From positions 57,969 to 121,968 of the forward strand of contig CAZFOD010000001.1 in the NCBI GenBank assembly GCA_964520545.1: 64,000 nt of DNA, in the 5' to 3' direction. A program made the translations under genes and the position numbers. The notes beneath the pieces were generated by a model. It was not told the DNA's origin, made no database searches, and was given only the letters and a program-made list of their open reading frames with translations. Of the stretch, positions 1-64,000 are shown in pieces. The number at the start of each line of letters is the position of its first letter. Positions within the stretch are counted from its first letter, which is position 1. This DNA comes from an uncultured Candidatus Saccharibacteria bacterium. GTDB taxonomy: Bacteria; Patescibacteriota; Minisyncoccia; Phycocordibacterales; CAIZLB01.

Positions 1-401
1 CCCCATGATCCCCCTTCTCAAGCGGTGCGTCGCTGGGAGAAGGGGGATAAAATCCCCTTAGTCATTTTTGTCCGAATGTAACTCGTATTCCAGCGCCTGG
101 CCAGCGTAAAGGAGCGAGTGAGGACTGCAGACTGAGGATACTTCGAACCATCACTATTGATAATTCAAATCCGCGATCGCTTGCGATCGTAAATTGGAAT
201 GAAGGTTTGCGGAGCGTGTCTCTCCGTTTCACCTCACGATTCAGTAAGGCTGCATAGCATGACCTATGCCCACCTGCTGAAAAGTGAAAGAAGAATGTTG
301 TGCCAACTACATTCATGTCGCGAGGGACGCACCCCCTCTGCGGAAAGCCATTTAGTTCTTTCGAAAAATATATATGGAGTATGAGTTTACAAAACCCTGC
401 T

Positions 402-460
402 CCGTACTGTCCGAGAATGTAGTTCTCGCTGATGAGCTCAAAAGAGCGAAACAGAATGTT
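402..460 (+). ncRNA. Hammerhead ribozyme (type III), copy 1. Stem I hairpin cgagaa-UGUAG-ttctcg (412-428), core CUGAUGA (429-435), stem II gctc-AAAA-gagc (436-447), GAAA (448-451). Stem III is 402-410 paired with 452-458. GUC cleavage triplet 409-411, predicted cut after C411
   Basis: All 11 invariant core nucleotides are present in the correct order and spacing (CUGAUGA...GAAA). A G10.1-C11.1 pair closes stem II. U410 can pair with A451, and the canonical GUC^ cleavage site is present. The stems covary with copy 2. Confidence 0.8.
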
Positions 461-484
461 CTTAAAAAGTAAGTTGTTTGGTTC

Positions 485-757
485 GTGCAATATGTCTGCA
501 ATTATTTGTCGATATATTGCATGAACCAAGTACTTCGTTTCTTGTTCGGCTCCCCGCAACGGGTCCTCACCACTGGAATCATAGGGTTCGTGGTGTGGGG
601 GATGGTAGACCCACGGTCGGTGAGCTTGCTCATCGCACTATGCTGGAATAATTTCTGGGAGGCTTTCGGGCCACTGTTCCAGATCTTGTTGCAACTCTTC
701 ATCGTGTGTGGAGTGATTTGGCTCTTTGTAAAAAGCCTTTTCAAGAAAACAAAATAG
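485..757 (+). CDS. Hypothetical small hydrophobic protein (90 aa, 2-3 predicted TM helices) encoded inside the ribozyme-bounded fragment. No recognisable RBS
   Basis: ORF track only. The translation is hydrophobic and Trp-rich. No SD-like sequence lies upstream, so this may be non-coding RNA instead. Confidence 0.25.
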   Translation: MQYVCNYLSIYCMNQVLRFLFGSPQRVLTTGIIGFVVWGMVDPRSVSLLIALCWNNFWEAFGPLFQILLQLFIVCGVIWLFVKSLFKKTK

Positions 758-882
758 AAGCTTACAACTTCCAGGTAGAAAAAAACTTCCTGCAACCAAA
801 CCAAATTGATTCGGCTTCGCACTGGCGGATCGCTTGTGCGGGTAGCGTGGCCACTCGGTCGACGCTTTGAACAGTCACTCGA

Positions 883-944
883 CTGTTCTCCTCTCGGAGT
901 GTAGCTCCGACTGATGAGTCCAAAAGGACGAAAGGAAAAAGCGG
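883..944 (+). ncRNA. Hammerhead ribozyme (type III), copy 2. Stem I tcggag-UGUAG-ctccga (894-910), core CUGAUGA (911-917), stem II gtcc-AAAA-ggac (918-929), GAAA (930-933). Stem III is 885-892 paired with 933-941 (imperfect). CUC triplet, predicted cut after C893
   Basis: Same invariant core as copy 1. Stems I and II carry different sequences from copy 1, but every change is compensatory (cgagaa/ttctcg versus tcggag/ctccga; gctc/gagc versus gtcc/ggac). Loops UGUAG and AAAA are identical in both copies. Confidence 0.8.
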
Positions 945-1071
945 CAAATATATTTTCTTAAAAGTACTCACAAGGCCCCAATTTTACGTGCATAGAACAT
1001 TGACAAATCAATAATCATGTGCTAGGTTTCGATCAGGAATTTCAACCAAAACACAAGCTTTTTGACAATCT

Positions 1072-1365
1072 ATGAAAGACTACTACGCCACCCTAGGTGT
1101 TTCCCGACAGGCGTCAATTAATGATATCCGGAAGGCCTTTTGGGGCATCTCCCGGGAACATCATCCTGACGTTGCAAAAGACAAAGCGACTTCCGAAGAA
1201 AAATTCAAGGAAGCAAACGAAGCCAACGCAATACTTAGCGATCCGGAGAGACGTAGGGAATATGATGAGGCGCTCAGTAAAGCACTCATCACTGACTTAC
1301 CTTCTTCGGTCGCTCAAGTTGTCGGAGAATACTTCCGGCAATTCCATCCCGAAAACACAAAATGA
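1072..1365 (+). CDS. J-domain (DnaJ N-terminal domain) protein, 97 aa, with HPD motif
   Basis: KDYYATLGV...IRKAF..ISREHHPD...KFKEANEAYAILSDPERRREYD is a canonical J-domain with the HPD tripeptide. Local GC is higher than the genome background. Confidence 0.75.
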   Translation: MKDYYATLGVSRQASINDIRKAFWGISREHHPDVAKDKATSEEKFKEANEANAILSDPERRREYDEALSKALITDLPSSVAQVVGEYFRQFHPENTK

Positions 1366-1778
1366 CCCAAACAAAACTTAAAGAGCAACTCGCAGAATTG
1401 ATCCAGCTCGTCGATGCCTTTTTCAAGCGCGACACCGTGATCAGAGCTCGAGCTAGCTTCAACAGCCACCGTGCAGAAGTCCTCAAGCAAATCCCCGAAA
1501 TGGGTGAACTGCTCAGGGAATATCCTGCATATGGAGCTATCGCATTCCTGGGAAGATTCAAATTCACAGAGTGTGCCGAAGTCGATTCGCTCGCGAAGGA
1601 GAGCAGTGCACAATTACTGCAAACTATTCGCGACAAAAAGGTTGTTCAGTTGGAAGAAACTGCTCGGCCTGCCTGGTCCTTTCTCCTAGAGAGTGACATG
1701 GAAGCGTCCTGCGCTATCCTTGCTCTTTGCTTTATGGCAAGAAAGAACGCCAAGATTAAACAGGCACTTGTTGCCTAA
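1362..1778 (+). CDS. Hypothetical protein (138 aa), translationally coupled to the J-domain gene through an ATGA overlap
   Basis: ORF in a high-GC island with the start overlapping the upstream stop. No recognisable motif. Confidence 0.5.
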   Translation: MTQTKLKEQLAELIQLVDAFFKRDTVIRARASFNSHRAEVLKQIPEMGELLREYPAYGAIAFLGRFKFTECAEVDSLAKESSAQLLQTIRDKKVVQLEETARPAWSFLLESDMEASCAILALCFMARKNAKIKQALVA

Positions 1779-1804
1779 ACCACAAAACCAACCCAACAGA
1801 AATT

Positions 1805-2524
1805 ATGATCCAAATCGATGCTCTCGCAATCCGCGCGGCAGTAAACAGCGGCGACCTTCGGGCCGCCGAACACCAACTCGCCCTCATCGGCGATACGGTA
1901 GGTGATGATCAGCTCGCGCTGGTCGTAAAAGACCTCACTCCTGGCGAGGTAATGACCCTCGTCGGCGAAGGTGACTACTCGAAACCTTCGTTAGTCGTAC
2001 ACTTCATCTCCGCGGAGCAATTCCTCGGGGCTCTTGTACGCATTGGAGCAAAGTGGGGAAGAATCGGGGATAAGGACGATTACGGTCGCTTCCTCGGTGA
2101 ACTCACAGATCTTTTCCTTTCTGTTTTGCTCGTCATCGAGCCGCAGAAACGGAGGGAGCTACTGACCGCACTCATCGAGCACACCCTCGGTATGCGTTCG
2201 CTCATTTGTGTTGCGATCAGCGTCAAGGAGTACCTCCTGGACTATGATTCGCGCGCAGCTGAGCACGGCACCGTCGGCGAGTTGATGACATTTCTTGAGG
2301 ATGTTGATTACGACGCGTTCGTGACTATCCAAAAGAAGATTGCTTCGATGTGCCTCGAAAATGCTGAAGTGCATCTCGCCGAAGAAGGCGAAGAGTCAAT
2401 CAGCGAAAAACGGTGCCGTTGGTATCAGCGCCGTACATTGAACGCCCTTGTCGATGCCGCCATGAGGCTGGTCGAAAGCAAGCAACCCGAAGCTCCAAAA
2501 GACGAAATCTTCGGAGACGTTTAG
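1805..2524 (+). CDS. Hypothetical protein (239 aa), acidic
   Basis: ORF with protein-like composition in the high-GC island. No recognisable motif. Confidence 0.5.
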   Translation: MIQIDALAIRAAVNSGDLRAAEHQLALIGDTVGDDQLALVVKDLTPGEVMTLVGEGDYSKPSLVVHFISAEQFLGALVRIGAKWGRIGDKDDYGRFLGELTDLFLSVLLVIEPQKRRELLTALIEHTLGMRSLICVAISVKEYLLDYDSRAAEHGTVGELMTFLEDVDYDAFVTIQKKIASMCLENAEVHLAEEGEESISEKRCRWYQRRTLNALVDAAMRLVESKQPEAPKDEIFGDV

Positions 2525-2579
2525 CCAACCGAAACCCGCCCCGGCCGTTGAAAACACGGCCGGGGCATATCTTTACGAA

Positions 2580-3515
2580 ATGGAAACAACATTAGCAGTT
2601 ATCGAAGATCGTCATCCGATCACTGTGGCGATAGCTTGGGCTATTAAGCTTGAGTTGGTCACACCAGCTGGTGAGCAAACACTCATTGCGGATATGCAAG
2701 AGACGGTAACGGAGGCGACGAAGAAATTTGTCAATTTCGTCAATGTTGAATCGGTGCGTCAAGCACTCGATATCACCTTGGGTGTTCTCAGTTTGCCAGT
2801 CGCTCACTCGACGGGTGGAAAAATTAACCCTGAGGCGTGGGCGCAATACTTGCACGGTCGTAGCCTAAAAAAATTGGTTGCGGAAGCGCTCGCGCTGGTT
2901 AAGCCCATTGCGAATGCCCCGTTCGAGGCACAGTTCGAGGAATTCATCCCCGAAGAAGGGGCGTTAAGGAAGACCCTCATAGGGTATGCAACAGCTCGTG
3001 ATAAGAGTAGGAAAAACGTTTGGGCTGGATATGTGGATTTCTCCAGGGATCTTCACAGACAACAAGTTGGCGAGAAACGAAAAGAACTCGCTGACTGGCT
3101 CACTCGTGAATTGTTGAATTGTAGTTCTGAACATTGGTTCAGAGCTCAAATCCGAAAAGCTGGGAACAGTGATAACCCACCTAGCGTTCACGAGACAATC
3201 AACACGCTGATCCTACGGCACTGCTGCGGGTTATCAGTTAGTGGGAAGATCGAAGTGAAGAAGATGCAGTTCGAATGGTTACGAGAAGCTTTTGAAGCAG
3301 ACAAAGCCGTTTGGGTCGCGAAAGTTCGTCTGAAATATGACGCACTTTTCACTCGGATTCCAAAAGAACTCCGACAGTATCTTCTGCACACAGGTGGTGA
3401 CAAGTGGTTCAGTATCTACCTTTCTAAGGGTCCTCCCAAGGTCCCGAAGAAGTGGAACGATGCTGAATTACCGGGAATTACCGGTGTCTTCAGCTTCGAA
3501 ATGTTTGAGGATTAG
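2580..3515 (+). CDS. Hypothetical protein (311 aa)
   Basis: Long ORF in the high-GC island followed by an intrinsic terminator. No recognisable motif. Confidence 0.55.
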   Translation: METTLAVIEDRHPITVAIAWAIKLELVTPAGEQTLIADMQETVTEATKKFVNFVNVESVRQALDITLGVLSLPVAHSTGGKINPEAWAQYLHGRSLKKLVAEALALVKPIANAPFEAQFEEFIPEEGALRKTLIGYATARDKSRKNVWAGYVDFSRDLHRQQVGEKRKELADWLTRELLNCSSEHWFRAQIRKAGNSDNPPSVHETINTLILRHCCGLSVSGKIEVKKMQFEWLREAFEADKAVWVAKVRLKYDALFTRIPKELRQYLLHTGGDKWFSIYLSKGPPKVPKKWNDAELPGITGVFSFEMFED

Positions 3516-3530
3516 CATCCCTTATAACCA

Positions 3531-3566
3531 AAGCGCCGCCCGGCATGACCTGGCGGCGCTTTTTAC
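3531..3566. terminator. Rho-independent terminator, bidirectional (stem gcgccgcc/ggcggcgc plus T-run). Closes the island operon (+) and tig (-)
   Basis: 8-bp GC stem and 11-nt loop, followed by TTTTT on the + strand and a U-rich tract on the - strand. Confidence 0.7.
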
Positions 3567-3582
3567 TTTCCGATATTTTAAA

Positions 3583-4626
3583 TTATTTCTCTAACACCTC
3601 CCAAGCTTTTTCATTCAAGATCATAGTCTCGACATATATTGTTGCTCGCATCTTGTCCGCATCCTTATACATCTTCATGATTTGCTCTACTTCTTTGTTT
3701 ACTTCATCAGCAGGAGCTTCAAGCTTTTCTGCAATCGCAATCTGATTGAGAATGAGTTGTGTCTTTGCTCTTTTTTCAGCATCAGCAGTCCATTCTTCTC
3801 TCAACTGTTCAATTGTCTTGTTTGCGTGTCGAAGATAGCTTTCAATATCGAGTCCCATCTGTGCAACGTTAGAACCAAGTTCACTAATCATCTTGTTGAG
3901 TTCTGATTCTACAAGCATTTTAGGCATCTTGATTTCTGACTTCTCAATGATCGCTTCCATCGCTTTGAGTCGTTTGATATCTCGAGCCTTGTGTTCTTTT
4001 TCTGCTTTGATGCTTTCTGTAATTTTTGCTTTGAATGCATCAATGTTTTCGAATGCACCAAACTTCTTGATGAAATCATCATTCACCTCAGGAAGGGGAA
4101 GATCTCCGTGATCATGTGAGTGATCAGTTGGGTTTGCAATGTGATGATCGTTATGAGCAACTTGCTTTCGAAGTCCGTCGATTGTTTCTTCAACTTCTTT
4201 GTCAGTAACCTCAAGTGTTTCTTTAACTGACATGATTTCCTTAGCAACTTTTTTGTAGTCAGGAAGTTTCACTTCCGGCATGACAGCTGTTTTAATTTTG
4301 AAACCAAAAGCTTCGCCAGGAGCAACCTTTGTGATTGTCACTGCAGGTGATCCAAGAGGGGAGATCTTTGCATCCGTAACTATATCTCCATAGTGTTTTT
4401 CAAGAGCGAGTCGTCCTGCTTCTTCAAGAATCGCTACTTCTCCGAATCGATCGACAATTACTTTCTCTGGAATATGTCCTGGGCGAAAACCATCCATCTT
4501 TACACCACTTGAAATGTTTTTTAGAGCTTCTTCTCTAAAACCTTTTACAATATCTGAAGGAATTTCTCCTTCGATTTCATATTCACTTTCAGGAAGTGCT
4601 CCTTTTTTTATGATTGAGAATGACAT
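3583..4626 (-). CDS. tig: Trigger factor (ribosome-associated peptidyl-prolyl isomerase chaperone)
   Basis: 347 aa. The N-terminal ribosome-binding region and domain order are typical of trigger factor, and the gene is adjacent to ppa. Confidence 0.7.
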   Translation of the reverse strand: MSFSIIKKGALPESEYEIEGEIPSDIVKGFREEALKNISSGVKMDGFRPGHIPEKVIVDRFGEVAILEEAGRLALEKHYGDIVTDAKISPLGSPAVTITKVAPGEAFGFKIKTAVMPEVKLPDYKKVAKEIMSVKETLEVTDKEVEETIDGLRKQVAHNDHHIANPTDHSHDHGDLPLPEVNDDFIKKFGAFENIDAFKAKITESIKAEKEHKARDIKRLKAMEAIIEKSEIKMPKMLVESELNKMISELGSNVAQMGLDIESYLRHANKTIEQLREEWTADAEKRAKTQLILNQIAIAEKLEAPADEVNKEVEQIMKMYKDADKMRATIYVETMILNEKAWEVLEK

Positions 4627-4628
4627 TG

Positions 4629-5153
4629 TTATTTATTGAACTTAGCTTTGTATGCTGATACCGACTTGTCGAATGCTGCTCGCGCTGCCGCTGCATCTTT
4701 GAATCCATGAGTTTCTACAACTTTGTTTTGAAGCTTTTTGTAAGTAAGGAAGAAGTGGTCGATTTCTTTGAGAGTGTGAGGGTTTACATCAGCAAGATCT
4801 TTCACATTGTCCCATCGAGGATCTTCTTCAGGTACAGCGATGACCTTTGCATCTGAATCACCACCGTCTACCATATCGAGTACAGCAACAGGTCGAACAC
4901 GTACCATTATTCCAGGAACAAGCGGGTATGTTGTAAGTACAACTACATCCAACGGATCACCGTCTTCCCAGAGTGTCTGTGGAACGAATCCATAGTCAAA
5001 AGGATAGTCTTGTGAAGTATGGAGAACACGATCAAGTGCTATGAGACCAGTTTTTTTGTCGATCTCATATTTATTTTTTGATCCCTTATTGATCTCGATG
5101 ATTGTGTTGATGCTTTCCGATGTTCCTGATTCTATATCATGCCAAAGGTTCAT
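4629..5153 (-). CDS. ppa: Inorganic pyrophosphatase, family I. Start trimmed to MNLWHDIE
   Basis: YEIDKKTG, DGDPLDVVVL, and a D(x)DxK-like acidic cluster match family I PPase. The track ORF has a 30-codon basic extension overlapping nusA, so the internal ATG at 5151-5153 is preferred. Confidence 0.8.
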   Translation of the reverse strand: MNLWHDIESGTSESINTIIEINKGSKNKYEIDKKTGLIALDRVLHTSQDYPFDYGFVPQTLWEDGDPLDVVVLTTYPLVPGIMVRVRPVAVLDMVDGGDSDAKVIAVPEEDPRWDNVKDLADVNPHTLKEIDHFFLTYKKLQNKVVETHGFKDAAAARAAFDKSVSAYKAKFNK

Positions 5154-5178
5154 ATGTTTTTTATGTTTATCTTTTAAT

Positions 5179-6414
5179 TTAAGCAGATGCTTCTTCTGTT
5201 GTAACCTCTTCCTTTGTGTCAGCTGTCTCAAGAGTTTCAATTCTTTCTTCAGGTTTTACATCAGCATTTATCTCATCAACTTCTCCAGAGTCGGCGACAA
5301 CACCTTTCACTGATTGGATATCAATTCTCCAGCCTGTAAGTTTAGCTGCAAGTCGAACATTCTGTCCTCCCTTACCGATTGCGAGTGACTGCTGATCTTC
5401 TGCAACCTCAACAACCGCAGTCTTTTCTGTTTCGTTAAGTTTAATATCAATGACTTTTGCAGGAGAAAGAGATTCTTTGATGAATTCTGCTGCATCTTCT
5501 GACCATTCGATGATATCAATTTTCTCACCACCGAGTTCACTTGTTACTGTGTTTACTCGAACACCACGCTGTCCAACCATTGATCCTACTGGATCAATGT
5601 GAGAATCAGCAGCAAATACAGCAATCTTAGATCGAGCACCAGCTTCACGTGCAATCGCTTTTACTTCAACAGCACCAGAAACAATTTCTGGAACTTCAAT
5701 CTTGAAAAGTTCTGAGAGGAACTTTGGGTGTGAGCGTGATAGTCGAAGGAAAATACCTCGAGGTGTTTCTTCTACACGCATGAGGTACATTCGAAGTCTT
5801 TCACCTTGTCGGTAGTGTTCACCAGGGATTTGTTCTTCATATGGGAGCATTCCAGTAGCTCGGCCCATGTCGATGAAGACATTTCCTCGCTCTTGTCGCT
5901 GTACTGTTCCTGAAATGATTTCTCCTTCTCGCTTTCCGAATTCACCAAGGACAGAAACCTTTTCAGCTTCTCGAATCTTCTGGATGATGACCTGCTTTGC
6001 AGTTTGTGCGGCGATTCGGCCGTAATCTTCCTTTTCTTCAAGAGGAAAGACCATTTCTTCGGCAACCTGAACGTCTTTTTTGATCTTTCGAGCGTTATCA
6101 ATGAGGATATGTCGCTCTTCGTTGAAGAATACCTTCTCGTCAGTAGTTGGTTCTGCTCCTTCTACAGGGGTAGGGAGTTCACTCTCATCAAAAACTACCT
6201 GATCTGGGTCCACAACGATCTTTACCTGGTAAAAATCAGCCTTACCTGTATTTATATCGAATTTAGCCCGTACAAACTGGTCGCGTCGGCCCCATTCCTT
6301 CTTGTATGCAGTAGCTAGAGCCATTTCAATTGCCTCAAGAATCTTTTCACGAGGAATACCCCGCTCTTCTTCAAGCTGATCTAATACTGAGTGAATTACT
6401 TTAAGATCTATCAT
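5179..6414 (-). CDS. nusA: Transcription termination/antitermination factor NusA (S1 plus KH domains, acidic C-terminal tail)
   Basis: The N-terminal MIDLKVIHSVLDQLEEERGIP and the S1/KH region architecture match NusA. 411 aa. Confidence 0.85.
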   Translation of the reverse strand: MIDLKVIHSVLDQLEEERGIPREKILEAIEMALATAYKKEWGRRDQFVRAKFDINTGKADFYQVKIVVDPDQVVFDESELPTPVEGAEPTTDEKVFFNEERHILIDNARKIKKDVQVAEEMVFPLEEKEDYGRIAAQTAKQVIIQKIREAEKVSVLGEFGKREGEIISGTVQRQERGNVFIDMGRATGMLPYEEQIPGEHYRQGERLRMYLMRVEETPRGIFLRLSRSHPKFLSELFKIEVPEIVSGAVEVKAIAREAGARSKIAVFAADSHIDPVGSMVGQRGVRVNTVTSELGGEKIDIIEWSEDAAEFIKESLSPAKVIDIKLNETEKTAVVEVAEDQQSLAIGKGGQNVRLAAKLTGWRIDIQSVKGVVADSGEVDEINADVKPEERIETLETADTKEEVTTEEASA

Positions 6415-6778
6415 ATATTTGGTTGTTATTTAATTGTATCTATCTATATTCTTAGCCATCTTATGGCTCAATAGAGCCTTTTCTGGCAAAAAATTAAGCC
6501 CGCCGGGAGGCGAACTTCTGATGTACACATTATATATGTATATGGGGAATTGTCAACGGATTATATCGTTGGAAAAGTAAGGTTTGATACCAATGGTTTG
6601 TAACAGTAAGTTACCTTTCTGGGTTATCGGTTGTTTGGGTAATTCTACGGGATTTCAACAGCAATGTTTAAAGAATCTTTCTACCATTTGAGATGTTTAT
6701 CTTTTTAAATTTAAAATAGTAATTTAAAAAAGTGAAATAAAGTTTTATACACTCATATGTAAGGCTTTACTGTAAAAA

Positions 6779-6791
6779 CTTTGGTATAATT
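6779..6791 (+). promoter_or_regulatory. Extended -10 promoter (TGgTATAAT) for the pilus operon, inside a 375-bp AT-rich divergent intergenic region (nusA to pilB)
   Basis: TTTGGTATAATTG, with TATAAT at 6785-6790 about 25 nt upstream of the pilB ATG. Confidence 0.45.
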
Positions 6792-6813
6792 GAAACACAA
6801 ACTGTTCTCAAAA

Positions 6814-8589
6814 ATGTTCATCGATCCTGTACAAATGAAGAAGTTGATATCTGACTCCGGCCTCGTGGCACCGGCTGATGTCATTGCTGCAGAAAAAGCA
6901 GTGAAGGAGGCGGAGGCGCAGAAGAAAAAGATGAATCTCGGTGAAGCTTTGATGATCGCGGGTAAAATCTCTGAGGATGACTATCGTCGCATGCAGGCAT
7001 ATCTGATGGCGATTCCATTCGTTGATCTCAAAACACAGAAACTTAGTTTCGATGTACTCGCTTTAATTCCTGAGCCGATTGCACGTAGTCATAACATTGT
7101 TGCAATAAAGAAAAAGGGGGACACGCTTGAAGTGGCGATGCTCGACTCTGATGATCTTTCAGCTATTGATTTCGTTAAAAAGAAGACGGGACTCAAAATA
7201 TTGCCTCGCATGACAAATACGGAGTCAATGAAGGCTGCGCTCATACAATATCAAAAGAGTCTTAAAGCTGATTTCGGAGATATCATTCAGCAGGAGGCAG
7301 CAACACTTAAAATGGTTGCTCAAGATGGAGCAGCTGCAGGTGAAGAAGCATCTGCAGACGATCTTAAGAAATTAGCGGAAGATCTTCCTGTTGTACGTAT
7401 TGTTGATACGTTGCTTAAGCATGCAGCTATTCAAGGTGCTTCAGATATTCACATCGAACAAACAGAGTTTGAAGTTGTGGTTCGATATCGTATCGATGGA
7501 ATATTGCGTGATGCTATGATCTTGCCGAAAAGTGCAGGTTCAAGTATTACAGCTCGTATCAAGGTGCTTTCAAACCTTAAGCTTGATGAGAAACGATTGC
7601 CTCAGGACGGAAGATTCCGTATTGAGCTTAATGATGAAAAGATTTCATTTCGAGTCTCTATATTACCAACATACTTTGGAGAGAAGACGGTTATGCGATT
7701 GTTGCGAGAGACTGTTTCAGGATTTTCACTTGAGAGCCTTGGTTTTCACGGACCTGCGCTAGATGTGGTGCATGAAGGAACAAATATGGCAGAAGGTCTC
7801 CTCCTCACAACAGGACCAACAGGTTCTGGTAAGACAACAACTTTGTATACAGTCCTCGATATATTGAACAAGCCAGATGTAAATATTTCTACCGTAGAGG
7901 ACCCTGTTGAATATCAGATGAAACGTGTTAATCAGACTCAGGTAAAACCTGAAATCGGATTTACTTTTGCTAATGGTCTTCGTTCTCTTTTGCGACAGGA
8001 TCCAGATGTGATTATGGTAGGAGAAATTCGAGACAATGAAACGGCATCTCTTGCCATTAATGCCGCTCTTACAGGTCACCTTGTGCTTTCAACACTCCAC
8101 ACCAATTCCGCAGCAGGTGCAATTCCTCGACTTATCGATATGAAGTGTGAGCCGTTTCTTTTGGTTTCAACACTCAAGGTCATCATCGCTCAGCGACTTG
8201 TTCGAAAACTTTCAAAAAACAAGGAAAAATATCTTTTAACTAAAGATGAGCTAGCCTCTATTGGAAAAAAGATTGATATGGAGCGTGTGCTTAAGTCTCT
8301 TAAGGATGAGAAGATTGTTGATCAAAAGATTGAGTGGAAGGACGTCCCTTTCTACAAACCAAAGCCAGACTCTGAATCAGAAGACGGATATCATGGACGA
8401 GTTGGTATTCATGAAGTACTTCGTATGAGTTCGGCTATTAAAGATCTAGTTATAAAAGGAGGTACGTCGGATGAGATTCAGGAGCAGGCAAGAAAGGAGG
8501 GAATGCTTACGATGATTGAAGATGGAATCTTTCAGGCTGTGCAGGGGCTGACATCGATAGAAGAAATTCTTCGTGTGGTTTCGGAATAG
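6814..8589 (+). CDS. pilB: Type IV pilus assembly ATPase PilB (GspE family). ATG at 6814; an alternative TTG at 6790 is used by the ORF track
   Basis: Walker A GPTGSGKTTT, a GspE N-terminal domain, and His-box motifs. Followed by pilC. Confidence 0.85.
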   Translation: MFIDPVQMKKLISDSGLVAPADVIAAEKAVKEAEAQKKKMNLGEALMIAGKISEDDYRRMQAYLMAIPFVDLKTQKLSFDVLALIPEPIARSHNIVAIKKKGDTLEVAMLDSDDLSAIDFVKKKTGLKILPRMTNTESMKAALIQYQKSLKADFGDIIQQEAATLKMVAQDGAAAGEEASADDLKKLAEDLPVVRIVDTLLKHAAIQGASDIHIEQTEFEVVVRYRIDGILRDAMILPKSAGSSITARIKVLSNLKLDEKRLPQDGRFRIELNDEKISFRVSILPTYFGEKTVMRLLRETVSGFSLESLGFHGPALDVVHEGTNMAEGLLLTTGPTGSGKTTTLYTVLDILNKPDVNISTVEDPVEYQMKRVNQTQVKPEIGFTFANGLRSLLRQDPDVIMVGEIRDNETASLAINAALTGHLVLSTLHTNSAAGAIPRLIDMKCEPFLLVSTLKVIIAQRLVRKLSKNKEKYLLTKDELASIGKKIDMERVLKSLKDEKIVDQKIEWKDVPFYKPKPDSESEDGYHGRVGIHEVLRMSSAIKDLVIKGGTSDEIQEQARKEGMLTMIEDGIFQAVQGLTSIEEILRVVSE

Positions 8590-8605
8590 ATTTAAGTATC
8601 ATTAG

Positions 8606-9820
8606 ATGAAATTTTCATACACAGCAAAAAAAGCAAACGGAGAAGAATACACATCTGTTATGGATGTTGCTGATAAGGGTACTTTTTTTCGCGAACTTCG
8701 AAAACTTGGAGAGACACCTGTTACGTTTAACGAATCGGGGGAACATCGTGCATTCAACATAGAAGTTAATCTCGATTTCTTGAAACGTATCAAGCCGATG
8801 GACAAGATTACGTTTGCTCGAAACATAAGCGGTATGCTCGAGGCTGGGTTATCTTTATCTCGAGCTCTTGGGGTTATTGAAAAGCAAACAAAGAGTAAGA
8901 AGTTAAAAGCTATTTACAAGAATCTTAACGATAGCATCAGTGGAGGAAAAACATTTCATGAATCTTTAGCGATGGAACCATCGGTATTTTCTACCTTATT
9001 CGTATCGATGGTAAAGGCAGGGGAAGAAGGCGGTACTCTTGCTGAATCTTTGAAGCATCTTGCTTCTCAGATGGAAAAAACGTATCAGATACAAAAGAAG
9101 GTAAAGGGTGCCATGATATATCCTGCCGTTATTCTCGGTGTCATGCTCATTATCGGAGTACTAATGATGTTGTTGGTAGTTCCAAACCTTGCCAAGACCT
9201 TTAACGATCTTAAGACTCCATTACCAACGAGCACAAAGATTGTGATAGGGCTCTCGGATTTTGCTCTGAATCATTATCTAATCCTTCTTTTGATTGTTGC
9301 AGCACTAGGTGCTGGAATTTACTATGCTATGAAAACTACTCTGGGAAAGAAGGCTTTAGACTTTAGTTCACTCCGTATACCTGTAATCGGTACAATAATT
9401 AAAGAATCTAACTCTGCAAGAACAACGAGAACTCTTTCATCTTTACTTTCATCAGGTGTCGATCTTGTTACAGCGGTTCGTATTACAGGTGAAGTAATGC
9501 AAAACACGTACTACAAAGATGTTTTACAGCGTACAGAGAAGATCGTTGAGAAAGGAGAACCAATCTCTACTGTTTTTGTACAAGAAGAAAAGCTATATCC
9601 AATTTTCGTCGGTGAGATGATGAGTGTTGGAGAAGAAACTGGAAAGCTTGCATCTATGCTCATTGGTGTTGCTAGTTTCTATGAGAATGAAGTAGAACAA
9701 AAGACAAAAGATATGTCGACCATCGTTGAGCCGTTTCTCATGGTTATGATTGGAGCGGGAGTAGGATTCTTTGCGGTATCGATGATAACACCGATGTATT
9801 CGGTGATGAATAATATATAA
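8606..9820 (+). CDS. pilC: Type IV pilus inner-membrane platform protein PilC (GspF family)
   Basis: Two GspF-type repeats and multiple TM segments. Immediately downstream of pilB. Confidence 0.8.
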   Translation: MKFSYTAKKANGEEYTSVMDVADKGTFFRELRKLGETPVTFNESGEHRAFNIEVNLDFLKRIKPMDKITFARNISGMLEAGLSLSRALGVIEKQTKSKKLKAIYKNLNDSISGGKTFHESLAMEPSVFSTLFVSMVKAGEEGGTLAESLKHLASQMEKTYQIQKKVKGAMIYPAVILGVMLIIGVLMMLLVVPNLAKTFNDLKTPLPTSTKIVIGLSDFALNHYLILLLIVAALGAGIYYAMKTTLGKKALDFSSLRIPVIGTIIKESNSARTTRTLSSLLSSGVDLVTAVRITGEVMQNTYYKDVLQRTEKIVEKGEPISTVFVQEEKLYPIFVGEMMSVGEETGKLASMLIGVASFYENEVEQKTKDMSTIVEPFLMVMIGAGVGFFAVSMITPMYSVMNNI

Positions 9821-9821
9821 T

Positions 9822-10292
9822 ATGAAGCAGGTGCTCTTAAGAAAAAAAGGTTTTAGTCTTGTGGAACTAGTGATTATAATCGCAATGACTGCCGTTATTG
9901 CAGCTGTAGTATTCTTTTCATTTCGAGGGTTTGCAAATTACCAAGTTCTCGATAAGGAAACAGATATCGTGCAATCATATGTTGATAAGGCTCGAGTAGA
10001 AGCGTTGAATTCGAAGAGCTTTGCAGACTTTGGTATTCGTTTTGCTTCTACGTCGGTTACTCTTTTTCAGGGTTCTGCATATGCCGCTTCGACCTCCAAC
10101 CTTGTGCGCAATCTTCCTTCTGGAGTTCGAATATCTACAATTTCTCTTACCGGTGGGGTATCGGATATGTATTTTAATAATGTAACAGGTGAGCCAAATG
10201 CCACGGGGACAATTACTTTTCAGCTCACGAGCACCCCTAGTACTACAAAATCTATAATAATTTACGGGACGGGACTATCTGAAGTTCGCTAA
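9822..10292 (+). CDS. Type IV prepilin (N-terminal cleavage/methylation motif KGFSLVELV), likely the major pilin
   Basis: Class III signal peptide G|FSLVE with Glu at +5 and a hydrophobic helix. Confidence 0.75.
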   Translation: MKQVLLRKKGFSLVELVIIIAMTAVIAAVVFFSFRGFANYQVLDKETDIVQSYVDKARVEALNSKSFADFGIRFASTSVTLFQGSAYAASTSNLVRNLPSGVRISTISLTGGVSDMYFNNVTGEPNATGTITFQLTSTPSTTKSIIIYGTGLSEVR

Positions 10293-10296
10293 AGGT

Positions 10297-10788
10297 ATGA
10301 ATAAAATAAATTTACAATCTACAAGAGGAATGAGTTTGATTGAGGTTGTTATCGCCGCGGCAATTATCGGCAGCTCTGTAGTTTTTATCATGGGAATTTA
10401 TAGTGGACTCACAAAACTTTCTTATAGAAACACCGCACGGATTCAGTCGGCAATGCTTGCAGAAGAGGGGATAGCTGCAATCAAGACAATGAGAGATTCT
10501 GGATGGACATCAAGAATTGCTTCGCTTTCAACAACGACGACATACAGCTTGTATTGGACAGGTTCAGTGTGGCAAGCAACTACGTCTTCACCGATTATTG
10601 ACGGTCAGTTTTACCGTACATTTACAATCACTGGAGTATCGAGAGATATAGATGCGGATATTGTTACGAGTGGTGGAACTTTTGATCCAAACTCAAAAAA
10701 GGTAACCGTTTCTGTTTCTTGGGCAGATAATGGGGCAACTTCAACTAAGTCTCTCGAAGCGTACATATTTAATGTTTTCAATAATTAA
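10297..10788 (+). CDS. Type IV prepilin-like minor pilin (RGMSLIEVV)
   Basis: Prepilin cleavage motif with Glu at +5. Confidence 0.7.
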   Translation: MNKINLQSTRGMSLIEVVIAAAIIGSSVVFIMGIYSGLTKLSYRNTARIQSAMLAEEGIAAIKTMRDSGWTSRIASLSTTTTYSLYWTGSVWQATTSSPIIDGQFYRTFTITGVSRDIDADIVTSGGTFDPNSKKVTVSVSWADNGATSTKSLEAYIFNVFNN

Positions 10789-10789
10789 T

Positions 10790-11323
10790 ATGAATTATAT
10801 TTCTAAAAAAAATAAAAGGGGTTTGTCAAAAGGATTCTCTCTCGTTGAGACAATCATCTATATATTTATATTAACACTCCTTCTCGTTGGTATTGTTAAT
10901 TCAACTTTGCTATTGGCTAAGAGCTATCGCAGTGTGAAAGCCGTTCGATCTATTGAAAGTTCAGCTATTTCTTCAATGGATAGAATGACGAGGGAAATTA
11001 AAGATGCAACAAGTGTTAATACCGGGGCGAGTAGCTTAAATGTTAACCCTGGCGTTTTAAGTCTCAATGCAACCAATGCTTCGGGAACAGCTGAGGTATT
11101 AAGGTTCTATGTGTCGAGCGGTAAAATAATGATGGATAGGGACGGGGTCAGTGTTGGTCAACTTACGTTTTCAGATTCTAATATCACAACATTAGTATTT
11201 CGCTCCATATCAACCTCGACTTCGGAGGCGGTGAAGATTGAAATGGCAATTCAAAGTGGAACTTCAACCTCTTTTATAACAAAGAACTTTTACGATACAG
11301 CTATATTACGTAGTTCATATTAA
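10790..11323 (+). CDS. Type IV prepilin-like minor pilin (KGFSLVETI). Start trimmed to MNYISKK
   Basis: Prepilin motif G|FSLVE. The track ORF starts 60 nt earlier inside the previous gene. Confidence 0.7.
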   Translation: MNYISKKNKRGLSKGFSLVETIIYIFILTLLLVGIVNSTLLLAKSYRSVKAVRSIESSAISSMDRMTREIKDATSVNTGASSLNVNPGVLSLNATNASGTAEVLRFYVSSGKIMMDRDGVSVGQLTFSDSNITTLVFRSISTSTSEAVKIEMAIQSGTSTSFITKNFYDTAILRSSY

Positions 11324-11330
11324 TAAAATT

Positions 11331-13124
11331 ATGAAAATAAAATCTCACAAAAGATCAACTCCAAAAACTTACCAAGGCGGACAGGCAATGATGGTTGCTG
11401 TGATGTTTGTTCTCGGAATCTCAATTGTCTTCATGGCTGCAGTAGCTACTCCTGTGGCGAATCAGATTCGAGGAGCATCGGGATACATACAGTCAAAACA
11501 AGGATACATACTGGCAGACTCTTCTGTTGAAGATATCATCTACAGATTGAACAACGGGAAAGTTGTTGGGTCTTCGGTGGAATCAGTGTTAAATGGGGGA
11601 GGTGCGACAACAACAATCACTAATGTCTCAGCAAGTTTGAAAAGAATATTAACAACCGCAACAGTTGGCGACTATGTTAGAAAGATGCAGGCTGATGTAA
11701 CGATGGGTTCTGGTGTTGCGTTTAATTACGGTCTTCAGGCTGGTAATGGTGGAGTTACATTAGGAGGAGGTTCAACTATCATTGGAAACATATATTCTAA
11801 TGGTGATATCGACGCAATCAGTGCAACAATTACTGGTTCTGCTACTGCAGCTGATAGTGCGGCACTTAACGCAGATCAGGTAAATGACACTCCTACCACT
11901 CCGACAAATGCGATTACATTTAGAAATGTTGCTGCCTCACAAGATTTTGCTCAGAGTTTCCAGGTGTCTACGAGTTCTCCACTGAACAAAGTACAGTTTT
12001 ATATAAAAAAAGTGGGAACACCTTCTGATGCCACTGTCCGCTTGGTGGCTGATAACGCGGGTTCACCAAGTACTACAGTGATTTCAATCGGAACTATTTC
12101 TCTTCTCTCAAGTCAGGTAACTACAAGTTATGGTTGGGTAGAGGTAGTTTTTCCAACTAATCCATCTTTGGTTCCAGGTACAACATATTGGATAGTACTC
12201 GACAGTAGTACTCAAAGTTCTTCTAACTATTATGTTATAGGAGGAAATACTTCATACGCAGCAGGTACTGCAAAGACAGGTTCATACTCAGGAGCATGGA
12301 CTGCGAGTGGATATGATGGATATTTTAGACTGTACCTTGGGGGCATACCTTCAATGATTGGAGGCGCGGGATATGTAGGAGGTGTGACTATAGGTTCAGG
12401 TGGAGTAGGTGATGCATGGGCGTCAACTGTACGAGGAGCGAGTGTCGCTGGAAATCTATATTGCACGACTGGGACTAATAACAACAAGGCTTGTAATACA
12501 ACTCACGGAACACCTTCTCCTCAGGGAATGCCGTTTTCTGACGCAAATATACAAGATTGGAAAGACGAAGCTGCGGCGGGGGGAACAATTGCCGGAAACT
12601 ATACAGTAGGCTGGGCAGGAGGTACTTTGGGGCCTAAAAAAATAACGGGAAACTTGACCGTGAACGGGGGAGGAACACTTACTCTTACAGGAACAATTTG
12701 GGTACAAGGAACGGTTACTATAACAAGTGGTGGAAGATTAGTACTGCCCGCTGCTTTTGCAGGAAATAGTGGAGTTATGATATCAGATAGTACAATTACA
12801 GTTTCAGGAGGCGGGTCTGCAGGATCTGGTACCGCAGGTAGCTATCTCTTCTTCGTCTCAACAAGTAGGTGCCCAAATGACATAAATTGCTCCGGTAACA
12901 GCGCTATAAACATAACAGGAGGTGCTGGTGCTATTGCGGCTAACGCTCAATCTGGAAATATTGCATTGAGTGGGGGTGCTTCCATAAACGCTGCGGTAGG
13001 GAACACAATCACTGTTTCAGGCGGAAGCACGGTAACGTACGACACAGGTCTTGCAAGTCCAAGTTTCTCAAGTGGCCCTTCGGGAAGTTATATAATCACG
13101 GATTGGTCTGAGTTGACCAACTAG
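11331..13124 (+). CDS. Large Gly/Ser/Thr-rich pilus-associated surface protein (597 aa) with an N-terminal membrane anchor. Putative pilus tip protein or adhesin
   Basis: The N-terminal hydrophobic segment is not a canonical prepilin motif. The rest is low-complexity G/T/S-rich. It is the last gene of the pilus operon before a terminator. Confidence 0.55.
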   Translation: MKIKSHKRSTPKTYQGGQAMMVAVMFVLGISIVFMAAVATPVANQIRGASGYIQSKQGYILADSSVEDIIYRLNNGKVVGSSVESVLNGGGATTTITNVSASLKRILTTATVGDYVRKMQADVTMGSGVAFNYGLQAGNGGVTLGGGSTIIGNIYSNGDIDAISATITGSATAADSAALNADQVNDTPTTPTNAITFRNVAASQDFAQSFQVSTSSPLNKVQFYIKKVGTPSDATVRLVADNAGSPSTTVISIGTISLLSSQVTTSYGWVEVVFPTNPSLVPGTTYWIVLDSSTQSSSNYYVIGGNTSYAAGTAKTGSYSGAWTASGYDGYFRLYLGGIPSMIGGAGYVGGVTIGSGGVGDAWASTVRGASVAGNLYCTTGTNNNKACNTTHGTPSPQGMPFSDANIQDWKDEAAAGGTIAGNYTVGWAGGTLGPKKITGNLTVNGGGTLTLTGTIWVQGTVTITSGGRLVLPAAFAGNSGVMISDSTITVSGGGSAGSGTAGSYLFFVSTSRCPNDINCSGNSAINITGGAGAIAANAQSGNIALSGGASINAAVGNTITVSGGSTVTYDTGLASPSFSSGPSGSYIITDWSELTN

Positions 13125-13132
13125 GTATCTGA

Positions 13133-13161
13133 AAATCCCGCACACCATGCGGGATTTTTTG
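13133..13161 (+). terminator. Rho-independent terminator after the pilus operon (atcccgca-cacc-tgcgggat plus TTTTTT)
   Basis: 8-bp stem plus U-tract. Confidence 0.75.
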
Positions 13162-13183
13162 ATATAATGCATCGCATATTCCT

Positions 13184-14140
13184 ATGAAGAAGAACAAAAG
13201 ACCCCTTATCGTCGGTAACTGGAAGACAAACCCTGCAAGTTTCAGTCGAGCAAAAGAACGTTTCCAAGCTATTAAGCGCGCCGCAGCGGATCACAGTGGT
13301 ATTGATGTTGTCATTTGTCCACCATTTCCATACATTTCTGCTCTTTCCTCTCTTGCAAACATTAAAAATATTGCAGTAGGAGCTCAAGATCTATCTATAT
13401 ATGGAGAAGGATCAAAAACTGGTGAGGTAAGCGCACCAATGATATCTTCTTCAGGTGCTAAAGCTGTAATCATCGGTCATTCTGAGAGGCGGGCGATGGG
13501 AGAAACAGACTCAGTTGTTGCTGCAAAGATTGCTCAAGCATTAAAAACTGATATGCAAATCATACTATGTGTTGGAGAATCTGAGCGTGACAACGATGGT
13601 ACATATCTCGAAGTGATTAAGAAACAGTTAAAAGAAGCTCTTGTCGGACTCGAGCGAGTCCATTTCAGTCAGATAATAGTTGCATACGAACCAGTATGGG
13701 CAATTGGGAGGAAAGATAATGTTGCAATAACATCGCACGATCTTCATCAAATGGTTATTTACATAAAAAAGCTTTTCACCGAATGGTGGAGTGATACGGT
13801 AGCGATGATGGTTCCGATTCTTTACGGAGGATCTGTTACCGCTGAAAATGCACAAGACATTATGTGGAACGGCGAGGTAGATGGACTGTTAGTTGGCAGA
13901 GCAAGTTGGGAGGTTGAAACATTCGGACCTCTTTTTGATGCTGTTGATTCTCGCAAGCGATCAATAGTGGTTTTGACTAAAAAGAAGCCTCGAGAAGATG
14001 CACGTAAAGAATCTCAGTTAAAAGCAAAGAAGATTGCGAAGAAGCAGATAGTGAAGAAATCTAAAGCAATTGTAAGTCGTGTTACTGGAAAACCAAAAAG
14101 AAAATTAGTAAAAAAAGTTTCAAAAAAGAAAAGACAATAA
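13184..14140 (+). CDS. tpiA: Triosephosphate isomerase with a roughly 65-aa lysine-rich C-terminal extension
   Basis: NWKTN near the N-terminus, AYEPVWAIG active-site loop, and GGS near the C-terminus of the TIM barrel. The tail is KKKPREDARKESQLKAKKIAKKQ.... Confidence 0.85.
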   Translation: MKKNKRPLIVGNWKTNPASFSRAKERFQAIKRAAADHSGIDVVICPPFPYISALSSLANIKNIAVGAQDLSIYGEGSKTGEVSAPMISSSGAKAVIIGHSERRAMGETDSVVAAKIAQALKTDMQIILCVGESERDNDGTYLEVIKKQLKEALVGLERVHFSQIIVAYEPVWAIGRKDNVAITSHDLHQMVIYIKKLFTEWWSDTVAMMVPILYGGSVTAENAQDIMWNGEVDGLLVGRASWEVETFGPLFDAVDSRKRSIVVLTKKKPREDARKESQLKAKKIAKKQIVKKSKAIVSRVTGKPKRKLVKKVSKKKRQ

Positions 14141-14142
14141 AT

Positions 14143-15285
14143 ATGAAAATTCCATCAATCAAAGACGCGGGGGATATTAAGGGAAAGAGAGTTATTGCGC
14201 GGTTTGATTTCAATGTTCCAATTAAAGACGGCAAGGTGGTAGATGATCTACGAATAAAAAAGAGTCTCGCAACGTTAAATTATCTTCGAGAGGCTGGTGC
14301 TCGGACAATAATAATTTCTCATATTGAGGGGAAGAATGGGGATGCGCTACCCTTGGAACCAGTCGCGGAATACTTGAAGGCATTGATGCCTATAAATTTC
14401 GTAAAGGATTTTCTGAATAACGACACTGCGCTTCTTGCTGTGACTGGTATGAATGACGGAGACGTAGTCTTCTTTGATAACTTACGTTTTAGTCCTGGGG
14501 AAAAGAAGAATGATGCTGAGTTTGCAAAGTATCTTGCTGCATTCGGAGATCTTTATGTAAATGATGCCTTTTCAGTTTCTCATCGAGAGCATGCCTCAGT
14601 AGTTGGTGTGCCCGCGCTTCTCCCTCATTTTGCAGGCTTTAATTTGCTTGAAGAAATATCAAATCTTGATACTGTCGTTCAACCAGAACATCCTTTTGTT
14701 TTTATTCTCGGTGGAGCGAAGTTTGAAACAAAGTTACCTCTTTTTGAAAAGTTCATTAACAAAGCAGATTCGATTTTTGTTTGCGGAGCGTTGATGAATA
14801 ACTTTTTCAAAGAGAAGGGATTAAATGTGGGAAAGTCTTTGGTTTCTCCGGGAAACTTTAATCTTGTTGAGTTAGATAAGGATCCAAAGATTGTATTGCC
14901 AATTGATGTAGTGGTGAAGAATGATAAGGGAAGTGAAACAAAAAATATTGTTGATGTTGTATATCCAGATGTCATTGTCGACGTCGGTCCAGAATCTTTG
15001 AAGAAATTTGCTCCAATTATCTTTGGAGCAAAACTAATTCTCTGGAACGGGCCTCTTGGAAATTATGAGGAGGGATTTAAAGACCAAACAATTTCTCTTG
15101 CACAGATGATTATTGATTCTGGTGTGAATGCGGTCTTAGGGGGAGGTGATACTACAGCGGCAGTGGCGAGTCTTGGACTCGACGCCAATTCTGAGAAGAA
15201 CGCTATCTTTGTATCAACAGGGGGTGGAGCAATGCTTGAGTATCTTTTGAATGAAACACTTCCAGGAATAGATGCGTTGAAGTAA
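14143..15285 (+). CDS. pgk: Phosphoglycerate kinase
   Basis: The N-terminal RxDFNVP motif and hinge/nucleotide-binding motifs match PGK. 380 aa. Confidence 0.85.
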   Translation: MKIPSIKDAGDIKGKRVIARFDFNVPIKDGKVVDDLRIKKSLATLNYLREAGARTIIISHIEGKNGDALPLEPVAEYLKALMPINFVKDFLNNDTALLAVTGMNDGDVVFFDNLRFSPGEKKNDAEFAKYLAAFGDLYVNDAFSVSHREHASVVGVPALLPHFAGFNLLEEISNLDTVVQPEHPFVFILGGAKFETKLPLFEKFINKADSIFVCGALMNNFFKEKGLNVGKSLVSPGNFNLVELDKDPKIVLPIDVVVKNDKGSETKNIVDVVYPDVIVDVGPESLKKFAPIIFGAKLILWNGPLGNYEEGFKDQTISLAQMIIDSGVNAVLGGGDTTAAVASLGLDANSEKNAIFVSTGGGAMLEYLLNETLPGIDALK

Positions 15286-15290
15286 GGGTT

Positions 15291-15719
15291 TTAAATCTCC
15301 TTCTTTATTTTCTCCGCAGTTGATTCCATCTCTCCTTCTTTGTATGGTTTGTGTCCCCAGTGCTTGTATCCGTCCTCATTGAATCGAGGAATGACATGAA
15401 TATGAGCATGCATCACTTCCTGTCCTGCAGCAGATTCGTTGTTCATTGCTATGTTGATGCCGTCAGAGTCAACGCCGTTCTTCGCCGCAACTGCAATTTT
15501 TTGTGTTGTCATGATCATTCGGCAGAGAGTTTCGCTCGGTGTGCCGTAGATGTTTTCAAAGTGATCTTTTGGGATGACGAGTGTATGTCCGGGATTATTA
15601 GGATGAATGTCTAAAAAAGCTAGCGTCTCGTCATCTTCGTAGACTTTGTTAGCAGGAATCGTTCCAGCTACTATCTTGCAAAATATGCAATTCTCGTCGA
15701 TTTGGTGTTCAGTTTTCAT
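15291..15719 (-). CDS. HIT-family (histidine triad) nucleotide hydrolase. Start trimmed to MKTEHQ
   Basis: HxHxHxx triad (HAHIHVIP) and an N-terminal CIFCKI motif. Confidence 0.75.
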   Translation of the reverse strand: MKTEHQIDENCIFCKIVAGTIPANKVYEDDETLAFLDIHPNNPGHTLVIPKDHFENIYGTPSETLCRMIMTTQKIAVAAKNGVDSDGINIAMNNESAAGQEVMHAHIHVIPRFNEDGYKHWGHKPYKEGEMESTAEKIKKEI

Positions 15720-15757
15720 ATAAATATATATGCCTGATTGTATGATAAAATCGTTGA

Positions 15758-17482
15758 ATGGCAAACTACTCCGTTCGTCCTTGGCAGGGCGACAATCTTC
15801 TCGACCACCTTCTTTTTCATCGGGGAATTACTAATTTGGCTGATCGAGAGGCCTTCCTCTCGCCCGATTATGACAGGGGTATTCATGACCCTATGCTTCT
15901 TGCTGATATTAAACCGGCTATTGAACGAATACGAAAAGCCATCATTGCAGGGGAGCGCATTGCCATATTTAGCGATTTTGATGCAGACGGTCTTCCGGGA
16001 GGAACCATTCTCCATGATTTCTTTAAGAAGGTGTCATACCTCAATTTTGAAAACTATATTCCACACAGACATTTAGAGGGTTTTGGATTGAACAATGAAG
16101 CGATAGACAAGATGCATACGCGCGGAGCAAACCTCATCATTACCATAGACTGTGGAATTACTGATATAGAGAAAGTTGATTATGCGAATTCATTGGGTAT
16201 TGATGTGATAATAACGGACCATCATTTACCTGGGGTAGAGTTGCCTAGAGCTTTAGCTGTAATTGATCCTAAACGTGAGGATTGTAACTATCCAGAGAAA
16301 ATGCTTTGTGGATCAGGAGTCATCTTCAAGGTAATACAAGCGCTTCTTGCTGATGATCGTGCTAGGAAGGAATCAGATCAAATCTTTGGTGCTGCAAAGT
16401 TAGGCTGGGAAAAATGGCTTCTTGATATGGTAGGGCTTGCGACGCTTTCCGACATGGTACCGCTACTGGGAGAGAATAGGGTATTTGCACACTACGGACT
16501 TAAGGTGCTTAGGAAAACACCTCGTCTTGGCATTATGAAATTACTACGCTCTTTAGATGTAAAACAAATTAATTTAGTTGAAGATGATATTGGTTTTCTC
16601 ATTACTCCCCGCATTAATGCTGCATCTCGCATGGCTGATCCAATGGATGCGTTCAAGATGCTTACAGCATCTACGGATGAAGAAGCCGATATTGCAGTAG
16701 CATATTTGAATAAGCTTAATGATGAGAGAAAGGGAACTGTAGCTGCGATGATAAAGGAGATAAAGAAAAAGGTGGAGGAAAGATCTCTTCAGGATCGATC
16801 TATACTTGCTCTTGGTAATCCAAATTGGAAACCTGCGCTTCTCGGGCTTGCCGCTACAACTCTTGTTCGAGATTACGGGCGACCTGTCTTTTTATGGGGA
16901 AGAGACGAAAACAATGTCTTGAAAGGCTCATGTCGTTCAGACGGAAAGACAGACATTGTTGTACTCATGAGATCTTTACCTCCTGAAATATTCATCGATA
17001 AAGGAGGGCATTCAATGGCTGGTGGTTTCTCTTTGTCGGATGAGCATATACATAAGTTTGCGGATGCACTTTGTGATGCCCATGCTGAAATTGCAGCGAA
17101 ACAAAAAGCAGATGAAGATGCAGGTAATGTAAAAGAAGACTATATTGACGCACTACTTACTCCTGATCAAGTAACATGGGATACATGGTCACATCTTGAA
17201 AAGCTTGCACCATTCGGAGAAGCTAATCCGAAACCCTTGTTCATGATTAAGCAGGCACCGCTTACAGGTATTAAGATGTTTGGAAAGACCGGGAATCATC
17301 TAGAGGTAAGTTTTCAAGGAGCTCGAGGGAAGAAGGTTTCTGCTATACAGTTTTTCTGCGAACCAACCCCTAAGATATCGGCACTTAAAGCAGGAGACCC
17401 TGTTACCCTCATTGTTACCCTTGAAAAGTCTATGTTTAGAAACTTTCCTGAGCTTCGATTGAGAATTGTTGATATACTGTAA
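15758..17482 (+). CDS. recJ: Single-stranded-DNA-specific exonuclease RecJ (DHH/DHHA1)
   Basis: DHH motifs (ITDHH, DxD) and a DHHA1 C-terminal region. 574 aa. Confidence 0.8.
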   Translation: MANYSVRPWQGDNLLDHLLFHRGITNLADREAFLSPDYDRGIHDPMLLADIKPAIERIRKAIIAGERIAIFSDFDADGLPGGTILHDFFKKVSYLNFENYIPHRHLEGFGLNNEAIDKMHTRGANLIITIDCGITDIEKVDYANSLGIDVIITDHHLPGVELPRALAVIDPKREDCNYPEKMLCGSGVIFKVIQALLADDRARKESDQIFGAAKLGWEKWLLDMVGLATLSDMVPLLGENRVFAHYGLKVLRKTPRLGIMKLLRSLDVKQINLVEDDIGFLITPRINAASRMADPMDAFKMLTASTDEEADIAVAYLNKLNDERKGTVAAMIKEIKKKVEERSLQDRSILALGNPNWKPALLGLAATTLVRDYGRPVFLWGRDENNVLKGSCRSDGKTDIVVLMRSLPPEIFIDKGGHSMAGGFSLSDEHIHKFADALCDAHAEIAAKQKADEDAGNVKEDYIDALLTPDQVTWDTWSHLEKLAPFGEANPKPLFMIKQAPLTGIKMFGKTGNHLEVSFQGARGKKVSAIQFFCEPTPKISALKAGDPVTLIVTLEKSMFRNFPELRLRIVDIL

Positions 17483-17492
17483 TCCAATATTT

Positions 17493-18248
17493 ATGAATAA
17501 AGAATTGAAACAAGTTGTTTTGTTTACAGACGGGTCATCTAGGGGTAATCCAGGGAAGGGTGGCTGGGGAGCTGTAATGATATATCCTGACTCTCACGGT
17601 GTCTTGAGAGTAGACGAACTTGGTGGTCGTGAAGATATGACTACTAATAACCGGATGGAGATAAGTGCAGCCGCTCTCGGACTTATGCACATAGATGGTT
17701 TCTATGAAAACTTAAGTGACGTATCTTTTGTTATTTACATCGACTCTGCATATGTTGTAAACGGTGCTACCAAATGGATTCATGGTTGGAGAAAAAACAA
17801 TTGGATATCAAGCACAAAAGAACCTGTGAAGAATCAGGATCTTTGGGAACAATTAGCAATTGCAATTGAAGGTAAGAAAATTGAATGGAGATTAGTTCCT
17901 GGGCATGCTGGTGTTCCTGGAAACGAACGGTGTGATGTTATTGCTACTTCTTTTGCTGATAACGAACCGACAGATTTGTATACTGGACCACTATCTCAAT
18001 ATGAAATCAAAGACATCTTAGATGTTCTAAAAACTAACCATGCTGATATCCCTAAAAATCCAAACAAGAAATCATCATCAAATAAGACAAAGGCATATTC
18101 TTATGTGAGTGCAATTGATGGAAAGGTTCAAACTCATGCGACATGGGCAGAGTGTGAAGCAAGAGTAAAAGGAAAAAGTGGTGCTAGGTTCAAGAAATCT
18201 ATTTCCCCACAAGATGAGAAAGATATCATGAGTGAATTCTCAGCGTAG
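17493..18248 (+). CDS. rnhA: Ribonuclease HI with a C-terminal hybrid-binding domain (HBD)
   Basis: The RNase H fold motif TDGSSRGNPG and downstream acidic catalytic residues. The C-terminal segment YVSAIDGKVQTHATWAECEARVKGKSGARFKK matches the HBD/caulimovirus-VI motif. Confidence 0.75.
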   Translation: MNKELKQVVLFTDGSSRGNPGKGGWGAVMIYPDSHGVLRVDELGGREDMTTNNRMEISAAALGLMHIDGFYENLSDVSFVIYIDSAYVVNGATKWIHGWRKNNWISSTKEPVKNQDLWEQLAIAIEGKKIEWRLVPGHAGVPGNERCDVIATSFADNEPTDLYTGPLSQYEIKDILDVLKTNHADIPKNPNKKSSSNKTKAYSYVSAIDGKVQTHATWAECEARVKGKSGARFKKSISPQDEKDIMSEFSA

Positions 18249-18303
18249 GATTTTAAATATATTTTAGGTTTTCTTTGTGTTTGATTGATGCTCTGTTAGT
18301 AAC

Positions 18304-19674
18304 ATGGAGTATGTGAAGAAGTTGGAAGCGGCGATCATTGTTGTAGTGGTGATCGTTTGCGTCTGCAGATTCTTCACAAAGGAACGAGATGATTATGTAC
18401 TTGCCCCGTTTGAGGGTATGAACATTGCAGTTGAAGGGGTGATTGTGGGTGAACCAGAATTGCGAACAAATGGAATGAGAGTGCTTCTTGATGTTGGCAA
18501 GGTTTCTCTTTTTAAGGAAAGAACAAAACAAACTTCTCACGTAATTGAGCGAGATAATCATTTTGTTCTCGCGACTATTCAGACATCAATTGATCTTAGT
18601 TATGGAGACTTAATTGAGATTGAAGGAAAGTTTGAAAGACCGGGGATAATTGTTGGAGATGATGGTCGAAGTTTCGACTACCCTCATTACTTAGGTAAGG
18701 ACGGAATTTATTTTCTTTTAAAGGGAAATAAAGTTACACGTATATCTCGCCATCAAGGAAGTCGGGTGAAGGAATATTTATTCAGTATTAAACAGGCATT
18801 CATTGATCGCATAAATGAATCGATGCCGGAGCCGTATTCACTTTTGGCTAGTGGCCTCGTTGTGGCTGGGAAGGGAGCATTAAGTGATGATCTTGAAGAG
18901 CAGTTTAAGCGAGTTGGATTGATTCACATTGTCGTACTTTCTGGATCGAACGTCACGATTATCGCTGAGGCTATAACAAGAGCTCTGTCGTTACTGCCAA
19001 AGTATATTGCAGCAGCAGGTGGAATATTCGGAATTATTGCTTTCACTATCATTGCAGGTACAAGCGCTACTGTTGTCCGTTCAGCGATCATGTCTATCGT
19101 CGCAGTTCTAGCCAACACTTTTGGGCGCTCGACAGATGCACTGCGCGCATTGGTGATTGCAGCATGCGGTATGACCATATTGAACCCTGACATTGTCCTT
19201 TACGATCCGTCTTTTCAATTGAGTTTCACTGGCACCTTGGGATTGATATTACTTGGAGACCAGACCTCTAGATGGTTCCATTGGATACCCAAGCGAGGCG
19301 GGTTACGGGAAATAGTTTCAGCATCTGTTGCAAGTCAGATTAGTATCACTCCGATGATATTACATATGTCGGGAATGTTTTCTTTCGTCTCACTCCTCGT
19401 TAATATCTTGGTCCTTCCTCTCCTCCCTCTGACAATGCTCATGGTGTTTGTCACTGGGTGCCTGCGTTTCATCAGTTCAGTTTTATCGGTACCAACTTTA
19501 GTTGTTTCATACGCCCTGCTTGGGTATGAGCTCAAAATAGTAGATTTCTTTTCTAGGTGGCAATATGCTGCAACTACGATTCCTGCATTGTCCTGGCTTG
19601 CTGTCTTTGGAATATACGTAATGTATATATTGATATATATGGCGTATCGCATCTACAAAAAATCTCGCCAGTAG
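18304..19674 (+). CDS. comEC: ComEC/Rec2 DNA internalisation channel, N-terminal part (DUF4131 plus competence domain)
   Basis: Polytopic membrane protein with the competence-domain signature (HIVVLSGSNV). It lacks the C-terminal MBL domain, which is encoded separately downstream. Confidence 0.7.
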   Translation: MEYVKKLEAAIIVVVVIVCVCRFFTKERDDYVLAPFEGMNIAVEGVIVGEPELRTNGMRVLLDVGKVSLFKERTKQTSHVIERDNHFVLATIQTSIDLSYGDLIEIEGKFERPGIIVGDDGRSFDYPHYLGKDGIYFLLKGNKVTRISRHQGSRVKEYLFSIKQAFIDRINESMPEPYSLLASGLVVAGKGALSDDLEEQFKRVGLIHIVVLSGSNVTIIAEAITRALSLLPKYIAAAGGIFGIIAFTIIAGTSATVVRSAIMSIVAVLANTFGRSTDALRALVIAACGMTILNPDIVLYDPSFQLSFTGTLGLILLGDQTSRWFHWIPKRGGLREIVSASVASQISITPMILHMSGMFSFVSLLVNILVLPLLPLTMLMVFVTGCLRFISSVLSVPTLVVSYALLGYELKIVDFFSRWQYAATTIPALSWLAVFGIYVMYILIYMAYRIYKKSRQ

Positions 19675-19730
19675 ATGACGAGATTTCTGTGAAACTCCAT
19701 ATATGGGGAGGTTCTTGTCTGGAGAGGGGG

Positions 19731-20324
19731 TTAAGCGATATATGATGCGAAACGTTCCTCAATCTTTTTCCCGTTGATGTTCTTGAAGAATGCGTCAACA
19801 TACTTTTTCTTTTCAGATGGAGCGTAGTCGAGCATGTATGAGTGCTCCCACATGTCGAGTGCGAGTACGACCCTGAGTCCAATGAGATGTCCTAAATGCT
19901 GTTCGTCTACCCACGCATTTAAAAGTCTTTTTGTTGTTGGGTCGTAGTACATGATTGCCCATCCAATACCCCGAGTCATTGCGATAGCCTTGAATCGTGT
20001 TAGTGCTACATCAAGGCTACCCCATTCACTTGCGATTGCTGTTGCGAGTGCGCTGTCAGAAGAAAGATCAGATGCGCCACCTTCAAATTGTTCGAAGTAA
20101 TATTCATGGTTTCTCATACCGTCGAATTCAAATCCAAAACGTCGCTGCAACTCACCGAGAACGTACGCGTTCTTTTCTGAGTCTACAGAATATTCAGCAA
20201 TTTTATCGATAATTAAATTTGAGTGTTTAACATACCCCGCATAGAGCTTTAAATGTTCCTCAATTGACTTTGCTCCGATGCCGTTGAGTGTTCCGATATC
20301 AAACTTTCTTTCTACAAATGACAT
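19731..20324 (-). CDS. sodA: Fe/Mn superoxide dismutase. Start trimmed to MSF
   Basis: DMWEHSYMLDY (D-x-W-E-H metal ligands), a NHEYYF-type His, and an N-terminal helix His. 197 aa. Confidence 0.7.
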   Translation of the reverse strand: MSFVERKFDIGTLNGIGAKSIEEHLKLYAGYVKHSNLIIDKIAEYSVDSEKNAYVLGELQRRFGFEFDGMRNHEYYFEQFEGGASDLSSDSALATAIASEWGSLDVALTRFKAIAMTRGIGWAIMYYDPTTKRLLNAWVDEQHLGHLIGLRVVLALDMWEHSYMLDYAPSEKKKYVDAFFKNINGKKIEERFASYIA

Positions 20325-21247
20325 ATATTTTTTCATTAGTGCAACGTGCCCAAGAGATCTTTAAGCAAACGCGCGAGTTAATAACGGGTCTAGTATATCA
20401 CGCGACGACACCCCTCGTCTGTGTCATATTGGCAGTAGTCTTATGTGCCGTTGATGTGTATATGTACACCAACGAGGTACATACAGATTTGCTTAAAGTT
20501 TCATTTCTTGATGTCGGACAAGGGGATGCAACATTAATTCAGATGCCAGGGAGACAGACGATATTAATTGATGGCGGACAATCTAACAGTCCAATACTTT
20601 CAAGACTCGGTGAAGAAATTCCATTCTATCGTCATCGCATCGATATTGTCATTGCGACTCATCCGGATGCTGATCATATCGGAGGTATTCCGAAAGTCAT
20701 TGAACGATATGACCCGCAACTTGTATTAGAGTCTGGTGTTCATGCAGATACATGGATAGACGAATCTCTACAAAAAAAGATTGTTGAAAGAAATATTCCA
20801 GCACTGCGTGCGAGAAAGGGTATAAAGATTTTGTCTGGCAACGCATCTCTCGAAATATTGTTTCCAGATAGAAATGTTGATTCGTGGATTAAAAAAACAA
20901 ATGATGCATCGATAGTGGCGCGACTAGAATATAGTTCAACGTCATTTATGTTTATGGGTGATTCCCCCGTTGGTGTTGAACATTTGCTCGCTTCCAAGAA
21001 AGCGCTCACGCATATTGATGTTCTTAAGGTAGGTCATCATGGTTCAAGGACTTCTACGTCGGACGAGTTTGTTAAAAAGATTTCCCCAAAGTTTGCAGTC
21101 ATCTCTGCTGGTAAGAAAAATAGATACGGGCATCCTCACGAAGAGGTCTTAAAAGTTCTTGAAAAAAATATGGTGGAGGTTTTTAGAACTGATATGCGTG
21201 GAACTGTTCAAATGCAAAGTGATGGTAAACGTTTGTATGTTGATTGA
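20318..21247 (+). CDS. ComEC C-terminal metallo-beta-lactamase domain protein (separate ORF, start uncertain)
   Basis: VSFLDVGQGDATLIQ...HPDADHIGG (HxHxDH-like MBL motifs). The track ORF start overlaps sodA head-to-head, so the true start is probably an internal ATG/TTG. Confidence 0.65.
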   Translation: MTYIFSLVQRAQEIFKQTRELITGLVYHATTPLVCVILAVVLCAVDVYMYTNEVHTDLLKVSFLDVGQGDATLIQMPGRQTILIDGGQSNSPILSRLGEEIPFYRHRIDIVIATHPDADHIGGIPKVIERYDPQLVLESGVHADTWIDESLQKKIVERNIPALRARKGIKILSGNASLEILFPDRNVDSWIKKTNDASIVARLEYSSTSFMFMGDSPVGVEHLLASKKALTHIDVLKVGHHGSRTSTSDEFVKKISPKFAVISAGKKNRYGHPHEEVLKVLEKNMVEVFRTDMRGTVQMQSDGKRLYVD

Positions 21248-21272
21248 CGGGTATATTGTTTCTCCGTATCAT
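21244..21272 (+). promoter_or_regulatory. Sigma70-like promoter TTGACG-17-TATCAT overlapping the comEC-C stop
   Basis: -35 TTGACG at 21244-21249, 17-nt spacer, -10 TATCAT at 21267-21272. Confidence 0.4.
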
Positions 21273-21283
21273 GCTCGAAAGAT

Positions 21284-21694
21284 ATGGTTAAAATCGAAAA
21301 AGCAGGTGGAATACGCATCATTCATTATTTCCTTCACCGGATACCGACGAATCGCATCCATCTTCACGCAGTATTCCGTTTTGGCGGCCGTCCGCCAGAC
21401 GCACATGGACTTCCAGTGCCAACCCCACCGGAAGTACTACAGTTCATCAAGATTGGTTTTGGGGAAGTAATCCTGTTTGGGGAAGATGAAGTGTCCCCAC
21501 AGGCCGTTATCAGTCTGATCTTAAAGTACGATGAAAGAGCGAAAGGACTTGATGTGTTCGTTGAACTCAAGCAAGTTCTTTGTCCCGATGACATCGCGGG
21601 AATGAATCCGACTCGACTCGACATCCGAATCGCCGCACATACCTCTCTGGTTGTGAAGCTGGAGCATCTGGTCGGTGCGACGGGTTGCCAGTAG
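21284..21694 (+). CDS. Hypothetical 136-aa ORF filling a GC-rich roughly 465-nt transcription unit (promoter to terminator). Alternatively a structured ncRNA
   Basis: GC-rich relative to flanks. ORFs are open on both strands. The unit is bounded by a promoter and a bidirectional terminator. No recognisable protein motif. Confidence 0.3.
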   Translation: MVKIEKAGGIRIIHYFLHRIPTNRIHLHAVFRFGGRPPDAHGLPVPTPPEVLQFIKIGFGEVILFGEDEVSPQAVISLILKYDERAKGLDVFVELKQVLCPDDIAGMNPTRLDIRIAAHTSLVVKLEHLVGATGCQ

Positions 21695-21706
21695 AATGAA
21701 CGTAAC

Positions 21707-21745
21707 GAAAAACGCCGCAGACCCTTGAGGTCCGCGGCGTTTAAC
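21707..21745. terminator. Bidirectional rho-independent terminator (cgccgcagacc/ggtccgcggcg) for rpmB (-) and the GC-rich unit (+)
   Basis: 11-bp stem with one mismatch, flanked by an A-run and a T-run. Confidence 0.7.
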
Positions 21746-21752
21746 CTTTTTA

Positions 21753-21995
21753 TTAGATCAAACCTGCTTTCTTGAGAGTGGCAAAAGCACCATTCTTCTG
21801 GATTGTCTTGATTGCCTTTGTAGAGATAGTAAGAACCATAGTCTTTTTCAACTCAGGGATATAGACCCTCTTCTTCTGGAGGTTTACATACTTCCGGGTC
21901 ATACCCGTTGGGTTAAACTTCTCGGCTCGAGTCTCGTTAGAATAGCCTCCTCCTCGAAGTGAACCTCTTTTTGTGATTGCGCATACTTTTGCCAT
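21753..21995 (-). CDS. rpmB: 50S ribosomal protein L28. Start trimmed to MAKVCAI; the track ORF is a 193-aa run-on
   Basis: MAKVCAITKRGSLRGG...RKYVNLQKKRVYIPELKKTMVLTISTKAIKTIQK matches L28. Confidence 0.8.
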   Translation of the reverse strand: MAKVCAITKRGSLRGGGYSNETRAEKFNPTGMTRKYVNLQKKRVYIPELKKTMVLTISTKAIKTIQKNGAFATLKKAGLI

Positions 21996-22038
21996 GTGTT
22001 CCAACATGCTATCATATTGTTTACGAAACGCAAATCCC

Positions 22039-22647
22039 ATGACCGCCCTCTTTTCCATCCTTATATTGGTAATATCTGTAGTCGTCCATGAGGTAGCCCA
22101 TGGCCTTGCTGCACTTTGGCAGGGAGACCCAACTGCAAAATATGCAAGAAGGTTAACCTTGAATCCTATAAAGCACATAGATCCAGTAGGATCTGTCATA
22201 GTTCCTCTCATTTGCGCCCTATTTCCAGGGGGAATCATGTTCGGCTGGGCAAAGCCCGTGCCTATAAATCCATATAACTTCAGGAATCCTCGAGCAGGGG
22301 AGGCTATTGTTTCGTTCGCGGGACCATTCTCCAATATCGTAATTGCCCTTATTTTCGGCCTTATATTACGCTTTTATGTAGATATGCTGCCTGCTCCTAC
22401 GATTACCATATTGGCTATTGTAGTACTCACTAATATTGTATTGGCCATCTTCAACCTCATGCCTGTACCCCCTTTGGATGGTTCGAAGATACTTTTCTCC
22501 ATACTTCCTGAAAGTATGGCTAATTTCAAGGCCACAATGGATCGATATGGAATGGTTTTGGCCATTTTCTTCATATTTTTCATCTGGCAGATCTTCACCC
22601 CTTTGATATTCAAGGCTTTTACTCTCGTAACAGGGTTGAGTATATAG
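22039..22647 (+). CDS. Site-2 protease family (peptidase M50) membrane metalloprotease. Start trimmed to MTALFSIL
   Basis: HEVAHG (HExxH) lies in a TM helix. Polytopic membrane protein. Confidence 0.7.
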   Translation: MTALFSILILVISVVVHEVAHGLAALWQGDPTAKYARRLTLNPIKHIDPVGSVIVPLICALFPGGIMFGWAKPVPINPYNFRNPRAGEAIVSFAGPFSNIVIALIFGLILRFYVDMLPAPTITILAIVVLTNIVLAIFNLMPVPPLDGSKILFSILPESMANFKATMDRYGMVLAIFFIFFIWQIFTPLIFKAFTLVTGLSI

Positions 22648-22721
22648 TTGCAATTACTACATATATATAGTAATCTAGCCCTACTGTATTTTTGTTTTCA
22701 AAAAGGCAGAAAAAATAAGAA

Positions 22722-23138
22722 ATGCCAACATTAAATCAACTCATTAAGAAGAATCGTTCAAAGACACGACGTAAGAGTAAAGCTATTGCTCTCACTCGTG
22801 GTTTTAACGTTCTCAAGAACCGCCCTATTTTCTACAACTCTCCATTCAAGCGAGGTGTTTGCTCTAAGGTAACTACAAAGACTCCAAAGAAGCCTAACTC
22901 AGCTATTCGAAAGATTGCCCGAGTTCGACTTACTAACGGTATGGAAGTTACCGCATACATCCCGGGTGAAGGTCACAATCTTCAGGAGCACTCAGTGGTA
23001 CTCCTTCGAGGTGGACGAGTAAAGGACGTAGGTATCCGATATACAATTGTTCGAGGAAAACTCGATACAGCTGGTGTTGAAAAGCGACGAAAGGAGCGAT
23101 CAGCATACGGTACAAAGCGACCAAAGGCAGCAAAGTAA
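22722..23138 (+). CDS. rpsL: 30S ribosomal protein S12
   Basis: [10 protein letters not shown]...PKKPNSA(I/L)[26 protein letters not shown] matches S12. Confidence 0.95.
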
Positions 23139-23227
23139 AAGAAACATATAGAGTAAGTATTTCGCAAAGCGGCGAGATGGCTGAATAAAATCTATAAATT
23201 ATTACAGAAAATTAAACAAATAAAGAA

Positions 23228-23698
23228 ATGCGACGAAAAGTAAAAAATCGAAATATTGTAACAGCAGAAGCAAAGTATAACTCTGAGGTTCTTGCTAAGT
23301 TCATCAACTATTGTATGTGGGATGGTAAGAAGGAAACAGCACGACGAGTAGTTTACGATGCTCTTGAAACTATCAAGGAAAAAGCTAAAACAGAAAATCC
23401 AATGGAGATTTTCGATACAGCAATGAAGAACGCTGGTCCAATGGTAGAGGTGCGATCACGACGAGTGGGAGGTGCTAACTACCAGGTTCCACGAGAAGTT
23501 CGACCAGAACGACGATCATATCTCGCTATGCGATGGATCATCGATGCAGCTCGAGCAAAGAAGGGAAAAGATATGCGTTTCAAGCTTGCTGACGAACTAA
23601 TTGCAGCTGCTAACAACGAAGGTGAAGCAATCAAGAAGCGTGATAACACGCATAAGATGGCAGAAGCCAACAAGGCATTCGCACACTTCGCTTGGTAA
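23228..23698 (+). CDS. rpsG: 30S ribosomal protein S7
   Basis: The S7 family signature and C-terminal ANKAFAHFAW-like end. Confidence 0.95.
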   Translation: MRRKVKNRNIVTAEAKYNSEVLAKFINYCMWDGKKETARRVVYDALETIKEKAKTENPMEIFDTAMKNAGPMVEVRSRRVGGANYQVPREVRPERRSYLAMRWIIDAARAKKGKDMRFKLADELIAAANNEGEAIKKRDNTHKMAEANKAFAHFAW

Positions 23699-23714
23699 TT
23701 TAGGGATAAGAAAA

Positions 23715-23745
23715 CAAAAGACCCGAAAGGGTCTTTTGTGTTTCG
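23715..23745 (+). terminator. Rho-independent terminator after rpsG (aaagaccc-gaaa-gggtcttt plus T-rich)
   Basis: 8-bp stem, GAAA loop, U-tract. Confidence 0.7.
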
Positions 23746-23795
23746 GGTAAAGTTCGCACTTAAAAAGTATCAGATTGTTATATAATCGTATCAAT

Positions 23796-24623
23796 ATGGA
23801 AAGTTTCAACATTCATGAATTATCGGGTCCGGTGAGAAATATTGTACGCCCACTTATTGCCCGGGGCTTAGAAGATTCTTTCCAGTCTCAGGGTATCGAT
23901 GGTTTTTATAAATTCACCAGAGAGTATCTTGAAACTGCTAATGCACGTCCAGAATTCGTGAAGGAGTCGGATCCTAAATTTTCAGAATGGAGAAGGAGAC
24001 TGAATACTGAAAGAGGAATAATGATATCTAATCATCCAGGAGTCTTGGATGCGCCGTTACTAGTACAGGCATTGCAGCGATCAGATTTGAAAATTGTAGT
24101 TAATGAGAAACTATATAACGAGACAAAGGGAATGGCTGTAAATAGTCTCTTTATATCAGCACTCAGCAATTCTGTAGCAGAAGTTAAGGGTGTCTTATCG
24201 GAAATGAACAAGCATATTAAAGACGGAGGTCTTCTTTGGATATTCCCAACCGGGATGGTAACAGATGGAGATATAGATGCCGAGTTTGCTTCCGGGTTGA
24301 GACATCTCATTTCAAATCTAGATGACGCTGATATGGTGTATGCATTTCATATAGATAGAGAGAGTCTCGGAACTGCGGGAAATACTTTAAAGATAAATAG
24401 TGGGGTGATTGCGGATTTTCTTGATTTGCCCTATCTTAACCCAAACTCCCATCGAGATATGACAATCGTTAAAATAGATGAATCTTGTACAAGTGCTGGT
24501 GAATGGAAGGAGGCAATGTCACAGGTAACGAAGTCTGATAAAAATAGAGCATTGACTGACCACTACTTAACCATGTTTGGAATAACGGAAGATGAGCTTG
24601 AAAGGCGTCAGAAGGATTCTTAG
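23796..24623 (+). CDS. Lysophospholipid acyltransferase (PlsC/LPLAT family) inserted between rpsG and fusA
   Basis: HX4D motif (NHPGVLD) and an FPTG box (motif III-like). Confidence 0.6.
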   Translation: MESFNIHELSGPVRNIVRPLIARGLEDSFQSQGIDGFYKFTREYLETANARPEFVKESDPKFSEWRRRLNTERGIMISNHPGVLDAPLLVQALQRSDLKIVVNEKLYNETKGMAVNSLFISALSNSVAEVKGVLSEMNKHIKDGGLLWIFPTGMVTDGDIDAEFASGLRHLISNLDDADMVYAFHIDRESLGTAGNTLKINSGVIADFLDLPYLNPNSHRDMTIVKIDESCTSAGEWKEAMSQVTKSDKNRALTDHYLTMFGITEDELERRQKDS

Positions 24624-24768
24624 AGGGCTTATGTTTTGTTGCCAACCCCTCGATTTAATGCTATTTTACTGCTACGACTTTTAGTCTCTCTTAGTTAGCT
24701 AAAACTGCCTTAAGTCGGTGCATTATTAACTGGTGGCGCAAGCCTCAAACTTATTCAATAAATTATTT

Positions 24769-26913
24769 ATGAATCGAGATTATCCATTAGAGAAAGTAAG
24801 AAACTTCGGTATCATCGCCCACATCGATGCGGGTAAGACAACTACGTCTGAGCGTATCCTTTACTACACCGGTATGTCACACAAGATCGGTGAAGTGCAC
24901 GAAGGAGAAGCGACCACCGACTGGATGGAACAGGAAAAGGAGCGAGGTATTACAATTACCGCCGCTGCTATTACTTGTTTCTGGAACCCAACTTACATGG
25001 GTAAGGATAAGTCACAAATGCACCGATTCAATATTATCGATACTCCTGGCCACGTGGATTTCACTGTGGAAGTTGAACGATCTCTTAAGGTACTCGACGG
25101 TGGAGTTGTTGTGTTCGACGGCGTTGCCGGCGTAGAACCACAGTCTGAAACAGTATGGCGACAGGCTGACAAGTACAACGTTCCTCGAGTTTGTTTCATT
25201 AACAAGCTTGATCGAACAGGTGCATCATTCGAACGATCATATGCATCTATTCTTAGCCGATTGAATAAGAACGCTGTACGAATGCAGCTTCCTATTGGTT
25301 TCGAAGGTGATTTCGAAGCTGTTGTAGATCTTCTTACCATGAAGGCATATCACTTTGAAGGTGATATGGGTAGCACAGTAGTTGAAAAGGAAATTCCTGC
25401 TGATATGGTTGCTGATGCAACAAAGTATCGAGCAGAGCTTGTTGAGAAGATTGTTGAATTTGAAGATTCAATGATGAACGCATACCTTGAAGGTAAGACA
25501 GACTTCACAATTCCTGAACTTAAAGCAGCTCTTCGAAAGGGAGTTATCGCTGGTAAAATCTTCCCAGTATTTACTGGTTCAGCTTTGAAGAACAAAGGAA
25601 CACAGCTCATTCTTGATGCTGTTGTCGACTATCTCCCATCTCCACTCGATGTTCCTCCAGTAAAAGGAATTGATCCTAATACAAACGAAGAAATTCTTCG
25701 ACATGCGTCTGATGAAGAACCGTTTGCTGCTCTTGCTTTCAAACTTCAGACAGATCCATTTGTAGGACAGCTTACCTTCTTCCGTGTGTACTCAGGTACT
25801 ATCGAAGCTGGTTCATATATTTACAATTCTACAACAGGAAACAAGGAACGACTTGGACGAATCGTACGACTTCAGGCTAACAAGCGAGAAGAAGTAAAGA
25901 AGGTGTACGCCGGTGAAATTGCAGCTGCCGTAGGTCTTAAGGAGGCGAAGACATCTCATACATTCTGCGATGAGAACAAGCCAATCATTCTTGATCCGAT
26001 TAAGTTTGCTGATCCTGTAGTGTCACTTCGAATCGAGCCAAAGACAAAAGCTGATCAGGAAAAGATGGGAAGCGCTTTGAAAAAGCTTGGCGATGAAGAT
26101 CCAACTTTCCGAATTTCTTCAAACCCTGAAACAGGAGAAACAATCATCTCAGGTATGGGTGAACTTCACCTTGAAATTATGGTTGATCGAATGAAGCGAG
26201 AGTTTGCTGTTGAAGCAAATGTCGGTAAGCCTCAAGTAGCATATCGAGAAACAATTCTCGGTGAAGCAGAGGAGGAGTATAAGTACATCAAGCAGTCTGG
26301 AGGTAAGGGTCAGTACGGACACGTACGACTTAAGCTTAAGAAGCTTGAACCATGGGAAGAAGGAAAGAAACTTCCAAAGAATGTTCATCGAGATGAAAAC
26401 TTTGAATTCATCGACTCAATTAAGGGAGGTGTTATTCCAATCGAATTTATCCCTGCTGTTGAAAAGGGTGTGAAGGAAGCAATGGAACGAGGTATTGTTG
26501 CAGGTTTCCCAATGGTAGGTATTTCATGTGAACTTCTCTTCGGTTCATACCACGATGTAGACTCATCTGAAATTGCATACAAGATTGCTGCTTCTCAAGC
26601 TTTCCAAGCTGGAGCAAAGCGAGCACGACCAGTTATTCTTGAACCGATCATGAAAGTAGAGTGTGTTATGCCTGAACAGTTCATGGGTGACGTAACAGGA
26701 TCTCTTTCATCAAAGCGAGGTCAGATTGAAGGTATGGAAGATCGAGGTTTGAACAAGGTTATTAAGGCAACTGTTCCTCTATCTGAAATGTTCGGATATA
26801 CAACTGACATCAGATCAATGACACAAGGTCGTGGATCAATGACAATGGAATTCGATCACTACGATGTAGTGCCGCCAAACGTTGAGAAGGTGATTGCTGA
26901 ATCAAGAAAGTAA
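24769..26913 (+). CDS. fusA: Elongation factor G. Start at [25 protein letters not shown]
   Basis: GTPase G1-G5 motifs and all EF-G domains. 715 aa. Confidence 0.95.
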
Positions 26914-26925
26914 GGTTACTAAACA

Positions 26926-26955
26926 AAAACTCCCGAGCAATCGGGGGTTTTTGTT
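26926..26955. terminator. Rho-independent terminator after fusA (ctcccga-gcaa-tcggggg plus T-run). The reverse complement also reads as a terminator
   Basis: Stem-loop followed by TTTTTGTTT. Confidence 0.7.
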
Positions 26956-26961
26956 TATATA

Positions 26962-26990
26962 TTGACCATTTTTATGCTTGAGAGTATTAT
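26962..26990 (+). promoter_or_regulatory. Near-consensus sigma70 promoter TTGACC-17-TATTAT driving the GC-rich RNA
   Basis: -35 TTGACC at 26962-26967, 17-nt spacer, -10 TATTAT at 26985-26990. Confidence 0.6.
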
Positions 26991-26997
26991 CAAAAAA

Positions 26998-27436
26998 CCG
27001 AGAGCTTGGAGTTGAATACATCCCATCCGAGAAGTCGAGGTAAGCACACATGAAAAGTTGGAGATTCTTAAGCGGCTTTGCAGCTGCTTTCATTGTTGGA
27101 ATCGCGGGATACGGCACCCCAAAGTTGCCAATTTCCCCGAACTCAGTCGTTCTGACTGTGGTCCCCGAGCAGCCGACGGTCCAGTTGGCAGTTCCTAGGG
27201 GAGTCCACCAACTCCTCTTTTCCACCAGTCAGATTCACCGCACTGCACGTCCTGAGTACGTCGTATGTGCAAAAGAAGCATGGTTACCCAAGGGCCCACG
27301 GCCCTTCCTCGCGGACTCGAGTGGCCCAAAGGGCCAGTTTCGGATCCACGAGGATCCTGGGAAAAGAAATCCTCGGCGGGATTTCATGAGACTGACGCCT
27401 CGCCCCTACACTGTGGGGGCGAGGCGTACTTTTTTA
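26998..27436 (+). ncRNA. Candidate structured ncRNA or long cis-regulatory leader (about 440 nt, GC-rich). Own promoter and strong intrinsic terminator at 27385-27436. Identity unknown
   Basis: Abrupt GC-rich block in an AT-rich genome. Several consecutive short GC hairpins (gggcc-CAC-ggccc, ggccc-AAA-gggcc, ggatcc-ACGA-ggatcc, gaaatcc-ucggcg-ggatttc). A 13-bp terminator stem plus T6. The in-frame reading with tyrA is Pro/Arg-rich, and the terminator lies inside it. Confidence 0.5.
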
Positions 27437-27475
27437 TCTCGGACAATTGTCTTACGTTTGTATATACTAAAGGTT

Positions 27476-28234
27476 ATGAAAATTGCAGTGATTGGAGGAA
27501 CAGGGGGAATGGGACAATCTCTGATTCGTTTTTTTAATCTGCATGGTTTGAATGCCATTGCGGTAGGAAGGAAAACCTCAATCCCAAAGCAAATTCTTGA
27601 AAGTGCAGATGTCATCGTCATCTCAGTTCCATCGAATAGTATTTCCTACGCTGTAAATCTTTTGAAACCTTTAAAGCTTTCAAAGAAACTGATAGTAAGT
27701 TTGGGTTCAGTTATGTCAAAAGATGAAAAAGCCCTAAAGCCTTTGCGCTCTAAGATCCTGCATCTTCATCAGCTTTTTGGCCCAAATACCTTTCCGTACG
27801 ATGGTCAGAAGGTTATTGTATCTGGAAATGTTTCAAATCCGTACGCGAAGAAGCTCATATTACTGTTGAAGAAGAATAAGGTTCAAGTGATGAGTCTCAC
27901 AATTAAAGCACACGACTCCTTGATGTCTAAGATTCAAGCACTTTCACAGTTTTCAATAATTTCACTCGCGAAGACACTTTCTGAGGGAGGAGGTAACAAG
28001 AAAGATCTTCTCGCAGCGTCTACCGTTACTTTTGGTATGACTGCTAGGAATATTGAGCGTATTTTGGCTCAAAAGGCCGATTTGTGGGCTTTTCTTCAGT
28101 TTGAGAACCCATTTGTACTTAAATTATTAAAAGGACATTTAAATAATGTGCAGTTAATGATTAAAACGGCTAAGAATAAGGATTATAAGAAGTTTGAACA
28201 GATTTTTAATAAAACTGCGAAGTTTTGGAAATAA
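27476..28234 (+). CDS. tyrA: Prephenate dehydrogenase (TyrA family). Start at MKIAVIGGTGGMG, not the 394-aa run-on ORF
   Basis: N-terminal Rossmann GxGxxG, the PDH family, and AT-rich codon usage like the rest of the genome. Confidence 0.7.
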   Translation: MKIAVIGGTGGMGQSLIRFFNLHGLNAIAVGRKTSIPKQILESADVIVISVPSNSISYAVNLLKPLKLSKKLIVSLGSVMSKDEKALKPLRSKILHLHQLFGPNTFPYDGQKVIVSGNVSNPYAKKLILLLKKNKVQVMSLTIKAHDSLMSKIQALSQFSIISLAKTLSEGGGNKKDLLAASTVTFGMTARNIERILAQKADLWAFLQFENPFVLKLLKGHLNNVQLMIKTAKNKDYKKFEQIFNKTAKFWK

Positions 28235-28235
28235 A

Positions 28236-28520
28236 ATGGCTAATAATATGAATGAATTAGAGTTACTAAGACAAAAAATCAACCAGCTAGACGCGGAATT
28301 GTTAGATTTACTGGCACTCAGGGGCGGTTTGTCCCAAGAAGTGGCTGAATATAAGGCTAAAAATAGCCTTCCTATATACCAACCACAGAGAGAAGAGGAA
28401 CTTTTCTCAAGAATAAGGACGATGGCGGCAGAAAAGGGCTTAGATCCTGACTACATTGAGTCTATCTTCAGATTAATCATCGAAAACTCAAAAAAACTCC
28501 AACTTAAAACCATTGCCTAA
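28236..28520 (+). CDS. Chorismate mutase (AroQ class), 94 aa, coupled to tyrA
   Basis: LRQKINQLDAELLDLLALRGGLSQEVAEYK is a CM_2 helix-bundle signature. The ATG is 1 nt after the tyrA stop. Confidence 0.7.
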   Translation: MANNMNELELLRQKINQLDAELLDLLALRGGLSQEVAEYKAKNSLPIYQPQREEELFSRIRTMAAEKGLDPDYIESIFRLIIENSKKLQLKTIA

Positions 28521-28552
28521 AAGCCAATATTAAAGTGGCCTTTAAAATAATT

Positions 28553-28582
28553 TGACATTACTAGACTATTTGCTACTATCAC
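28553..28582 (+). promoter_or_regulatory. Sigma70-like promoter TTGACA-16-TACTAT upstream of tuf, giving a roughly 240-nt leader
   Basis: -35 TTGACA at 28553, -10 TACTAT at about 28575. Confidence 0.5.
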
Positions 28583-28823
28583 CAATACGCGTTTTCGCGT
28601 TTTTTTGTCAGGCATCTTGGCTCTCGTTTGGAAATACATTGAGGCGACATACATTGAGACCGGCGTGAGCCACTCTCAAACATCAAAGCCACTCTCTTTC
28701 ACAACACCGAGGACAAAGCACTGTCGACAAAATTTTATTCAAAAATAATTAAATTACGGCTTAGTTGCTAGCTATAAGGCAATCTCGCGCTCTTATAGGT
28801 GGTAACTACTCCGACCCAAACAT

Positions 28824-30023
28824 ATGGCAGAAGCAGCTGTTTTCGATCGATCAAAGCCTCACGTTAACGTGGGTACTATCGGTCACGTAGACCACGGAAA
28901 GACTACTCTTACCGCGGCTATTCTTAATGTTCTTCACCGAGCTGGTATGCAGGCAACCATCAAGGCTGTCGGCGATATCGACAAGGCTCCTGAAGAAAAG
29001 GCTCGAGGAATTACAATTTCTCTTTCACACAGCGAGTACGCTACAGCGACTCGTCACTATGCTCACATTGATGCCCCTGGTCACGCGGACTACATCAAGA
29101 ACATGATTACTGGTGCAGCTCAAATGGACGGTGCTATTCTCGTAGTAGCAGCAACAGACGGAGCAATGCCACAGACACGAGAACACGTTCTCTTGGCTAA
29201 GCAGGTTGGTGTGCCAAAGATGGTAGTTTTCCTCAACAAGTGCGATATGGTTGACGATGCTGATATGCTCGACCTTGTAGAAGCTGAAATTCGAGAACTT
29301 CTTTCAAAGAACGGTTTCGATGGCGACAACGCTCCAGTTATCCGAGGTTCAGCTCTTAAGGCTCTTGAAGCTTCAGGTGTAGACGATGAATGGTCAAAGA
29401 AGATTCTTGACCTTGTTAGCGCTCTCGACACATACATTCCAGTTCCAGTTCGAGAAACAGACAAGCCATTCCTTATGCCAATTGAAGACATCTTCTCTAT
29501 CGAAGGACGAGGTACTGTAGTAACAGGCCGAATCGAACGAGGTATCGTTAAGGTTGGTGAAGAAATCGAAATTGTAGGTCTTAAGGACACTGCAAAGACA
29601 ACTGTTACAGGTATTGAAATGTTCAACAAGCAGCTCAACGAGGGTATGGCTGGCGACAACGCTGGTATCCTTCTCCGAGGTTTGAAGAAAGAAGATCTTA
29701 CACGAGGTCAGGTTATTGCTAAGACAGGTACAGTTAAGCCACACACAGACTTCGAAGCAGAAGTGTACATCCTTAAAAAGGAAGAAGGTGGACGACACAC
29801 ACCATTCTTTACAGGTTACAAGCCACAGTTCTACGTTCGAACAACAGACGTTACTGGTGAGGTAACACTTAACGAAGGTGTTGAAATGGTTATGCCTGGT
29901 GACACTGTAACTTTCAAGGTAAAACTTACAGCTCCTATCGCTCTTGAAGACAAATTCCGATTTGCTATTCGAGAAGGTGGAAAGACAGTAGGTGCCGGTG
30001 TAGTAACTAAGATTGTTGCATAA
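28824..30023 (+). CDS. tuf: Elongation factor Tu
   Basis: [19 protein letters not shown] and SAL motifs. 399 aa. Confidence 0.97.
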
Positions 30024-30048
30024 ACCCCAACACTAAATTATCGCCCCT

Positions 30049-30414
30049 ATGGCAACTAAAGAAGCTCCTAAAAAGAAAACAGCGGCAAAGACAAAAGATG
30101 CAGAAGCTTCATCGAAGCTTCGTATCCGAGTCCGAGCTTATGAGTCAAAGATTCTTGACGCTTCTGTAAAGCAGATCATGGACACAGCGCTTCGTTTCGA
30201 TGCGAAGGTCCTCGGTCCTATTCCACTTCCAACTGAGATCAAGAAATATACAGTTAATCGTTCAGCTTTCGTCTACAAAAATGCGCGAGAACAATTTGAG
30301 ATGAGAGTTCACAAGCGATTGCTCGATATTATCAATCCAGGTGCCAAAGTCATTGAATCTCTTACTAATCTAAGTCTTCCATCCGGCGTCAACATTGACG
30401 TGAAAATGATGTAA
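30049..30414 (+). CDS. rpsJ: 30S ribosomal protein S10 with a short K/A-rich N-terminal extension
   Basis: The S10 core, KLRIRVRAYESKILD.... Confidence 0.9.
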   Translation: MATKEAPKKKTAAKTKDAEASSKLRIRVRAYESKILDASVKQIMDTALRFDAKVLGPIPLPTEIKKYTVNRSAFVYKNAREQFEMRVHKRLLDIINPGAKVIESLTNLSLPSGVNIDVKMM

Positions 30415-30451
30415 TCATTTTCAAAGAAATTATCCTACTTAATCCACGGCC

Positions 30452-31051
30452 ATGAAATTTATCCTCGGTACTAAACAGAATATGACGCAGCTCTTCGACG
30501 ACGAGGGGAAGGTTCATCCTGTAACTGTCTTGAAGACGACACCTATTGTCGTTACTCAGGTCAAGACAAAGGATAAAGATGGTTACGAAGCGATCCAGGT
30601 AGGGTATGGTGAGAAGAGTGTTAAAAGAATCAACAAGCCTCAGCTTGGTCACTACAAAGACATGGGTAACTTCCAGTACCTAAAGGAGGTGGAAGGAACT
30701 TCAGCTCTTGCCGTTGGTGAAAAGGTTGAAAGTACTCTTGAGGCGGGTGACACAGTCACTGTCTCTGCAATATCTAAAGGAAAAGGTTTCCAAGGTGTTG
30801 TTAAGCGACATGGTTTTGCCGGAGGTCCACGATCTCACGGTCAGAAACATTCAGAACGAGAACCAGGTTCTATTGGTGCCGGTGGATACCAGCGTGTATT
30901 CAAAGGACGAAGAATGGCGGGACGAACTGGTGGTGATCGAGTAACGGTCAAAAATCTAGTGGTCGTAGCATTTGATCGAGAAACAGGAGAGCTCTTCGTA
31001 CGAGGTGCTATTCCTGGACGACGTGGCACATTAGTAGAAGTGCGCGGCTAA
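30452..31051 (+). CDS. rplC: 50S ribosomal protein L3
   Basis: L3 signature (GKGFQGVVKRHGF). Confidence 0.95.
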   Translation: MKFILGTKQNMTQLFDDEGKVHPVTVLKTTPIVVTQVKTKDKDGYEAIQVGYGEKSVKRINKPQLGHYKDMGNFQYLKEVEGTSALAVGEKVESTLEAGDTVTVSAISKGKGFQGVVKRHGFAGGPRSHGQKHSEREPGSIGAGGYQRVFKGRRMAGRTGGDRVTVKNLVVVAFDRETGELFVRGAIPGRRGTLVEVRG

Positions 31052-31074
31052 TCTTCCTATCTAATCCAACTATT

Positions 31075-31824
31075 ATGGCAACAACAAAAACAACAGAAAA
31101 GAAGGTAGCTGCTAAGAAAGAAAAAGTAGCAAAGGCTCCAAAGGCTACATCAGCTGACGCACTCGAGGCTAAGGTCTACGCTATTGATGGAAAATCAGCC
31201 GGAACAGTTTCACTTCCTACAGAGATCTTCGGACTAAATTGGAACGCTGACCTTGTTCATCAGGTAGTTACTTCAATGCGAACTGACGCTCGAACTCCTG
31301 TTGCTCACGCAAAGGACCGAGGTGATATTCGTGGAGGAGGTAAGAAGCCTTGGAAGCAAAAGGGAACAGGACGAGCTCGACACGGTTCATCACGATCTCC
31401 GATCTGGGTTGGTGGAGGTGTTGCGCACGGTCCTACTAACGAGCGAAATTTTGATCGAAAGATTAATAAGAAAGCAAAAGTGAAGGCTATCTTCACTATC
31501 CTTTCTCGAAAGTTCCGAGATGGAGAAGTTCTCTTCGTAAAAGAATTAGCACTTGCTGCTCCTAAAACTATTGATGCTAAGGCCGCTCTCCTTCAGATCG
31601 CTACTGCTTCTGGCGTTGAGATGCTCGCTAAGCGAAGAAACAATGCCGCATTCATCGTGTCTCCTGTTGTTGAAACAAACGCAAAGCGTGGTTTCCAGAA
31701 TATGAGTAACCTAGAGGTAAGCGAACTTCGAAATATTAACCCGCTTGCACTTCTACAGTACAAGTATGTATTGATTGCTTCTCCTGAAGCATCAATCGAT
31801 GTGCTTAAGGCTAAGATGAAATAA
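31075..31824 (+). CDS. rplD: 50S ribosomal protein L4 with a K/A-rich N-terminus
   Basis: L4 signature (GGGKKPWKQKGTGRAR). Confidence 0.95.
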   Translation: MATTKTTEKKVAAKKEKVAKAPKATSADALEAKVYAIDGKSAGTVSLPTEIFGLNWNADLVHQVVTSMRTDARTPVAHAKDRGDIRGGGKKPWKQKGTGRARHGSSRSPIWVGGGVAHGPTNERNFDRKINKKAKVKAIFTILSRKFRDGEVLFVKELALAAPKTIDAKAALLQIATASGVEMLAKRRNNAAFIVSPVVETNAKRGFQNMSNLEVSELRNINPLALLQYKYVLIASPEASIDVLKAKMK

Positions 31825-31849
31825 TTGCTGCAATATATAACGAACTATC

Positions 31850-32143
31850 ATGACAATTTCAACACAAAAACACAGCAATCAGGTCATCAAGAAGCCTCGC
31901 ATCACTGAGAAGGCTACGCTTTTAACTGATAAGAATCAGTATGTATTCGTAGTAGAGTCAGATGCTACAAAAGCGTCTGTTGCAAAAGCCATTGAACAGC
32001 TTTACAAAGTTAAGCCTGTCAGTGTAAACATGGTTAGAATTCCTGCAAAGAAAGTAATCGTTCGAGGCCGACAGGGAACAAAGTCAGCGATTAAGAAAGC
32101 ATACGTCTTTCTTAAAAAGGGCGATAAGATTGAGCTCGCGTAA
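31850..32143 (+). CDS. rplW: 50S ribosomal protein L23
   Basis: L23 family. Confidence 0.9.
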   Translation: MTISTQKHSNQVIKKPRITEKATLLTDKNQYVFVVESDATKASVAKAIEQLYKVKPVSVNMVRIPAKKVIVRGRQGTKSAIKKAYVFLKKGDKIELA

Positions 32144-32154
32144 ACCACACATAT

Positions 32155-32997
32155 ATGAAACGATATAAACCAACAAGCAAGTCACGAAGAAATATGATCA
32201 CCATCTCATACCGAGGTGTGATTACGACTAACGAGCCATACAAGCCTCTTACACATGGTTTTCAGCGATCAGTTGGACGAAACAACACTGGACGCATCAC
32301 CACTCGTCACAAGGGTGCTGGTAACAAACGAATGTATCGAGATATCGACTTTGTTTATGACAAAAAGGATATTCCTGCAAAGATTGTTAGCGTTGAATAC
32401 GATCCAAACCGAACAGCTTTCATTTCTTTGGTAAACTATGCTGATGGTGAAAAGCGATATGTAGTTCTCCCTAAGTCACTTAAGGTCGGTGATACATTTA
32501 TTGTCGGAGAAAAGGTAGAGATTAAGGCTGGTAACCGACTTCCTCTCCGAAACATCCCTGTAGGAACATTTATTTACAACATCGAGGTTAAACCTCTAGG
32601 TGGCGCTAAGCTCGCTCGATCAGCTGGAAACTATGCTGAAGTAGTAGCTCAGGACGAAGGCTTTACTCAGATTAAGATGCCTTCAACAGAAATACGAAAG
32701 ATAAAAGATACTGCATGGGCGTCAGTCGGTGAAGTTTCTAATGATGAGAACAGACTCCAGGCGTATGGTAAAGCTGGACGAAGTCGATGGAAGGGTATTC
32801 GACCAACTGTCCGAGGTACTGCTCAGAACCCAGTGGATCACCCACACGGAGGAGGAGAAGGCCGACAAGGACGAGGACGACGACGAGCAATCTCAGTTTA
32901 CGGAAAGCCTACTGGAAAGGGTCAGAAGTCTCGAACACCAAAGAAATATTCAAACAAGCTCATTGTCTCACGACGAAGAGTTGGAAAGGCAAGATAG
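32155..32997 (+). CDS. rplB: 50S ribosomal protein L2
   Basis: L2 signature (GGGEGR-rich C-terminus, HPHGGG). Confidence 0.95.
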   Translation: MKRYKPTSKSRRNMITISYRGVITTNEPYKPLTHGFQRSVGRNNTGRITTRHKGAGNKRMYRDIDFVYDKKDIPAKIVSVEYDPNRTAFISLVNYADGEKRYVVLPKSLKVGDTFIVGEKVEIKAGNRLPLRNIPVGTFIYNIEVKPLGGAKLARSAGNYAEVVAQDEGFTQIKMPSTEIRKIKDTAWASVGEVSNDENRLQAYGKAGRSRWKGIRPTVRGTAQNPVDHPHGGGEGRQGRGRRRAISVYGKPTGKGQKSRTPKKYSNKLIVSRRRVGKAR

Positions 32998-33003
32998 TTT
33001 CAA

Positions 33004-33030
33004 AAAGGCCCCCACAAGGGGCTTTTTTGT
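33004..33030 (+). terminator. Rho-independent terminator immediately after rplB (aaaggcccc-cacaa-ggggcttt plus T-run), interrupting the S10-spc cluster
   Basis: 9-bp stem plus TTTTTT. Confidence 0.7.
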
Positions 33031-33087
33031 TTCTTGTGACTTTCTGTGTTCACATTGTGTTGCACCGTGATAGAATTATTCATACAG

Positions 33088-33954
33088 ATGAATAAGAATA
33101 TTCTTGTTAAAACAATCTTGGTATTTTCAGGGATCGTCCTCCTTTCTTCAGCAGGGTATCAGGCCGCAAAAGGATATTCGAATCTTTTCCCTCCAGGGTT
33201 TATTGAGACTCTTCCGCCAATCCCAACTAATGATGAGATGAAGGATGAAAAGGATAAGAACAAGAAGAAGCCTCCTTTTAAAAAGACAAAACCTGCTTTG
33301 CGTGAGGATGAGGGAAAAATTACTGAAGACGAAAACTTCTCTGAAGAGAATAACCCAGCTCCTACAGAAGCTGAAAAGAAAGCTTTAGAAGACGCTTTGA
33401 ATGGCGGTGAAGACAAGGGAGGAGGTGGTGGTCAAGAGAAAAAGAATGACCCTAATAACCCCCCGGTACAAAAAGAGGAACCACCAAAGAAGAATTTTCC
33501 TCCTGAGAAGGATATAACAAAAGGGGGTAGTAAGAATGCTCGCGGTACTTCAAACCCAAAAAATCAGGGCGGTACACCTATTCCAAATACGCAAGTTCAT
33601 TTCTATTCATCAACGGAATCAGTTAATGATCCTGGCTCTAGGGCATCTAAAGGTGAGGGGAATAGATCTCTGACTCCTTTGGGTGCAGAAGGGAACGGGC
33701 CAGTATCGGCTGCTTCTAGCTACTACAAGCCAGGAACCAGGGGTACTATCGACATTAACGGTAAGAGGGTGGCATTTGAGGTGAGGGATAGCAATATTAG
33801 CCCTAAAACTGGTCGACCTGTAAACGACAGAATTAACAAGCCAAATTCAATCGAGATCTTCACGAGCCAGAAAAATCCCGGAAGTGGCTTAAGGACGTCG
33901 GGAAACATGACGATTACTCATAACGCAGGGGTTCGCCCGAATTATAGAAGATAA
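33088..33954 (+). CDS. Secreted protein: signal peptide, long K/E/P/G-rich low-complexity linker, and a C-terminal roughly 100-aa domain resembling microbial guanyl-RNases (RNase T1/Sa/barnase superfamily). Start trimmed to MNKNILV
   Basis: The N-terminal hydrophobic signal. C-terminal motifs PGTRGT (compare RNase Sa PGARTRGTRR), GKRVAFEVRD (compare T1 GADRVVFNEN), and MTITHNAGVRPN (compare T1 GVITHTGASGNN). Confidence 0.5.
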   Translation: MNKNILVKTILVFSGIVLLSSAGYQAAKGYSNLFPPGFIETLPPIPTNDEMKDEKDKNKKKPPFKKTKPALREDEGKITEDENFSEENNPAPTEAEKKALEDALNGGEDKGGGGGQEKKNDPNNPPVQKEEPPKKNFPPEKDITKGGSKNARGTSNPKNQGGTPIPNTQVHFYSSTESVNDPGSRASKGEGNRSLTPLGAEGNGPVSAASSYYKPGTRGTIDINGKRVAFEVRDSNISPKTGRPVNDRINKPNSIEIFTSQKNPGSGLRTSGNMTITHNAGVRPNYRR

Positions 33955-33958
33955 ATAT

Positions 33959-34648
33959 ATGACTATATATCAAAAGATATTTGCAGGGTTAGTAGGTGCT
34001 GTCCTCACTGTGGTTCTAATTATTGGCGCCCTATTTGTCTTGAATTCATATTTGGGGTTGAAATTAGAATATTCATGGACTCCTGATCACTCTAAGATTG
34101 AAACACCTTCACAAATATACGCGAAAGTAATTGAAGACCTTTCTCCAGAGGTAAACGGTACAACTACGGACTATGTTTTGAAATTTTATAACGGCGAGAA
34201 CGCTATAAGTAGCTACATTGCTGTACCTGTAGAAAGTTTGGTCGCAACAGGCGATGGAAAATTAGCCATCGCAATATATGACGGTAGTAGCGAGGAAAAT
34301 TTAAAGGCCACTTATATCGCTGAAGTAATTGAAGACGAGTCTGCGATGAGCGCGGCTAATAATAATCGTCGTCCACCATTTATCGGACCGATTGTGCCTA
34401 ATGGGGAAGTTTGTTTCTACAATAACGATTCAAAGATAGAAGAATGTGATAAGCGATACAGGTACACAATAGATTGGAGTCCTGACAATGATGATATTTT
34501 TCCGCCATGGCAAGAAGCTGAAGCGTTGGGACCTCTGTTATATATGGATGAATTTGCAGATACAGATGTGTATGTTCGCAAACACATCCCAATTGATATT
34601 CGTTTGATACCAGAAAGTGCCACCACTTTTACATTCGGTAGGCAATAA
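33959..34648 (+). CDS. Membrane-anchored protein (N-terminal TM helix, extracytoplasmic domain), 229 aa. Candidate partner or immunity protein of the upstream gene
   Basis: Starts 5 nt after the previous stop. Single N-terminal TM. No recognisable motif. Confidence 0.5.
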   Translation: MTIYQKIFAGLVGAVLTVVLIIGALFVLNSYLGLKLEYSWTPDHSKIETPSQIYAKVIEDLSPEVNGTTTDYVLKFYNGENAISSYIAVPVESLVATGDGKLAIAIYDGSSEENLKATYIAEVIEDESAMSAANNNRRPPFIGPIVPNGEVCFYNNDSKIEECDKRYRYTIDWSPDNDDIFPPWQEAEALGPLLYMDEFADTDVYVRKHIPIDIRLIPESATTFTFGRQ

Positions 34649-34810
34649 TACGGCTATACAGAGCCATATATGCAGGGCAAAGCCTTAATTGACTTTTCTC
34701 GGTAAATGGTGTATAGTTATGACTAGGAATAGATAGATTCTTTGAAAGAGAACTTTTTTTAACACTGTTGATTTGACTGATTTACTCAGACAAATCTGAT
34801 CAATAGTGTT

Positions 34811-35251
34811 ATGAAAAGAACCACCCAAAATACAGTGGCCACCTTTCGTGGCCTCATGGCGATTCTCATCGCCTTCGTTGTTATCGCAACCCCTTCAACT
34901 GGGTGTGCGAAAGAAAAAAACAAAAACCCTACAACCCTTGGTAACCTTGGCAGTGTCAACATTTACCGCATTGAGTCAGTAGTGCGGGAAGATGAAAACG
35001 GGGCAACCATTACCTACGTAACGCTTCAAGCAAACGGGTCATGGTCCAAGGAGCTGAAGAAAAGCGATGTCCCCTACGTTCAACACTTCAAGGGGCAGTA
35101 CTTCTCGGGAGTGAGCGCTCCCGAGGGGCTCATTACCCTGATGTTCTTCTCGGAGAACGACTCCAGTGCCTGTGACGCCGCCCTAAAGCAACGTCCTGAC
35201 AAGGGGGAAACGGTGCTCTGGATTCGGAAGGCCCTGATAAGCTCGAACTGA
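34811..35251 (+). CDS. Putative lipoprotein (signal peptide with lipobox STGC), 146 aa, GC-rich
   Basis: N-terminal signal plus Cys lipobox. Higher GC than flanks. Confidence 0.5.
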   Translation: MKRTTQNTVATFRGLMAILIAFVVIATPSTGCAKEKNKNPTTLGNLGSVNIYRIESVVREDENGATITYVTLQANGSWSKELKKSDVPYVQHFKGQYFSGVSAPEGLITLMFFSENDSSACDAALKQRPDKGETVLWIRKALISSN

Positions 35252-35308
35252 CGGGAATCCTTCAAGGAAATACACGATTGGCGGGGTTTAACCCCCTTCA
35301 GTTGTAAG

Positions 35309-35339
35309 GCGCGCAACCACCCCTGGTTGCGCGTTTTTC
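35309..35339 (+). terminator. Rho-independent terminator (gcgcaacca-cccc-tggttgcgc plus TTTTT) closing the inserted cassette
   Basis: 9-bp stem plus U-tract. Confidence 0.75.
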
Positions 35340-35345
35340 TTATAT

Positions 35346-35373
35346 TTGACAGGGTATTTTTTTCTGATAGTAT
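35346..35373 (+). promoter_or_regulatory. Sigma70-like promoter TTGACA-16-TAGTAT restarting the ribosomal cluster, followed by a roughly 130-nt structured leader (9-bp stem ctctgttgg/ccaacagag)
   Basis: -35 at 35346-35351, -10 at 35368-35373. The leader hairpin is at 35391-35447. Confidence 0.55.
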
Positions 35374-35506
35374 ACGAGGACAAGCTCTGTTGGGGCTATT
35401 ATTTTTCGCCAACGCGAAGGATAAACGAAAATACCAACAGAGAAGCGTCTCAAACCCGCTTTCCTAGGTTCCTCACGGAATCCGGTGACTTCGAAGACAC
35501 ACCAAC

Positions 35507-35854
35507 ATGACACGATCACTAAAGAAAGGACCATACGTTGAAGAGAAGCTCTTGAAGAAAATCGAGGGCAAAAAACCCACAGATACTGGGGTTATTAAGA
35601 CATGGTACCGACGAAGCCAGATCTCTCCGGAGATGGTAGGTTTCATTTTTGGTGTTCACAACGGTCGACAGCATGTTGAAGTACTTGTCTCAGAAGAAAT
35701 GGTAGGTCACCGACTTGGAGAATTCTCACCTACACGAAAGTTCATCCGACACGGAGGTAAGATGCAGAAAGAGCTCGATCAGGCTAAGAAAGACTCTGAA
35801 ATCGCATCAGCTAAGGCTGCAAAGACAGCCACAGATGCCGCTCCAAAGAAATAA
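35507..35854 (+). CDS. rpsS: 30S ribosomal protein S19 with an A/K-rich C-terminal tail
   Basis: S19 signature ([12 protein letters not shown]...HNGRQHV). Confidence 0.95.
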
Positions 35855-35863
35855 TTTTAATAT

Positions 35864-36244
35864 TTGACCATGAAAGCCGCGCTTAATAACTACCGACAGT
35901 CTCCTCGAAAGGTCCGCCGTGTTGCCGATCTTATGCGTGGTAAGTCAACGGCAGAAGCGCTTAAAACGCTTACTTTTACTACAAAGCGATCTATTTCACC
36001 TTTGAAGAAGCTTCTCGAAAGCGCTATTGCTAATGCAAAGAACGCCGGTATCGAGACAGAGAATCTTATTGTTAAAGAAGTACAGGTTAACAGCGGTGTG
36101 ACTCTCAAGCGAATCATGCCTCGAGCGATGGGTTCTGCTTCTCGAATTAACAAGCGATCAAGCCACATCACAATTGTTCTTGGCGAGAAAGCTGCAAAGA
36201 AGTCGAAGAAAAAGGTGGCTCCTAAGAAAATAACACAGAAATAA
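35864..36244 (+). CDS. rplV: 50S ribosomal protein L22
   Basis: L22 family. Confidence 0.9.
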   Translation: MTMKAALNNYRQSPRKVRRVADLMRGKSTAEALKTLTFTTKRSISPLKKLLESAIANAKNAGIETENLIVKEVQVNSGVTLKRIMPRAMGSASRINKRSSHITIVLGEKAAKKSKKKVAPKKITQK

Positions 36245-36245
36245 C

Positions 36246-36971
36246 ATGACACATCGCGTACATCCATTTGCACATCGATTGGGAATCATCAGAGACTGGA
36301 AGTCTCGAGGTTTCGCGATGCACAGCAAATATCGAAACAACCTTAAGACGGACATTCTCCTCCGAGAATGGCTCGAAAAGAAGTTGCGAGGTATGTACGT
36401 AGCTGATATTGAGACAGAGCGTAATGCTAAGTCTCTTCGTGTCATCATTAAGACATCTCGACCAGGTATGATCATTGGCCGAAGTGGTGAGGGTGCTACA
36501 AAACTCAAGAATGATATCGCTGCATTCGTTACAGATATCAAGAACAAATCTATCAAGCAGATTCAGATTAAATACAAGAACGATCCTGAAACTATCAAAT
36601 CTAAGATTGCTGAATTGCAGTCTGATATCAAGGTAGAAATTGATGAGGTTAAGTCTCCTGAATCAAGTTCTGCAATTGTCGCTCAGATGATTTCTGAGGG
36701 TCTTGAAAAGCGTATGCCTTTCCGACGAGTCATGAAGCAGATGGTAGATAAGGTTATGGCGTGCCGCGATGTGAAAGGGGTTCGACTCTTTCTTTCAGGA
36801 CGACTTGGCGGAGCTGAAATGGCTCGACGTGAAGATCTTAAGAAGGGACAGATTCCTCTTCAGACTTTCCGTGCTGATATCGATTACAAACACTACGAAG
36901 CTAATTTGCCTTACGGTAATATTGGTATCAAAGTGTGGATATATAAGGGCGATATCTTTGCAAAAAAATAA
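36246..36971 (+). CDS. rpsC: 30S ribosomal protein S3
   Basis: S3 KH and C-terminal domains. Confidence 0.95.
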   Translation: MTHRVHPFAHRLGIIRDWKSRGFAMHSKYRNNLKTDILLREWLEKKLRGMYVADIETERNAKSLRVIIKTSRPGMIIGRSGEGATKLKNDIAAFVTDIKNKSIKQIQIKYKNDPETIKSKIAELQSDIKVEIDEVKSPESSSAIVAQMISEGLEKRMPFRRVMKQMVDKVMACRDVKGVRLFLSGRLGGAEMARREDLKKGQIPLQTFRADIDYKHYEANLPYGNIGIKVWIYKGDIFAKK

Positions 36972-36997
36972 TTTATCTGTAGTCTAACGAAACCACC

Positions 36998-37423
36998 ATG
37001 CTTCTTCCTAAGAAAGTAAAACACCGAAAATGGCAGACTTCCCGGGTAAACCCGAAGAAGATTGGCGTTGAGACACGAGGTATTCATCTTAACTTCGGTT
37101 CATTCGGTATTAAAGCTACAAGCGCTTTCCGTATTACATCGAACCAGATTGAATCTGCTCGAAAGGTAATTGCTCGATCATCAGGTAAAACTGGCCGTAT
37201 CTGGATCCGAATCTTCCCTGATCGTCCTTGGACACAGAAAGCTGCGGAAGTAGGTATGGGTAAGGGAAAGGGAGATCCTCAGGGATATTGCGTCGAGGTT
37301 AAGCCTGGACGAATCATCTTCGAAGTTGACGGTATTGATGAGGTTACAGCTAGAGAAGCTCTTAGAAAGGCGGGCAGCAAGCTTCCTATCAAGACTCGAA
37401 TCGTTACTCGACACGACGCATAA
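36998..37423 (+). CDS. rplP: 50S ribosomal protein L16
   Basis: L16 signature (MLLPKKVKHRK). Confidence 0.95.
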   Translation: MLLPKKVKHRKWQTSRVNPKKIGVETRGIHLNFGSFGIKATSAFRITSNQIESARKVIARSSGKTGRIWIRIFPDRPWTQKAAEVGMGKGKGDPQGYCVEVKPGRIIFEVDGIDEVTAREALRKAGSKLPIKTRIVTRHDA

Positions 37424-37438
37424 ATTTAAATACACACC

Positions 37439-37639
37439 ATGTCTGAATTCAAAGATAAAAATCCAAAAGACCTCATGAAAGCGCTTACTGAAAAGAGAAA
37501 TGCGCTCCAGGATTTTCGATTTGGTATATCAGGTGGAAAGGCAAAGAACGTAAAGGAGGGTTCAATCCTTCGAAAGGACATTGCTCGAATCCTTACTGAA
37601 TTGAATGCGCAGGCAAAGACAGTAAAAGCAGCTAAATAA
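37439..37639 (+). CDS. rpmC: 50S ribosomal protein L29
   Basis: L29 family. Confidence 0.9.
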
Positions 37640-37653
37640 TTAATAAAAAAGTC

Positions 37654-37911
37654 ATGACTACCACATCAACAACTAAGACGGCATCAAAGAAGCGAGTACT
37701 CTCGGGTGTGGTCGTTTCTGACAAGATGAAGGACACAATTGTCGTATCAGTAGATCGATACGTAAAGGTTCCTAAGTACAACAAATATATTACTCGATCA
37801 AAGAAGTTCAAGGCACATGATGCTGGAAACACAAAGAAGATCGGTGATAAGGTCGACATTCAGGAATGTGCTCCTATTTCTAAAGATAAGCACTTTACGC
37901 TTCTAAAGTAA
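37654..37911 (+). CDS. rpsQ: 30S ribosomal protein S17
   Basis: S17 signature. Confidence 0.93.
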
Positions 37912-37921
37912 TTTTACTACC

Positions 37922-38293
37922 ATGTTACAACCACGCTCAATCGTAAACGTCGCAGACAACACAGGTGCAAAGCTTGTGCGAGTCTTTAAAATCCTCGGTT
38001 CTTCAAAGAAGCGAACTGCAGAAATCGGTGACATCATCGTTGTTTCTGTTCAGAAGGCTGAGCCACGAAAGGCTGTAAAGAAAAAGGATGTACTCCAGGC
38101 TGTCGTTGTAAGACAGCGAAAGGCATTCCGACGAAAGGACGGATCTTATGTTCGATTCGACGAAAATGCAGTAGTTATCCTAGATAAGGGAAAGAAGGAG
38201 CCATTGGCAGGTCGTATCTTCGGACCAATTCCTCGAGAAATCTCGGAGAAGGGTTTCCAGACAATCGCGTCACGTGCGCCTGAAATCGTTTAA
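37922..38293 (+). CDS. rplN: 50S ribosomal protein L14
   Basis: L14 signature. Confidence 0.95.
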   Translation: MLQPRSIVNVADNTGAKLVRVFKILGSSKKRTAEIGDIIVVSVQKAEPRKAVKKKDVLQAVVVRQRKAFRRKDGSYVRFDENAVVILDKGKKEPLAGRIFGPIPREISEKGFQTIASRAPEIV

Positions 38294-38320
38294 TATTGTC
38301 GCATATATAAATATACTTTT

Positions 38321-38620
38321 ATGAAAATCAAAAAAGGAGACAATATCATAGTGATCGCTGGAAAAGACAAGGGCCTTACAGCCAAGGTTATCAAGGCTAT
38401 GCCTAAAGATGACATGGTGCTTGTCGAAGGAGCTAATATGCGAAAGCGACATAAGCGATCAAACAAGCAGGGAGGTAAGGGTCAGATTGTTGACTTCGCT
38501 ACACCTATTCACGCTTCTAACGTTATGCTCGTAGAAGGAGGAAAGCGGACTCGAGTAGGAAAGAAGCTTGTTGGCGAGAAGTATGTTCGAATCAGCCGTA
38601 AGTCTGGAAAAACTCTCTAA
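38321..38620 (+). CDS. rplX: 50S ribosomal protein L24
   Basis: KOW motif, L24 family. Confidence 0.93.
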   Translation: MKIKKGDNIIVIAGKDKGLTAKVIKAMPKDDMVLVEGANMRKRHKRSNKQGGKGQIVDFATPIHASNVMLVEGGKRTRVGKKLVGEKYVRISRKSGKTL

Positions 38621-38637
38621 TCCTTTAAAGAAATTTT

Positions 38638-39189
38638 ATGAAAAACCATCTTACAATTAAAGAAAAAGGAGCAGGAGTATTCGACTCATTGAAGGGTCAG
38701 TTCGGCTACAAGAATAAACTTCAGGCACCTCGTGTCGTTAAGGTGACTCTTTCTGCCACAACTGGTTCTATCAAAGACCCAAAGAAGAAGGATCTTATCG
38801 GTGATCGTCTTAACAAGATTGCAGGACAGAAGGCAACAGCTACAACTGCAAAGAAATCAGTTGCTTCATTCAAGGTTCGACAGGGAGACAAAATTGGATA
38901 TCAGGTTACTCTCCGAGGTGAGCGAATGTGGAGCTTCCTAGAGAAGCTTGTAAATGTTGCTCTTCCACGAACAAGAGACTTCCGTGGTATTGAAGCTAAG
39001 TCGGTCGACGCTATGGGTAACTATACCCTCGGTATCAAGGAGCACACTGTGTTCCCTGAGACGACAGACGAGGAAATTAAAGATGTGTTCGGATTTGCTG
39101 TCACTTTGGTGACTTCAGCAAAGAAGAAGGAGGAAACTAAGGCTCTTCTAGAACATCTCGGCTTTTTGTTCAAAAAAGCTGAAAAATAA
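38638..39189 (+). CDS. rplE: 50S ribosomal protein L5
   Basis: L5 family. Confidence 0.95.
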   Translation: MKNHLTIKEKGAGVFDSLKGQFGYKNKLQAPRVVKVTLSATTGSIKDPKKKDLIGDRLNKIAGQKATATTAKKSVASFKVRQGDKIGYQVTLRGERMWSFLEKLVNVALPRTRDFRGIEAKSVDAMGNYTLGIKEHTVFPETTDEEIKDVFGFAVTLVTSAKKKEETKALLEHLGFLFKKAEK

Positions 39190-39238
39190 CATTGACTTTA
39201 GCCGTCAAAATTGATAGCATCACGAAACATTACGTATT

Positions 39239-39424
39239 ATGGCAAAAACATCAACAGTCGCACGATCACTTAAAGCACCGAAGTTCCAGAGCCGGGTAGT
39301 TCGACGATGTTTCCGATGTGGTCGAAAGCGAGGCTATATGCGAGACTTCGATATGTGTCGAATCTGCTTCCGAGAAGCAGCTAACGACGGACGAATCCCA
39401 GGAATAAAAAAATCATCATGGTAG
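39239..39424 (+). CDS. rpsZ: 30S ribosomal protein S14 type Z (zinc-ribbon, 61 aa)
   Basis: CxxC...CxxC (CFRCGRKRGY...CRICFRE). Confidence 0.95.
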   Translation: MAKTSTVARSLKAPKFQSRVVRRCFRCGRKRGYMRDFDMCRICFREAANDGRIPGIKKSSW

Positions 39425-39807
39425 ACAGCATTTCATCACTTATCATAAAGCTTAAGAACGCAAACACTGCAGGTAAGACAGTAGTTTCTTTCCCATACTC
39501 AAAGATCCGAGAAGCTATTCTCAATACTCTTGCTAAGGAAGGCTATGTAAAGGCTGTTACAAAGAAGGGAAAGAAAGTTATTAAGGAAATTGAAGCTGAA
39601 CTCGTTTACGAAAACGGTAAGCCTCGAATCACAGGTATCGAACAGGTTTCAAAGCAGTCACGACGTATCTATCAGGGTGCTAATGAACTTCGACCTGTGC
39701 AGAGCGGATTCGGTTCTCTTATTGTTACTACTCCTAAAGGAGTTTTGACAGGAAAGGAGGCTCGAAAGGAAAAGGTCGGTGGAGAGGTTCTCTTTAAGAT
39801 CTGGTAA
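39418..39807 (+). CDS. rpsH: 30S ribosomal protein S8
   Basis: S8 family. Confidence 0.95.
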   Translation: MVDSISSLIIKLKNANTAGKTVVSFPYSKIREAILNTLAKEGYVKAVTKKGKKVIKEIEAELVYENGKPRITGIEQVSKQSRRIYQGANELRPVQSGFGSLIVTTPKGVLTGKEARKEKVGGEVLFKIW

Positions 39808-39819
39808 TCATTTAAATAT

Positions 39820-40353
39820 ATGTCACGAACAGGTAAACAAAAAATCGAAATCCCAGCAAAGACAGAAGTCACTATGGTTGACGGTTTGTTTACTGTGAAG
39901 GGCCCAAAGGGAGAATTGAAGCGTGAGTTCAAGAGCGTTATCGCTATCAAAATCGATGGATCTTCTATTACACTTGAGCCTATGAAGAACTCACTAGAGA
40001 CAAAAGCGCTCTGGGGCACATATGCTTCACATGTTAAGAATATGATAACGGGTGTAAACACTCCTTACGTTAAAAAACTCATTCTCGAAGGTATCGGTTA
40101 CAAATCTGACGTCGTTGGAACCACACTTAAGATGGCACTCGGTTTTTCACACCCAGTAAATGTAGAGATTCCACAGGGTCTTACAGTTACTTCAGAAAAG
40201 GGTACAATTACTGTTACTGGTCCAGATAAGGAAGCTGTTGGTCAGTTTGCAGCAGAAGTTCGTGCTTTGAAGAAGCCTGAGCCGTATAAGGGAAAAGGTT
40301 TTCGATATGAAGGAGAGGTTATCAAGCGAAAGCAAGGTAAGAAGACAGCTTAG
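39820..40353 (+). CDS. rplF: 50S ribosomal protein L6
   Basis: L6 family, two repeated domains. Confidence 0.95.
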
Positions 40354-40367
40354 TTTATAGAACTACC

Positions 40368-40712
40368 ATGAAACAACACATTATTTCATCAACACGAGAT
40401 CGACGACGAAAGCGCATTCGCGCGAAGGTTTCTGGTACAGCAGATCGACCTCGACTTTCAGTGTTCAAATCAAACACAACTATTTACGCACAGCTCATCG
40501 ACGATGATGCTGGCAAGACTTTGGCAATGGCCTCAACAAAAGGGTTGAAGGGGAACAAGACAGAGGCTGCAAAGGCAGCGGGGCTTGCTCTCGCAAAGGC
40601 AGCTCAGGGAAACAAAATCGTTGCTGTTGTATTTGATCGAGGCGGCTTTATTTACACAGGACGAGTAAAGGCTCTTGCCGAAGGCGCGCGAGAAGGCGGT
40701 CTCAAATTCTAA
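40368..40712 (+). CDS. rplR: 50S ribosomal protein L18
   Basis: L18 family. Confidence 0.93.
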
Positions 40713-40716
40713 ATAT

Positions 40717-41373
40717 ATGACTGAAGAAAACAAAACACAGGAAAATACAGAAACAACACCAGTAGCCCCAGCTCCAGCTATTGCATCAGTGCTTGCAGCT
40801 ACGGCAACAGGCCCTCAGGCTGCTCCTACTCCATTCCAGCGAAATGATCGACGTGGTGCCTCAGCAGGTGGTCCTCGACGAGATGGTGGACGTGGTGGAG
40901 AGCGACGAGGTGGTCCTCGACGTGAACCTCGCGCTAAGCCAGAGTTTGATCAGAAAATTATCGATATCCGACGAGTAACACGAGTTGCATCAGGAGGACG
41001 ACGATTTAGCTTTGCTGTATCTCTAGTTGCCGGCGACCGAAAGGGTCGTGTTGGTGTGGGTACAGGAAAGGGGGGTGATACAGCGCTCGCTGTAGACAAG
41101 GCAGCTCGAAATGCTAAGAAGAATATGATTCTTGTTAATCTTACAAAAACAGGAAGCATCGCTCATGAAATCAAGGCTAAATATTCTAGCGCGCGTGTTG
41201 AAATGATGCCTGCTCCTGGAAAGGGAATTGTAGCTGGTAGCTCAGTTCGAGATGTTATTGACCTTGCTGGTATCAAAGATATTACAGCAAAGCTTCGATC
41301 TGGAACAAAGAATAAGCTTAACAACGCACGAGCAGCTGTCATGGCTCTTGGCTTGATAAAGAAAGCGCGTTAA
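40717..41373 (+). CDS. rpsE: 30S ribosomal protein S5 with an RGG/Pro-rich N-terminal extension. Start trimmed to MTEENK
   Basis: S5 dsRBD plus C-terminal domain. The track ORF overlaps the rplR end. Confidence 0.93.
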   Translation: MTEENKTQENTETTPVAPAPAIASVLAATATGPQAAPTPFQRNDRRGASAGGPRRDGGRGGERRGGPRREPRAKPEFDQKIIDIRRVTRVASGGRRFSFAVSLVAGDRKGRVGVGTGKGGDTALAVDKAARNAKKNMILVNLTKTGSIAHEIKAKYSSARVEMMPAPGKGIVAGSSVRDVIDLAGIKDITAKLRSGTKNKLNNARAAVMALGLIKKAR

Positions 41374-41396
41374 TTTAGATATATAATTACACTGCC

Positions 41397-41834
41397 ATGC
41401 AAATGCACAACCTCAAGCGAAAATATCCAACAGTTAAAACTACTCAAATAGGGCGTGGTGGCAAACGTGGTAAGACTTCAGGAAAGGGAGGCAAGGGTCA
41501 GACTGCTCGAGCCGGTGCTAAGGTTCGACCAGAGATTCGAGATACAATTAAGAGACTTCCTAAGCTTCGAGGACGAGGAAAGAACTCTTTCCTTTCTATC
41601 CAGACAAAGCCTGTTGCACTTAACCTTTCACATCTTTCAGTATTTAAGGCTGGAGAAAAAGTAACACCTAAGACTCTCGTTGATAAAGGTGTTATCACTA
41701 TATACAAAGGACGATATCCATCAGTAAAGATTCTTTCTAACGGTGAGGTTTCTACAAAGCTTGTCATTTCAGATTGCGATGTTTCTGCCAGCGCTAAGAC
41801 TAAAATCGAAGCAGCAGGCGGTAACGTAAAGTAA
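41397..41834 (+). CDS. rplO: 50S ribosomal protein L15. No rpmD (L30) gene precedes it
   Basis: L15 family (GRGGKRGKTSGKGGKG). Confidence 0.95.
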   Translation: MQMHNLKRKYPTVKTTQIGRGGKRGKTSGKGGKGQTARAGAKVRPEIRDTIKRLPKLRGRGKNSFLSIQTKPVALNLSHLSVFKAGEKVTPKTLVDKGVITIYKGRYPSVKILSNGEVSTKLVISDCDVSASAKTKIEAAGGNVK

Positions 41835-41835
41835 T

Positions 41836-43107
41836 ATGAATACATTCTTTTCAAAGATAAAATCACTTTTTTCAGACAGGACTCTTCGAAATCGAACATT
41901 GTTCGTTATCGGAGCTCTTATTGTTTTTAGACTCCTTGCGGTAGTTCCAATTCCTGGAGTTGACGAAGCGGCCCTTGCTCAGTTTTTGAACGGAAATCAG
42001 TTTTTTGGACTTCTTAATATTTTCTCTGGAGGAGGGCTTTCAACTCTCTCAATCGTTATGCTCGGTGTCGGTCCTTACATTACGGCTTCCATCATCATGC
42101 AGCTCGTTACGATGATGTCAGACAGAATGAAGGCTATGTATCAGGAAGATGGTGAGGCGGGAAGAAGGAAGTTTAATCAATACACTCGACTCATTACTGT
42201 TCCTCTCGCGTTTGTTCAGGCATTCGCGTTTATCGTTATTCTTCAGAGACAAGGTATTGTTGCTAATCTAGAGACTTTTGATCTCGTTCGGAACGTAATG
42301 GTTATCGTTACAGGCTCAATTCTTCTTATGTGGATTGGAGAACTTATGACAGAGTTCGGTATCGGTAACGGTCTTTCAATGATTATCTTTGCAGGTATAG
42401 TCTCAGGGCTTCCTCAGGCTATTGGGCAGCTTCGAGTGATTTACGATCCAGCTCAGCTTCCTCTGTACATTGGCTTGTTGGTTGCGGCAATTGTTGTAAT
42501 CTACGCTGTTGTATTCATAACGGAGGCAGAGCGACCAATCCCTGTTACTTATGCAAAGCAGGTTCGTGGTGGAAAGGTGTATGGTGGAGCTTCTACATAT
42601 CTTCCTCTTCGACTTAACCAGGCTGGAGTTATTCCAATCATCTTCGCCCTCTCTATACTTCTCTTGCCTCAGATGCTTTTCAACCTACTGTCATATGCTA
42701 ACAATGTGACTATTGCTCGAATTTCAGTTGCTGTATCTGACTTCATGGCTAACCCATGGCTCTATGCTCTTGCATACTTCATTCTTGTATTCCTCTTCAC
42801 ATTCTTCTACACAGCTGTTACGTTCGATCCACAGTCAATTTCAACCAACCTTCAGAAGAATGGAGCTTTCATTCCTGGTGTTCGTCCTGGCGACCCTACA
42901 TCAGTTCACTTGAGCAAGGTGGTTACTCGAATCACACTTGTTGGAGCACTCTTCCTTGGTATCATCGCGGTTCTTCCTCCTGTTGTTCATGCCCTTACAG
43001 GTATTCAGCAGATTACTCTCGGAGGTACAGCGCTCCTCATCGTGGTACAGGTTGTTCTCGACATCGTAAAGAAAGTCGACGCTCAGTTAGCAATGCGAGA
43101 ATATTAA
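41836..43107 (+). CDS. secY: Preprotein translocase subunit SecY
   Basis: 10-TM SecY family, 423 aa. Confidence 0.95.
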   Translation: MNTFFSKIKSLFSDRTLRNRTLFVIGALIVFRLLAVVPIPGVDEAALAQFLNGNQFFGLLNIFSGGGLSTLSIVMLGVGPYITASIIMQLVTMMSDRMKAMYQEDGEAGRRKFNQYTRLITVPLAFVQAFAFIVILQRQGIVANLETFDLVRNVMVIVTGSILLMWIGELMTEFGIGNGLSMIIFAGIVSGLPQAIGQLRVIYDPAQLPLYIGLLVAAIVVIYAVVFITEAERPIPVTYAKQVRGGKVYGGASTYLPLRLNQAGVIPIIFALSILLLPQMLFNLLSYANNVTIARISVAVSDFMANPWLYALAYFILVFLFTFFYTAVTFDPQSISTNLQKNGAFIPGVRPGDPTSVHLSKVVTRITLVGALFLGIIAVLPPVVHALTGIQQITLGGTALLIVVQVVLDIVKKVDAQLAMREY

Positions 43108-43179
43108 TATCTCCATATTAGAATATTGAAATGGCTCCGAAAGGAGCCTTTTCTTTTTGCGTGATATGATATTAATACT

Positions 43180-43794
43180 ATGACACCAAAGACCTTCATA
43201 CTCATGGGTAGGTCCGGATGCGGAAAGGGTACACAATCAAAGCTACTTCGTGATGTTGTTTTAGCCAAAGACGAGGGCAAAAGAAAAGTCGTATATCTTG
43301 AGACCGGTGAACGATTCCGTGAATTCATCAAAATGAAAGGATTTTCCAGTGCGTTAGCAGCTGAGGTTAACAAAACAGGCATGCCTCAACCTGCATTTCT
43401 TGCCGTGTGGAATTGGGCACATCTTTTGGTGGAACAAATGACAGGTGAAGAACATCTTTTCATCGATGGTACACCGCGATCATATCAGGAGGCGTTGGTA
43501 TTTGATTCAGCGGTAAATTTTTACAAACGTGAGAATCCTACAGTCATATATATCGATGTGAGTAAGGATTGGTCCCGTGAAAGATTGGTAAGTCGTGCGA
43601 AAACTGAAGGAAGACTTGATGATCAGAATGCGGAAAGAATCGAGAAGCGTCTTTCTTGGTTTGATACAGAGGTAATTCCAGCGGTCGACTTTTTTCGGGT
43701 GAATGAAAGATATACATATATCCACGTGAACGGGGAGCAGCCCATAGAAAAGGTTCATGCGGACATCATTGCGGAATTGGAGCGAAACAAGTAG
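43180..43794 (+). CDS. adk: Adenylate kinase (short type, no zinc lid)
   Basis: P-loop GRSGCGKGT and LID arginines (RAKTEGRLDD). Confidence 0.8.
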   Translation: MTPKTFILMGRSGCGKGTQSKLLRDVVLAKDEGKRKVVYLETGERFREFIKMKGFSSALAAEVNKTGMPQPAFLAVWNWAHLLVEQMTGEEHLFIDGTPRSYQEALVFDSAVNFYKRENPTVIYIDVSKDWSRERLVSRAKTEGRLDDQNAERIEKRLSWFDTEVIPAVDFFRVNERYTYIHVNGEQPIEKVHADIIAELERNK

Positions 43795-43806
43795 TATGTT
43801 TTTTAC

Positions 43807-44598
43807 ATGACAGCGAGCATAAAGACAGCAGGAGATATCGAGATATTGAGAAAAGCGGGAGCTATCCTTGCTGATATTTTGCGTAAATTAGATATGGCAG
43901 CAAAGCCAGGTGTTTCCTCTCAAGACCTAGAAGATCTAGCTAGAAAGCTAACTGCAGAGGCTGGCGCTACACCTGCATTTCTTGGATATACACCACAAGG
44001 AGCGAATCACCCTTTCCCTGCAGCACTATGTCTCTCAATTAACGACGTAGTGGTGCATGGTATACCAAATGTTAATCCTTCTGTATTGGAAGAGGGTGAT
44101 ATTGTTACTATCGATATGGGCATATCGTACAAGGGGTTGATAGTAGACAGTGCGATTACCGTAGGTATTGGGGAGGTTGATAGCAGGGGCAAGCAACTTC
44201 TTAAGGCGGGTAAGGAAACACTCGATGCTGCAATTGAGCTTTGTAAGAACAGGACGGGGGCTATAAAAACAGGAGATATAGGTGCTGCTATAGAAAAAGC
44301 TGGTGAGTACTATCACAAGACTTATGGTTTTAATTTTGCAGAAGGTCTCGGCGGGCATGGAGTTGGATATGCTGTGCACGAAGATCCATTTGTTCCAAAT
44401 TTTGGTAAGCCTGGACAGGGTGTTGTATTGAAGCCTGGAATGGTCATAGCTATCGAACCGATTTTGAATGAAGGTGACAGCAGAATCACTCTTGATGACG
44501 ATGACTATACATATCGTACATTTGATGGAAAGCGCAGTGTGCACTTTGAACATACGGTTTTGATAACAGAGACAGGGGCAGAGGTTTTGACTGCGTAG
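43807..44598 (+). CDS. map: Methionine aminopeptidase type I
   Basis: Pita-bread fold metal ligands (D, D, H, E, E pattern). 263 aa. Confidence 0.9.
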   Translation: MTASIKTAGDIEILRKAGAILADILRKLDMAAKPGVSSQDLEDLARKLTAEAGATPAFLGYTPQGANHPFPAALCLSINDVVVHGIPNVNPSVLEEGDIVTIDMGISYKGLIVDSAITVGIGEVDSRGKQLLKAGKETLDAAIELCKNRTGAIKTGDIGAAIEKAGEYYHKTYGFNFAEGLGGHGVGYAVHEDPFVPNFGKPGQGVVLKPGMVIAIEPILNEGDSRITLDDDDYTYRTFDGKRSVHFEHTVLITETGAEVLTA

Positions 44599-44660
44599 AT
44601 ATATTTCACAGTTCTCTCTGGCTATCGCTCGGAAGTGAACAATGTCGTATAATAATCCTA

Positions 44661-47471
44661 ATGGAACAACGCGGTTTAACATACGAAGGTAAGCAATTTA
44701 GTTCTCCTGAGGAAGAACTTCAATATTTACGACAAGTTGTCGCTAGTAAGGAACGCGGTCTTAGCTCTATTGGTGAAAAGAAAGAGCGTGAAGCAATAAT
44801 TGCAGAAGAACTTTCTACATACAGCAGACAGCAAATGGATAAGGTGTTGCATGAGAGCTACAAGATGCCTGCTCACGAACAGCGAGAGATTGTTCTTGAA
44901 CTTTCTCCTGAGCCTCATGATAAGAAAATAGAAGAATTGCTTTCTGTGATGTATGAGCGCGGAGTGCTGAATGCTTTAGCTGTTGCTGGTGCGTTCAATA
45001 ATCCTCATATCGATGACGACTTCCACCGATTCCTTGTTGAATATATAAAGAAGGGGTTGCCGACACCTGGGCTTAAAGAGACTTTACCCATAGCTAAGGC
45101 TTTGAAACATACTCTGTACGAAGTTTCATTACCAGAGGCAAAGAAAGATGATCAGAAGAAGGTGTTGAAGGAAATGCTTTCATCTATGGAGCAATTCTAC
45201 TCAGGTATGCTTTCTGTTTCAGGTGGTCGCGAGACTGCTGAGGAGAACCAGTTCTCGCTGGAGCTTGCAGTTGCAGAGGGTGGTGAAGAGTTTGTTTTCT
45301 ATGTATCAGTACCTGACAGTAAAGCTGGGCTTTTTGAAAAACAGTTTCTCTCCATATTCTCGAATGCAAAAATAGTTGAAAAGAAGGATAGCTACAACGT
45401 CTTTAATGTCGACGGTTTTTCTGTTGGAGCTGAAGCTGAACAGACAAAGAATCCCATATTTCCAATTAAGCAATATGAACAATTTGATTACGATCCTTTG
45501 AACGTAATATTGAATACATTGTCAAAGATTGAAAAAGATGGGGAAGGGGCATCAATACAAATCATTTTCAATCCAGTTGGTGATTACTACACAAAGCTTT
45601 ACAAAGACGCTCTTGATGAAATCAACAAAGGTACAAGTGTTAAGAAGGCTATCGATATCCGCCATAGTATATGGGGAGAGTTTACAAAAGTTGCTGGGGA
45701 AATGGCTAAGGATATCGCCAAGGAAGCAGTGACAAGTGGTAAGAAGGATGAAAAGAAAGATAAGCCAATTGATCAGATTGCTGTCGAGCAAATCACTGCG
45801 AAAATCTCAAGCCCAATAGCTGAAACCAACATCCGTATTGTCGCTTCTGCAGCCAATCGCCCTCGTGCAGAACATATTCTTTCTGATATGGAAGCGGCCT
45901 TTAATCAATTTGAGAATCCACTAGGCTCAGGATTGAAATTTAAAAGAAAGGAGGGTGGGGAGCTTAATGAGTTGTTCCATAACTTTAGTTATCGCCTGTT
46001 CGATAAGCGAAAGGCACTCCCTGTGTCTTTGCGAGAGTTGACCACCGTCATGCATTTTCCAGTTGAAAGTGTTGTAAGTTCATCTCAACTTAAACAGTCG
46101 AAAGCAGGAACAGCTTCTGCACCGATTGGATTGCCGAAGCAGGGGATTTTCCTTGGAACAAACAAGCATCGTAATACGGAAACAAAGATATATATGAGTA
46201 AGGAGGACAGATTACGTCACTTCTATGCAATTGGACAAACAGGTACAGGTAAATCCACCATGTTGAAAAACATGATTATTCAAGATATCAAAAATGGAGA
46301 GGGAATATGCTTCATTGATCCACACGGCTCCGATGTTCAGGATATCTTGGCACACATTCCTCCAGAGCGCTACGATGATGTCATATATTTTGATCCGTCT
46401 CATGTTGATCGGCCAATGGCACTCAACATGCTCGAATACAATCGAGATTTCCCTGAACAAAAGACATTCGTCGTAAACGAACTTTTTAGCATCTTCCAGA
46501 AGCTGTACGGAGGTGTGCCCGAATCTATGGGTCCAATGTTTGAACAATATTTCCGAAACGCAACAATGCTTGTGATTGAAGACCCGGATAGTGGTTGTAC
46601 ATTGCTCGATGTTTCTCGAGTAATGGCTGTTAAGAGTTTCCGTGATATGAAGATTTCGAAGTGTAAGAATCCAATAGTCGTACAGTTCTGGAAAGAGATT
46701 GCTGAAAAGGCAGGAGGGGAAGGGTCTTTGCAGAACATGGTGCCATATATCACAAGTAAGTTCGATGTGTTCCTTGCAAACGACATCATGCGACCAATCA
46801 TTGCTCAGGAGAAGTCGAGCTTTAATTTCAGAGAGATTATGGACAGCAAGAAAATCTTGCTTGTAAATCTTGCAAAAGGAAGACTGGGGGATATTAACTC
46901 ATCTCTCATTGGTCTCATTCTCGTCGGTAAAATTCTCATGGCAGCACTTTCACGTGTTGATTCATTCGGTAAAGATATGAATCCTTTCTATCTCTACATC
47001 GACGAATTTCAAAATATCACCACACCTTCCATCTCAACCATTCTTTCAGAAGCCCGAAAGTACAAACTTTCTCTAAACATTGCACATCAGTTCATCGCGC
47101 AGTTGGATGAGAATATAAAGGATGCAGTGTTTGGTAACGTTGGATCTATGGCGGTGTTTCGAGTGGGAAGTGAAGACGCTGAGTTTTTGCAGAAACAGTT
47201 TGAACCAGTATTTACCTCAAGCGATATTATGAATATCGATAACATGAATTGCTACTTGAAAATGCTTTCAGATGGAAAGCCAACTCGTCCTTTCAATATT
47301 GAATTCACATGGCCAGAGCCTGGTAACAAAAAGATTGTTGAGAAAATAAAGGAATTGTCGTATCTAAAGTTTGGACAAGACAGGGAAGAGGTTGAAGCTG
47401 CTATTTTGGAGAAGTATAAAAAAGAGCCTGTTCCCGAAAGACCTGCGAGAGAAAATCCGTTTGGTGTATAA
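44661..47471 (+). CDS. Large P-loop NTPase of the HerA/FtsK/VirB4-TraG superfamily (DUF87-like: Walker A GQTGTGKST followed by FIDPHG; Walker B LYIDEFQN) with a roughly 480-aa N-terminal domain of unknown function
   Basis: The motif order matches HerA/TraG-type ATPases. It occupies the position where infA-rpmJ-rpsM-rpsK-rpoA-rplQ usually follow map. Confidence 0.6.
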   Translation: MEQRGLTYEGKQFSSPEEELQYLRQVVASKERGLSSIGEKKEREAIIAEELSTYSRQQMDKVLHESYKMPAHEQREIVLELSPEPHDKKIEELLSVMYERGVLNALAVAGAFNNPHIDDDFHRFLVEYIKKGLPTPGLKETLPIAKALKHTLYEVSLPEAKKDDQKKVLKEMLSSMEQFYSGMLSVSGGRETAEENQFSLELAVAEGGEEFVFYVSVPDSKAGLFEKQFLSIFSNAKIVEKKDSYNVFNVDGFSVGAEAEQTKNPIFPIKQYEQFDYDPLNVILNTLSKIEKDGEGASIQIIFNPVGDYYTKLYKDALDEINKGTSVKKAIDIRHSIWGEFTKVAGEMAKDIAKEAVTSGKKDEKKDKPIDQIAVEQITAKISSPIAETNIRIVASAANRPRAEHILSDMEAAFNQFENPLGSGLKFKRKEGGELNELFHNFSYRLFDKRKALPVSLRELTTVMHFPVESVVSSSQLKQSKAGTASAPIGLPKQGIFLGTNKHRNTETKIYMSKEDRLRHFYAIGQTGTGKSTMLKNMIIQDIKNGEGICFIDPHGSDVQDILAHIPPERYDDVIYFDPSHVDRPMALNMLEYNRDFPEQKTFVVNELFSIFQKLYGGVPESMGPMFEQYFRNATMLVIEDPDSGCTLLDVSRVMAVKSFRDMKISKCKNPIVVQFWKEIAEKAGGEGSLQNMVPYITSKFDVFLANDIMRPIIAQEKSSFNFREIMDSKKILLVNLAKGRLGDINSSLIGLILVGKILMAALSRVDSFGKDMNPFYLYIDEFQNITTPSISTILSEARKYKLSLNIAHQFIAQLDENIKDAVFGNVGSMAVFRVGSEDAEFLQKQFEPVFTSSDIMNIDNMNCYLKMLSDGKPTRPFNIEFTWPEPGNKKIVEKIKELSYLKFGQDREEVEAAILEKYKKEPVPERPARENPFGV

Positions 47472-47477
47472 AAAAAT

Positions 47478-48054
47478 GAGCCCCGGTGCACGAACGATGT
47501 CGTGCCCGGGGCTGTTAGACGCGGAGGGTGTCCCTCGGCGTCGCTATCCTTTTCTGTCGATGGGCTGCGCGTGCCCGATATCTTCGCGCATTCGCGGCGG
47601 CCTCGAAACGAATCACTGCTCGGCCGCCCGTTTTCACAAGACTAACCCACTAACATGACATTCACGGTCACAATCGCGATTGGTCGCCGAGGATCATGCC
47701 CCGGCTAACGTTTTCGCCATGCCGCAAATGAACGAAGCCCCGTTACAAGTCCGAGTGGCTAAGCTCCTCGGAGGGTGACTTCAAGCCGTTCGCGGTACGT
47801 TACTCATCTGCATCCGATGCCTGTCGGAAGGTGCACTCATTTGATAACGTCTGATTTCCCACAGATATTCGAGCAAAGGCACGCTCGTCTATCCCGACAA
47901 CTTTCTACAAGCTCTACCAGGCTCGTCATCCGTTGTCCTTGCCATCTATCATGTAGTAAAGAACCACACGCTAGGATTGGGATCCTGCGTCCGAATAGTC
48001 TGGTTGTTGACTATATTTAGCGATAACGCCCTTTCGGTCGTTCCCATCGCTCAA
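47478..48054 (-). ncRNA. Candidate novel structured ncRNA (about 575 nt, GC-rich, no ORF). Transcribed from a consensus promoter, ended by a 14-bp hairpin plus U7 terminator at 47478-47520
   Basis: A sharp GC-rich block between the AT-rich genes, with no ORF longer than 81 aa in any frame. The reverse complement of 48062-48089 reads TTGACA-16-TATAAT. The reverse complement of 47471-47515 is hairpin agccccgggcacgacatcgttcgtgcaccggggct followed by CAUUUUUUU. Confidence 0.6.
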
Positions 48055-48061
48055 TACAAGT

Positions 48062-48089
48062 ATTATAGCAGTATATGGGAAATTGTCAA
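48062..48089 (-). promoter_or_regulatory. Consensus sigma70 promoter (TTGACA-16-TATAAT) on the minus strand driving the 575-nt RNA
   Basis: + strand tgtcaa at 48084-48089 (-35) and attata at 48062-48067 (-10), when read on the - strand. Confidence 0.6.
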
Positions 48090-48127
48090 TACCTGAAAAA
48101 AGCCTTTAAATATGGTTAAATGAGAAC

Positions 48128-48757
48128 ATGCACACCAAAAAAACAGTAACTGATCATTACAAATACGAACGAACCCTTGTCATCATCAAGCCAGATGGAA
48201 TACAACGCAGTCTCATAGGAGAGATAATCGGGAGGTATGAGCGACTTGGTTTGAAACTGATTGGTCTCAAGCTCATGGTTCCAACTGAAGAGATGATAGA
48301 ACAGCACTACACTCTCGATCCTGAATGGAGAAGGGTCACGGGAGAAAAAACCATTAAGGGATATTTGGATAAGGGGCTAACTCCTCCAGTTACTGATCCT
48401 TTAGAGGTCACAACAAGATTGTTACTTCGATTGAAGAAATATATGACAGCTGGTCCTGTCATTGCTATGGTGTGGCAAGGTGCGCATGCCGTTGAGGTGG
48501 TGAGGAAGATAACAGGAGGAACTGAACCTCTTAAATCTCCAGTCGGTACAATTCGTGGCGACTATGTTTTAGATTCATATCAAATGTCAGATGTAGACCA
48601 GCGATCTGTTCGTAATTTAATTCACGCCTCAGGATCACCAAAAGAGGCTGATGATGAGATTTCACACTGGTTTAAACCGGAAGAGTTACTTGATTACAAA
48701 CTTGTGCAGGAACAAATCACATATTCAGCAAGTATTGACGGCATATTTGGGGAATAA
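48128..48757 (+). CDS. ndk: Nucleoside diphosphate kinase (long form with insertions)
   Basis: ERTLVIIKPDG, the NxxHxSD active-site region (NLIHASGS). Confidence 0.85.
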   Translation: MHTKKTVTDHYKYERTLVIIKPDGIQRSLIGEIIGRYERLGLKLIGLKLMVPTEEMIEQHYTLDPEWRRVTGEKTIKGYLDKGLTPPVTDPLEVTTRLLLRLKKYMTAGPVIAMVWQGAHAVEVVRKITGGTEPLKSPVGTIRGDYVLDSYQMSDVDQRSVRNLIHASGSPKEADDEISHWFKPEELLDYKLVQEQITYSASIDGIFGE

Positions 48758-49025
48758 GAAAGAATCCATTAATATCGAACTGCAATATTGAAACTTGGTG
48801 TTGTAAAGATTGCAACGCAAAATGAAAGTAGCATAATGAGCACAGGGTTACTGGATATGTTAGCTTAGATTATTTTCAAAACAGGGAGGTCGAGTAGGTT
48901 ACAGCTTTGAGCTCTATCCTCAGACCACCCACCTAGATCACACTAGGTCTAACAATCACGGTAATCCTCGCGGAAACACCCGATGTCGAAAGGCACCGGG
49001 TGTTTGCGCGTCTGGATATTCATTT

Positions 49026-49056
49026 TTTTGTCGGAGGTTCTGGTGTGGGGTATAAT
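49026..49056 (+). promoter_or_regulatory. Sigma70-like promoter TTGTCG-17-TATAAT
   Basis: -35 at 49026, -10 TATAAT at about 49049-49054, upstream of the VanZ-like gene. Confidence 0.5.
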
Positions 49057-49064
49057 TCAACGAT

Positions 49065-49481
49065 ATGTCACTACGTTCTAGATTTATCGCTGTCATAATT
49101 CTCATCATCATCCTTTTTTCGGTTGATATGATTGCCATAAAATTCTACCTTTACTGGTCATATGGATGGTTCGATAAATTTATGCATATCTTTGGGGGGT
49201 TCCTTGCTGGTAATATGGTTCTCATTGGTCGGCAGACAATGTTGCAGCGAAGGTCTAAAGCTCCAATGTCGAATTCTTCAGTCTTTTCCGTTGTGCTCTT
49301 TGGAGGACTTTTGGTGGGCATTTTGTGGGAGGCAATAGAGTTTTCATTTGGTATTTCAAAGCTTGGTCCGAATTTTGTTCCTGACACGATCATCGATCTC
49401 TCAATGGATCTCATAGGAATACTGATTGCATACATGACTTGGATAAAGATACCGCATAAAAATATAACAACACAAATATAA
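49065..49481 (+). CDS. VanZ-like family membrane protein
   Basis: DKFMHIFGGFLAG motif and 4 TM helices. Confidence 0.5.
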   Translation: MSLRSRFIAVIILIIILFSVDMIAIKFYLYWSYGWFDKFMHIFGGFLAGNMVLIGRQTMLQRRSKAPMSNSSVFSVVLFGGLLVGILWEAIEFSFGISKLGPNFVPDTIIDLSMDLIGILIAYMTWIKIPHKNITTQI

Positions 49482-50926
49482 TGATTGATAACTCTGAAGC
49501 AATACAGAAGGATGGGAAGTTGAGACTTACATTCTGCGGGGGAGTAGGTTCCGTTACCGGAGCTAATTTTCTTCTTGAAGGCCCACACCAAGGTGGTGGT
49601 GTATTTAAAATTCTTGTTGATTGCGGTATGGAACAGGGAAATCCTACTGCTGATCAGTCGAACCATGCTCCGTTTGCATACGATCCCAAAACCGCTGACG
49701 TTTTGCTCATCACTCACGCTCACATGGATCATATCGGTAGGATAGGAAAGATATTGCATGATGGTTTTGTTGGAACAATATATTCAACACCTGAGACTCG
49801 AGAGCTCTCCACTCTCATGCTTGAAGATGCATTGAAATTAGCGACACAGGAAGCTGAGCAAAAAAAGATACCTGCAATGTTTACTGAGTCGGATATAAAG
49901 AAAGCATTCTCACTTTGGAAAACAATTCCATATCACACACCAACTATTCTTTCTCCAGGCTTCGAGGTGAATTTGAAAGACGCGGGACATGTGCTCGGCT
50001 CAACAATGTACGAATTGACCTACACTGCTCCAGAAGGAATTACCGACAAGAATGGTAAACCATACAAAAGAAAGATTGTTTTCACGGGGGATTTGGGTAA
50101 TAGTCCAACGCCACTTTTGAAGGATACTGAGGCCATTACAGACGCCGACTACCTACTCATGGAAAGCGTCTACGGAGACAGAAACCATGAAGATAGGGAA
50201 TTACGCCTCCAGAAGCTAGAACAGGCCATAGAGGCCAATATAGCTCGAAATGGGACCCTTCTCATACCATGCTTCTCCCTCGAAAAGACCCAGGAATTGC
50301 TCTATGAAATCCACAAGCTCTTTGACGAAAAGAAGCTCAGCCGAAGTCCTGTATATCTCGACTCTCCACTGGCTATTAAACTCACTGCCATGTACCAGAA
50401 GTTGAGGGGGCAGTTTAACGACGATGCTAAATCTGACCTTGCTCGAGGCCACGATATTTTCAATTTCCCAGGGCTTAAGATTGTAGAGAGTGCTGATGAG
50501 TCTAAATCCATAAAGTACGCACCAGCTCCAAAGATCATTCTTGCAGGATCAGGAATGTCTAACGGTGGGCGTATTCAACACCATGAACTTAATTACCTTA
50601 GTGATCCAAATACTACACTCCTTCTCATCGGATATCAGGCCGTGGGAACTTTAGGACGCCAGATTCAAGATGGATCTAAGAAGGTTGTCATCTACGGACA
50701 TGAGGTGACAGTAAACGCAGCAATTGATCATATTGATGGATATTCATCTCATAAAGATTCAGATCACCTCGTCGAATTCGTTGAGCACTGTGCTGAAAAA
50801 GTTAGACAAGTATTTGTCGTTATGGGAGAGACAAAGTCATCTCTTTTCCTAGTACAGAGACTTCGTGACTATCTTGGGGTTAACGCTAGTCATCCTAATG
50901 AAGGCGACACGGTAACGCTTGAGTAA
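49481..50926 (+). CDS. MBL-fold beta-CASP ribonuclease (RNase J / CPSF73-like)
   Basis: MBL motifs (LVDCGM, HAHMDHIG) and beta-CASP motifs downstream. 481 aa. Confidence 0.7.
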   Translation: MIDNSEAIQKDGKLRLTFCGGVGSVTGANFLLEGPHQGGGVFKILVDCGMEQGNPTADQSNHAPFAYDPKTADVLLITHAHMDHIGRIGKILHDGFVGTIYSTPETRELSTLMLEDALKLATQEAEQKKIPAMFTESDIKKAFSLWKTIPYHTPTILSPGFEVNLKDAGHVLGSTMYELTYTAPEGITDKNGKPYKRKIVFTGDLGNSPTPLLKDTEAITDADYLLMESVYGDRNHEDRELRLQKLEQAIEANIARNGTLLIPCFSLEKTQELLYEIHKLFDEKKLSRSPVYLDSPLAIKLTAMYQKLRGQFNDDAKSDLARGHDIFNFPGLKIVESADESKSIKYAPAPKIILAGSGMSNGGRIQHHELNYLSDPNTTLLLIGYQAVGTLGRQIQDGSKKVVIYGHEVTVNAAIDHIDGYSSHKDSDHLVEFVEHCAEKVRQVFVVMGETKSSLFLVQRLRDYLGVNASHPNEGDTVTLE

Positions 50927-50928
50927 TT

Positions 50929-51636
50929 TTGATTGGGTGCTATGGTACAACCATGAGTTCGATACACAAATTTATTTCCATTTCAAAAGAGGTGGCGGCA
51001 TATATTAACGGTCTCTTAGATCGAAGTGAGAGTGCGAATATGAAAATGACAAGGGAAGACACCGAAGCCTTTGATCACGGAGAGATGCAAGCACCTGTAA
51101 GTCAGTTACGAGTGATTGTTTCCATTATGCACATGATTGGCGCACGTAAGGTTTTAGAAATAGGTACGTTTCGCGGTATGACAGCGGCGCGATTGGCACA
51201 AGCATTTCCGAAAGATATCATTGGGGCAAAGGTGGTTACCCTTGAGAAGGATCTTCGATCTGTCGATGAGCTTAAGCAACGTTGGGCAGACCTAGATGTA
51301 TCTGACAGAATTGAACTTCGAAGTGGTACTGCGACGGATTTGTTGGACAAGCTATCATCGGAAGTTTTGACCGACGGGTATTTTGATTTAGCCTTCATTG
51401 ATGCTGATAAGGAAAACTACCGTACATATGTTGAAAAGACTTTACCCCTGATGAGATCGAGAGGAGTAATACTAGTAGACAACACTCTTTGGGGAGGCGA
51501 CGTTGCTAATGCTAGTGCAGACTCTAACATCACAAAGAACATCCAGAATTTTAATACATGGGTCTTTGATAAGTTTGGTGTAAAAGCAAGTATTGTTCCA
51601 GCTTGGGACGGGATGACAATTATCGTTAAGGAATAG
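50929..51636 (+). CDS. Class I SAM-dependent O-methyltransferase (family 3, caffeoyl-CoA OMT-like)
   Basis: VLEIGTFRGMTA SAM motif and DLAFIDADKENY. Confidence 0.7.
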   Translation: MIGCYGTTMSSIHKFISISKEVAAYINGLLDRSESANMKMTREDTEAFDHGEMQAPVSQLRVIVSIMHMIGARKVLEIGTFRGMTAARLAQAFPKDIIGAKVVTLEKDLRSVDELKQRWADLDVSDRIELRSGTATDLLDKLSSEVLTDGYFDLAFIDADKENYRTYVEKTLPLMRSRGVILVDNTLWGGDVANASADSNITKNIQNFNTWVFDKFGVKASIVPAWDGMTIIVKE

Positions 51637-51749
51637 GTGATTTAAACAATATAACAATGAAGATAACGGAACCATTTAAAGCTGAACCAGAATATGAAGA
51701 CGGTACTCTTATAGAGTTTATGGTTTAGACAAAAACTTAACGGATAAAA

Positions 51750-51941
51750 TTAATAAAATATTCCGTAACAGATAAACAATGACGTGTCCGTAAAATCTTC
51801 AATCCGCATAAATCCAAGACATTCTGGAGGGCGACCAGTTGATACCGGAAACCCAATGGTTTGGTCAGTCTTCGGATAAAAGAAAAATATGCCACCAATG
51901 ACGATCAAAATTATAATGAGAGTTTTTAAGGATTTTTTCAT
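51750..51941 (-). CDS. Small hypothetical membrane protein (63 aa)
   Basis: ORF track only. One TM helix. Confidence 0.25.
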   Translation of the reverse strand: MKKSLKTLIIILIVIGGIFFFYPKTDQTIGFPVSTGRPPECLGFMRIEDFTDTSLFICYGIFY

Positions 51942-52052
51942 TGATTAATTTTAGCTTATCATTGGGAGACTGTCATTTATGAGGATGGTGGTGTCATAGA
52001 GTTTAGAATATTCCACAGGGGGAATGACTCCTCGCGTGATATAATTTGGGCT

Positions 52053-53030
52053 ATGAATATTTACGTTACCCGTCAGATTCCGCAGATCGGCATCGACATG
52101 TTAAAAGCGAAAGGATATACAGTTGTAGTTGGTGATGATAGGGAACCCCCATCAAAAAGGCGTCTTAAGAAGATGGTTTCAAAAAACAAGTACGATGCAG
52201 TTCTTACTCTCCTTACAGACCATATTGATGGGGAATTTTTTGATGTAGCGGGCTCACAGCTTAAGGTGGTTTCAAACTATGCTGTAGGATATGACAACTT
52301 TAACTTGAAGGATGCAGCTGATAGGGGAATTACACTAACAAACACAGTTGGTATTTCAAGTGATTGTGTTGCAGAGCATACTGTTGCCCTCATGCTCGCT
52401 CTCACGACACGTATCATTGAAGCAGACAGCTTTGTTAAAAGAGGAAAGTATAAGGGTTGGGACCCAATGATTTTCATCGGCACAGACCTGTGTGGTAAAA
52501 CCATTGGTCTCATTGGTGCGGGACACATTGGTGCACGAGTAGCAATGCATCTTGTGAAAGGATTTGAAGCTAAGGTCATTTACTACGATATTAAAAGAAA
52601 TGCTGATCTTGAGGCACAGGGAGCGCAATTCGTTGAAAAGCTTGAAGATGTATTGGTGCAGTCAGACATTGTGAGTCTTCACGTACCACTTCTTCCTTCA
52701 ACTCATCACCTGATAAACGAGGAACGATTAAAGATGATGAAGCCAACAGCATTCCTGATTAATACTTCTCGGGGCCCTGTCGTAGACGAAAAGGCACTTG
52801 TTGTCGCTCTCCAAAAAGGCGTCATCAAAGGAGCAGGCCTCGATGTATATGAAGACGAACCAAATCTTGCACGAGGATTAGTGAAGCTTCCAAATGTGGT
52901 TCTCACGCCACATATCGCTTCGGCGAGGGAAAGTGCTCGAAATCAAATGGCGGTAGTGGCTGCGCAGAATATAATTGACGTGCTGGAGGGTAATGAACCT
53001 AAGGGGAAAATAAAGACCGTGATATCATAA
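52053..53030 (+). CDS. D-isomer-specific 2-hydroxyacid dehydrogenase (GhrB / PGDH-like)
   Basis: NAD-binding GLIGAGHIGARVA and the catalytic R/E/H triad region. Confidence 0.8.
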   Translation: MNIYVTRQIPQIGIDMLKAKGYTVVVGDDREPPSKRRLKKMVSKNKYDAVLTLLTDHIDGEFFDVAGSQLKVVSNYAVGYDNFNLKDAADRGITLTNTVGISSDCVAEHTVALMLALTTRIIEADSFVKRGKYKGWDPMIFIGTDLCGKTIGLIGAGHIGARVAMHLVKGFEAKVIYYDIKRNADLEAQGAQFVEKLEDVLVQSDIVSLHVPLLPSTHHLINEERLKMMKPTAFLINTSRGPVVDEKALVVALQKGVIKGAGLDVYEDEPNLARGLVKLPNVVLTPHIASARESARNQMAVVAAQNIIDVLEGNEPKGKIKTVIS

Positions 53031-53034
53031 ACAA

Positions 53035-53700
53035 ATGCCAAAGTTCAATTTACATAATAACGATAAGCACAATCATCTCGTTCACAAGATTGGGGTTTCT
53101 GGTGCAGCAGATGTTGCTTTTCTCGGGCCTGAAGCATTAGAAATCGCGAAGGAGCTTGGAAGAGAAATTGCGAGACAAGATGTTGTGATGCTCTCAGGTG
53201 CGACAACAGGTTTTCCATATTGGGCAGCTGTTGGTTGCAAAGAGGAACACGGAATCTCCATTGGCTTTTCACCTGCAGAAGGTCCAAGAGAACATCAGGA
53301 AGTATATCGACTTCCTGTCGACTATATGGATCTCATCATTTATACAGGATTTGGATACAACGGACGAGACCTTCTTTTCACTCGCTCTACTGATGCTGTA
53401 GTCATTGGTCCTGGAAGAATTGGCACCATTCATGAATTTACCATTGCATACGAAGACGGTAAGCCAATAGGTATTTTGGAAGGAGAGGGTAAATGGCAGA
53501 CAGATGAAGTAATTAAGAACATCCTTGAAAAGAGTCATCGAATTAATCCTAAGATTGTGTTTGATAAGGATCCAAAGGCTCTCATTGCTAAACTGAAATT
53601 GATGATAGACGCAGACAAAAATATGCTCAGGTCATATGAAAGTGCTGCGGAGCCGACTGGTATTGATGCTCCGATAAAGAACAGGGAACGGATCATGTAG
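53035..53700 (+). CDS. LOG/SLOG-family Rossmann protein (TIGR00725-like)
   Basis: IGVSGAAD...VMLSGATTGFPYWAAVG pattern. Confidence 0.55.
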   Translation: MPKFNLHNNDKHNHLVHKIGVSGAADVAFLGPEALEIAKELGREIARQDVVMLSGATTGFPYWAAVGCKEEHGISIGFSPAEGPREHQEVYRLPVDYMDLIIYTGFGYNGRDLLFTRSTDAVVIGPGRIGTIHEFTIAYEDGKPIGILEGEGKWQTDEVIKNILEKSHRINPKIVFDKDPKALIAKLKLMIDADKNMLRSYESAAEPTGIDAPIKNRERIM

Positions 53701-53709
53701 TTAAAACAA

Positions 53710-53740
53710 AAACACCCAGCATGTGCTGGGTGTTTTTGTT
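53710..53740. terminator. Bidirectional rho-independent terminator (acacccagc-atgt-gctgggtgt)
   Basis: 9-bp stem flanked by an A-run and a T-run. Confidence 0.75.
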
Positions 53741-53747
53741 AGGTGAT

Positions 53748-54092
53748 TTACATTACCTGCTTAACGAGTCTTTCGAATGAAGCCGGAACATTCATCGCAA
53801 GGTCTGCGAGAATCTTTCGGTCTACTTCGATATTCTTTTTCTTAAGAGCGCCGATGAAGGTGCTGTAAGTTGCTCCGAGAGGGCGGAGTGCTGCGTTGAT
53901 TCGAACATTCCAGAGTCTTCGGAAGTCTCCTTTCTTATCTCGTCGATGAGAAAATGCTGCTGCATATGAATGAACGAGCTGTTCGTATGCCAATCGCTCC
54001 TTATTCTTTCGTCCGTTTCTGAAACCTTTAGCCTGTTTGAGAATGTTTCGTCGGGTCTTTGCCGCATGAACACCTTTTTTTACTCGTACCAT
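53748..54092 (-). CDS. rplT: 50S ribosomal protein L20
   Basis: L20 signature. Confidence 0.93.
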   Translation of the reverse strand: MVRVKKGVHAAKTRRNILKQAKGFRNGRKNKERLAYEQLVHSYAAAFSHRRDKKGDFRRLWNVRINAALRPLGATYSTFIGALKKKNIEVDRKILADLAMNVPASFERLVKQVM

Positions 54093-54124
54093 AGTAGTTA
54101 AATATTAGAAGATAGTAAGGAGGA

Positions 54125-54316
54125 CTAGATAGAAGAATTAGACAAGAATCGAGACTTGTCTTTATTCGTCATGTGGAATGCAGTTGTTCGAGCCTTACCA
54201 AGCTGCTTTCGACCACTTTCCTTTGAGTTAAAGTGGTTCTGACCGGCCTTGCGAGAGATGATCTTACCGTTTTTGGTGACCTTCAATCGCTTGCTGAATG
54301 ATTTGTTGGTTTTCAT
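54125..54316 (-). CDS. rpmI: 50S ribosomal protein L35
   Basis: Small basic protein with the L35 pattern, between infC and rplT. Confidence 0.8.
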   Translation of the reverse strand: MKTNKSFSKRLKVTKNGKIISRKAGQNHFNSKESGRKQLGKARTTAFHMTNKDKSRFLSNSSI

Positions 54317-54407
54317 GTGTTTACGCGAGGCGTCGTCTCTTTAGGACGAACTTACGCATCTGCCTTGTTGTTTAACTTATAAATTCGAATCTCCAGAAAA
54401 GGGTGGT

Positions 54408-54920
54408 TTACGCCTTTTCTATAAGAATAGTCATGCCTTTTGGACTTTTGACTGCTGGGCCAGCTACATTGTAGTCGACCGTAAGCAGTTTAAGGAGGCG
54501 GTCCATTCTCTCTCTGAGGAACTTCTCATCGAGATACTTGGTTCGGCCGGGGAGGAAAAGGTCCATCTTGATTCGATGGCCTTCCGTGAGCCACTCTGAG
54601 GCCTTTTTAGCCTTGAGAGTGAGATCGTGCTCGCCGGTACCGATTTTGACCTGGAGACTCTTGACTTCAACAACCTTCGCTTTAGCTTTCGAAGCCTTTA
54701 GCTTCTTGTTTTCGTCGTATTGGAATTTACCATAATCCATGATTTTTGCAACCGGTGGATTGGCTTTTGGAGAGATTTCGATTAGATCAAGACCAGCGTC
54801 CCGAGCCCTAGATAGAGCCTCGGAAATGCTGATAACCCCGATGTTTTCGCCCTCTGCTCCGATAACTCGGACTTCTGGGACCCTGATTTGATGATTGATG
54901 CGTACTGAAGGAATCGACAA
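54408..54920 (-). CDS. infC: Translation initiation factor IF-3 (non-ATG start, TTG)
   Basis: RINHQIRVPEVRVIGAEGE...LDLIEISP matches IF-3. The start codon reads TTG. Confidence 0.85.
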   Translation of the reverse strand: MSIPSVRINHQIRVPEVRVIGAEGENIGVISISEALSRARDAGLDLIEISPKANPPVAKIMDYGKFQYDENKKLKASKAKAKVVEVKSLQVKIGTGEHDLTLKAKKASEWLTEGHRIKMDLFLPGRTKYLDEKFLRERMDRLLKLLTVDYNVAGPAVKSPKGMTILIEKA

Positions 54921-54985
54921 TGTGGTGTGATTTAGTAAGGGTAATATAGCACAAAAGTAAAGAATATCAAAGGAAAGAGGGGAAT

Positions 54986-55013
54986 TTTGTCTGATAAATT
55001 GACTTATCGATGA
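54986..55013 (+). promoter_or_regulatory. Sigma70-like promoter TTGACT-16-TATAGT
   Basis: Upstream of the 55080 gene, whose RBS is AAAGGAG plus a TTG start. Confidence 0.5.
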
Positions 55014-55079
55014 AAGGTTGTATAGTTTTTCTCAGACGCGGGATTACCTCGCCTCATAACCTTAACAAAGGAGTCCTTA

Positions 55080-55610
55080 TTGAAAATTCTCTATGCTCTT
55101 GATCGGTGGGTGCTCGAACGAGTGTTTGAGCGCTTTTCTCGCTGGTTCCAGCGAATGACTGGTAAAAACTGTTTTTGGCTCGCGAGGCTGACCTGCCTCA
55201 TTATCTTGGCTGGAATAATTTGCGAGATCGTACTCCAGCCATTTTGGGCTGAAAGTATTCCCAGAATCTTGGTTATCTTTACGCAAGGAGTTTTTTACAA
55301 GGTAACGATACCAATTATCGAGGAGCAGGTTACATCCTCGTTACGAAGGTCACTGCGCAATCACAGGGTTAAAACTTTGCGAAAGCAGAGGATTGGCGCC
55401 CTGGTCCTATTCATGGTAGTGATGGAGGAAGTTTCTCGATCTGGTTTTGTCGATCTTGGTATCTTGTGTCTCGCGCCTTGTTACCTGGCGCAGTTCTATT
55501 TTATCTGCTGCACGCCGCTTCCTCCTGGAATGAGTAAGATTCGCCAGGGCGTTCAACGTTTAAGGGAATTGTTTATCTCTCAGCCGGAGAGTCTTCCTGC
55601 ACCTGCTTAA
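55080..55610 (+). CDS. Hypothetical membrane protein (176 aa, TTG start)
   Basis: Good SD. Hydrophobic segments. Confidence 0.45.
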   Translation: MKILYALDRWVLERVFERFSRWFQRMTGKNCFWLARLTCLIILAGIICEIVLQPFWAESIPRILVIFTQGVFYKVTIPIIEEQVTSSLRRSLRNHRVKTLRKQRIGALVLFMVVMEEVSRSGFVDLGILCLAPCYLAQFYFICCTPLPPGMSKIRQGVQRLRELFISQPESLPAPA

Positions 55611-55688
55611 CCAAGAGTTTGCCTTTCTGTCGATTGAAAGGCCACGCACCCGCGTCATTGTTTTGACGGCGGGTGTTTAGTTTATATA

Positions 55689-56786
55689 TTACAAAAACTT
55701 TCTAATTGGCCATACCAGTATCTCAAGGAATTGTGAGAAGTATGATCGTCGTTGCCACATTTCAAGTGTCAGTTCGTCTGCATGTTGTAAATCGTTGGTG
55801 AAATGGCCGCCAATCTCTGTAGCAAAGTGGTGGTTTAGCGCGACAATGCCGGACTCGAAGTTATATCTCAAGCTAATGTTGTCGAGGTTTAGTGTTCCTA
55901 CCATCGCCCAATCACCATCTATGACAGCGGTCTTTGTATGAATCATATCTCTGTAACGATGTATGCGAATGCCGCTAGAGAGAACTTTGTGAAAATATGT
56001 ATGAGAACCCCTGTCGACTACAGGATGGTCGGAATTGTTTGGAATTAGAATACGAACATTAACTCCTCGTTTACGTGCAAGAATTAATACACGAAGTAGT
56101 CGGTTATCCGGAAGGAAATATGGAGTGGTGAGGTACACATATCTTTGTGACTGACGAATTGCTTCTATGAGTCTTCGATACAGATATCTTTGGCGGGGAA
56201 GTGGAGCTTGTGTCAGGAAACTAAATCCCTCAAGATTTATTTTCGCCCTATCTCCCATGCGTAGAGTTTTCTTGTGAGCCTGTCTCCACATTCTTTCAAA
56301 CGGTGCTTGTGCTTGAGTTATTATATCGCCAGTCATTTCAATGGTTGTTTCCCTCCAATATTTCATTGGATCTCCGATGCACACTCCACCGGTGAAAAAT
56401 ATTTTCTTGTCGATGATGAGTGTCCGTCTGTGATCTCGGAAATACCACGTACGTTTGTTTCCTCTAGAGAAAGGGAATATCCAATTGAAGAAATGCACTT
56501 CGATACCTGCTCGTTCCATTGCTTCAAGGTACATAGATTGTCCTAACCCTACACTCCCCATTGCATCAACAAGAAGCCTTACTTTTACCCCTGCTTGCGC
56601 TCTCTGTATTAATGCTTCGATAAATTGCCTTCCAATATTGTCTGGTGCAATGTTGAATTGCTCGAAGTCGATTGTTTTTTCAGCCTTGAGAATGGAAGAG
56701 AGCATAGCCTCCCACGCATGGTGGGTGGTTGTGTAGAATTTCCACGTTGTTGGATTCTCTATATCGTTCATTGTATTAGTGTACAA
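55689..56786 (-). CDS. cls: Cardiolipin synthase / phospholipase D family (two HKD motifs)
   Basis: HRRTLIIDKK and HTKTAVIDGDWAMVGTLNLD. Confidence 0.8.
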   Translation of the reverse strand: MYTNTMNDIENPTTWKFYTTTHHAWEAMLSSILKAEKTIDFEQFNIAPDNIGRQFIEALIQRAQAGVKVRLLVDAMGSVGLGQSMYLEAMERAGIEVHFFNWIFPFSRGNKRTWYFRDHRRTLIIDKKIFFTGGVCIGDPMKYWRETTIEMTGDIITQAQAPFERMWRQAHKKTLRMGDRAKINLEGFSFLTQAPLPRQRYLYRRLIEAIRQSQRYVYLTTPYFLPDNRLLRVLILARKRGVNVRILIPNNSDHPVVDRGSHTYFHKVLSSGIRIHRYRDMIHTKTAVIDGDWAMVGTLNLDNISLRYNFESGIVALNHHFATEIGGHFTNDLQHADELTLEMWQRRSYFSQFLEILVWPIRKFL

Positions 56787-56839
56787 GAAATGCTCTTTAA
56801 GGCCACTGACTTTTTGATAAATCAGATATATCGTATAAT

Positions 56840-57571
56840 GTGATGAATATGGTAGCTATATTCATCATCCTCACATTCATTGTGACATTCATTGGCGGAC
56901 TAGTCGGTCTTCGTTTTAAAGACCGTATGCATACAATTCTCGGCTTTACCGCTGGAGTTCTTTTGGCGGTTGTTGCGTTCGATATTCTTCCTGAAATATT
57001 CGAGTTAGCGAGTTCAACAGGTGCAGGGCTTGAGATGCCGATGATTGCTCTTGTTGTAGGGTTCCTCATTTTCCATATTGCTGAAAAGGTATTGCTCATT
57101 CATCATTCGCACGAGAAAAACTACGGGGAACACAAGCATCCAACAGTAGGAGTGTTTTCAGCTCTCGCTCTCTCAGCACATTCATTTCTCGATGGTGTTG
57201 GTATCGGTCTTGGTTTCCAGATTTCACCAGAGGTAGGTATTGTTGTTGCGATTGCGGTGCTTGCACATGATTTTTCCGATGGACTTAACACCGTATCATT
57301 GATGATTGCTCATAAAAATACAGATAAGAAAACACTTGCCTTGCTTTTCGTTGATGCTCTCGCACCTGTTTTAGGAGGTCTTTCCACTCTTTTCTTCACC
57401 CTCTCAGATCAAGCGCTCCTTGGATATCTTGGTTTCTTTGCAGGTTTCCTCTTGTATATCGGCGCATCAGACATTTTACCTGAGGCGCATAGTAAAGATT
57501 CGTCATTGCGTACTGTATTTGCCACTATTTTCGGGGTGTTGTTCATATTTCTCGTTTCGAGAGCGTTGTAG
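56840..57571 (+). CDS. ZIP-family zinc/iron permease (ZupT-like)
   Basis: 8 TM helices. HDFSDG and HSFLDG metal motifs. Confidence 0.8.
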   Translation: MMNMVAIFIILTFIVTFIGGLVGLRFKDRMHTILGFTAGVLLAVVAFDILPEIFELASSTGAGLEMPMIALVVGFLIFHIAEKVLLIHHSHEKNYGEHKHPTVGVFSALALSAHSFLDGVGIGLGFQISPEVGIVVAIAVLAHDFSDGLNTVSLMIAHKNTDKKTLALLFVDALAPVLGGLSTLFFTLSDQALLGYLGFFAGFLLYIGASDILPEAHSKDSSLRTVFATIFGVLFIFLVSRAL

Positions 57572-57587
57572 GTGATATAATAAAGGT

Positions 57588-58004
57588 ATGAGAAGTCAAA
57601 ACTTTGGTGCGATGGAGTCGCCTGTAACAAATGAAACAGGTCGACGAAAAATTCTAAGAAATCAGCTCATTTCTATGGTGCGTGAATTGTCTGAGCGTGG
57701 CATTACTGATTTTAGTAAACAGAATGATCCTGGGGTTGGTACTGCGATGGAAAAGTTTCAAGAGTATGCAGAAACAGCTAATGGTATAGAGGATCCTGAA
57801 GAGAAGCTTCGAGCATTTCTCGAAGAATACATGCTTATGTTTGATGCAGGGTTGGTTGTGGACAAGGATAGATTAGCTACGCTTGATGCGGAGCTCGACT
57901 CAGACTACCTCTCAAGGGCGAGAGAAGACAACTTCATTGGTTTGGAGCAAGATGTACTGGCGTATAAAAAGGCGATAGGTGAGAAGTTGAGTCAAATAAG
58001 GTAA
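57588..58004 (+). CDS. Hypothetical protein (138 aa)
   Basis: ORF with protein-like composition. Confidence 0.4.
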   Translation: MRSQNFGAMESPVTNETGRRKILRNQLISMVRELSERGITDFSKQNDPGVGTAMEKFQEYAETANGIEDPEEKLRAFLEEYMLMFDAGLVVDKDRLATLDAELDSDYLSRAREDNFIGLEQDVLAYKKAIGEKLSQIR

Positions 58005-58010
58005 AAGAAC

Positions 58011-58040
58011 AGACGGTCGGCACAAGAGCACCGACCGTCT
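58011..58040. terminator. Bidirectional terminator (agacggtcgg / ccgaccgtct, 10-bp stem)
   Basis: Perfect 10-bp inverted repeat between convergent genes. Confidence 0.7.
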
Positions 58041-58045
58041 TAACT

Positions 58046-58435
58046 TCACGTGAAATTCTCTCGGGGTTTTTCCGGAGGAAGTTCAACGACAAGGTCTCGT
58101 GTTCCAGGTTCTGGGAAGGGAATTGCACCTTTTGGGTACAGCTGACACAACCCAAGTCCGTTGACAGAGAACTCCACGACACCGGTCTCTTTCATGTTGA
58201 GGTTTTCAAGTTCGACATGGAGAGGCTTGTCAGTATGTGCGTGGGAACTCCACGCGCCTTCTTCACGAATTTTGCATTCGTACCAGCCGCCACTGACTTC
58301 AATTGTGACGCACGGCCCGTTGATTTTCAGGGAACTTATTTTTGCCCATTCCATGAACTTCTTTCCTTGTGTCAGAATCACTCCACCGACGAAACGGTCG
58401 TCGTGGATCCAGGACAGATTTTTTTTATTGTGCAT
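58046..58435 (-). CDS. Hypothetical protein (129 aa)
   Basis: ORF. No confident family. Confidence 0.4.
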   Translation of the reverse strand: MHNKKNLSWIHDDRFVGGVILTQGKKFMEWAKISSLKINGPCVTIEVSGGWYECKIREEGAWSSHAHTDKPLHVELENLNMKETGVVEFSVNGLGLCQLYPKGAIPFPEPGTRDLVVELPPEKPRENFT

Positions 58436-58543
58436 ATCAAACTTCCTCGGTAACTAAGGTTGGGTTTAGGGTTTGTACGTCAGGATTTGAACCTAGAGCG
58501 TATCTAAATTTCTATACTATATGACTTTTGGTATAAAGCAAAA

Positions 58544-59221
58544 TTATATCCCCCTTGTCTTTTCTGCGTCTCGAGAGTAGTCATCCCAGGCAAGTACCTT
58601 CCATCGCTCTTCTTTTGGTGGTCCAAACAATCCTTTACGATATTCGCATACGGTAATGGCGGCATTGTTTGAGGCGTTCACGATGCTTAGAGTGTTGTAG
58701 GTGGCAGCATTTAATCTTTCACCGTACTCAATGTATGCAACAACCATACGGAGGAAAATACCATGGGTGACAACGAGGATATTCTTTTCGGGGCGTGCGG
58801 CAAGGTAGTCGAGAAGTGCTCGTGCTCTGTCTTTCAAATCCTGGAAGTTTTCTTCATCAGAATGTCTGAAGTCATCGCTATGATATGACTTGTCGATTGT
58901 ATCGATGATGCGTTTTACTTCTGGATCACTAATTGATTTACCAATGATCTCAGAAGGATTTCTTCGTTCGTGGAGGAGATCCACATATTCAATGTGTTTA
59001 CCTCCTGGTATTTGTTCATTGATGATACCCGCTGTTTCTTTTGTTCGGACATATGGGCTAACCAATATTACGTCGATGACGTGATTTGCTAGTCTTTTAC
59101 CAGTTTCCACGGCTTGTTCTTTTCCTTTGTCACTGAGGCCTCCTTCAGAACCCTGCCTAATGCCAGCAGCGTTCAAAAGGCTCTCACCGTGTCTTACGAA
59201 ATAGAAAATTTTACGTGCCAT
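58544..59221 (-). CDS. Histidine phosphatase superfamily (phosphoglycerate mutase-like, branch 1)
   Basis: RHGES motif near the N-terminus, with a His later in the sequence. Confidence 0.75.
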   Translation of the reverse strand: MARKIFYFVRHGESLLNAAGIRQGSEGGLSDKGKEQAVETGKRLANHVIDVILVSPYVRTKETAGIINEQIPGGKHIEYVDLLHERRNPSEIIGKSISDPEVKRIIDTIDKSYHSDDFRHSDEENFQDLKDRARALLDYLAARPEKNILVVTHGIFLRMVVAYIEYGERLNAATYNTLSIVNASNNAAITVCEYRKGLFGPPKEERWKVLAWDDYSRDAEKTRGI

Positions 59222-59243
59222 ATTGTAGATAGTATACCAAGAG

Positions 59244-60797
59244 TTACGTTTCTGTCTTGCTGACTTTTGCTTGGTCGCTGTGATTTTCTACCATAATCAA
59301 TGTTATATATGTTCCAAGATATTCAACGGTAAAGTCTGATGAGAATTTTAATGCTGGAGAGTTCAACACATCGGCAAGTTCGGTGCGTTTTGCAATGATG
59401 TAATACCTGCCAGTACTTGTGGCTGTATCAATGTTGAAAATCTTAATTTTGTTCTCTGCGCTGTAGAATTTAAAGGTTTCATGTCCATTTTCTGTCATTT
59501 GATACACGCGCCCATTTTCGTTAAGGGGATAGATTTTTAATCCGGCCTCTCGTTCTTCTTTTGCTAATTGATATTGTTCTTGCATTGATTCGAGTCTGCG
59601 TTGTCCGATACTGATTGAGGTAGCTATGGAGACTATGATCAGAACAATACTAGCCACGACAGTAAGTAGGGTCGGAATATGTTTTGCATGTTGAATCTTG
59701 AAGAAGTGATATTGAATAGTTTCAACTCCAATAGCTACTGTGATTGCAAGAAATGGGTAGGTGAATATGGAAGGGGAATCAAAAAATATTGCAGTTACGG
59801 TAAGCAGAGTAATTGTACCCAGCAGTGATGATGTAAAGATATTGTAGTGAATACGATTAATGAAGAAAGGGGGAGCCAAAACCAAAGGAGCAAATATGAT
59901 GAAGAGAATGCTCCATGGTAACCCGCCTCCAATTATCCAAGCAATAGATTTCATAACTTCTGCATTCTCAAATGTGAAGATATTGATTGGGTTGTATCTG
60001 TGCAAAATTGCACCGCCAGAAATTAATATTTGATATATGTGCCATGGAAATATTGTTAAGGCAGCAATGAGAAGACCGTGTCTTCCATTTGTGTCTCTAA
60101 AGAATATTGCAATGTTGCGAGAAAAGTCTTTGTCTTTTTTGTTTGTAATAATATCTAACGCAATGATAGGTATTGCAAGCATGCCTACGAACCCACCCAC
60201 CATGCATCCAGTCGCTATGGCAATCCAGACCCAAAATATCCAAGATCGATCCTCATCTGCGCGGATGTATGCATAATATGCAAAGAGGATACTAGCAATT
60301 ACTAGTACATTAGGATTTACCTGTCTTACACCGTCGATGAATATTCCACTTGTAAGGAGTATGAGTGATGAGATTGTTGCAATCTTTCTGCTTCTGGTTT
60401 TTTGAAGCACAATGAGCCAAACTAAAATTATGGACACAACCCCAGCAATTGCAGTCGGTAAGCGCATGGTGAATTCATTCGGCCGGAAGTCATCGTTTAT
60501 TGCGGGAGTGAATATGGCTTTGAGGGAATGGGATATTTTTTCAACAATCATAACTGACCAAAAATATATGGGAGGGTTTTCTGTCCATTGTTCGTCACTT
60601 AATTTTAAAGTAAACGGATTCTGAGACATGGTCGTGTTTCGAACAACTTGGGCGTATACAGCTTCATTTCTATCAATAAAGGGTTCATCACCAAGGTTTG
60701 TGATATACAGGGCGGATGAGAGAATCCCCATGATCAATAAGGAGATCCACGGATGTAAAAGAGTGCCCCAGCGCTTTAATTGTTGTGTACCCGTCAT
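59244..60797 (-). CDS. GT-C fold glycosyltransferase (ArnT/PMT-like, family 39/83). Start trimmed to MTGTQQLKRW
   Basis: Polytopic membrane protein. The first extracytoplasmic loop carries the DE motif (DEPFIDRNEAVYA). The track ORF has a 100-codon spurious extension. Confidence 0.6.
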   Translation of the reverse strand: MTGTQQLKRWGTLLHPWISLLIMGILSSALYITNLGDEPFIDRNEAVYAQVVRNTTMSQNPFTLKLSDEQWTENPPIYFWSVMIVEKISHSLKAIFTPAINDDFRPNEFTMRLPTAIAGVVSIILVWLIVLQKTRSRKIATISSLILLTSGIFIDGVRQVNPNVLVIASILFAYYAYIRADEDRSWIFWVWIAIATGCMVGGFVGMLAIPIIALDIITNKKDKDFSRNIAIFFRDTNGRHGLLIAALTIFPWHIYQILISGGAILHRYNPINIFTFENAEVMKSIAWIIGGGLPWSILFIIFAPLVLAPPFFINRIHYNIFTSSLLGTITLLTVTAIFFDSPSIFTYPFLAITVAIGVETIQYHFFKIQHAKHIPTLLTVVASIVLIIVSIATSISIGQRRLESMQEQYQLAKEEREAGLKIYPLNENGRVYQMTENGHETFKFYSAENKIKIFNIDTATSTGRYYIIAKRTELADVLNSPALKFSSDFTVEYLGTYITLIMVENHSDQAKVSKTET

Positions 60798-60973
60798 AGC
60801 GCAACAATAACGTAACATCATGAAGACTTTATGAGGGAAAAGCTTGTGGTAAAGATTGCACCAGGACTTGTGCAGTTCATGTGTGATGCAATGTCTGCAT
60901 ATATAGATTTGCAAAAGAAATAATACACAGGAGTAGTCTGTACATCGAAACCCCTGATGTATAATCAAGGGTA

Positions 60974-62170
60974 ATGAAATCTTCATTGCTTCTTTACTCA
61001 ATCCTTGCACTTGTTGCTTTGCTTTCGATTGCCGCCACTTCTGAAAAGGGACAGATGGCTTTGGGAAGAAGTCTTGGTCAAATGTACGCCGCACCAGCCG
61101 CACTTACACTACCTTTAAACGTACCTGCAAATGCAGTTCAGTACGGTGATGAATGGTACTGCAAACCAGGATTCTACGTAAATGGTAATTCTTGTTCTAG
61201 CATTGAAATGACCCTGGGCACCCTCACCGATGGTCAAGGATGGTTTTGTGCGAATGGATACAAGAAGATGGGTAATTCCTGCGTAGCAGTTATTCCTCCT
61301 ACAAATGCTTTTGTCCATTATGATAAATGGTTCTGCAAGGCTGGATATATGAATAGCACTGACTATCAAACCTGCGTTCAGGTTGATAGGGCGGAGGATC
61401 TTAAGACATCTTCAACGGGTAAGAAGTATTGTATTAATGGATATACACAGGTAGGTAATTCGTGTCAGAAAGTTTCGGTACCTCAAAACGCTAGAGCATA
61501 CGGAACAGGATGGATTTGCGTTGATGGCTACAAGAAAGTAGGTAATCAATGTGAAGCTATTAGTAAGCCAGCAAATTCTCTTTTGTACGGTGATGATTGG
61601 TATTGCATACATGGATACAGGGCCGAGGGGAATTCTTGTGTCCCATTCTCAGTACCTGATGGAGCGTTTGTGTATGAAAATAAAATATATTGCTACGACG
61701 AACTAAAAGAAGTAGATGGAACATGTGTTACTGAGAATATCGGTGATACCAAATCTGTAGCAGATACATCAGGGAAGGGTGATGTTGGTACTAAGGATGT
61801 TGCGGTAAACAGAGCGGGGGATGTTACTACAAAAGATGTGCCTGTAAACGGGAGGGGTGATACTTCCAGCAGAGGTGATGTTGGCACAAAGGATGTTGCG
61901 GTAAACAGAGCAGGTGATGTTGCAAGAGACTCTATCGGGGATATGTCTCAAAAGAGTGATGTTGGTGGTGGGGATGTGTCTTCAGACAAGGTATCAGACA
62001 TGTCAGTTAAAAAAGGAGATGTTGTAAAAAATGACATCGGTCAAAAAGATTTGGGAGTTTCTGATAAGTTGAGGGCGGCAACAGACGCGGTGATTAAAAA
62101 AACAAAATCAATAATTGGAGATGTAGTAGGTAAGATAAAGGATTCTACACGTTCAATCTTTAAGAGGTAA
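60974..62170 (+). CDS. Secreted repeat protein: signal peptide, seven tandem roughly 38-aa modules each with a W-x-C-x-x-G-Y...G-N-x-C cysteine pair, then a GDV(G/A)xKDV low-complexity tail
   Basis: Repeats are visible in the translation (e.g. YGDEWYCKPGFYVNGNSC, GQGWFCANGYKKMGNSC, YGTGWICVDGYKKVGNQC, YGDDWYCIHGYRAEGNSC). Confidence 0.7.
   Translation: MKSSLLLYSILALVALLSIAATSEKGQMALGRSLGQMYAAPAALTLPLNVPANAVQYGDEWYCKPGFYVNGNSCSSIEMTLGTLTDGQGWFCANGYKKMGNSCVAVIPPTNAFVHYDKWFCKAGYMNSTDYQTCVQVDRAEDLKTSSTGKKYCINGYTQVGNSCQKVSVPQNARAYGTGWICVDGYKKVGNQCEAISKPANSLLYGDDWYCIHGYRAEGNSCVPFSVPDGAFVYENKIYCYDELKEVDGTCVTENIGDTKSVADTSGKGDVGTKDVAVNRAGDVTTKDVPVNGRGDTSSRGDVGTKDVAVNRAGDVARDSIGDMSQKSDVGGGDVSSDKVSDMSVKKGDVVKNDIGQKDLGVSDKLRAATDAVIKKTKSIIGDVVGKIKDSTRSIFKR
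61777..61917 (+). repeat. Two roughly 48-nt near-identical direct repeats inside the GDV tail coding region (ggtgatgttggYacWaaggatgttgcggtaaacagagcRggKgatgtt)
   Basis: Copies at about 61777-61824 and 61870-61917, differing at 4 positions. Confidence 0.6.
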
Positions 62171-62217
62171 AGCGGTTTGATTCGGCATGCTCTTATTAAG
62201 TTAGTAATTTAAACAAT

Positions 62218-62613
62218 ATGCAAAACAAAAATATAGTTATAGGCGTTCTCGCCCTCATCATTGCTCTTGGTGTTGGATATGCTATCGGAGCATCAATAAA
62301 TCGTTATGATAATGATGACTACGGTAGGGGCGGTATGCATATGATGCCTAATGGAAGTATGATGAATAACAGCATGGAGGGAATGATGATGGACATGAAC
62401 GCAGCTTTGATTGGAAAAACAGGAGACTCATTTGATAGAGCGTTCCTTGCAGAGATGATCGTTCATCACCAGGGTGCGGTAGAGATGGCAGGGCTCGCTC
62501 TTAAAAGCGCAAAACATCAAGAAATTAAAGATTTAGCAACTGCAATTATTGCTGCGCAAAACAAAGAAATTGCGGATATGAAAGCATGGGAAAAGACTTG
62601 GTACGGAAAGTAA
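62218..62613 (+). CDS. DUF305-family protein (ferritin-like four-helix metal-binding fold), membrane-anchored
   Basis: HHQGAVEMA motif. N-terminal TM. Confidence 0.6.
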   Translation: MQNKNIVIGVLALIIALGVGYAIGASINRYDNDDYGRGGMHMMPNGSMMNNSMEGMMMDMNAALIGKTGDSFDRAFLAEMIVHHQGAVEMAGLALKSAKHQEIKDLATAIIAAQNKEIADMKAWEKTWYGK

Positions 62614-62635
62614 AAAGGTAGAGAAATTGAAACTA

Positions 62636-62668
62636 AAACACCCGAGCGAAAGTCAGGGTGTTTTGTTT
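62636..62668. terminator. Bidirectional terminator between the DUF305 gene and ssrA
   Basis: acaccc...gggtgt stem followed by TTTTGTTTTT. Confidence 0.65.
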
Positions 62669-62676
62669 TTGATGTG

Positions 62677-63079
62677 TGGAGATGCCGGGAATCGAACCCG
62701 GGTGCAGGTGAGTTTCTTAGATGAATCTACGCGACGTAGAGGGTCTTTGCGGCAGAGCCGTTTTAAAGTTCGTTACTAGAAGACAGACAAAACGTAACGA
62801 ACCCGAGCTTTATGGTTTCGGCGGACGATTAAAGCAAATCGTCAACCTATTCTGAATATATACCACCGGCAGTTCTGCTTCAGAAAGACAGAACTGTGAT
62901 GTCGCTAGGCGTGGAGCGTTAGGCTCGGGCTGTTGCGAAGGCGAAGTCCTTCACCGCAAAAAACGGAGAAGCTACCGCTTGTCGTGCTTTAGCACTTAAG
63001 GGTTCCAGCAGTTTTACTAGTTACTGGAGCTAGATCGCGCACAAAGAAGAAATGACACTTGTCGAAGCCAATCATCCCC
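62677..63079 (-). ncRNA. ssrA: tmRNA (transfer-messenger RNA), about 403 nt, immediately downstream of smpB
   Basis: 5' GGGGAUGAUUGGCUUCGACA (tmRNA 5' consensus). Acceptor stem GGGGAUG/CAUCUCC with the G3-U70 alanine identity pair. 3' T-arm GGGUUCGAUUCCCGG, then discriminator A. An internal tag-like frame ends at UAA. Confidence 0.85.
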
Positions 63080-63086
63080 ATGTGTG

Positions 63087-63533
63087 TTATTGATTTTTCA
63101 ATGTTCTCCGAATCTCGCGGTCGGTATCACGCTTTTTGATAGATTCACGCTTATCGAACCGCTTCTTACCTTTAGCAATGCCAATTTCAATCTTGACCTT
63201 GCCCTTATTGTTGTACAGTGAAATTGGCACTATTGTCAATCCCTTACCGCTTTCAATATCAGAGAGTTCCTGTATCTCTTTTTTCTTAAGAAGGAGCCGT
63301 CTGTTTCGAGCTGGTTCATAGCCCTTTGGTGTATTGTTCTGTTGAAATGGGGGAATGGTAGCACCCACAAGATATGCTTCACCTCCACGCACTACAATAT
63401 ACGCTCCTTCGAGTGAACCGTGCCCTGTCTTTATTGCCTTTACCTCAAACCCAAAAAGCTCGATGCCAGCTTCGAAGGCTTTCTCGACATCGTAGTTGAA
63501 CCTTACCTTTCTGTTTTGGACAAAGGTTGTCAT
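63087..63533 (-). CDS. smpB: SsrA-binding protein SmpB
   Basis: SmpB family (GIELFGFEVKAIK...GTEIKSL-like region, C-terminal basic tail). Confidence 0.9.
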   Translation of the reverse strand: MTTFVQNRKVRFNYDVEKAFEAGIELFGFEVKAIKTGHGSLEGAYIVVRGGEAYLVGATIPPFQQNNTPKGYEPARNRRLLLKKKEIQELSDIESGKGLTIVPISLYNNKGKVKIEIGIAKGKKRFDKRESIKKRDTDREIRRTLKNQ

Positions 63534-63618
63534 TGGTTAAAAGTATATCAGAAGACATATATATACAATTCATTTTCATATAGCCAAACCTTATGCATGT
63601 ATTGTATACTCCAACTCT

Positions 63619-64000
63619 ATGACATCTCGAAAAACATCACATAAAAATGAAAGGGTAGAGAATCAGGGAGATCAAAAACCTCCGGTTAGAATCCCACGTC
63701 CTCCACGTAAGAGTCCAAAGGAACCAAAGCATCTCGTGTTTAATAATATTGTGGGCACTATTATCATTTTTGCTGCCATCATTGGCCTCTACACATATAC
63801 CGTAATTGGTACAGAAGTACCTGCGGTAATCAGCGTGTCTGAACTTGCAACAGATATTTCTGCTGGAAAGGTATCTTCAATCACTGTGTCAGGAGATGAT
63901 CTTTCAATTACATATACCGATGAATCAAAGAAAGAGTCAAAGAAAGAAACACAAAGTTCTCTTACCGAAACATTAAGTAACCTCGGGGTTGCAAAAGATC
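63619..64000 (+). CDS. ftsH: ATP-dependent zinc metalloprotease FtsH, N-terminal fragment (runs off the window)
   Basis: Basic N-terminus, TM helix, then the ISVSELATDISAGKVSSITVSGDDLSITY periplasmic-domain pattern typical of FtsH. Confidence 0.6.
   Translation, partial: MTSRKTSHKNERVENQGDQKPPVRIPRPPRKSPKEPKHLVFNNIVGTIIIFAAIIGLYTYTVIGTEVPAVISVSELATDISAGKVSSITVSGDDLSITYTDESKKESKKETQSSLTETLSNLGVAKD

Follow-up and report, generated by a model that had tools for sequence, protein, structure and literature searches.

Hammerhead ribozymes that are clustered on one strand and flank genes have been known since 2011, and they cleave both in vitro and in vivo (PMC3088659). Examples are the ardA triple of Agrobacterium tumefaciens and the arrays of Clostridium scindens and Azorhizobium caulinodans. 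Circles or spliced products were considered for these arrays, and none was detected (PMC3088659). RiboJ is built from the sTRSV hammerhead and a 23-nt hairpin; it standardises 5' ends and raises expression (PMC6206723). The locus described here supplies a tidy natural case for the role of hammerheads in bacteria.

Results

Two predicted hammerheads in the window

The window is the whole 64-kb stretch of DNA that was analysed. Two type III hammerheads were located in it.

Positions 404 to 457, + strand: hammerhead 1 (HH1), type III; 73.5 bits with the R1 model, predicted cut C411/C412.
Positions 886 to 939, + strand: hammerhead 2 (HH2), type III; 75.8 bits with the R1 model, predicted cut C893/U894.

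In HH1, stem III is formed by CUGU (407-410) and ACAG (451-454), and the cleavage-site base is C411. Stem I is CGAGAA (412-417)-UGUAG-UUCUCG (423-428). The core CUGAUGA (429-435) is followed by stem II, GCUC-AAAA-GAGC (436-447), and by GAAA (448-451). HH2 has the cleavage triplet CUC (891-893), stem I UCGGAG (894-899)-UGUAG-CUCCGA (905-910), the core CUGAUGA (911-917), stem II GUCC-AAAA-GGAC (918-929), and GAAA (930-933). The invariant core is complete in both (C3-U4-G5-A6-N7-G8-A9, G12-A13-A14, the A15.1-U16.1 pair, and an H17 that is not G), with the A15.1-U16.1 pair given by U410/A451 with C411 in HH1 and by U892/A933 with C893 in HH2. Both copies align end to end with Rfam RF00008 (model positions 1-54) in the three-helix topology in which stems I and II are loop-closed and stem III is open. 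Stem III is short, with four contiguous pairs, then a mismatch, and then two more pairs. A sequence-only reading of this DNA had claimed tandem hammerheads with an intact core, and all its statements on the core, the loops, the coordinates, and the cut sites hold.

Over the whole 64 kb, RF00008 (Hammerhead_3) gave 42.7 bits (E 6.1e-6) for HH1 and 38.9 bits (E 6.9e-5) for HH2, both under the gathering score of 48.5 bits. Scores under gathering are formally the outcome that the earlier reading had named as refuting. We set this aside as a refutation because relatives score likewise: clear relatives nearly all lie at 34-48 bits, since loop II (AAAA) is short in this family, and one copy from an orthologous locus reaches 50.4 bits. 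Besides HH1 and HH2, no further ribozyme match to Rfam was found in the window, and a scan at the gathering thresholds returned a tmRNA as the sole match. The bare pattern CTGATGA-N8-38-CGAAA occurs twice in the window versus 0.67 expected, and at least two occurrences were seen in 15 of 100 shuffles. The bare pattern alone is weak evidence and is not significant.

The scores under gathering and the non-significant pattern would also be seen if HH1 and HH2 were chance or decayed look-alikes without activity. We give this almost no credence, as every invariant core position is present, the family covaries strongly, HH2 is perfectly conserved beside diverged flanks, and HH1 has undergone a compensatory change (see below). 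From these features, we infer that HH1 and HH2 are bona fide, functional type III hammerheads, which would cleave themselves at the sites given above.

Covariation and context across the family

The family comprises approximately 125-160 relatives. In an alignment that had been fitted to the model, 91% of the cells are paired, 15 of 17 pairs show double changes, and the covariation score is 0.789 versus 0.203 when shuffled and 0.06-0.13 when slid. Stems I and II are paired in 99% of the cells across the family, and UGUAG (loop I) and AAAA (loop II) are conserved. The helix differences between HH1 and HH2 are the same covariation as found across the family, which agrees with the earlier proposal that pairing kept by different sequences reflects selection on structure.

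At least two hammerheads are present in 23 of 128 loci, nearly all of them on the same strand, and related loci have up to four same-strand hammerheads that flank single genes or short non-coding RNAs. The gaps between ribozymes are mostly filled by one ORF (73-330 aa), otherwise by a short non-coding RNA. Hammerhead-bounded segments without an ORF occur in L103 (159 and 283 nt), L063, and L082, and in one related locus, a tmRNA-like tRNA-mimic domain follows the hammerhead. A TrmB homologue adjoins the hammerheads in 12 loci. Apart from TrmB, the island proteins have no homology to those of other hammerhead loci; therefore, the cargo is variable.

Exchange of ribozyme-bounded units between close strains

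Absence of the pair from related genomes had been named as evidence against the ribozymes. Close relatives of the locus keep both. In L129, the locus of another strain, stem II of the HH1 ortholog has changed from GCUC/GAGC to GCCC/GGGC, which is compensatory. HH2 is 100% identical in L129 and in L134, the locus of a sister strain, and the sequence 3' of HH2 has completely diverged. In L129, homology to the window stops with the final base of HH2, beyond which there is different cargo and a further hammerhead. L134 carries an additional cassette of 977 nt that includes one more hammerhead, making four, and the Zn-ribbon-like ORF of this cassette recurs in another TrmB-hammerhead locus. The piece between the predicted cuts in the window, 412-893, is 482 nt long, and this is the unit into which the 977 nt of L134 are inserted. 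Its counterpart in L134 is 640 nt long and has different 5' content. Units bounded by ribozymes behave as exchangeable cassettes.

A motif and hairpins beside the ribozymes

The following elements were found near the ribozymes.

Positions 355 to 366, + strand: GTTCTTTCGAAA, a copy of the motif with no ribozyme in front (motif positions).
Positions 458 to 469, + strand: GUUCUUAAAAAG, the motif directly 3' of HH1 stem III (motif positions).
Positions 478 to 529, + strand: 24-bp hairpin (I2, 83% complementary; from the fold), with ATG 521 in its 3' arm.
Positions 869 to 888, + strand: 8-bp hairpin GAACAGUC-ACUC-GACUGUUC, read from the sequence and present in the fold.
Positions 954 to 963, + strand: UUUCUUAAAA, the post-ribozyme motif at a displaced position (motif positions).

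In L129, the canonical ATGTTCTTTAAA lies directly 3' of HH2. A GUUCUU-type motif follows 25 of 157 family members versus 2 in the upstream control and none of the 124 copies in viral contigs. Long hairpins are typical after hammerheads of this sub-family; no strong hairpin comes after HH2. The hairpin at 869-888 would lie at the 3' end of the released RNA, five bases short of the HH2 cut.

The motif could make the hammerheads regulated switches. GUUCUUU 3' of the ribozyme would pair with loop II and the 3' strand of stem II (AAAGRRC), and whichever pairing forms would decide whether cleavage occurs or what becomes of the cleaved RNA. HH1 with its 3' flank has an alternative fold approximately as stable as the ribozyme fold, and the alternative helix is part of the minimum-energy fold of some copies, such as HH1 and the copy at L103 1127. 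The motif is specific to the sub-family, fixed in position, and able to pair, G-U pairs included, with each of the two stem II variants in use, and unusually little variation is seen in loop II (AAAA) and in the restricted stem II (G-Y-Y-C). However, loop II AAAA is just as constant in the viral copies without the GUUCUU motif, the stem II change in L129 is unmatched by a motif change, and the alternative pairing is predicted to be suboptimal in most copies. Hence, we consider a switch unlikely.

The 482-nt piece

Positions 521 to 757, + strand: probable gene for a small hydrophobic protein that starts at ATG 521 (78 aa) or at GTG 485 (90 aa).

The ORF of 90 codons that the sequence-only reading had described is present at 485-757 and is preceded by no Shine-Dalgarno sequence. 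It has one homologue, P0001, with 93% identity, and no match in Pfam or PHROG. In a three-way comparison, 8 of the 13 variable sites fall on codon position 3 (binomial p=0.035); 7 are synonymous and 6 conservative. The 482-nt RNA thus probably encodes a 78-aa membrane protein. Better expression is not obvious for this cassette because a Shine-Dalgarno sequence is lacking and the ATG is buried in the 24-bp hairpin.

Hammerhead cleavage leaves 5'-OH and 2',3'-cyclic phosphate ends, which are substrates of RtcB, and Ro60 shares an operon with RtcB in some bacteria. The sequence-only reading had proposed that the 482-nt RNA is released by double cleavage and circularised by an RtcB-type ligase, as in retrozymes. 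The end chemistry would suit RtcB, a Ro60 gene lies within the same operon, and the fragment is strongly structured (z = -6.3). In the predicted fold, however, each of its ends sits in a local hairpin of its own, and the two do not come close to each other. At the 893-to-412 junction, stem III is pairable at 3 of 7 positions, scattered and non-contiguous, so a circle would neither carry a working hammerhead nor be ligated by the ribozyme, unlike in retrozymes and viroids, where the circle rebuilds the hammerhead. No RtcB signature (HSGSRG-type) was found in the ORFs of the 64-kb window by a crude motif test, which is weak and gave one spurious match beside a stop codon, and none of the genes called in the 20-kb locus that carries the operon is RtcB. 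The unit is not conserved as such (in L134, it measures 640 nt and differs in its 5' content), and its RNA is probably protein-coding. Perreault et al. sought circles from comparable arrays and detected none (PMC3088659). The two ribozymes, moreover, are not repeats of each other, and their stem III helices cannot be swapped. The retrozyme analogy is not supported, and a circular RNA seems very unlikely here.

The operon and its cargo

Judged by sequence, the pair belongs to an array that comprises three or four hammerheads, and the operon with this array begins outside the window. The 20-kb locus that carries the operon, L008, extends beyond the window and holds a promoter (TTGACA-17-TATAAT) at about 5856-5884, approximately 3.5 kb upstream of HH1. 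This promoter and a TrmB-family regulator gene precede a third same-strand hammerhead at L008 6198-6251, which lies 3.1 kb upstream of the pair and before a Ro60/TROVE gene. The Ro60 gene (TROVE and vWA, PF05731 and PF25045) is at L008 6362-8206 and matches NF041674 at E 2e-32, below the equivalog cut-off. Promoter, third hammerhead, and Ro60 gene all lie outside the window. Within it, the operon continues as follows.

Positions 1 to 403, + strand: 3' portion of the structured non-coding stretch of 1.1 kb that separates the Ro60 gene from HH1, with repeat blocks D2, D4, and D5.
Positions 41 to 59, + strand: terminator-like hairpin with a U-rich tail, a terminator-like site of repeat family D4 that is kept in both modules.
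Positions 1072 to 3515, + strand: AtcJABC-like four-gene block, with a J-domain protein of 97 aa (gene 1072-1365) followed by proteins of 138, 239, and 311 aa.

A second terminator-like hairpin lies 438 nt upstream of the one at 41-59. These hairpins could stop part of the transcription before HH1. The J-domain gene lies downstream of the pair, as the earlier reading had stated; for the block, NCBIfam gave AtcJ (E 1.4e-7) and, weakly, AtcB (E 0.005). No promoter of its own was detected for the block, and no promoter-like site was found on the + strand between window position 1 and the J-domain gene. That the pair would separate the upstream RNA from the J-domain operon, as had been suggested, we judge a reasonable consequence.

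In L008, no phage hallmark genes were found and PHROG matched the J-domain only; PADLOC returned no defence system, and blastn found no match among GenBank phages. A prophage or defence-island reading was rejected on these results. Members of the wider ribozyme sub-family are plentiful in viral contigs.

By pairwise alignment, window positions 1-403 are the second of two diverged modules of approximately 435 nt each. Among three close relatives, 11 base pairs of this stretch have undergone compensatory double changes. The tandem modules follow Ro60 (TROVE and vWA) immediately and recall the paired Y RNA genes beside bacterial rsr; in Salmonella, the operon is rsr-yrlBA-rtcBA. The ribozymes might hence mainly release structured non-coding RNAs, namely the 1.1-kb region and perhaps the 482-nt piece, as Y-RNA-like partners of Ro60, and mRNA processing would not be their main role. 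The compensatory changes in several hairpins, the segments without an ORF in L103, L063, and L082, and the tRNA-mimic domain mentioned above are in line with this. On the other hand, Rfam gave no Y RNA family or YrlA at E<=1 in L008 3000-12600, the codon-position bias favours coding in the 482-nt piece, and most inter-ribozyme gaps elsewhere contain one ORF. In addition, our own model and Rfam found no hammerhead or other ribozyme at four other candidate-phyla Ro60 loci. We regard this role as doubtful. A Y RNA identity of the non-coding stretches was rejected on the Rfam result, and no tRNA-like or other known RNA was found in those of this locus. A general link between Ro60 and hammerheads was rejected too, as the four other loci lack them; therefore, the link is lineage-specific.

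Discussion

Considering the observed motifs, conservation and covariation, array, strain-level cassette differences, and TrmB association, our preferred reading is that HH1, HH2, and the third hammerhead cut one long polycistronic + strand RNA co-transcriptionally into cassettes, which we think fairly probable. Transcription would start from the consensus sigma-70 promoter approximately 3.5 kb upstream of HH1, beside the TrmB-family regulator gene, and the ribozymes would cut the transcript during its synthesis. Piece 1 would be a leader; piece 2, the Ro60 mRNA with the 1.1-kb structured RNA; piece 3, the 482-nt RNA that probably encodes the 78-aa membrane protein; and piece 4, the mRNA of the four J-domain (AtcJABC-like) genes. 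The upstream product of each cut would end in a 2',3'-cyclic phosphate. The downstream product would begin with a 5'-OH and the folded ribozyme, and the GUUCUU motif and, in most cases, a long hairpin would come next. The 5' end of each cassette would therefore be defined, independent of context, and probably resistant to nucleases. This would follow the insulator logic of RiboJ; actual cleavage, the origin from one transcript, and a stabilising or insulating effect are inferred.

The arrangement is already known and the setting is unusual; it is not a new kind of element. Our literature search on hammerheads in candidate-phyla bacteria or with Ro60 found nothing relevant, and the locus extends gene-flanking hammerheads to both candidate-phyla bacteria and a Ro60 stress operon. 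It combines three or four ribozymes per operon, a TrmB-type regulator that recurs, cassettes that close strains have gained, lost, and swapped with the ribozyme borders as exact limits, and a conserved post-ribozyme motif with a hairpin that mirrors an engineered insulator. Testable predictions follow for the cleavage sites, 5'-end protection, and cassette-independent expression. A bolder and rather improbable view is that hammerhead, GUUCUU, and hairpin form a dedicated, regulator-linked system of exchangeable cassettes in candidate-phyla bacteria, and that the structured RNAs released in this lineage, with 5'-OH and 2',3'-cyclic-phosphate ends, go to the co-encoded Ro60 or an RNA ligase and are possibly circular. 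If true, this would tie self-cleaving ribozymes to RNA surveillance by Ro60.

Compared with hammerheads of viroids and satellites in RF00008, such as sTRSV, those of our locus share the core, the open-stem-III topology, a 6-bp stem I, and a 4-bp stem II. Stem II GUCC/GGAC and stem III CUGU/ACAG resemble the classic sTRSV ribozyme. Unlike the viroid and satellite types, ours are DNA-encoded in a bacterial chromosome outside any rolling-circle replicon, have loop II AAAA and loop I UGUAG, and score 39-43 bits.

As in retrozymes (PMC7229834), two same-strand hammerheads surround a few hundred nucleotides, and the ends suit tRNA ligase or RtcB. Unlike in retrozymes, the flanking ribozymes are not direct-repeat copies, so the junction would not rebuild a ribozyme, and the unit is probably protein-coding, embedded in an operon, and variable in length between strains.

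The locus resembles bacterial rsr-Y RNA loci in that a Ro60 orthologue is directly followed by two tandem same-strand structured modules. It differs from them by the lack of an Rfam Y RNA match and of RtcB/RtcA nearby, by hammerheads at the borders, and by module size, which is approximately 435 nt versus approximately 100-200 nt in bacterial Y RNAs (PMC4201824).

Like RiboJ, our elements place a type III hammerhead and then a hairpin upstream of a gene (PMC6206723). Cleavage of the RiboJ type removes the RNA ahead of the cut and thereby gives the downstream message a fixed 5' end that carries a terminal structure. Unlike RiboJ, the elements are natural, with longer hairpins (15-26 bp) that differ in sequence between cassettes and with the extra GUUCUU motif. 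The hairpin of the small ORF hides the start codon, whereas that of RiboJ exposes the ribosome-binding site.

The arrays of Perreault et al. 2011 (PMC3088659) also have intergenic hammerheads on one strand, spaced by a few hundred to a few thousand bases, which bracket variable single genes or short blocks, and processing of long transcripts was proposed for them. Clustering around genes is likewise found here, with three hammerheads (four in L134) and one ORF of 78-90 aa in the 482-nt gap. Unlike those arrays (PMC3088659), ours belongs to an uncultured candidate-phyla (Patescibacteria-like) bacterium with no phage genes nearby. It has a recurrent TrmB-family regulator and a leader peptide, and the ribozyme is followed by a long hairpin and the GUUCUU motif, which is missing in all 124 viral copies. 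Some of the bounded segments are non-coding, and the cargo includes Ro60.

Identification of the two hammerheads

Re-reading bore out every detail that the sequence-only reading had given for the two motifs, HH1 (window 404-457, +; predicted cut C411/C412) and HH2 (886-939, +; predicted cut C893/U894). Both carry the full core CUGAUGA ... GAAA and the A15.1-U16.1 pair, and the cleavage-site nucleotide is a C in each (C411, C893). Stem I (6 bp, loop UGUAG) and stem II (4 bp, loop AAAA) are loop-closed and stem III is open; hence, the topology is type III. The predicted cuts delimit 482 nt (412-893).

The bare hammerhead pattern occurs twice in the window where 0.67 would be expected, and at least two turned up in 15 of 100 shuffles. 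This count alone is weak support; the structure-aware comparison is much stronger. Both motifs align over the full length of the Rfam Hammerhead_3 model (RF00008), with 42.7 bits for HH1 and 38.9 bits for HH2 (E = 6.1e-6 and 6.9e-5, whole window). Scores below the gathering score of 48.5 bits had been named as counting against the motifs, and both do lie below it, as do most clear relatives (34-48 bits); one copy in an orthologous locus reaches 50.4 bits. A default Rfam scan therefore reports no hammerhead here. The identification of both motifs as hammerheads is solid.

Covariation and relatives

A pattern search of reference genomes gave seven loci, four of them in Paceibacterota, Parcubacteria or Patescibacteria genomes, and a looser pattern gave at least 120 matches in metagenomes and at least 120 in viral contigs. 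Run on the first 100 loci, a covariance model built on 12 hammerhead copies gave 125 matches; the other 28 loci and the window added 41. The helix differences between HH1 and HH2, which had been read as structure-keeping covariation, recur across this family.

Covariation in the 125 matches from the first 100 loci (the alignment is fitted to its own model, which somewhat flatters the figures)
Cells that pair: 91%
Pairs changed on both sides: 15/17
Covariation score: 0.79
Shuffled control score: 0.20
Slid registers control score: 0.06-0.13

Among the matches listed, 23 of 128 loci hold at least two hammerheads, nearly always on the same strand and spaced 214 to about 4000 nt apart. The gaps between them are of two kinds, with one complete ORF (e.g., 330 aa in 1041 nt, 271 aa in 983 nt, 135 aa in 459 nt, 73 aa in 280 nt) or with none (e.g., L103, with gaps of 159 and 283 nt, L063 and L082). 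The cargo varies and includes a histidine phosphatase, small RNA-polymerase-alpha-CTD-like proteins, a MoxR ATPase and a weak STIV B116-like match.

GUUCUU(U/A) stands within a few bases 3' of the ribozyme in 25 of 157 copies, compared with 2 in the upstream control, and after none of 124 viral copies among the matches listed. A long hairpin often follows; over the following 100 nt, the fold z-score has a median of -2.5 in this sub-family versus -0.9 in other copies. Copies of the longer form GUUCUU(U/A)..AA lie at window 458-469, 355-366 and 954-963, and in many loci. With G-U pairs, this form is complementary to loop II and the stem II 3' strand (AAAGRRC) in both stem II variants; from this complementarity, the motif could compete with stem II for pairing.

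Metagenome contig JAAOEH010007131.1 (L119, 1-2022) consists of an 1158-nt unit in head-to-tail repeat (97% identity at offset 1158) and has hammerheads on both strands, as a viroid-like or other rolling-circle element would look if more than one unit had been assembled. In the TrmB-linked operon of L029, a 70-nt element (2959-3028) about 280 nt past a hammerhead scores 65 bits with the tmRNA model, above the gathering score, through its tRNA-like ends alone (GGGGUGACUUGGUUUCGAC ... GGGGUUCGACUCCCCACACCUCCA); by its sequence it appears to be a tmRNA-like tRNA mimic that lacks the coding part.

Operon context

The window starts within a stretch of higher GC (47-52% versus about 41%). The features are listed in + strand order on the source contig locus, L008 (window position = L008 position - 8929).

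Features of the locus
L008 4388-5140, +: TrmB-family winged-helix regulator gene
L008 5856-6360 (window about -3070 to -2570): promoter-to-hairpin stretch, upstream of the window
L008 about 5856-5884, +: promoter, perfect TTGACA-17-TATAAT
Between promoter and third hammerhead, +: 15-codon leader ORF (MTYTVNKRGEVIVLK) with strong ribosome-binding site GAAAGGAG
L008 6198-6251, +: third hammerhead, then a hairpin with 22-nt arms just 5' of the Ro60 start
L008 6362-8206, +: Ro60/TROVE-vWA gene, 614 aa
L008 8207-9332: 1.1-kb non-coding stretch with two diverged ~435-nt modules; window 1-403 is its tail
3' of the modules, +: HH1, 482-nt unit, HH2, in that order
Window 1072-3515, +: four-gene block (97-aa J-domain protein, then 138, 239 and 311 aa)
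Beyond the block, convergent: housekeeping genes tig, ppa and nusA

From the window start to the J-domain gene, no + strand promoter-like site was found; one terminator-like hairpin lies at window 41-59, and another 438 nt further upstream.

Among the matches listed, a TrmB homologue (at most 63% identical to that of the window locus) adjoins hammerheads in 12 loci: L008, L029, L103, L013/L077, L083, L080, L109, L005, L066, L082, L017 and L001. Regulator, promoter, short leader ORF and hammerhead form a common layout in the four loci read base by base (L008, L103, L029, L005). In L103 and L029, too, a similar short leader ORF (starting MTY.. or MIY..) stands before the first hammerhead, and L005 has two related ones, MAMYDEVRCRGQP and MTMYNQVRCRGQP. 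The gene also adjoins hammerhead-free Ro60 genes on at least three other candidate-phyla contigs (L131 and L132 among the loci listed). The TrmB-family protein appears to regulate a variable accessory operon. In L082 (1380-3282), the nusA and ppa genes that directly follow another hammerhead and TrmB locus resemble, by eye, those of the window; related genomes may therefore keep the accessory operon in the same chromosomal neighbourhood.

The ~435-nt modules share the blocks CCCTTAGT(T)CATTTTTGTC and GAGGACYGC.GACTGAGGWTACTTCGAAC and are strongly structured, with compensatory changes between strains in several hairpins; three strains share one 200-nt stretch without a single difference (100% identity). 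They are candidate Ro60 partner RNAs, and no Rfam Y RNA match was found in them. The four-gene block fits the Shewanella AtcJABC cold-adaptation operon in gene number and order; the J-domain protein matches NCBIfam AtcJ (E 1.4e-7) and the 239-aa protein weakly matches AtcB (E 0.005), both under the curated cut-off. Elsewhere in the window are a tmRNA gene (62674-63079, -; 86.5 bits, alignment accuracy low mid-way) and a histone 3' stem-loop match (43107-43153, -; 31.4 bits versus a gathering score of 34), the latter probably due to chance.

Conservation of the pair and exchange of cassettes

Absence of the pair from related genomes had been named as a possible refutation. Two close relatives of the locus, L129 (reached via the sole database homologue of the 90-codon ORF) and L134 (reached, like L135, via the neighbouring Ro60 gene), keep both motifs, so the pair is not refuted on this count. 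In L129, the ribozymes are 482 nt apart, HH2 is identical, and HH1 stem II shows a compensatory double substitution (GCUC/GAGC to GCCC/GGGC). In L134, from a sister strain, synteny with the window locus runs from the TrmB gene to nusA.

The 91% identity of L129 to the window locus ends at the last base of HH2, and unrelated sequence, another small gene and a further hammerhead follow. L134 has an extra 977 nt (8915-9891) at window 472-478, between the post-HH1 GUUCUU motif and the hairpin at 478. This cassette holds a hairpin, a non-coding RNA, a 97-aa Zn-ribbon-like ORF, a possible 46-codon basic ORF (read by eye) and a fourth hammerhead with an extended stem II (70 nt in total). The Zn-ribbon-like protein (CxxC...HKPCGE) is 49% identical to a copy in L083, another TrmB-hammerhead locus. 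These differences indicate that ribozyme-bounded units are gained, lost and exchanged; judged from the strains compared, the 482-nt RNA is no fixed entity.

The 482-nt unit

The unit folds far more strongly than its shuffles (z = -6.3), much of which stems from a 24-bp hairpin at 478-529. Its ORF (90 codons from GTG 485, or 78 aa from ATG 521, ending at 757) encodes two hydrophobic segments in the 78-aa form, and no family match to the product was found. Across three strains, 8 of its 13 variable sites are at codon position 3 (p = 0.035), with 7 synonymous and 6 conservative, which modestly supports a genuine small membrane protein. The coding case is weakened by long open frames on the opposite strand; the start codon lies inside the 3' arm of the 24-bp hairpin, with no Shine-Dalgarno sequence.

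It had been suggested that RtcB-type ligation might join the 482-nt RNA into a circle. The ends of hammerhead products suit RtcB, but the 893-to-412 junction would bring the HH2 5' strand against the HH1 3' strand, where only 3 of 7 positions can pair, none contiguous; the circle would thus hold no hammerhead, unlike retrozymes and viroids, and could not be ligated by a ribozyme. The ends also lie apart in the predicted fold, the unit is not constant between strains, and no RtcB was found in the 64-kb window (crude motif test) or among the called genes of the 20-kb L008. Circular or spliced products of comparable arrays were looked for and not detected (Perreault et al., PMC3088659). Nothing here favours the proposal, and this exciting part of the earlier interpretation is unsupported.

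Proposed mechanism and comparison with known systems

Most likely, the ribozymes cut a polycistronic transcript while it is being made. Given the type III topology, nearly all of the ribozyme would remain on the downstream product, whose 5' end would carry a 5'-OH and then the compact fold of the ribozyme, the GUUCUU motif and, in most cases, a long hairpin. A 2',3'-cyclic phosphate would terminate the upstream product, in this locus five bases past an 8-bp hairpin (869-888). RNA decay that depends on the 5' end is slowed by a 5'-OH and by structure at the 5' terminus. We infer the cleavage itself, the origin from a single transcript and the stabilising effect.

Literature searches turned up no hammerhead arrays in a candidate-phyla host, no recurrent TrmB regulator and leader ORF at such arrays, no GUUCUU-plus-hairpin extension, no cassette turnover at ribozyme borders and no Ro60 or AtcJABC-like cargo. 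The locus offers a useful natural case for the question of bacterial hammerhead function. The natural cassettes have the same ribozyme-plus-hairpin layout as the engineered RiboJ (sTRSV hammerhead and hairpin), with which expression no longer depends on the sequence upstream and mRNA levels can rise (PMC6206723); such independence would suit operons with shuffled cassettes. The arrangement itself is already known, and the locus belongs with the hammerhead arrays of Perreault et al., who showed cleavage for three of this kind (PMC3088659).

Follow-up and report, generated by a model that had tools for sequence, protein, structure and literature searches.

The closest described system is the atcJABC ("adaptation to cold") operon of Shewanella oneidensis, which was described in 2019 (SO_1850, SO_1849, SO_1848, and SO_1846; Maillot et al.; PMC6715715). 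In Atc operons, a stand-alone J-domain protein takes DnaK to a dedicated client (PMC6715715; bioRxiv 10.64898/2026.09.07.749886). The Atc literature identifies D37 and D60 of S. oneidensis AtcB as essential for RNA polymerase (RNAP) binding. Overproduced AtcB is toxic, AtcJ and AtcC relieve this toxicity together with DnaK, and in Shewanella deletion of atcB results in cold sensitivity. [quoted passage not shown] Systems with a degenerate or absent PX7W motif are counted as functional Atc systems, and an AtcA lacking the acidic tail is known for Verrucomicrobium sp. GAS474 (bioRxiv 10.64898/2026.09.07.749886). A second described system of relevance is the Salmonella rsr-yrlBA-rtcBA operon, a bacterial Ro60 (Rsr)/Y-RNA locus (Chen et al. 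2014, PMC4201824).

The window, which is the whole 64,000-nucleotide stretch of DNA analysed here, carries four same-strand genes at 1072-3515, with ORF positions and sizes as given in the preliminary description. This block is very probably a non-canonical atcJABC operon of the type described for Verrucomicrobium sp. GAS474. As such, it represents a known system, Atc, in a new host, a Patescibacteria (CPR) genome. The phylum is taken from one member, named "Patescibacteria group bacterium", of a ClpP cluster at 90% identity, and no GTDB representative genome corresponded to the host species. The features of the locus are listed below in window coordinates, except for the island, which is given on the full contig L001 (L001 coordinate = window coordinate + 7421).

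L001 ~3681-10985, + strand: GC-rich accessory island of ~7.3 kb, the right-hand part of which is window 1-3565
404-457, + strand: hammerhead ribozyme 2, type III topology (Rfam Hammerhead_3, 42.7 bits, E = 3.8e-7)
521-757, + strand: small hydrophobic ORF of 78 aa that separates the second and third hammerheads, coding uncertain
886-939, + strand: hammerhead ribozyme 3 (Rfam Hammerhead_3, 38.9 bits, E = 4.3e-6)
1000-1028, + strand: putative atcJ promoter, TTGACA (1000-1005), 17 nt, TGcTAGGTT (extended -10, hexamer 1023-1028)
1072-1365, + strand: atcJ, 97 aa, matching Pfam DnaJ and NCBIfam AtcJ NF050028
1362-1778, + strand: atcA, 138 aa, matching the second gene of other cassettes
1805-2524, + strand: atcB, 239 aa, matching NCBIfam AtcB NF047889
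2538-2566, + strand: GC-rich hairpin of 11 bp between atcB and atcC, without a U-tract
2580-3515, + strand: atcC, 311 aa, matching the fourth gene of other cassettes
3530-3565, + strand: intrinsic terminator ending the atc operon, hairpin 3530-3562 followed by UUUUU

The window operon shares the gene order J-A-B-C with S. oneidensis AtcJABC. In both, AtcJ has an HPD J-domain, a length of ~95 aa, and a C-terminal tail of ~21-27 aa, AtcB is of similar size with two conserved aspartates 23 positions apart, AtcC has ~300 aa, and AtcA, AtcB, and AtcC are without known domains. In contrast, the sequence similarity is marginal (NCBIfam AtcB, E = 0.005; NCBIfam AtcJ, E = 1.4e-7 over residues 1-86), a Phe takes the position of the PX7W Trp with a longer Pro-to-aromatic spacing, and the acidic disordered tail of AtcA is missing. 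Moreover, the host is a Patescibacterium and not a gamma- or beta-proteobacterium, and the operon shows the signs of horizontal acquisition set out below and lies within a Ro60/hammerhead island. With non-canonical Atc the window operon has in common an AtcJ without PX7W and the retention of both AtcB aspartates, and with GAS474 an AtcA that lacks the acidic tail (bioRxiv 10.64898/2026.09.07.749886). Those relatives of the window AtcB and AtcC that carry a name come from Verrucomicrobiota MAGs.

All four genes have homologues at 11 other loci, where they form a J-A-B-C cassette in the same order and on the same strand, and the named relatives bearing it are mostly Verrucomicrobiota. In the cassettes of L002-L015, a short DnaJ protein of 86-98 aa is followed by proteins of 136-174, 228-240, and 285-313 aa. 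Outside the window's own lineage, BLASTP against the window proteins gives E values from 1e-8 down to 1e-66 for these cassettes, and the identity to the Verrucomicrobial ones is 24-44%. The family is small, with 157 clusters among 1.84 billion. The three proteins after the J-domain protein had been presented as unknowns with no recognisable motifs. This holds for Pfam, PHROGs, and PADLOC, the scans of which returned nothing meaningful for them, but not for NCBIfam and homology searches, which together with the cassette context mark them as probable homologues of AtcA, AtcB, and AtcC. For the families of AtcA and AtcC, NCBIfam scans matched no Atc model, and Pfam likewise; these two assignments are probable ones, based on cassette position and on the literature that calls the Verrucomicrobial cassettes Atc systems. 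The window proteins also lie far below the NCBIfam equivalog cut-offs (16 vs 440 bits for AtcB and 32 vs 150 bits for AtcJ). PDB sequence searches with AtcA, AtcB, and AtcC profiles found nothing below E = 0.003, and Foldseek of the AF2 models of AtcB and AtcC against PDB found nothing at E <= 0.001, with TM-scores < 0.3, so the fold offers no functional lead.

AtcJ is a class-C J-domain protein. Pfam DnaJ covers residues 3-65 of its 97 (E = 1.3e-21), the HPD motif is located at residues 31-33, and H30, H31, P32, and D33 do not vary among 11 sequences. Pfam detects no Gly/Phe, Zn-finger, or C-terminal domains, and the DnaJ and CbpA NCBIfam models match at positions 1-70 only, which bears out the original reading of a standalone J-domain protein. 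Its assignment as a full-length DnaJ or CbpA (class A/B) was rejected, as the protein ends at residue 97 after the J-domain. The earlier suggestion that such a protein would bring host DnaK to a specific client agrees with the Atc literature (PMC6715715; bioRxiv 10.64898/2026.09.07.749886). The C-terminal tail of ~27 aa contains ...TDLPSSVAQVVGEYFRQFHP..., which is predicted from its sequence to be the AtcC-binding peptide, and the tail motif DL[KP]x3AxLVxEYFxQF is conserved in 11 cassettes. When the tail is aligned with the S. oneidensis AtcC-binding peptide pep21 (NNVIVTDPNSAMRELWDQFYP), the z value is 5.8 and F88 falls under the essential Trp. The canonical PX7W motif is absent from the tail (LPSSVAQVVGEYFRQFHP), in which the Pro is present and there is no Trp. 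This absence marks a non-canonical subclass and does not exclude the protein from Atc, because the literature accepts systems with degenerate or absent motifs as functional.

HscB, a dedicated class-C J-domain co-chaperone encoded beside its client IscU, follows the same logic, in which a minimal J-domain and a short specificity element in the client operon direct Hsp70 to one target. In contrast to HscB, the window AtcJ is without the HscB C-terminal domain (the sole TIGR00714 match, E = 4.7e-4, falls on the J-domain), and the predicted client is an RNAP-binding protein complex and not an Fe-S scaffold.

The NCBIfam AtcB model, which the window protein matches marginally, matches 57 of the 115 AtcB family members (lowest E, 8.7e-30), and no other family competes for them. 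The homologue P0010 is matched at E = 1.5e-7 and has a precomputed Pfam PF27486 AtcB_N annotation. Residues 2-129 of the window AtcB align to model positions 5-131, and D34 and D57 therefore fall on D37 and D60. Across the 115 AtcB sequences, G33, D34, and D57 are the sole columns with at least 90% conservation, and the spacing between D34 and D57 is 23 residues. By analogy, the window AtcB is assumed to be the RNAP-binding subunit, with D34 and D57 as the predicted contact residues. Its AF2 model is all-alpha with a pLDDT of 81. AtcA is 31-55% identical to the second cassette gene product in other lineages and 94% identical in L002, and, unlike canonical AtcA, it has no acidic tail at the C-terminus. 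AtcC is 24-41% identical, over nearly its full length, to the fourth gene product of 10 other cassettes, and its profile search matches Chthoniobacteraceae-type hypothetical proteins only. The AF2 model of AtcC is all-alpha with a pLDDT of 72, and its dN/dS against L003 is 0.13. By analogy with the Shewanella protein, AtcC is the predicted adaptor for the AtcJ tail and AtcB.

The GC content of the atc block is 0.502, compared to 0.424 for window 3600-64000, and the atc genes have GC3 values of 0.47-0.61, where 46 other ORFs average 0.368 (sd 0.050), with z = +2.0 to +4.9. The compositional contrast claimed for the block is thus upheld in both GC and GC3, but position 1072 is not where the enrichment starts. 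In the full-contig GC profile, the GC-rich tract spans L001 ~4750 to 10950, extends to the left of the window, and takes in the Ro60 gene (GC 0.546). Verrucomicrobial cassettes have the same GC as their flanks, whereas the window cassette lies 7-8 points above its host.

The block is present at the same locus in three close lineages, namely L001, L002, and L003. It is absent from four more distant relatives, where tig adjoins rsmE (L017, L018, and L019) or clpP (L021) within the conserved gene order T2SS-nusA-tig-rsmE-clpP-rny. The block is accessory, being absent from this tig|rsmE-clpP-rny junction, and it is also compositionally foreign. Foreign GC3, an empty syntenic site in related genomes, and closest kinship with sequences from other phyla are clear signs that the atc operon was horizontally acquired. 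A recent, transient insertion is not supported, given the divergence of AtcC together with tig under purifying selection. Between L001 and L003, AtcC has a dS of 1.19 and tig a dS of 1.10. The dN/dS of the atc genes is 0.13-0.39, and this and the matching dS values show the atc genes to be functional. Between L001 and L002, dS is 0.06-0.18 for island genes and 0.11-0.49 for flanking genes. Between these sister lineages an allelic swap has affected the J-domain, and the predicted AtcC-binding tail has been retained.

The operon is the right-hand portion of a larger island, bounded by terminators at L001 3645-3680 and at the end of the atc operon. The left 3.7 kb lies outside the window and contains a promoter, hammerhead 1, and the Ro60 gene. 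The "ribozyme pair" of the preliminary description is therefore part of a set of three hammerheads on the full contig. All three score below the Rfam gathering threshold (38.9-43.7 vs 48.5 bits); their cores are intact, and stems I and II show compensatory changes between copies. Hammerhead 2, with predicted cleavage after C411, is conserved in L002 and belongs to the context outside the atc operon. Hammerhead 3 is identical in L002, the divergence between L001 and L002 starts directly 3' of it, and its predicted cleavage after C893 would place the 5' end of the atc mRNA 178 nt upstream of atcJ. The 78-aa ORF between them is 97% identical in L002, with a dN/dS of 0.11 based on very few changes, and has no family match in Pfam, PHROGs, or PADLOC. 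As in known Ro60/Y-RNA loci, the Ro60 orthologue is followed by ~1.1 kb of non-coding sequence. In this spacer an Rfam scan matched no family, including no Y RNA, and two repeated units fold no better than shuffled sequence. In contrast to the Salmonella rsr locus, the island is without RtcB and RtcA genes and without an Rfam Y-RNA match, and has three hammerheads and a downstream atc operon. The combination of Ro60 and three hammerheads beside an atc operon is unusual; a literature search for a link between Ro60 and hammerheads turned up neither a hammerhead-punctuated nor an atc-adjoining Ro60 locus.

The whole island could be read as a horizontally transferable composite stress module, in which Ro60 and atc are co-transcribed, cut by hammerheads, and moved together between phyla, but this is unlikely. 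In such a module, one transcript from the consensus promoter left of the window would be cut by the three hammerheads into three pieces: the Ro60 mRNA with candidate partner RNAs, the small membrane-protein RNA, and the atc mRNA. Ro60-based RNA quality control and DnaK-dependent control of RNAP would then be co-regulated, and the J-domain of Atc would be an exchangeable module with the AtcC-binding tail fixed.

It is distinctly improbable that the cassette is a toxin-antitoxin-like or anti-phage module, in which AtcB would poison RNAP, AtcC, AtcJ, and DnaK would restrain it, and titration of the chaperone by infection or proteotoxic stress would release it. The toxicity of overproduced AtcB and its relief by the partner proteins with DnaK are in line with this idea, as are the patchy distribution with signs of horizontal transfer, a dN/dS above that of core genes, the allelic J-domain swap, and toxin-antitoxin genes near the cassette in L005 (HicAB) and L009 (VapB/PIN and Unstab_antitox). 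However, the four proteins have no PADLOC-DB 2.0 match at E <= 1, most other cassette neighbourhoods consist of housekeeping genes, and the cold sensitivity of the Shewanella atcB deletion speaks for a positive physiological role of AtcB.

The preliminary description regarded the block as phage or mobile cargo. On such a reading, the J-domain protein would hijack host DnaK for a process of the phage or element, and the hammerheads would mark a prophage remnant. The searches run against it, and it now appears highly improbable. No relatives of AtcB or AtcC were found in 50,697 phage records, 72,556 plasmids, or IMG/VR (two scans), and the island contains no integrase, transposase, or structural gene. 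Its borders, including the left one outside the window, show no tRNA and no att-like direct repeats. The same hammerhead core and stem II are present in 36 IMG/VR viral contigs, but 0 of these 36 loci encode Ro60, Atc, or any flanking protein. PHROG families with a J-domain exist, the block is accessory with a foreign composition, and the island dS below that of the flanks between two lineages suggests recombinational spread. Nevertheless, where the genome is rich in GC the cassette matches it in composition and is situated among ordinary chromosomal genes, and here it has stayed at a single site of the chromosome over a dS of ~1.2. A prophage or integrative element was rejected as a candidate, since it would call for an integrase or transposase, flanking repeats or a tRNA target, and homologues in phages or plasmids, none of which were found. 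Finally, a native, vertically inherited housekeeping operon with high GC from amino-acid composition or expression level only is scarcely credible even though the locus is shared by three lineages under purifying selection and published work holds Atc to be vertically inherited. Four relatives lack the operon at the syntenic site, its GC excess is greatest at third codon positions, the sequences closest to it belong to other phyla, mostly of high GC, and the family is tiny.

For the horizontally acquired atcJABC operon, the protein-protein contacts and the physiological role can be inferred by homology with the Shewanella system. AtcB would bind the host RNAP through its conserved aspartates, and AtcC would bind both AtcB and the C-terminal AtcJ tail. 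Through its HPD J-domain, AtcJ would turn on the ATPase of host DnaK, which would remodel or limit the AtcB-polymerase complex and in this way tune transcription under cold or other stress. No dnaK gene lies within the 64-kb window. Transcription of the operon could start at the upstream promoter of the island, hammerhead 3 then releasing the atc mRNA, or at a weak promoter belonging to the operon itself. The candidate at 1000-1028 is weak, was read from the sequence, was not reported by a consensus promoter scan, and lies in a region that is replaced in L002.

The locus places Atc in a new phylum, in a reduced-genome Patescibacterium, and provides evidence that it was transferred horizontally, in contrast to the vertical inheritance favoured by the literature. 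This suggests that the RNAP-binding component is transplantable across phyla and makes the locus a natural experiment on which Atc parts need to fit the host. With it, the known range of dedicated DnaK co-chaperone networks widens to include CPR bacteria.

The distances between the genes are -4 nt (J-A), 26 nt (A-B), and 55 nt (B-C). Translational coupling had been proposed for the entire block, but an overlap exists only between atcJ and atcA, in ATGA at 1362-1365. The hairpin in the B-C gap has a folding energy of -25.9 kcal/mol (z = -4.6) and may have a role in mRNA stabilisation or processing; in other cassettes, such as that of L005, atcB and atcC abut. The hairpin of the terminator has -23.8 kcal/mol (z = -5.2). 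The strong bidirectional terminator described earlier is correct for the + strand with its UUUUU, whereas the - strand has the same hairpin with a weaker U-run. The terminator serves tig, on the - strand, as well, the two transcription units being arranged tail-to-tail.

The GC-rich block at window positions 1072-3515 carries four forward-strand genes, with coordinates and lengths exactly as in the preliminary description, and is identified by homology as a predicted atcJABC operon, the "adaptation to cold" (Atc) system of Shewanella oneidensis:

1072-1365, + strand: atcJ, 97 aa
1362-1778, + strand: atcA, 138 aa
1805-2524, + strand: atcB, 239 aa
2580-3515, + strand: atcC, 311 aa

The block has a GC content of 0.502 against 0.424 in the remainder of the window, in line with the contrast noted before, and the GC3 of its genes is 0.47-0.61 (z = +2.0 to +4.9 relative to 46 other window ORFs, mean 0.368, sd 0.050). 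The first protein is indeed a standalone J-domain protein, with Pfam DnaJ at residues 3-65 (E = 1.3e-21), HPD, and nothing besides. The proposed translational coupling applies to atcJ and atcA, which overlap, but the remaining junctions are gaps of 26 and 55 nt. In the 55-nt atcB-atcC spacer lies a GC-rich hairpin of 11 bp that lacks a U-tract (window 2538-2566, -25.9 kcal/mol, z = -4.6); in other Atc cassettes, no spacer separates the two genes. A strong terminator closes the block as described: its hairpin (3530-3562; -23.8 kcal/mol, z = -5.2) precedes a UUUUU run and faces the 3' end of tig.

The last three proteins, previously listed as unknowns, can be named AtcA, AtcB, and AtcC by cassette homology, and AtcB also by NCBIfam and by the precomputed Pfam family PF27486 (AtcB_N) of its homologue P0010. 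Of 5.8 billion proteins, only two are closely related to AtcC, and AtcB has distant relatives at 34-39% identity. Every locus encoding a relative carries a cassette of a short DnaJ followed by proteins of 136-174, 228-240, and 285-313 aa, and by BLASTP each of the four window proteins has a homologue at the same cassette position in L004, L005, L009, and L010-L015. For P0010 the NCBIfam "cold adaptation protein AtcB" model gives E = 1.5e-7, and for the window protein 0.005; the AtcJ model matches residues 1-86 of the window J-protein at 1.4e-7. An exhaustive HMMER search of 1.84 billion representatives with the AtcB-like alignment yields a small family of 157 clusters (E <= 1e-3); 57 of its 115 full-length members match NCBIfam AtcB (best 8.7e-30), and the NCBIfam scan of these 115 gives no competing family. 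Only G33, D34, and D57 are at least 90% conserved in the 115-sequence alignment. According to the literature, S. oneidensis AtcB binds RNA polymerase via two conserved aspartates, D37 and D60. D34/D57 coincide exactly with these, because the NCBIfam alignment places window residues 2-129 onto model positions 5-131 (offset +3) and the spacing is 23 residues in both proteins. The AtcJ tail, conserved across cassettes as DL[KP]x3AxLVxEYFxQF, aligns to the AtcC-binding peptide published for S. oneidensis AtcJ, NNVIVTDPNSAMRELWDQFYP, at 5.8 sd over shuffled peptides, with F88 beneath the essential Trp. Cassette homology, the AtcB and AtcJ model matches, the aspartate positions, and the AtcJ tail together carry the operon assignment; AtcA and AtcC are assigned through cassette position and transitive homology to the canonical proteins.

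The system family is already known, having been described first in 2019, and the block belongs to its known non-canonical subclass. Like the non-canonical systems of Verrucomicrobium sp. GAS474 and Solidesulfovibrio (bioRxiv 10.64898/2026.09.07.749886), it has an AtcJ without the strict PX7W motif of canonical AtcJ and an AtcA without an acidic tail, and its named relatives are Verrucomicrobiota. AlphaFold2 models of AtcB (pLDDT 81, pTM 0.77) and AtcC (pLDDT 72) are all-helical and resemble nothing in the PDB, which agrees with the "no known domain" of the Atc literature. By homology to the Shewanella system, whose host is cold-sensitive without J, B, or C (PMC6715715; bioRxiv 10.64898/2026.09.07.749886), the J-domain of AtcJ would stimulate DnaK and its tail would tightly hold AtcC, which in turn would bind AtcB. 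AtcB would bind RpoC and in excess inhibit RNA polymerase, and AtcJ-AtcC-DnaK would keep the inhibited complex limited. Direct observation of the block itself is confined to conserved sequence determinants and purifying selection (dN/dS = 0.19-0.39 against the close lineage L002; for AtcC, 0.13 at dS 1.19 against the close lineage L003). Some CPR genomes carry dnaK.

The GC-rich four-gene island of the preliminary description makes up the right-hand third of a ~7.3-kb island that the window border cuts, because high GC and further features extend to the left. In the retrieved source contig (L001; L001 coordinate = window coordinate + 7421), raised GC spans ~4750 to 10950:

L001 3645-3680: terminator behind a TrmB-family gene
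L001 4347-4374: near-consensus sigma-70 promoter in an AT-rich tract (TTGACA 4347-4352, 16 nt, TATAAT 4369-4374)
L001 4495-4542: 15-codon ORF (MTYTVNKRGEVIVLK) with a strong Shine-Dalgarno, 3' of the promoter and upstream of hammerhead 1
L001 4690-4743: hammerhead 1, left of the window, before Ro60
L001 4854-6698: Ro60 orthologue (TROVE + vWA_Ro60), 724 nt left of the window start
L001 6699-7824: non-coding DNA 3' of Ro60, ~1.1 kb, right end at window 1-403
window 404-457: hammerhead 2, behind the non-coding spacer
window 886-939: hammerhead 3, before atcJ

The island transcript likely starts at the sigma-70 promoter. GC within the island is highest in the Ro60 gene (0.546; GC3 0.590), and the 5' leader of this gene (L001 4744-4860) forms a very stable, long stem burying the start codon (-55.7 kcal/mol, z = -8.0), which may be an autoregulatory or Ro-binding element. 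The ~1.1 kb spacer contains two ~430-nt units that partly repeat each other. Both have a hairpin plus TTAGT(T)CATTTTTGTC as well as a GAGGAC..CTGAGGNTACTTCGAAC box, and they are candidates for Ro60 partner RNAs; an Rfam scan of the spacer gives no Y RNA match, and the units fold no better than shuffled sequence.

The ribozyme pair noted upstream of the block consists of hammerhead matches with complete cores (E ~1e-7 to 1e-6), yet, like hammerhead 1, both are below the Rfam gathering score. All three lie on the same strand, vary by compensatory changes in stems I and II, and are conserved in L002 (3/3). Hammerhead processing of the transcript and a weak atcJ promoter at 1000-1028 are predicted. 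The predicted 482-nt product of cleavage at hammerheads 2 and 3 carries, exactly between the two ribozymes, a 78-aa hydrophobic ORF (window 521-757, +) with no family match and 97% identity in L002. Between hammerhead 2 and this small ORF, L002 has an insertion of ~970 nt (6980-7958), in which two short genes are called (97 and 86 aa) and a fourth, partial hammerhead-like copy lies at 7729-7760.

L001 and L002 DNA is identical up to and including hammerhead 3, then unalignable or highly divergent over the 5' UTR and J-domain coding part (window 940-1290; L001 8361-8710 vs. L002 8420-8700), and returns to ~95% identity at the C-terminal tail codons of atcJ; the difference elsewhere is ~6.5%. 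The J-domain is 51% and the tail 83% identical in protein, and dS is 1.18 over the whole gene. The J-domain and its upstream region have thus been swapped for another allele, and the conserved AtcC-binding tail has remained with atcABC.

The host ClpP falls into one 90%-identity cluster with MES3005689.1 ("Patescibacteria group bacterium"), and on this one named member the host is assigned as a probable Patescibacterium. In the relatives that a metagenome scan with trigger factor finds (48-65% identity), the gene order T2SSF-T2SSE-nusA-(ppa)-tig-rsmE-clpP-rny is conserved. At the syntenic tig junction, Ro60 and the Atc genes are absent from all four (0/4): tig adjoins rsmE in L017, L018, and L019, and clpP in L021. 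The three close lineages L001, L002, and L003 all have the island at one and the same site, with a tig identity of 99% for L002 and 88% for L003. Between L001 and L003, dS is 1.19 for AtcC and 1.10 for tig, and these matching values indicate that the operon has been inherited and maintained since before their split. Between L001 and L002, the island dS (Ro60 0.06, AtcB 0.07, AtcA 0.09, AtcC 0.18) is below that of most flanking genes (0.11-0.49), which suggests later exchange of the island by recombination. Cassette GC equals flank GC in high-GC genomes and is 7-9 points above the flanks in two low-GC genomes, the window lineage and L010. Outside matches reach at best 38-60% identity (L010, a pond MAG). 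Syntenic absence, the lineage dS pattern, and GC contrast together argue for horizontal acquisition of the operon from a GC-richer donor.

The acquisition part of the earlier reading as phage or mobile cargo is thus supported, but its phage or mobile part is not, since the searches found no phage, plasmid, or integrase link of the island. Among IMG/VR viral contigs, 36 contain an identical hammerhead core and stem II, and none of these carries Ro60 or Atc.

The literature argues for vertical inheritance of Atc, and the evidence for horizontal transfer is contrary to it; also new are Atc in the phylum Patescibacteria and an atc operon in the company of Ro60 and three hammerheads. bioRxiv 10.64898/2026.09.07.749886 mentions neither Patescibacteria nor horizontal transfer, and a limited literature search found no bacterial Ro60-hammerhead link.

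Elsewhere in the window (44661-47471, and 54408-55610), a 936-aa TraG/TrwB-like type IV coupling protein and two further ORFs with the highest GC3 outside the island (~0.50-0.51) may mark other acquired DNA. On the reverse strand, window 62674-63079 holds a standard one-piece tmRNA gene (Rfam 86.5 bits) with the tag peptide AKARQAVASPFFAVKDFAFATARA.

Follow-up and report, generated by a model that had tools for sequence, protein, structure and literature searches.

In the window (the 64,000-nucleotide stretch of DNA analysed here), positions 26962-27435 probably form a stand-alone small gene with its own promoter and terminator, which encodes an orphan, membrane-anchored protein of ~105 residues on a structured mRNA. 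The element is conserved in four lineages, keeps its reading frame open, is independent of the neighboring tyrA and belongs to no known RNA or protein family. The 142 codons that fuse it to tyrA in public gene calls are an annotation artefact, and the true TyrA start is at 27476.

We propose that a near-consensus sigma-70-type promoter would drive a monocistronic transcript of ~440 nt, consisting of a 53-nt 5' UTR with a conserved stem-loop, an AUG at 27050 and an ORF of ~105 codons, and closed by a strong intrinsic terminator (Table 1). The gene product, an orphan, would begin with a signal-anchor or signal peptide, continue through a Pro-rich linker and a variable middle, and carry a conserved H-x-DPG-K/R motif at its C-terminus. 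Its GC-rich, strongly folded mRNA would be under nucleotide-level constraint, with the amino-acid sequence drifting almost freely.

Table 1. Positions of the element and of its neighbors in the window
Feature	Position	Strand	Details
fusA	24733-26913	+	context, upstream unit
fusA terminator hairpin, CCCGAGCAATCGGG	26932..26945	+	A-/T-runs on both sides; kept in L007
Element promoter	26962..26990	+	-35 TTGACC 26962-26967, 17-nt spacer, -10 TATTAT 26985-26990
Predicted 5' UTR, 53 nt	26997..27049	+	conserved stem-loop, then GAGGUAAG 9 nt 5' of the AUG
Small ORF, 105 codons, MKSWRFLSGFAAAFIVGIAGYG...FRIHEDPGK	27050..27364	+	based on ORF retention, homologs, hydropathy, substitution pattern and folding
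Read-through tail of the ORF, non-conserved	27365..27475	+	AAA AGA in the window, AAA TGA in L007
Element intrinsic terminator	27395..27435	+	15-bp stem with 3-nt loop (27395-27427), AC, T6 (27430-27435)
tyrA promoter	27440..27468	+	-35 CGGACA, 17-nt spacer, -10 TATACT; 9/12 matches
tyrA proper, 252 aa, MKIAVIGGTGG start	27476..28234	+	prephenate dehydrogenase family; Pfam PDH_C
Chorismate mutase (CM_2)	28248..28520	+	context; partner of tyrA in every lineage

A transcription unit between fusA and tyrA

The fusA unit upstream is ended by its own hairpin. The element promoter that follows, TTGACC-17-TATTAT, matches the consensus at 10 of 12 positions; it is the same in L007 and L091, and reads TTGACG-17-TAATAT in L004. 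The terminator consists of ACGCCTCGCCCCTAC-ACT-GTGGGGGCGAGGCGT at 27395-27427 and then ACTTTTTT. Eleven of its 15 stem pairs are G-C, both sides have changed at five of the 15, and the stem (helix 15) is 98% paired over the four lineages; the tyrA ATG lies 40 nt past the end of the T-run. We infer both ends of the transcript from these signals, with the start at ~26997. As classes, promoter-like and terminator-like sites show no more than mild enrichment in the region (7 vs 4.3 expected and 7 vs 1.9 expected, respectively), but the two sites described here are kept in every one of the four element-bearing lineages. Thus, the element has the conserved promoter and intrinsic terminator of an independent transcription unit. 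Over 27000-27400, the GC content rises from the 0.385-0.39 of the flanks to 0.525-0.57.

The most conserved stretch of the element is the 5' UTR, in which CUUGG (27005-27009) pairs with CCGAG (27027-27031) around an inner hairpin. Its helices 1 and 2 are 92-95% paired; L004 shows a double change there, from G-C to A-U. The GAGG upstream of the AUG is weak evidence for translation, because the genes of this genome mostly lack Shine-Dalgarno sites.

The element was found only in the window, L007, L091 and L004. In three of these, tyrA follows it directly; in L091, a minus-strand ORF and ~560 nt separate its terminator from tyrA. Eleven tyrA lineages were examined, and the other seven, all with readable upstream DNA, lack the element. 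The same slot is taken elsewhere by different genes, often for secreted or signal-peptide proteins unrelated to it. A covariance model (R1) built from the 5' 171 nt of the element matches the four known copies only and detects no paralog elsewhere in the window and none at the remaining tyrA loci, not even in the GC-rich ORF that occupies the corresponding place in L014; the contig of the TyrA homolog P0009 is likewise without the element. At the protein level, a phmmer search of 1.84 billion representatives gave P0015 and P0018 (107 aa each) as the only credible relatives, and a further copy is in L004. Searching genome contigs with TyrA yielded, among the matches listed, only an irrelevant Actinoplanes one. 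In metagenomes, the 5' UTR pattern GAGAGCTTG-N15-30-GAGANGTCGANGTA hit 70 loci among the matches listed, all of them an unrelated GC-rich coding motif on the opposite strand. One pattern run on viral contigs gave three chance matches, which the covariance model threw out, and a second gave none. In the literature, we found nothing specific on such an element.

Across the whole window, Rfam 15 at gathering threshold recovers only a tmRNA at 62674-63079, and nothing within 26850-27550 rises above threshold in a search at E<=10. Inside the element, the E<=10 search left only scraps of 10-16 bits; the matches of >20 bits all fall on the fusA terminator, as do the sub-threshold matches to Phe, His and Leu leaders. 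RNase P, 6S, SRP, OLE, HEARO, ROOL, GOLLD, raiA and all other Rfam 15 families stay below their gathering thresholds in the element.

Much of what the earlier note had described is borne out by these results, namely the near-consensus promoter, the abrupt GC jump and a promoter-to-terminator unit of ~440 nt. It had also placed a terminator 40 nt before the tyrA ATG, which is correct, with a 13-bp stem, which turns out to have 15 pairs. The Rfam scan it proposed assigned no known family to the element. RNase P RNA, which it had brought up on the basis of size, is not supported: with filters set permissively and a limit of E<=10, no RNase P model gives a match. Its remark that there is no T-box agrees with the failure of RF00230 to match at E<=10 and with the absence of a visible T-box sequence upstream of 27395.

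The 394-codon frame and the start of TyrA

The ORF at 27050-28234, called as one protein of 394 aa by public gene callers, consists of 142 codons joined in frame to MKIAVIGGTGG. The extension has no Pfam match. Among 12 related TyrA clusters, 10 are 242-265 aa long, lack any extension and start with M[KN]I..IGG.GG, in line with the suspicion, raised before, that the 142 codons had been mis-called. From its proper start, tyrA has a dN/dS of 0.08 and substitutions dominated by the third codon position (window vs L007).

The -10 of the tyrA promoter, TATACT, ends 7 nt before the ATG, and this spacing implies an mRNA with no leader or a very short one. Each of the 11 lineages examined, whether or not it carries the element (most do not), has a -10 hexamer at 6-11 nt upstream of the start codon of tyrA, and the promoter segment is identical at 39 of 40 positions between the window and L007. 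To judge from these hexamers, tyrA is probably transcribed from its own promoter as a leaderless mRNA.

Stop-free fused frames are seen in the window (P0001) and in L004 (P0006, 400 aa), and that of P0006 also encloses a terminator and a tyrA -10. Where its close relative L007 has AAA TGA, the window has AAA AGA; the frame is therefore not closed ahead of the terminator and continues across it and the tyrA promoter as far as tyrA, which gives the artefactual 394-aa 'TyrA'. No protein-level conservation was found in the read-through tail (27365..27475); tmRNA-tagged or read-through products would include the peptides ...DFMR and LTPRPYTVGAR.

Could the fusion be real, with TyrA carrying a membrane anchor and a linker at its N-terminus? 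The in-frame joins in two lineages, which recur in several independent assemblies, speak for it. Such a protein would, however, carry a strong, conserved terminator and a promoter inside its coding region; its linker differs between the two fusions; L007 and L091 have stop codons there; and 10 of the 12 TyrA clusters begin without it. In addition, a stop-free join in frame is expected by chance in ~0.1 of lineages, a rough estimate from 24-38 codons and a one-in-three chance of the frame. We regard this reading as scarcely credible and have rejected it on account of the internal terminator and promoter and of the stops in L007 and L091. P0006 is formally a TyrA homolog sharing the N-terminal sequence, which the earlier note would have counted against a mis-call, but it is the same artefact, with the terminator and tyrA -10 within it. 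The 394- and 400-aa 'TyrA' entries in public databases are two genes fused, an annotation error that is corrected here, and the tyrA-chorismate mutase pair of these Patescibacteria has its own promoter and probably a leaderless mRNA.

The small reading frame and its RNA

The frame that starts at 27050 has no stop in any of the four copies, against 2-8 stops in the other frames. In dinucleotide shuffles of the four copies, zero stops have probabilities of 0.05, 0.06, 0.01 and 0.04; when only the variable positions are permuted, an open frame has a probability of 0.25 (L007), 0.05 (L091) and 0.03 (L004). Gaps among the window, L007 and L091, taken from nucleotide-only MAFFT alignments, are all multiples of three (3,3 / 6,3,3 / 6,3,3,6). 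The start ATGAAA is conserved, and DPG follows in the same frame 101-106 codons further on, within a C-terminal H-x-DPG-K/R motif that shows synonymous changes (GAT/GAC, CCT/CCG). Codon scores rank this frame best in all four copies. Thus, the open homologous frame, conserved start and in-frame indels expected of a protein-coding sequence are all present, and these, together with a signal-anchor-like N-terminus, make translation of the frame most likely. L007 ends with TGA after DPGK, leaving 31 nt to the terminator stem, and L091 with TAA after DPGRR, leaving 17 nt. In the window and in L004, the frame reaches the terminator without a stop codon, so that their transcripts, if terminated there, would be non-stop mRNAs.

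In the predicted protein, a signal-anchor-like N-terminus is followed by a Pro-rich linker, then a variable middle and finally the C-terminal motif. The N-terminus consists of MK, basic residues and ~17 hydrophobic residues; in three of the four copies, the most hydrophobic 17-residue stretch starts at residues 3-6 (Kyte-Doolittle 1.7-2.25), and the other reading frames have no counterpart of it. Alignment, hydropathy and an AlphaFold helix therefore agree on the basic n-region and the 15-20-residue h-region of a signal peptide or signal-anchor, and the product is predicted to be membrane-anchored or secreted. The AlphaFold2 model, from a four-sequence alignment, is of low confidence (pLDDT 49.6), contains only the N-terminal helix (residues 5-18) and is otherwise uninformative. 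Pfam and NCBIfam have no matching family. Peptides predicted from the frame include LPISPNSVVLTVVPEQPTVQLAVPR, GVHQLLFSTSQIHR and IHEDPGK.

The substitution pattern is not that of a protein under purifying selection, for which dN/dS well below 1 and an excess of third-position changes would be expected. Between the window and L007, substitutions in the small ORF fall 15/16/16 over the codon positions with a dN/dS of 0.69, and a second comparison gives 54/47/55 and 0.65, compared with a dN/dS of 0.08 for tyrA and 0.005 for fusA; codon periodicity is not significant in any comparison. Synonymous divergence is low, with a pS of 0.19 vs 0.36-0.49 in acylT, tyrA and the chorismate mutase gene; relative to the flanking non-ribosomal genes, conservation at synonymous sites is 2-2.5 times higher. 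Where residues are identical, codons are identical at a rate of 0.88, vs 0.67 in tyrA (Fisher p 0.0003). The low synonymous divergence and high codon identity point to constraint at the RNA level. GC3 is 0.58, vs 0.37 for the genome.

Folding of the segment, which the earlier note had rightly called structured, exceeds that of dinucleotide shuffles, with a z of -5.7 with the terminator and -3.0 without it on the plus strand of the window, and -3.1 on the minus strand. Without the terminator, the four copies give -3.0, -4.4, -4.7 and -1.7. Substitutions avoid predicted stems in five of eight comparisons (p<=0.01) and in none of 14 coding controls. Both sides have changed in 25 of 84 consensus pairs, vs 3-10 in slid controls, which is suggestive of covariation, for a structure optimised on the same four sequences. 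Hairpins with double changes include AAGCGGCU/AGCUGCUU to AGGCGGCU/AGCUGCCU to AGGCAG/CUGCCU, CAGUC/GACUG to CAAUC/GAUUG, and GGCA/UGCC to GCGC/GCGC to GUGU/GCAC. For the ORF part, the structure conservation index is 0.18, within the 0.13-0.23 of tyrA coding controls, and with changed positions held fixed, compensation among the four sequences is significant in two of 12 comparisons (p 0.0025 and 0.03).

Alternative functions and comparison with known systems

The folding data raise the possibility that the element acts as an independent structured RNA, either purely non-coding with an incidental ORF or dual-function in the manner of RNAIII/hld or SgrS/SgrT, translation being secondary or serving the function of the RNA. 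The GC jump, the z of -3 to -4.7 that three of the four copies reach without the terminator, the even spread of substitutions over codon positions with a dN/dS of ~0.7, the conserved synonymous sites, the spared stems, the double changes and the two copies with no stop before the terminator are all in keeping with it. On the other hand, the ORF, its start, frame and length are kept at a nucleotide identity of 42-53% (the other copies vs the window/L007 pair and among themselves), which is improbable without translation. Moreover, coding controls reach the same structure conservation index, strict compensation is rare, the both-side changes were counted on a structure fitted to those very sequences, clustering of substitutions can partly explain the spared stems, Rfam has no match, and the C-terminal peptide motif is kept where the local hairpin is not. 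On balance we hold this reading to be unlikely, though deserving of attention. The independence of the element from tyrA, which the earlier note had considered, stands, and the idea of a purely non-coding RNA is not supported, the frame being open in 4/4 lineages. Still less probable, in our view, is a combination of both constraints, with an abundant structured transcript whose ORF is open and translated, whose peptide sequence is nearly irrelevant and whose stop is deliberately missing in half of the lineages. Ribosomes would then melt the terminator and couple translation of the element to read-through into tyrA and the chorismate mutase gene or, alternatively, would stall where the transcript ends, engaging tmRNA; the element would be not so much an ordinary gene as an RNA device that senses translation.

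The earlier note had also entertained a long 5' leader for tyrA and chorismate mutase, controlled by the terminator as a non-T-box attenuator. In one conceivable mechanism, translation of a leader ORF through the terminator might decide read-through. The element does adjoin tyrA in three of four lineages, and in the window and L004 the ORF crosses the terminator in frame into tyrA, so that a ribosome could melt it. However, an attenuator would always be contiguous with its gene with no promoter between, whereas a conserved tyrA -35/-10 lies between the terminator and the ATG, another gene intervenes in L091, and seven of the 11 tyrA lineages do without the element. Furthermore, the ORF stops short of the terminator stem in L007 and L091, T-box and amino-acid leader models find no match within the element, and the ORF has no run of Tyr or Phe codons, for which reason a leader peptide was discarded as well. 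We consider such a leader very improbable.

A stand-alone gene for a small membrane-anchored protein thus remains our preferred reading, and it is an orphan gene with an odd signature, in which ORF integrity and RNA features are kept but not the protein sequence, and a stop codon is dispensable. Should an RNA-level or translation-coupled function lie behind this signature, the element would be a rare case among CPR bacteria, in which, to our knowledge, almost no regulatory RNAs are known. If not, the element would be an ordinary lineage-specific gene for a surface or secreted protein in a variable cassette slot beside tyrA.

Among known systems, RNase P RNA resembles the element only in size (~400 nt) and in its GC-rich hairpins. 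Amino-acid attenuators and T-box leaders share the position upstream of an aromatic gene, the intrinsic terminator and an ORF upstream of or overlapping it; the element differs in having no model match, no regulatory codon run and a tyrA promoter past its terminator, and in being separable from tyrA (L091). RNAIII/hld, SgrS/SgrT and SR1/SR1P are promoter-to-terminator transcripts of a few hundred nucleotides that combine much structure with a translated ORF of 26-43 codons, a small share of the RNA. By analogy, the element may be likened to these dual-function sRNAs in its promoter-to-terminator transcript with structure and ORF, but its ORF spans ~70% of the transcript, and a target or base-pairing region was not identified. 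Compared with the orphan small secreted or membrane proteins of CPR/Patescibacteria, the element has an mRNA with a GC3 of 0.58 vs 0.37 for the genome that folds far better than shuffles, synonymous sites more conserved than those of its neighbors, a dN/dS near 0.7 and a stop codon missing in two of four lineages. It is like these proteins in its length of ~105 aa, its MK, basic residues and hydrophobic helix followed by a Pro-rich linker, and in having no Pfam/NCBIfam family, a narrow distribution and fast evolution.

The segment upstream of tyrA and its relatives

The GC-rich segment upstream of tyrA (hereafter the element) had been described accurately in the earlier note: promoter, GC jump (0.52–0.57 vs ~0.39 in both flanks), intrinsic terminator and in-frame fusion of 142 codons are all present, except that the terminator stem has 15 bp and not the claimed 13. 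Folding z-scores are −5.7 with the terminator on the plus strand and −3.1 on the minus strand. Rfam 15 returned tmRNA as the sole match in the window. At E ≤ 10, no RNase P, T-box or other family was matched over 26850–27550, where notable sub-threshold matches fell only on the fusA terminator; thus, the idea of an RNase P-sized candidate finds no backing, and the statement that no T-box is present stands. Pfam gave no match for the 142-residue extension or for the other long frames of the segment. The residues from 27476 on match PDH_C, and the next gene encodes chorismate mutase.

Features of the window and of related tyrA loci (L numbers; other positions are window positions)
Feature	Position	Remarks
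Acyltransferase gene (PF01553)	23775–24623	between rpsG and fusA
fusA	24733–26913	upstream neighbour
fusA terminator hairpin	26932–26945	
Element promoter	26962–26990	TTGACC-17-TATTAT, 10/12 matches
Fused 142-codon stretch	27050–27475	in frame with tyrA; ORF list and public gene calls
Element terminator	stem 27395–27427	15-bp stem and T6
tyrA promoter		CGGACA-17-TATACT, 27440–27468, between element terminator and tyrA
tyrA start (prephenate-dehydrogenase-family gene)	ATG 27476	40 nt past terminator
Promoter-like site	27692–27719 (−)	TTGACA-16-TACTAT, 10/12; inside tyrA, facing element
tuf upstream spacer	28521–28823	303 nt, after chorismate mutase
tuf spacer promoter	28552–28579	TTGACA-16-TACTAT
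tuf spacer counterparts	L007 5046–5348; L009 5063–5366; L015 1455–1714	
S10 operon interruption	33046–35251	between rplB (32155–32997) and rpsS (35507–35854)
tmRNA gene	62674–63079 (−)	Rfam 86.5 bits; ARAGORN tag peptide AKARQAVASPFFAVKDFAFATARA
GC-rich ORF	L014 3493–3897	uncalled, 134 aa, lipobox (MKNSLGLCALSVILVIGTC), GC3 0.69
Minus-strand family	L009 3406–3948 (−); L011 2186–2737 (−); L019 2248–2751 (−); L020 2339–2794 (−)	conserved, 151–183 aa
Further variable-slot loci	L011 3014–3910; L018 305–1171	

The element is known in four lineages, namely the window and the related loci L007 (TyrA 88% identical), L004 (55% over the TyrA part, 43% over the whole fused ORF) and L091. The last was found through phmmer of the translated segment against 1.84 billion representatives, which gave two 107-aa proteins (P0015 and P0018) as the sole credible relatives. 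A covariance model built from the element’s initial 171 nt matches only the four copies, and two large-collection scans returned only unrelated matches among those listed. It is a previously undescribed family with a very narrow distribution.

Independence from tyrA

The search with the 394-aa ORF recovered 12 related TyrA clusters, ten of which are 242–265 aa long and start M[KN]I..IGG.GG; the N-terminal extension occurs only in the window’s own TyrA and in that of L004 (P0006, 400 aa), in keeping with the proposed mis-call. The window has AAA AGA where L007 has AAA TGA; its frame therefore remains open across the terminator and the promoter of tyrA and joins that gene. A fusion of this type is found in L004 too, independently of the window’s, and both are present in several assemblies. 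A genuine fused TyrA is, in our view, scarcely credible.

All four copies share the promoter, the terminator and a stem-loop in the 5′ UTR; pairing in the terminator stem reaches 98%, and 5 of its 15 pairs have changed on both sides. In L091, tyrA lies ~560 nt beyond the terminator, and the DNA between them contains a minus-strand ORF. The persistence of both signals and this separation argue for an independent unit. Moreover, a TATACT or TATAAT hexamer lies 6–11 nt before the tyrA ATG in 11/11 lineages examined, the comparison covering 27440–27475 of the window and 60 nt ahead of tyrA at 10 other loci. Because of this hexamer, and because most genes in this genome have no Shine-Dalgarno site and their ATG is often directly preceded by a −10 hexamer, we conclude that tyrA has its own promoter and that its mRNA is probably leaderless; leaderless or short-leader mRNAs may well be widespread in this organism. 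Other −10-like hexamers directly before an ATG occur, e.g., at 13184, 44661 and 52053. The alternative that the element is a long terminator-controlled leader (attenuator) of tyrA, as the note had also considered, is thus very unlikely: tyrA’s own −35/−10 lies downstream of the terminator, and the minus-strand ORF intervenes in L091.

The promoter-like site inside tyrA is probably due to chance, with seven such sites found vs 4.3 expected. The L091 Logan contig (1254 nt) carries the same 30 nt (ACATCTATTCCAAAACAAATTCTTGAAAAT, inside tyrA) at 1–30 and 1225–1254, suggesting an assembly-graph cycle; therefore, the sequence upstream of the L091 element promoter is not to be trusted.

Constraint on the reading frame and on the RNA

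In all four copies, frame 0 is free of stops, whereas the other frames contain 2–8. The probability of this in dinucleotide shuffles is 0.05, 0.06, 0.01 and 0.04 for the four copies; permuting the variable positions alone leaves the frame open with probabilities of 0.25 (L007), 0.05 (L091) and 0.03 (L004). In nucleotide-only alignments, gaps among the window, L007 and L091 are of 3 or 6 nt only. All four copies encode, in this frame and not in others, MK, basic residues and ~17 hydrophobic residues; the ATGAAA start shares its frame with a C-terminal H-x-DPG-K/R motif 101–106 codons away, in which synonymous changes are seen, and the codon score is highest for frame 0 in 4/4 copies. Selection thus acts on ORF integrity and, since it does, frame 0 is very probably translated. 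The open frame, in-frame gaps and conserved start speak against a purely non-coding RNA.

A functional or dual-function RNA is a weaker candidate, rather doubtful on balance. Between the window and L007, substitutions are spread evenly over the codon positions (15/16/16; dN/dS 0.69), compared with 24/12/82 and 0.08 in tyrA and a dN/dS of 0.005 in fusA; codon periodicity is also absent in more distant pairs and in the nucleotide alignment. Synonymous divergence is 0.19, vs 0.36–0.49 in the acyltransferase, tyrA and chorismate mutase genes, and 88% of identical residues share their codon vs 67% in tyrA (p 0.0003). The segment is unusually structured and GC-rich, as had been noted, with a GC3 of 0.58 vs 0.37 for the genome and folding z-scores without the terminator of −3.0, −4.4, −4.7 and −1.7 in the four copies. 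RNAalifold gave 84 consensus pairs, 25 of them changed on both sides (shuffles, 9.5 ± 2.3; slid controls, 3–10), in a structure fitted to the same four sequences. When each relative was threaded onto another copy’s MFE structure, substitutions spared stems (p ≤ 0.01) in 5/8 comparisons vs 0/14 coding controls. With changed positions held fixed, compensation was significant in 2/12 comparisons (0.0025 and 0.03; controls 0/16), and the ORF part has a structure conservation index (0.18) equal to that of tyrA controls (0.13–0.23). Overall, the stability of the RNA is unusually high, and the evidence that its evolution preserved structure is modest. The protein sequence is almost unconstrained outside its N-terminal anchor and C-terminal motif; AlphaFold was uninformative (pLDDT 49.6).

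The simplest account, which we consider reasonably likely, would be an orphan gene for a small membrane-anchored or secreted protein on a structured mRNA. In the window and L004 lineages, terminated transcripts would be non-stop mRNAs, which leaves room for an RNA-centred or translation-coupled function; the tmRNA gene is relevant here because the small ORF lacks a stop codon before its terminator.

The cassette site and its surroundings

The space upstream of tyrA varies among the fetched loci: others have unrelated proteins with signal peptides there, members of the conserved minus-strand family or, in L014, the GC-rich ORF. It is a variable cassette site, and the element occupies a slot used by secreted-protein genes in sister lineages.

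Elsewhere in the window, the tuf spacer is identical to that of L007 at 299/303 positions, against a pS of 0.36 in the adjacent chorismate mutase gene. It also holds a small hairpin with T7, and ~215 nt of it (within 28585–28823) fold with a z of −5.65; this stretch is kept even in lineages with a TyrA of only 47–60% identity, with 10/65 pairs changed on both sides. Rfam gave no match in this spacer. Its features resemble those of a conserved structured EF-Tu leader, and as an RNA candidate it is arguably stronger than the element. The S10 interruption comprises three ORFs (~288, 229 and 146 aa), each with an N-terminal hydrophobic segment and none with a Pfam match; Lys, Pro, Glu and Gly are abundant in the first. 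The acyltransferase insertion in the str operon is kept in L007 and L014.

A lineage-specific gene for a small protein, together with an annotation artefact, is nothing unusual in kind; what sets the element apart, on the basis of four sequences, is solely its evolutionary signature.
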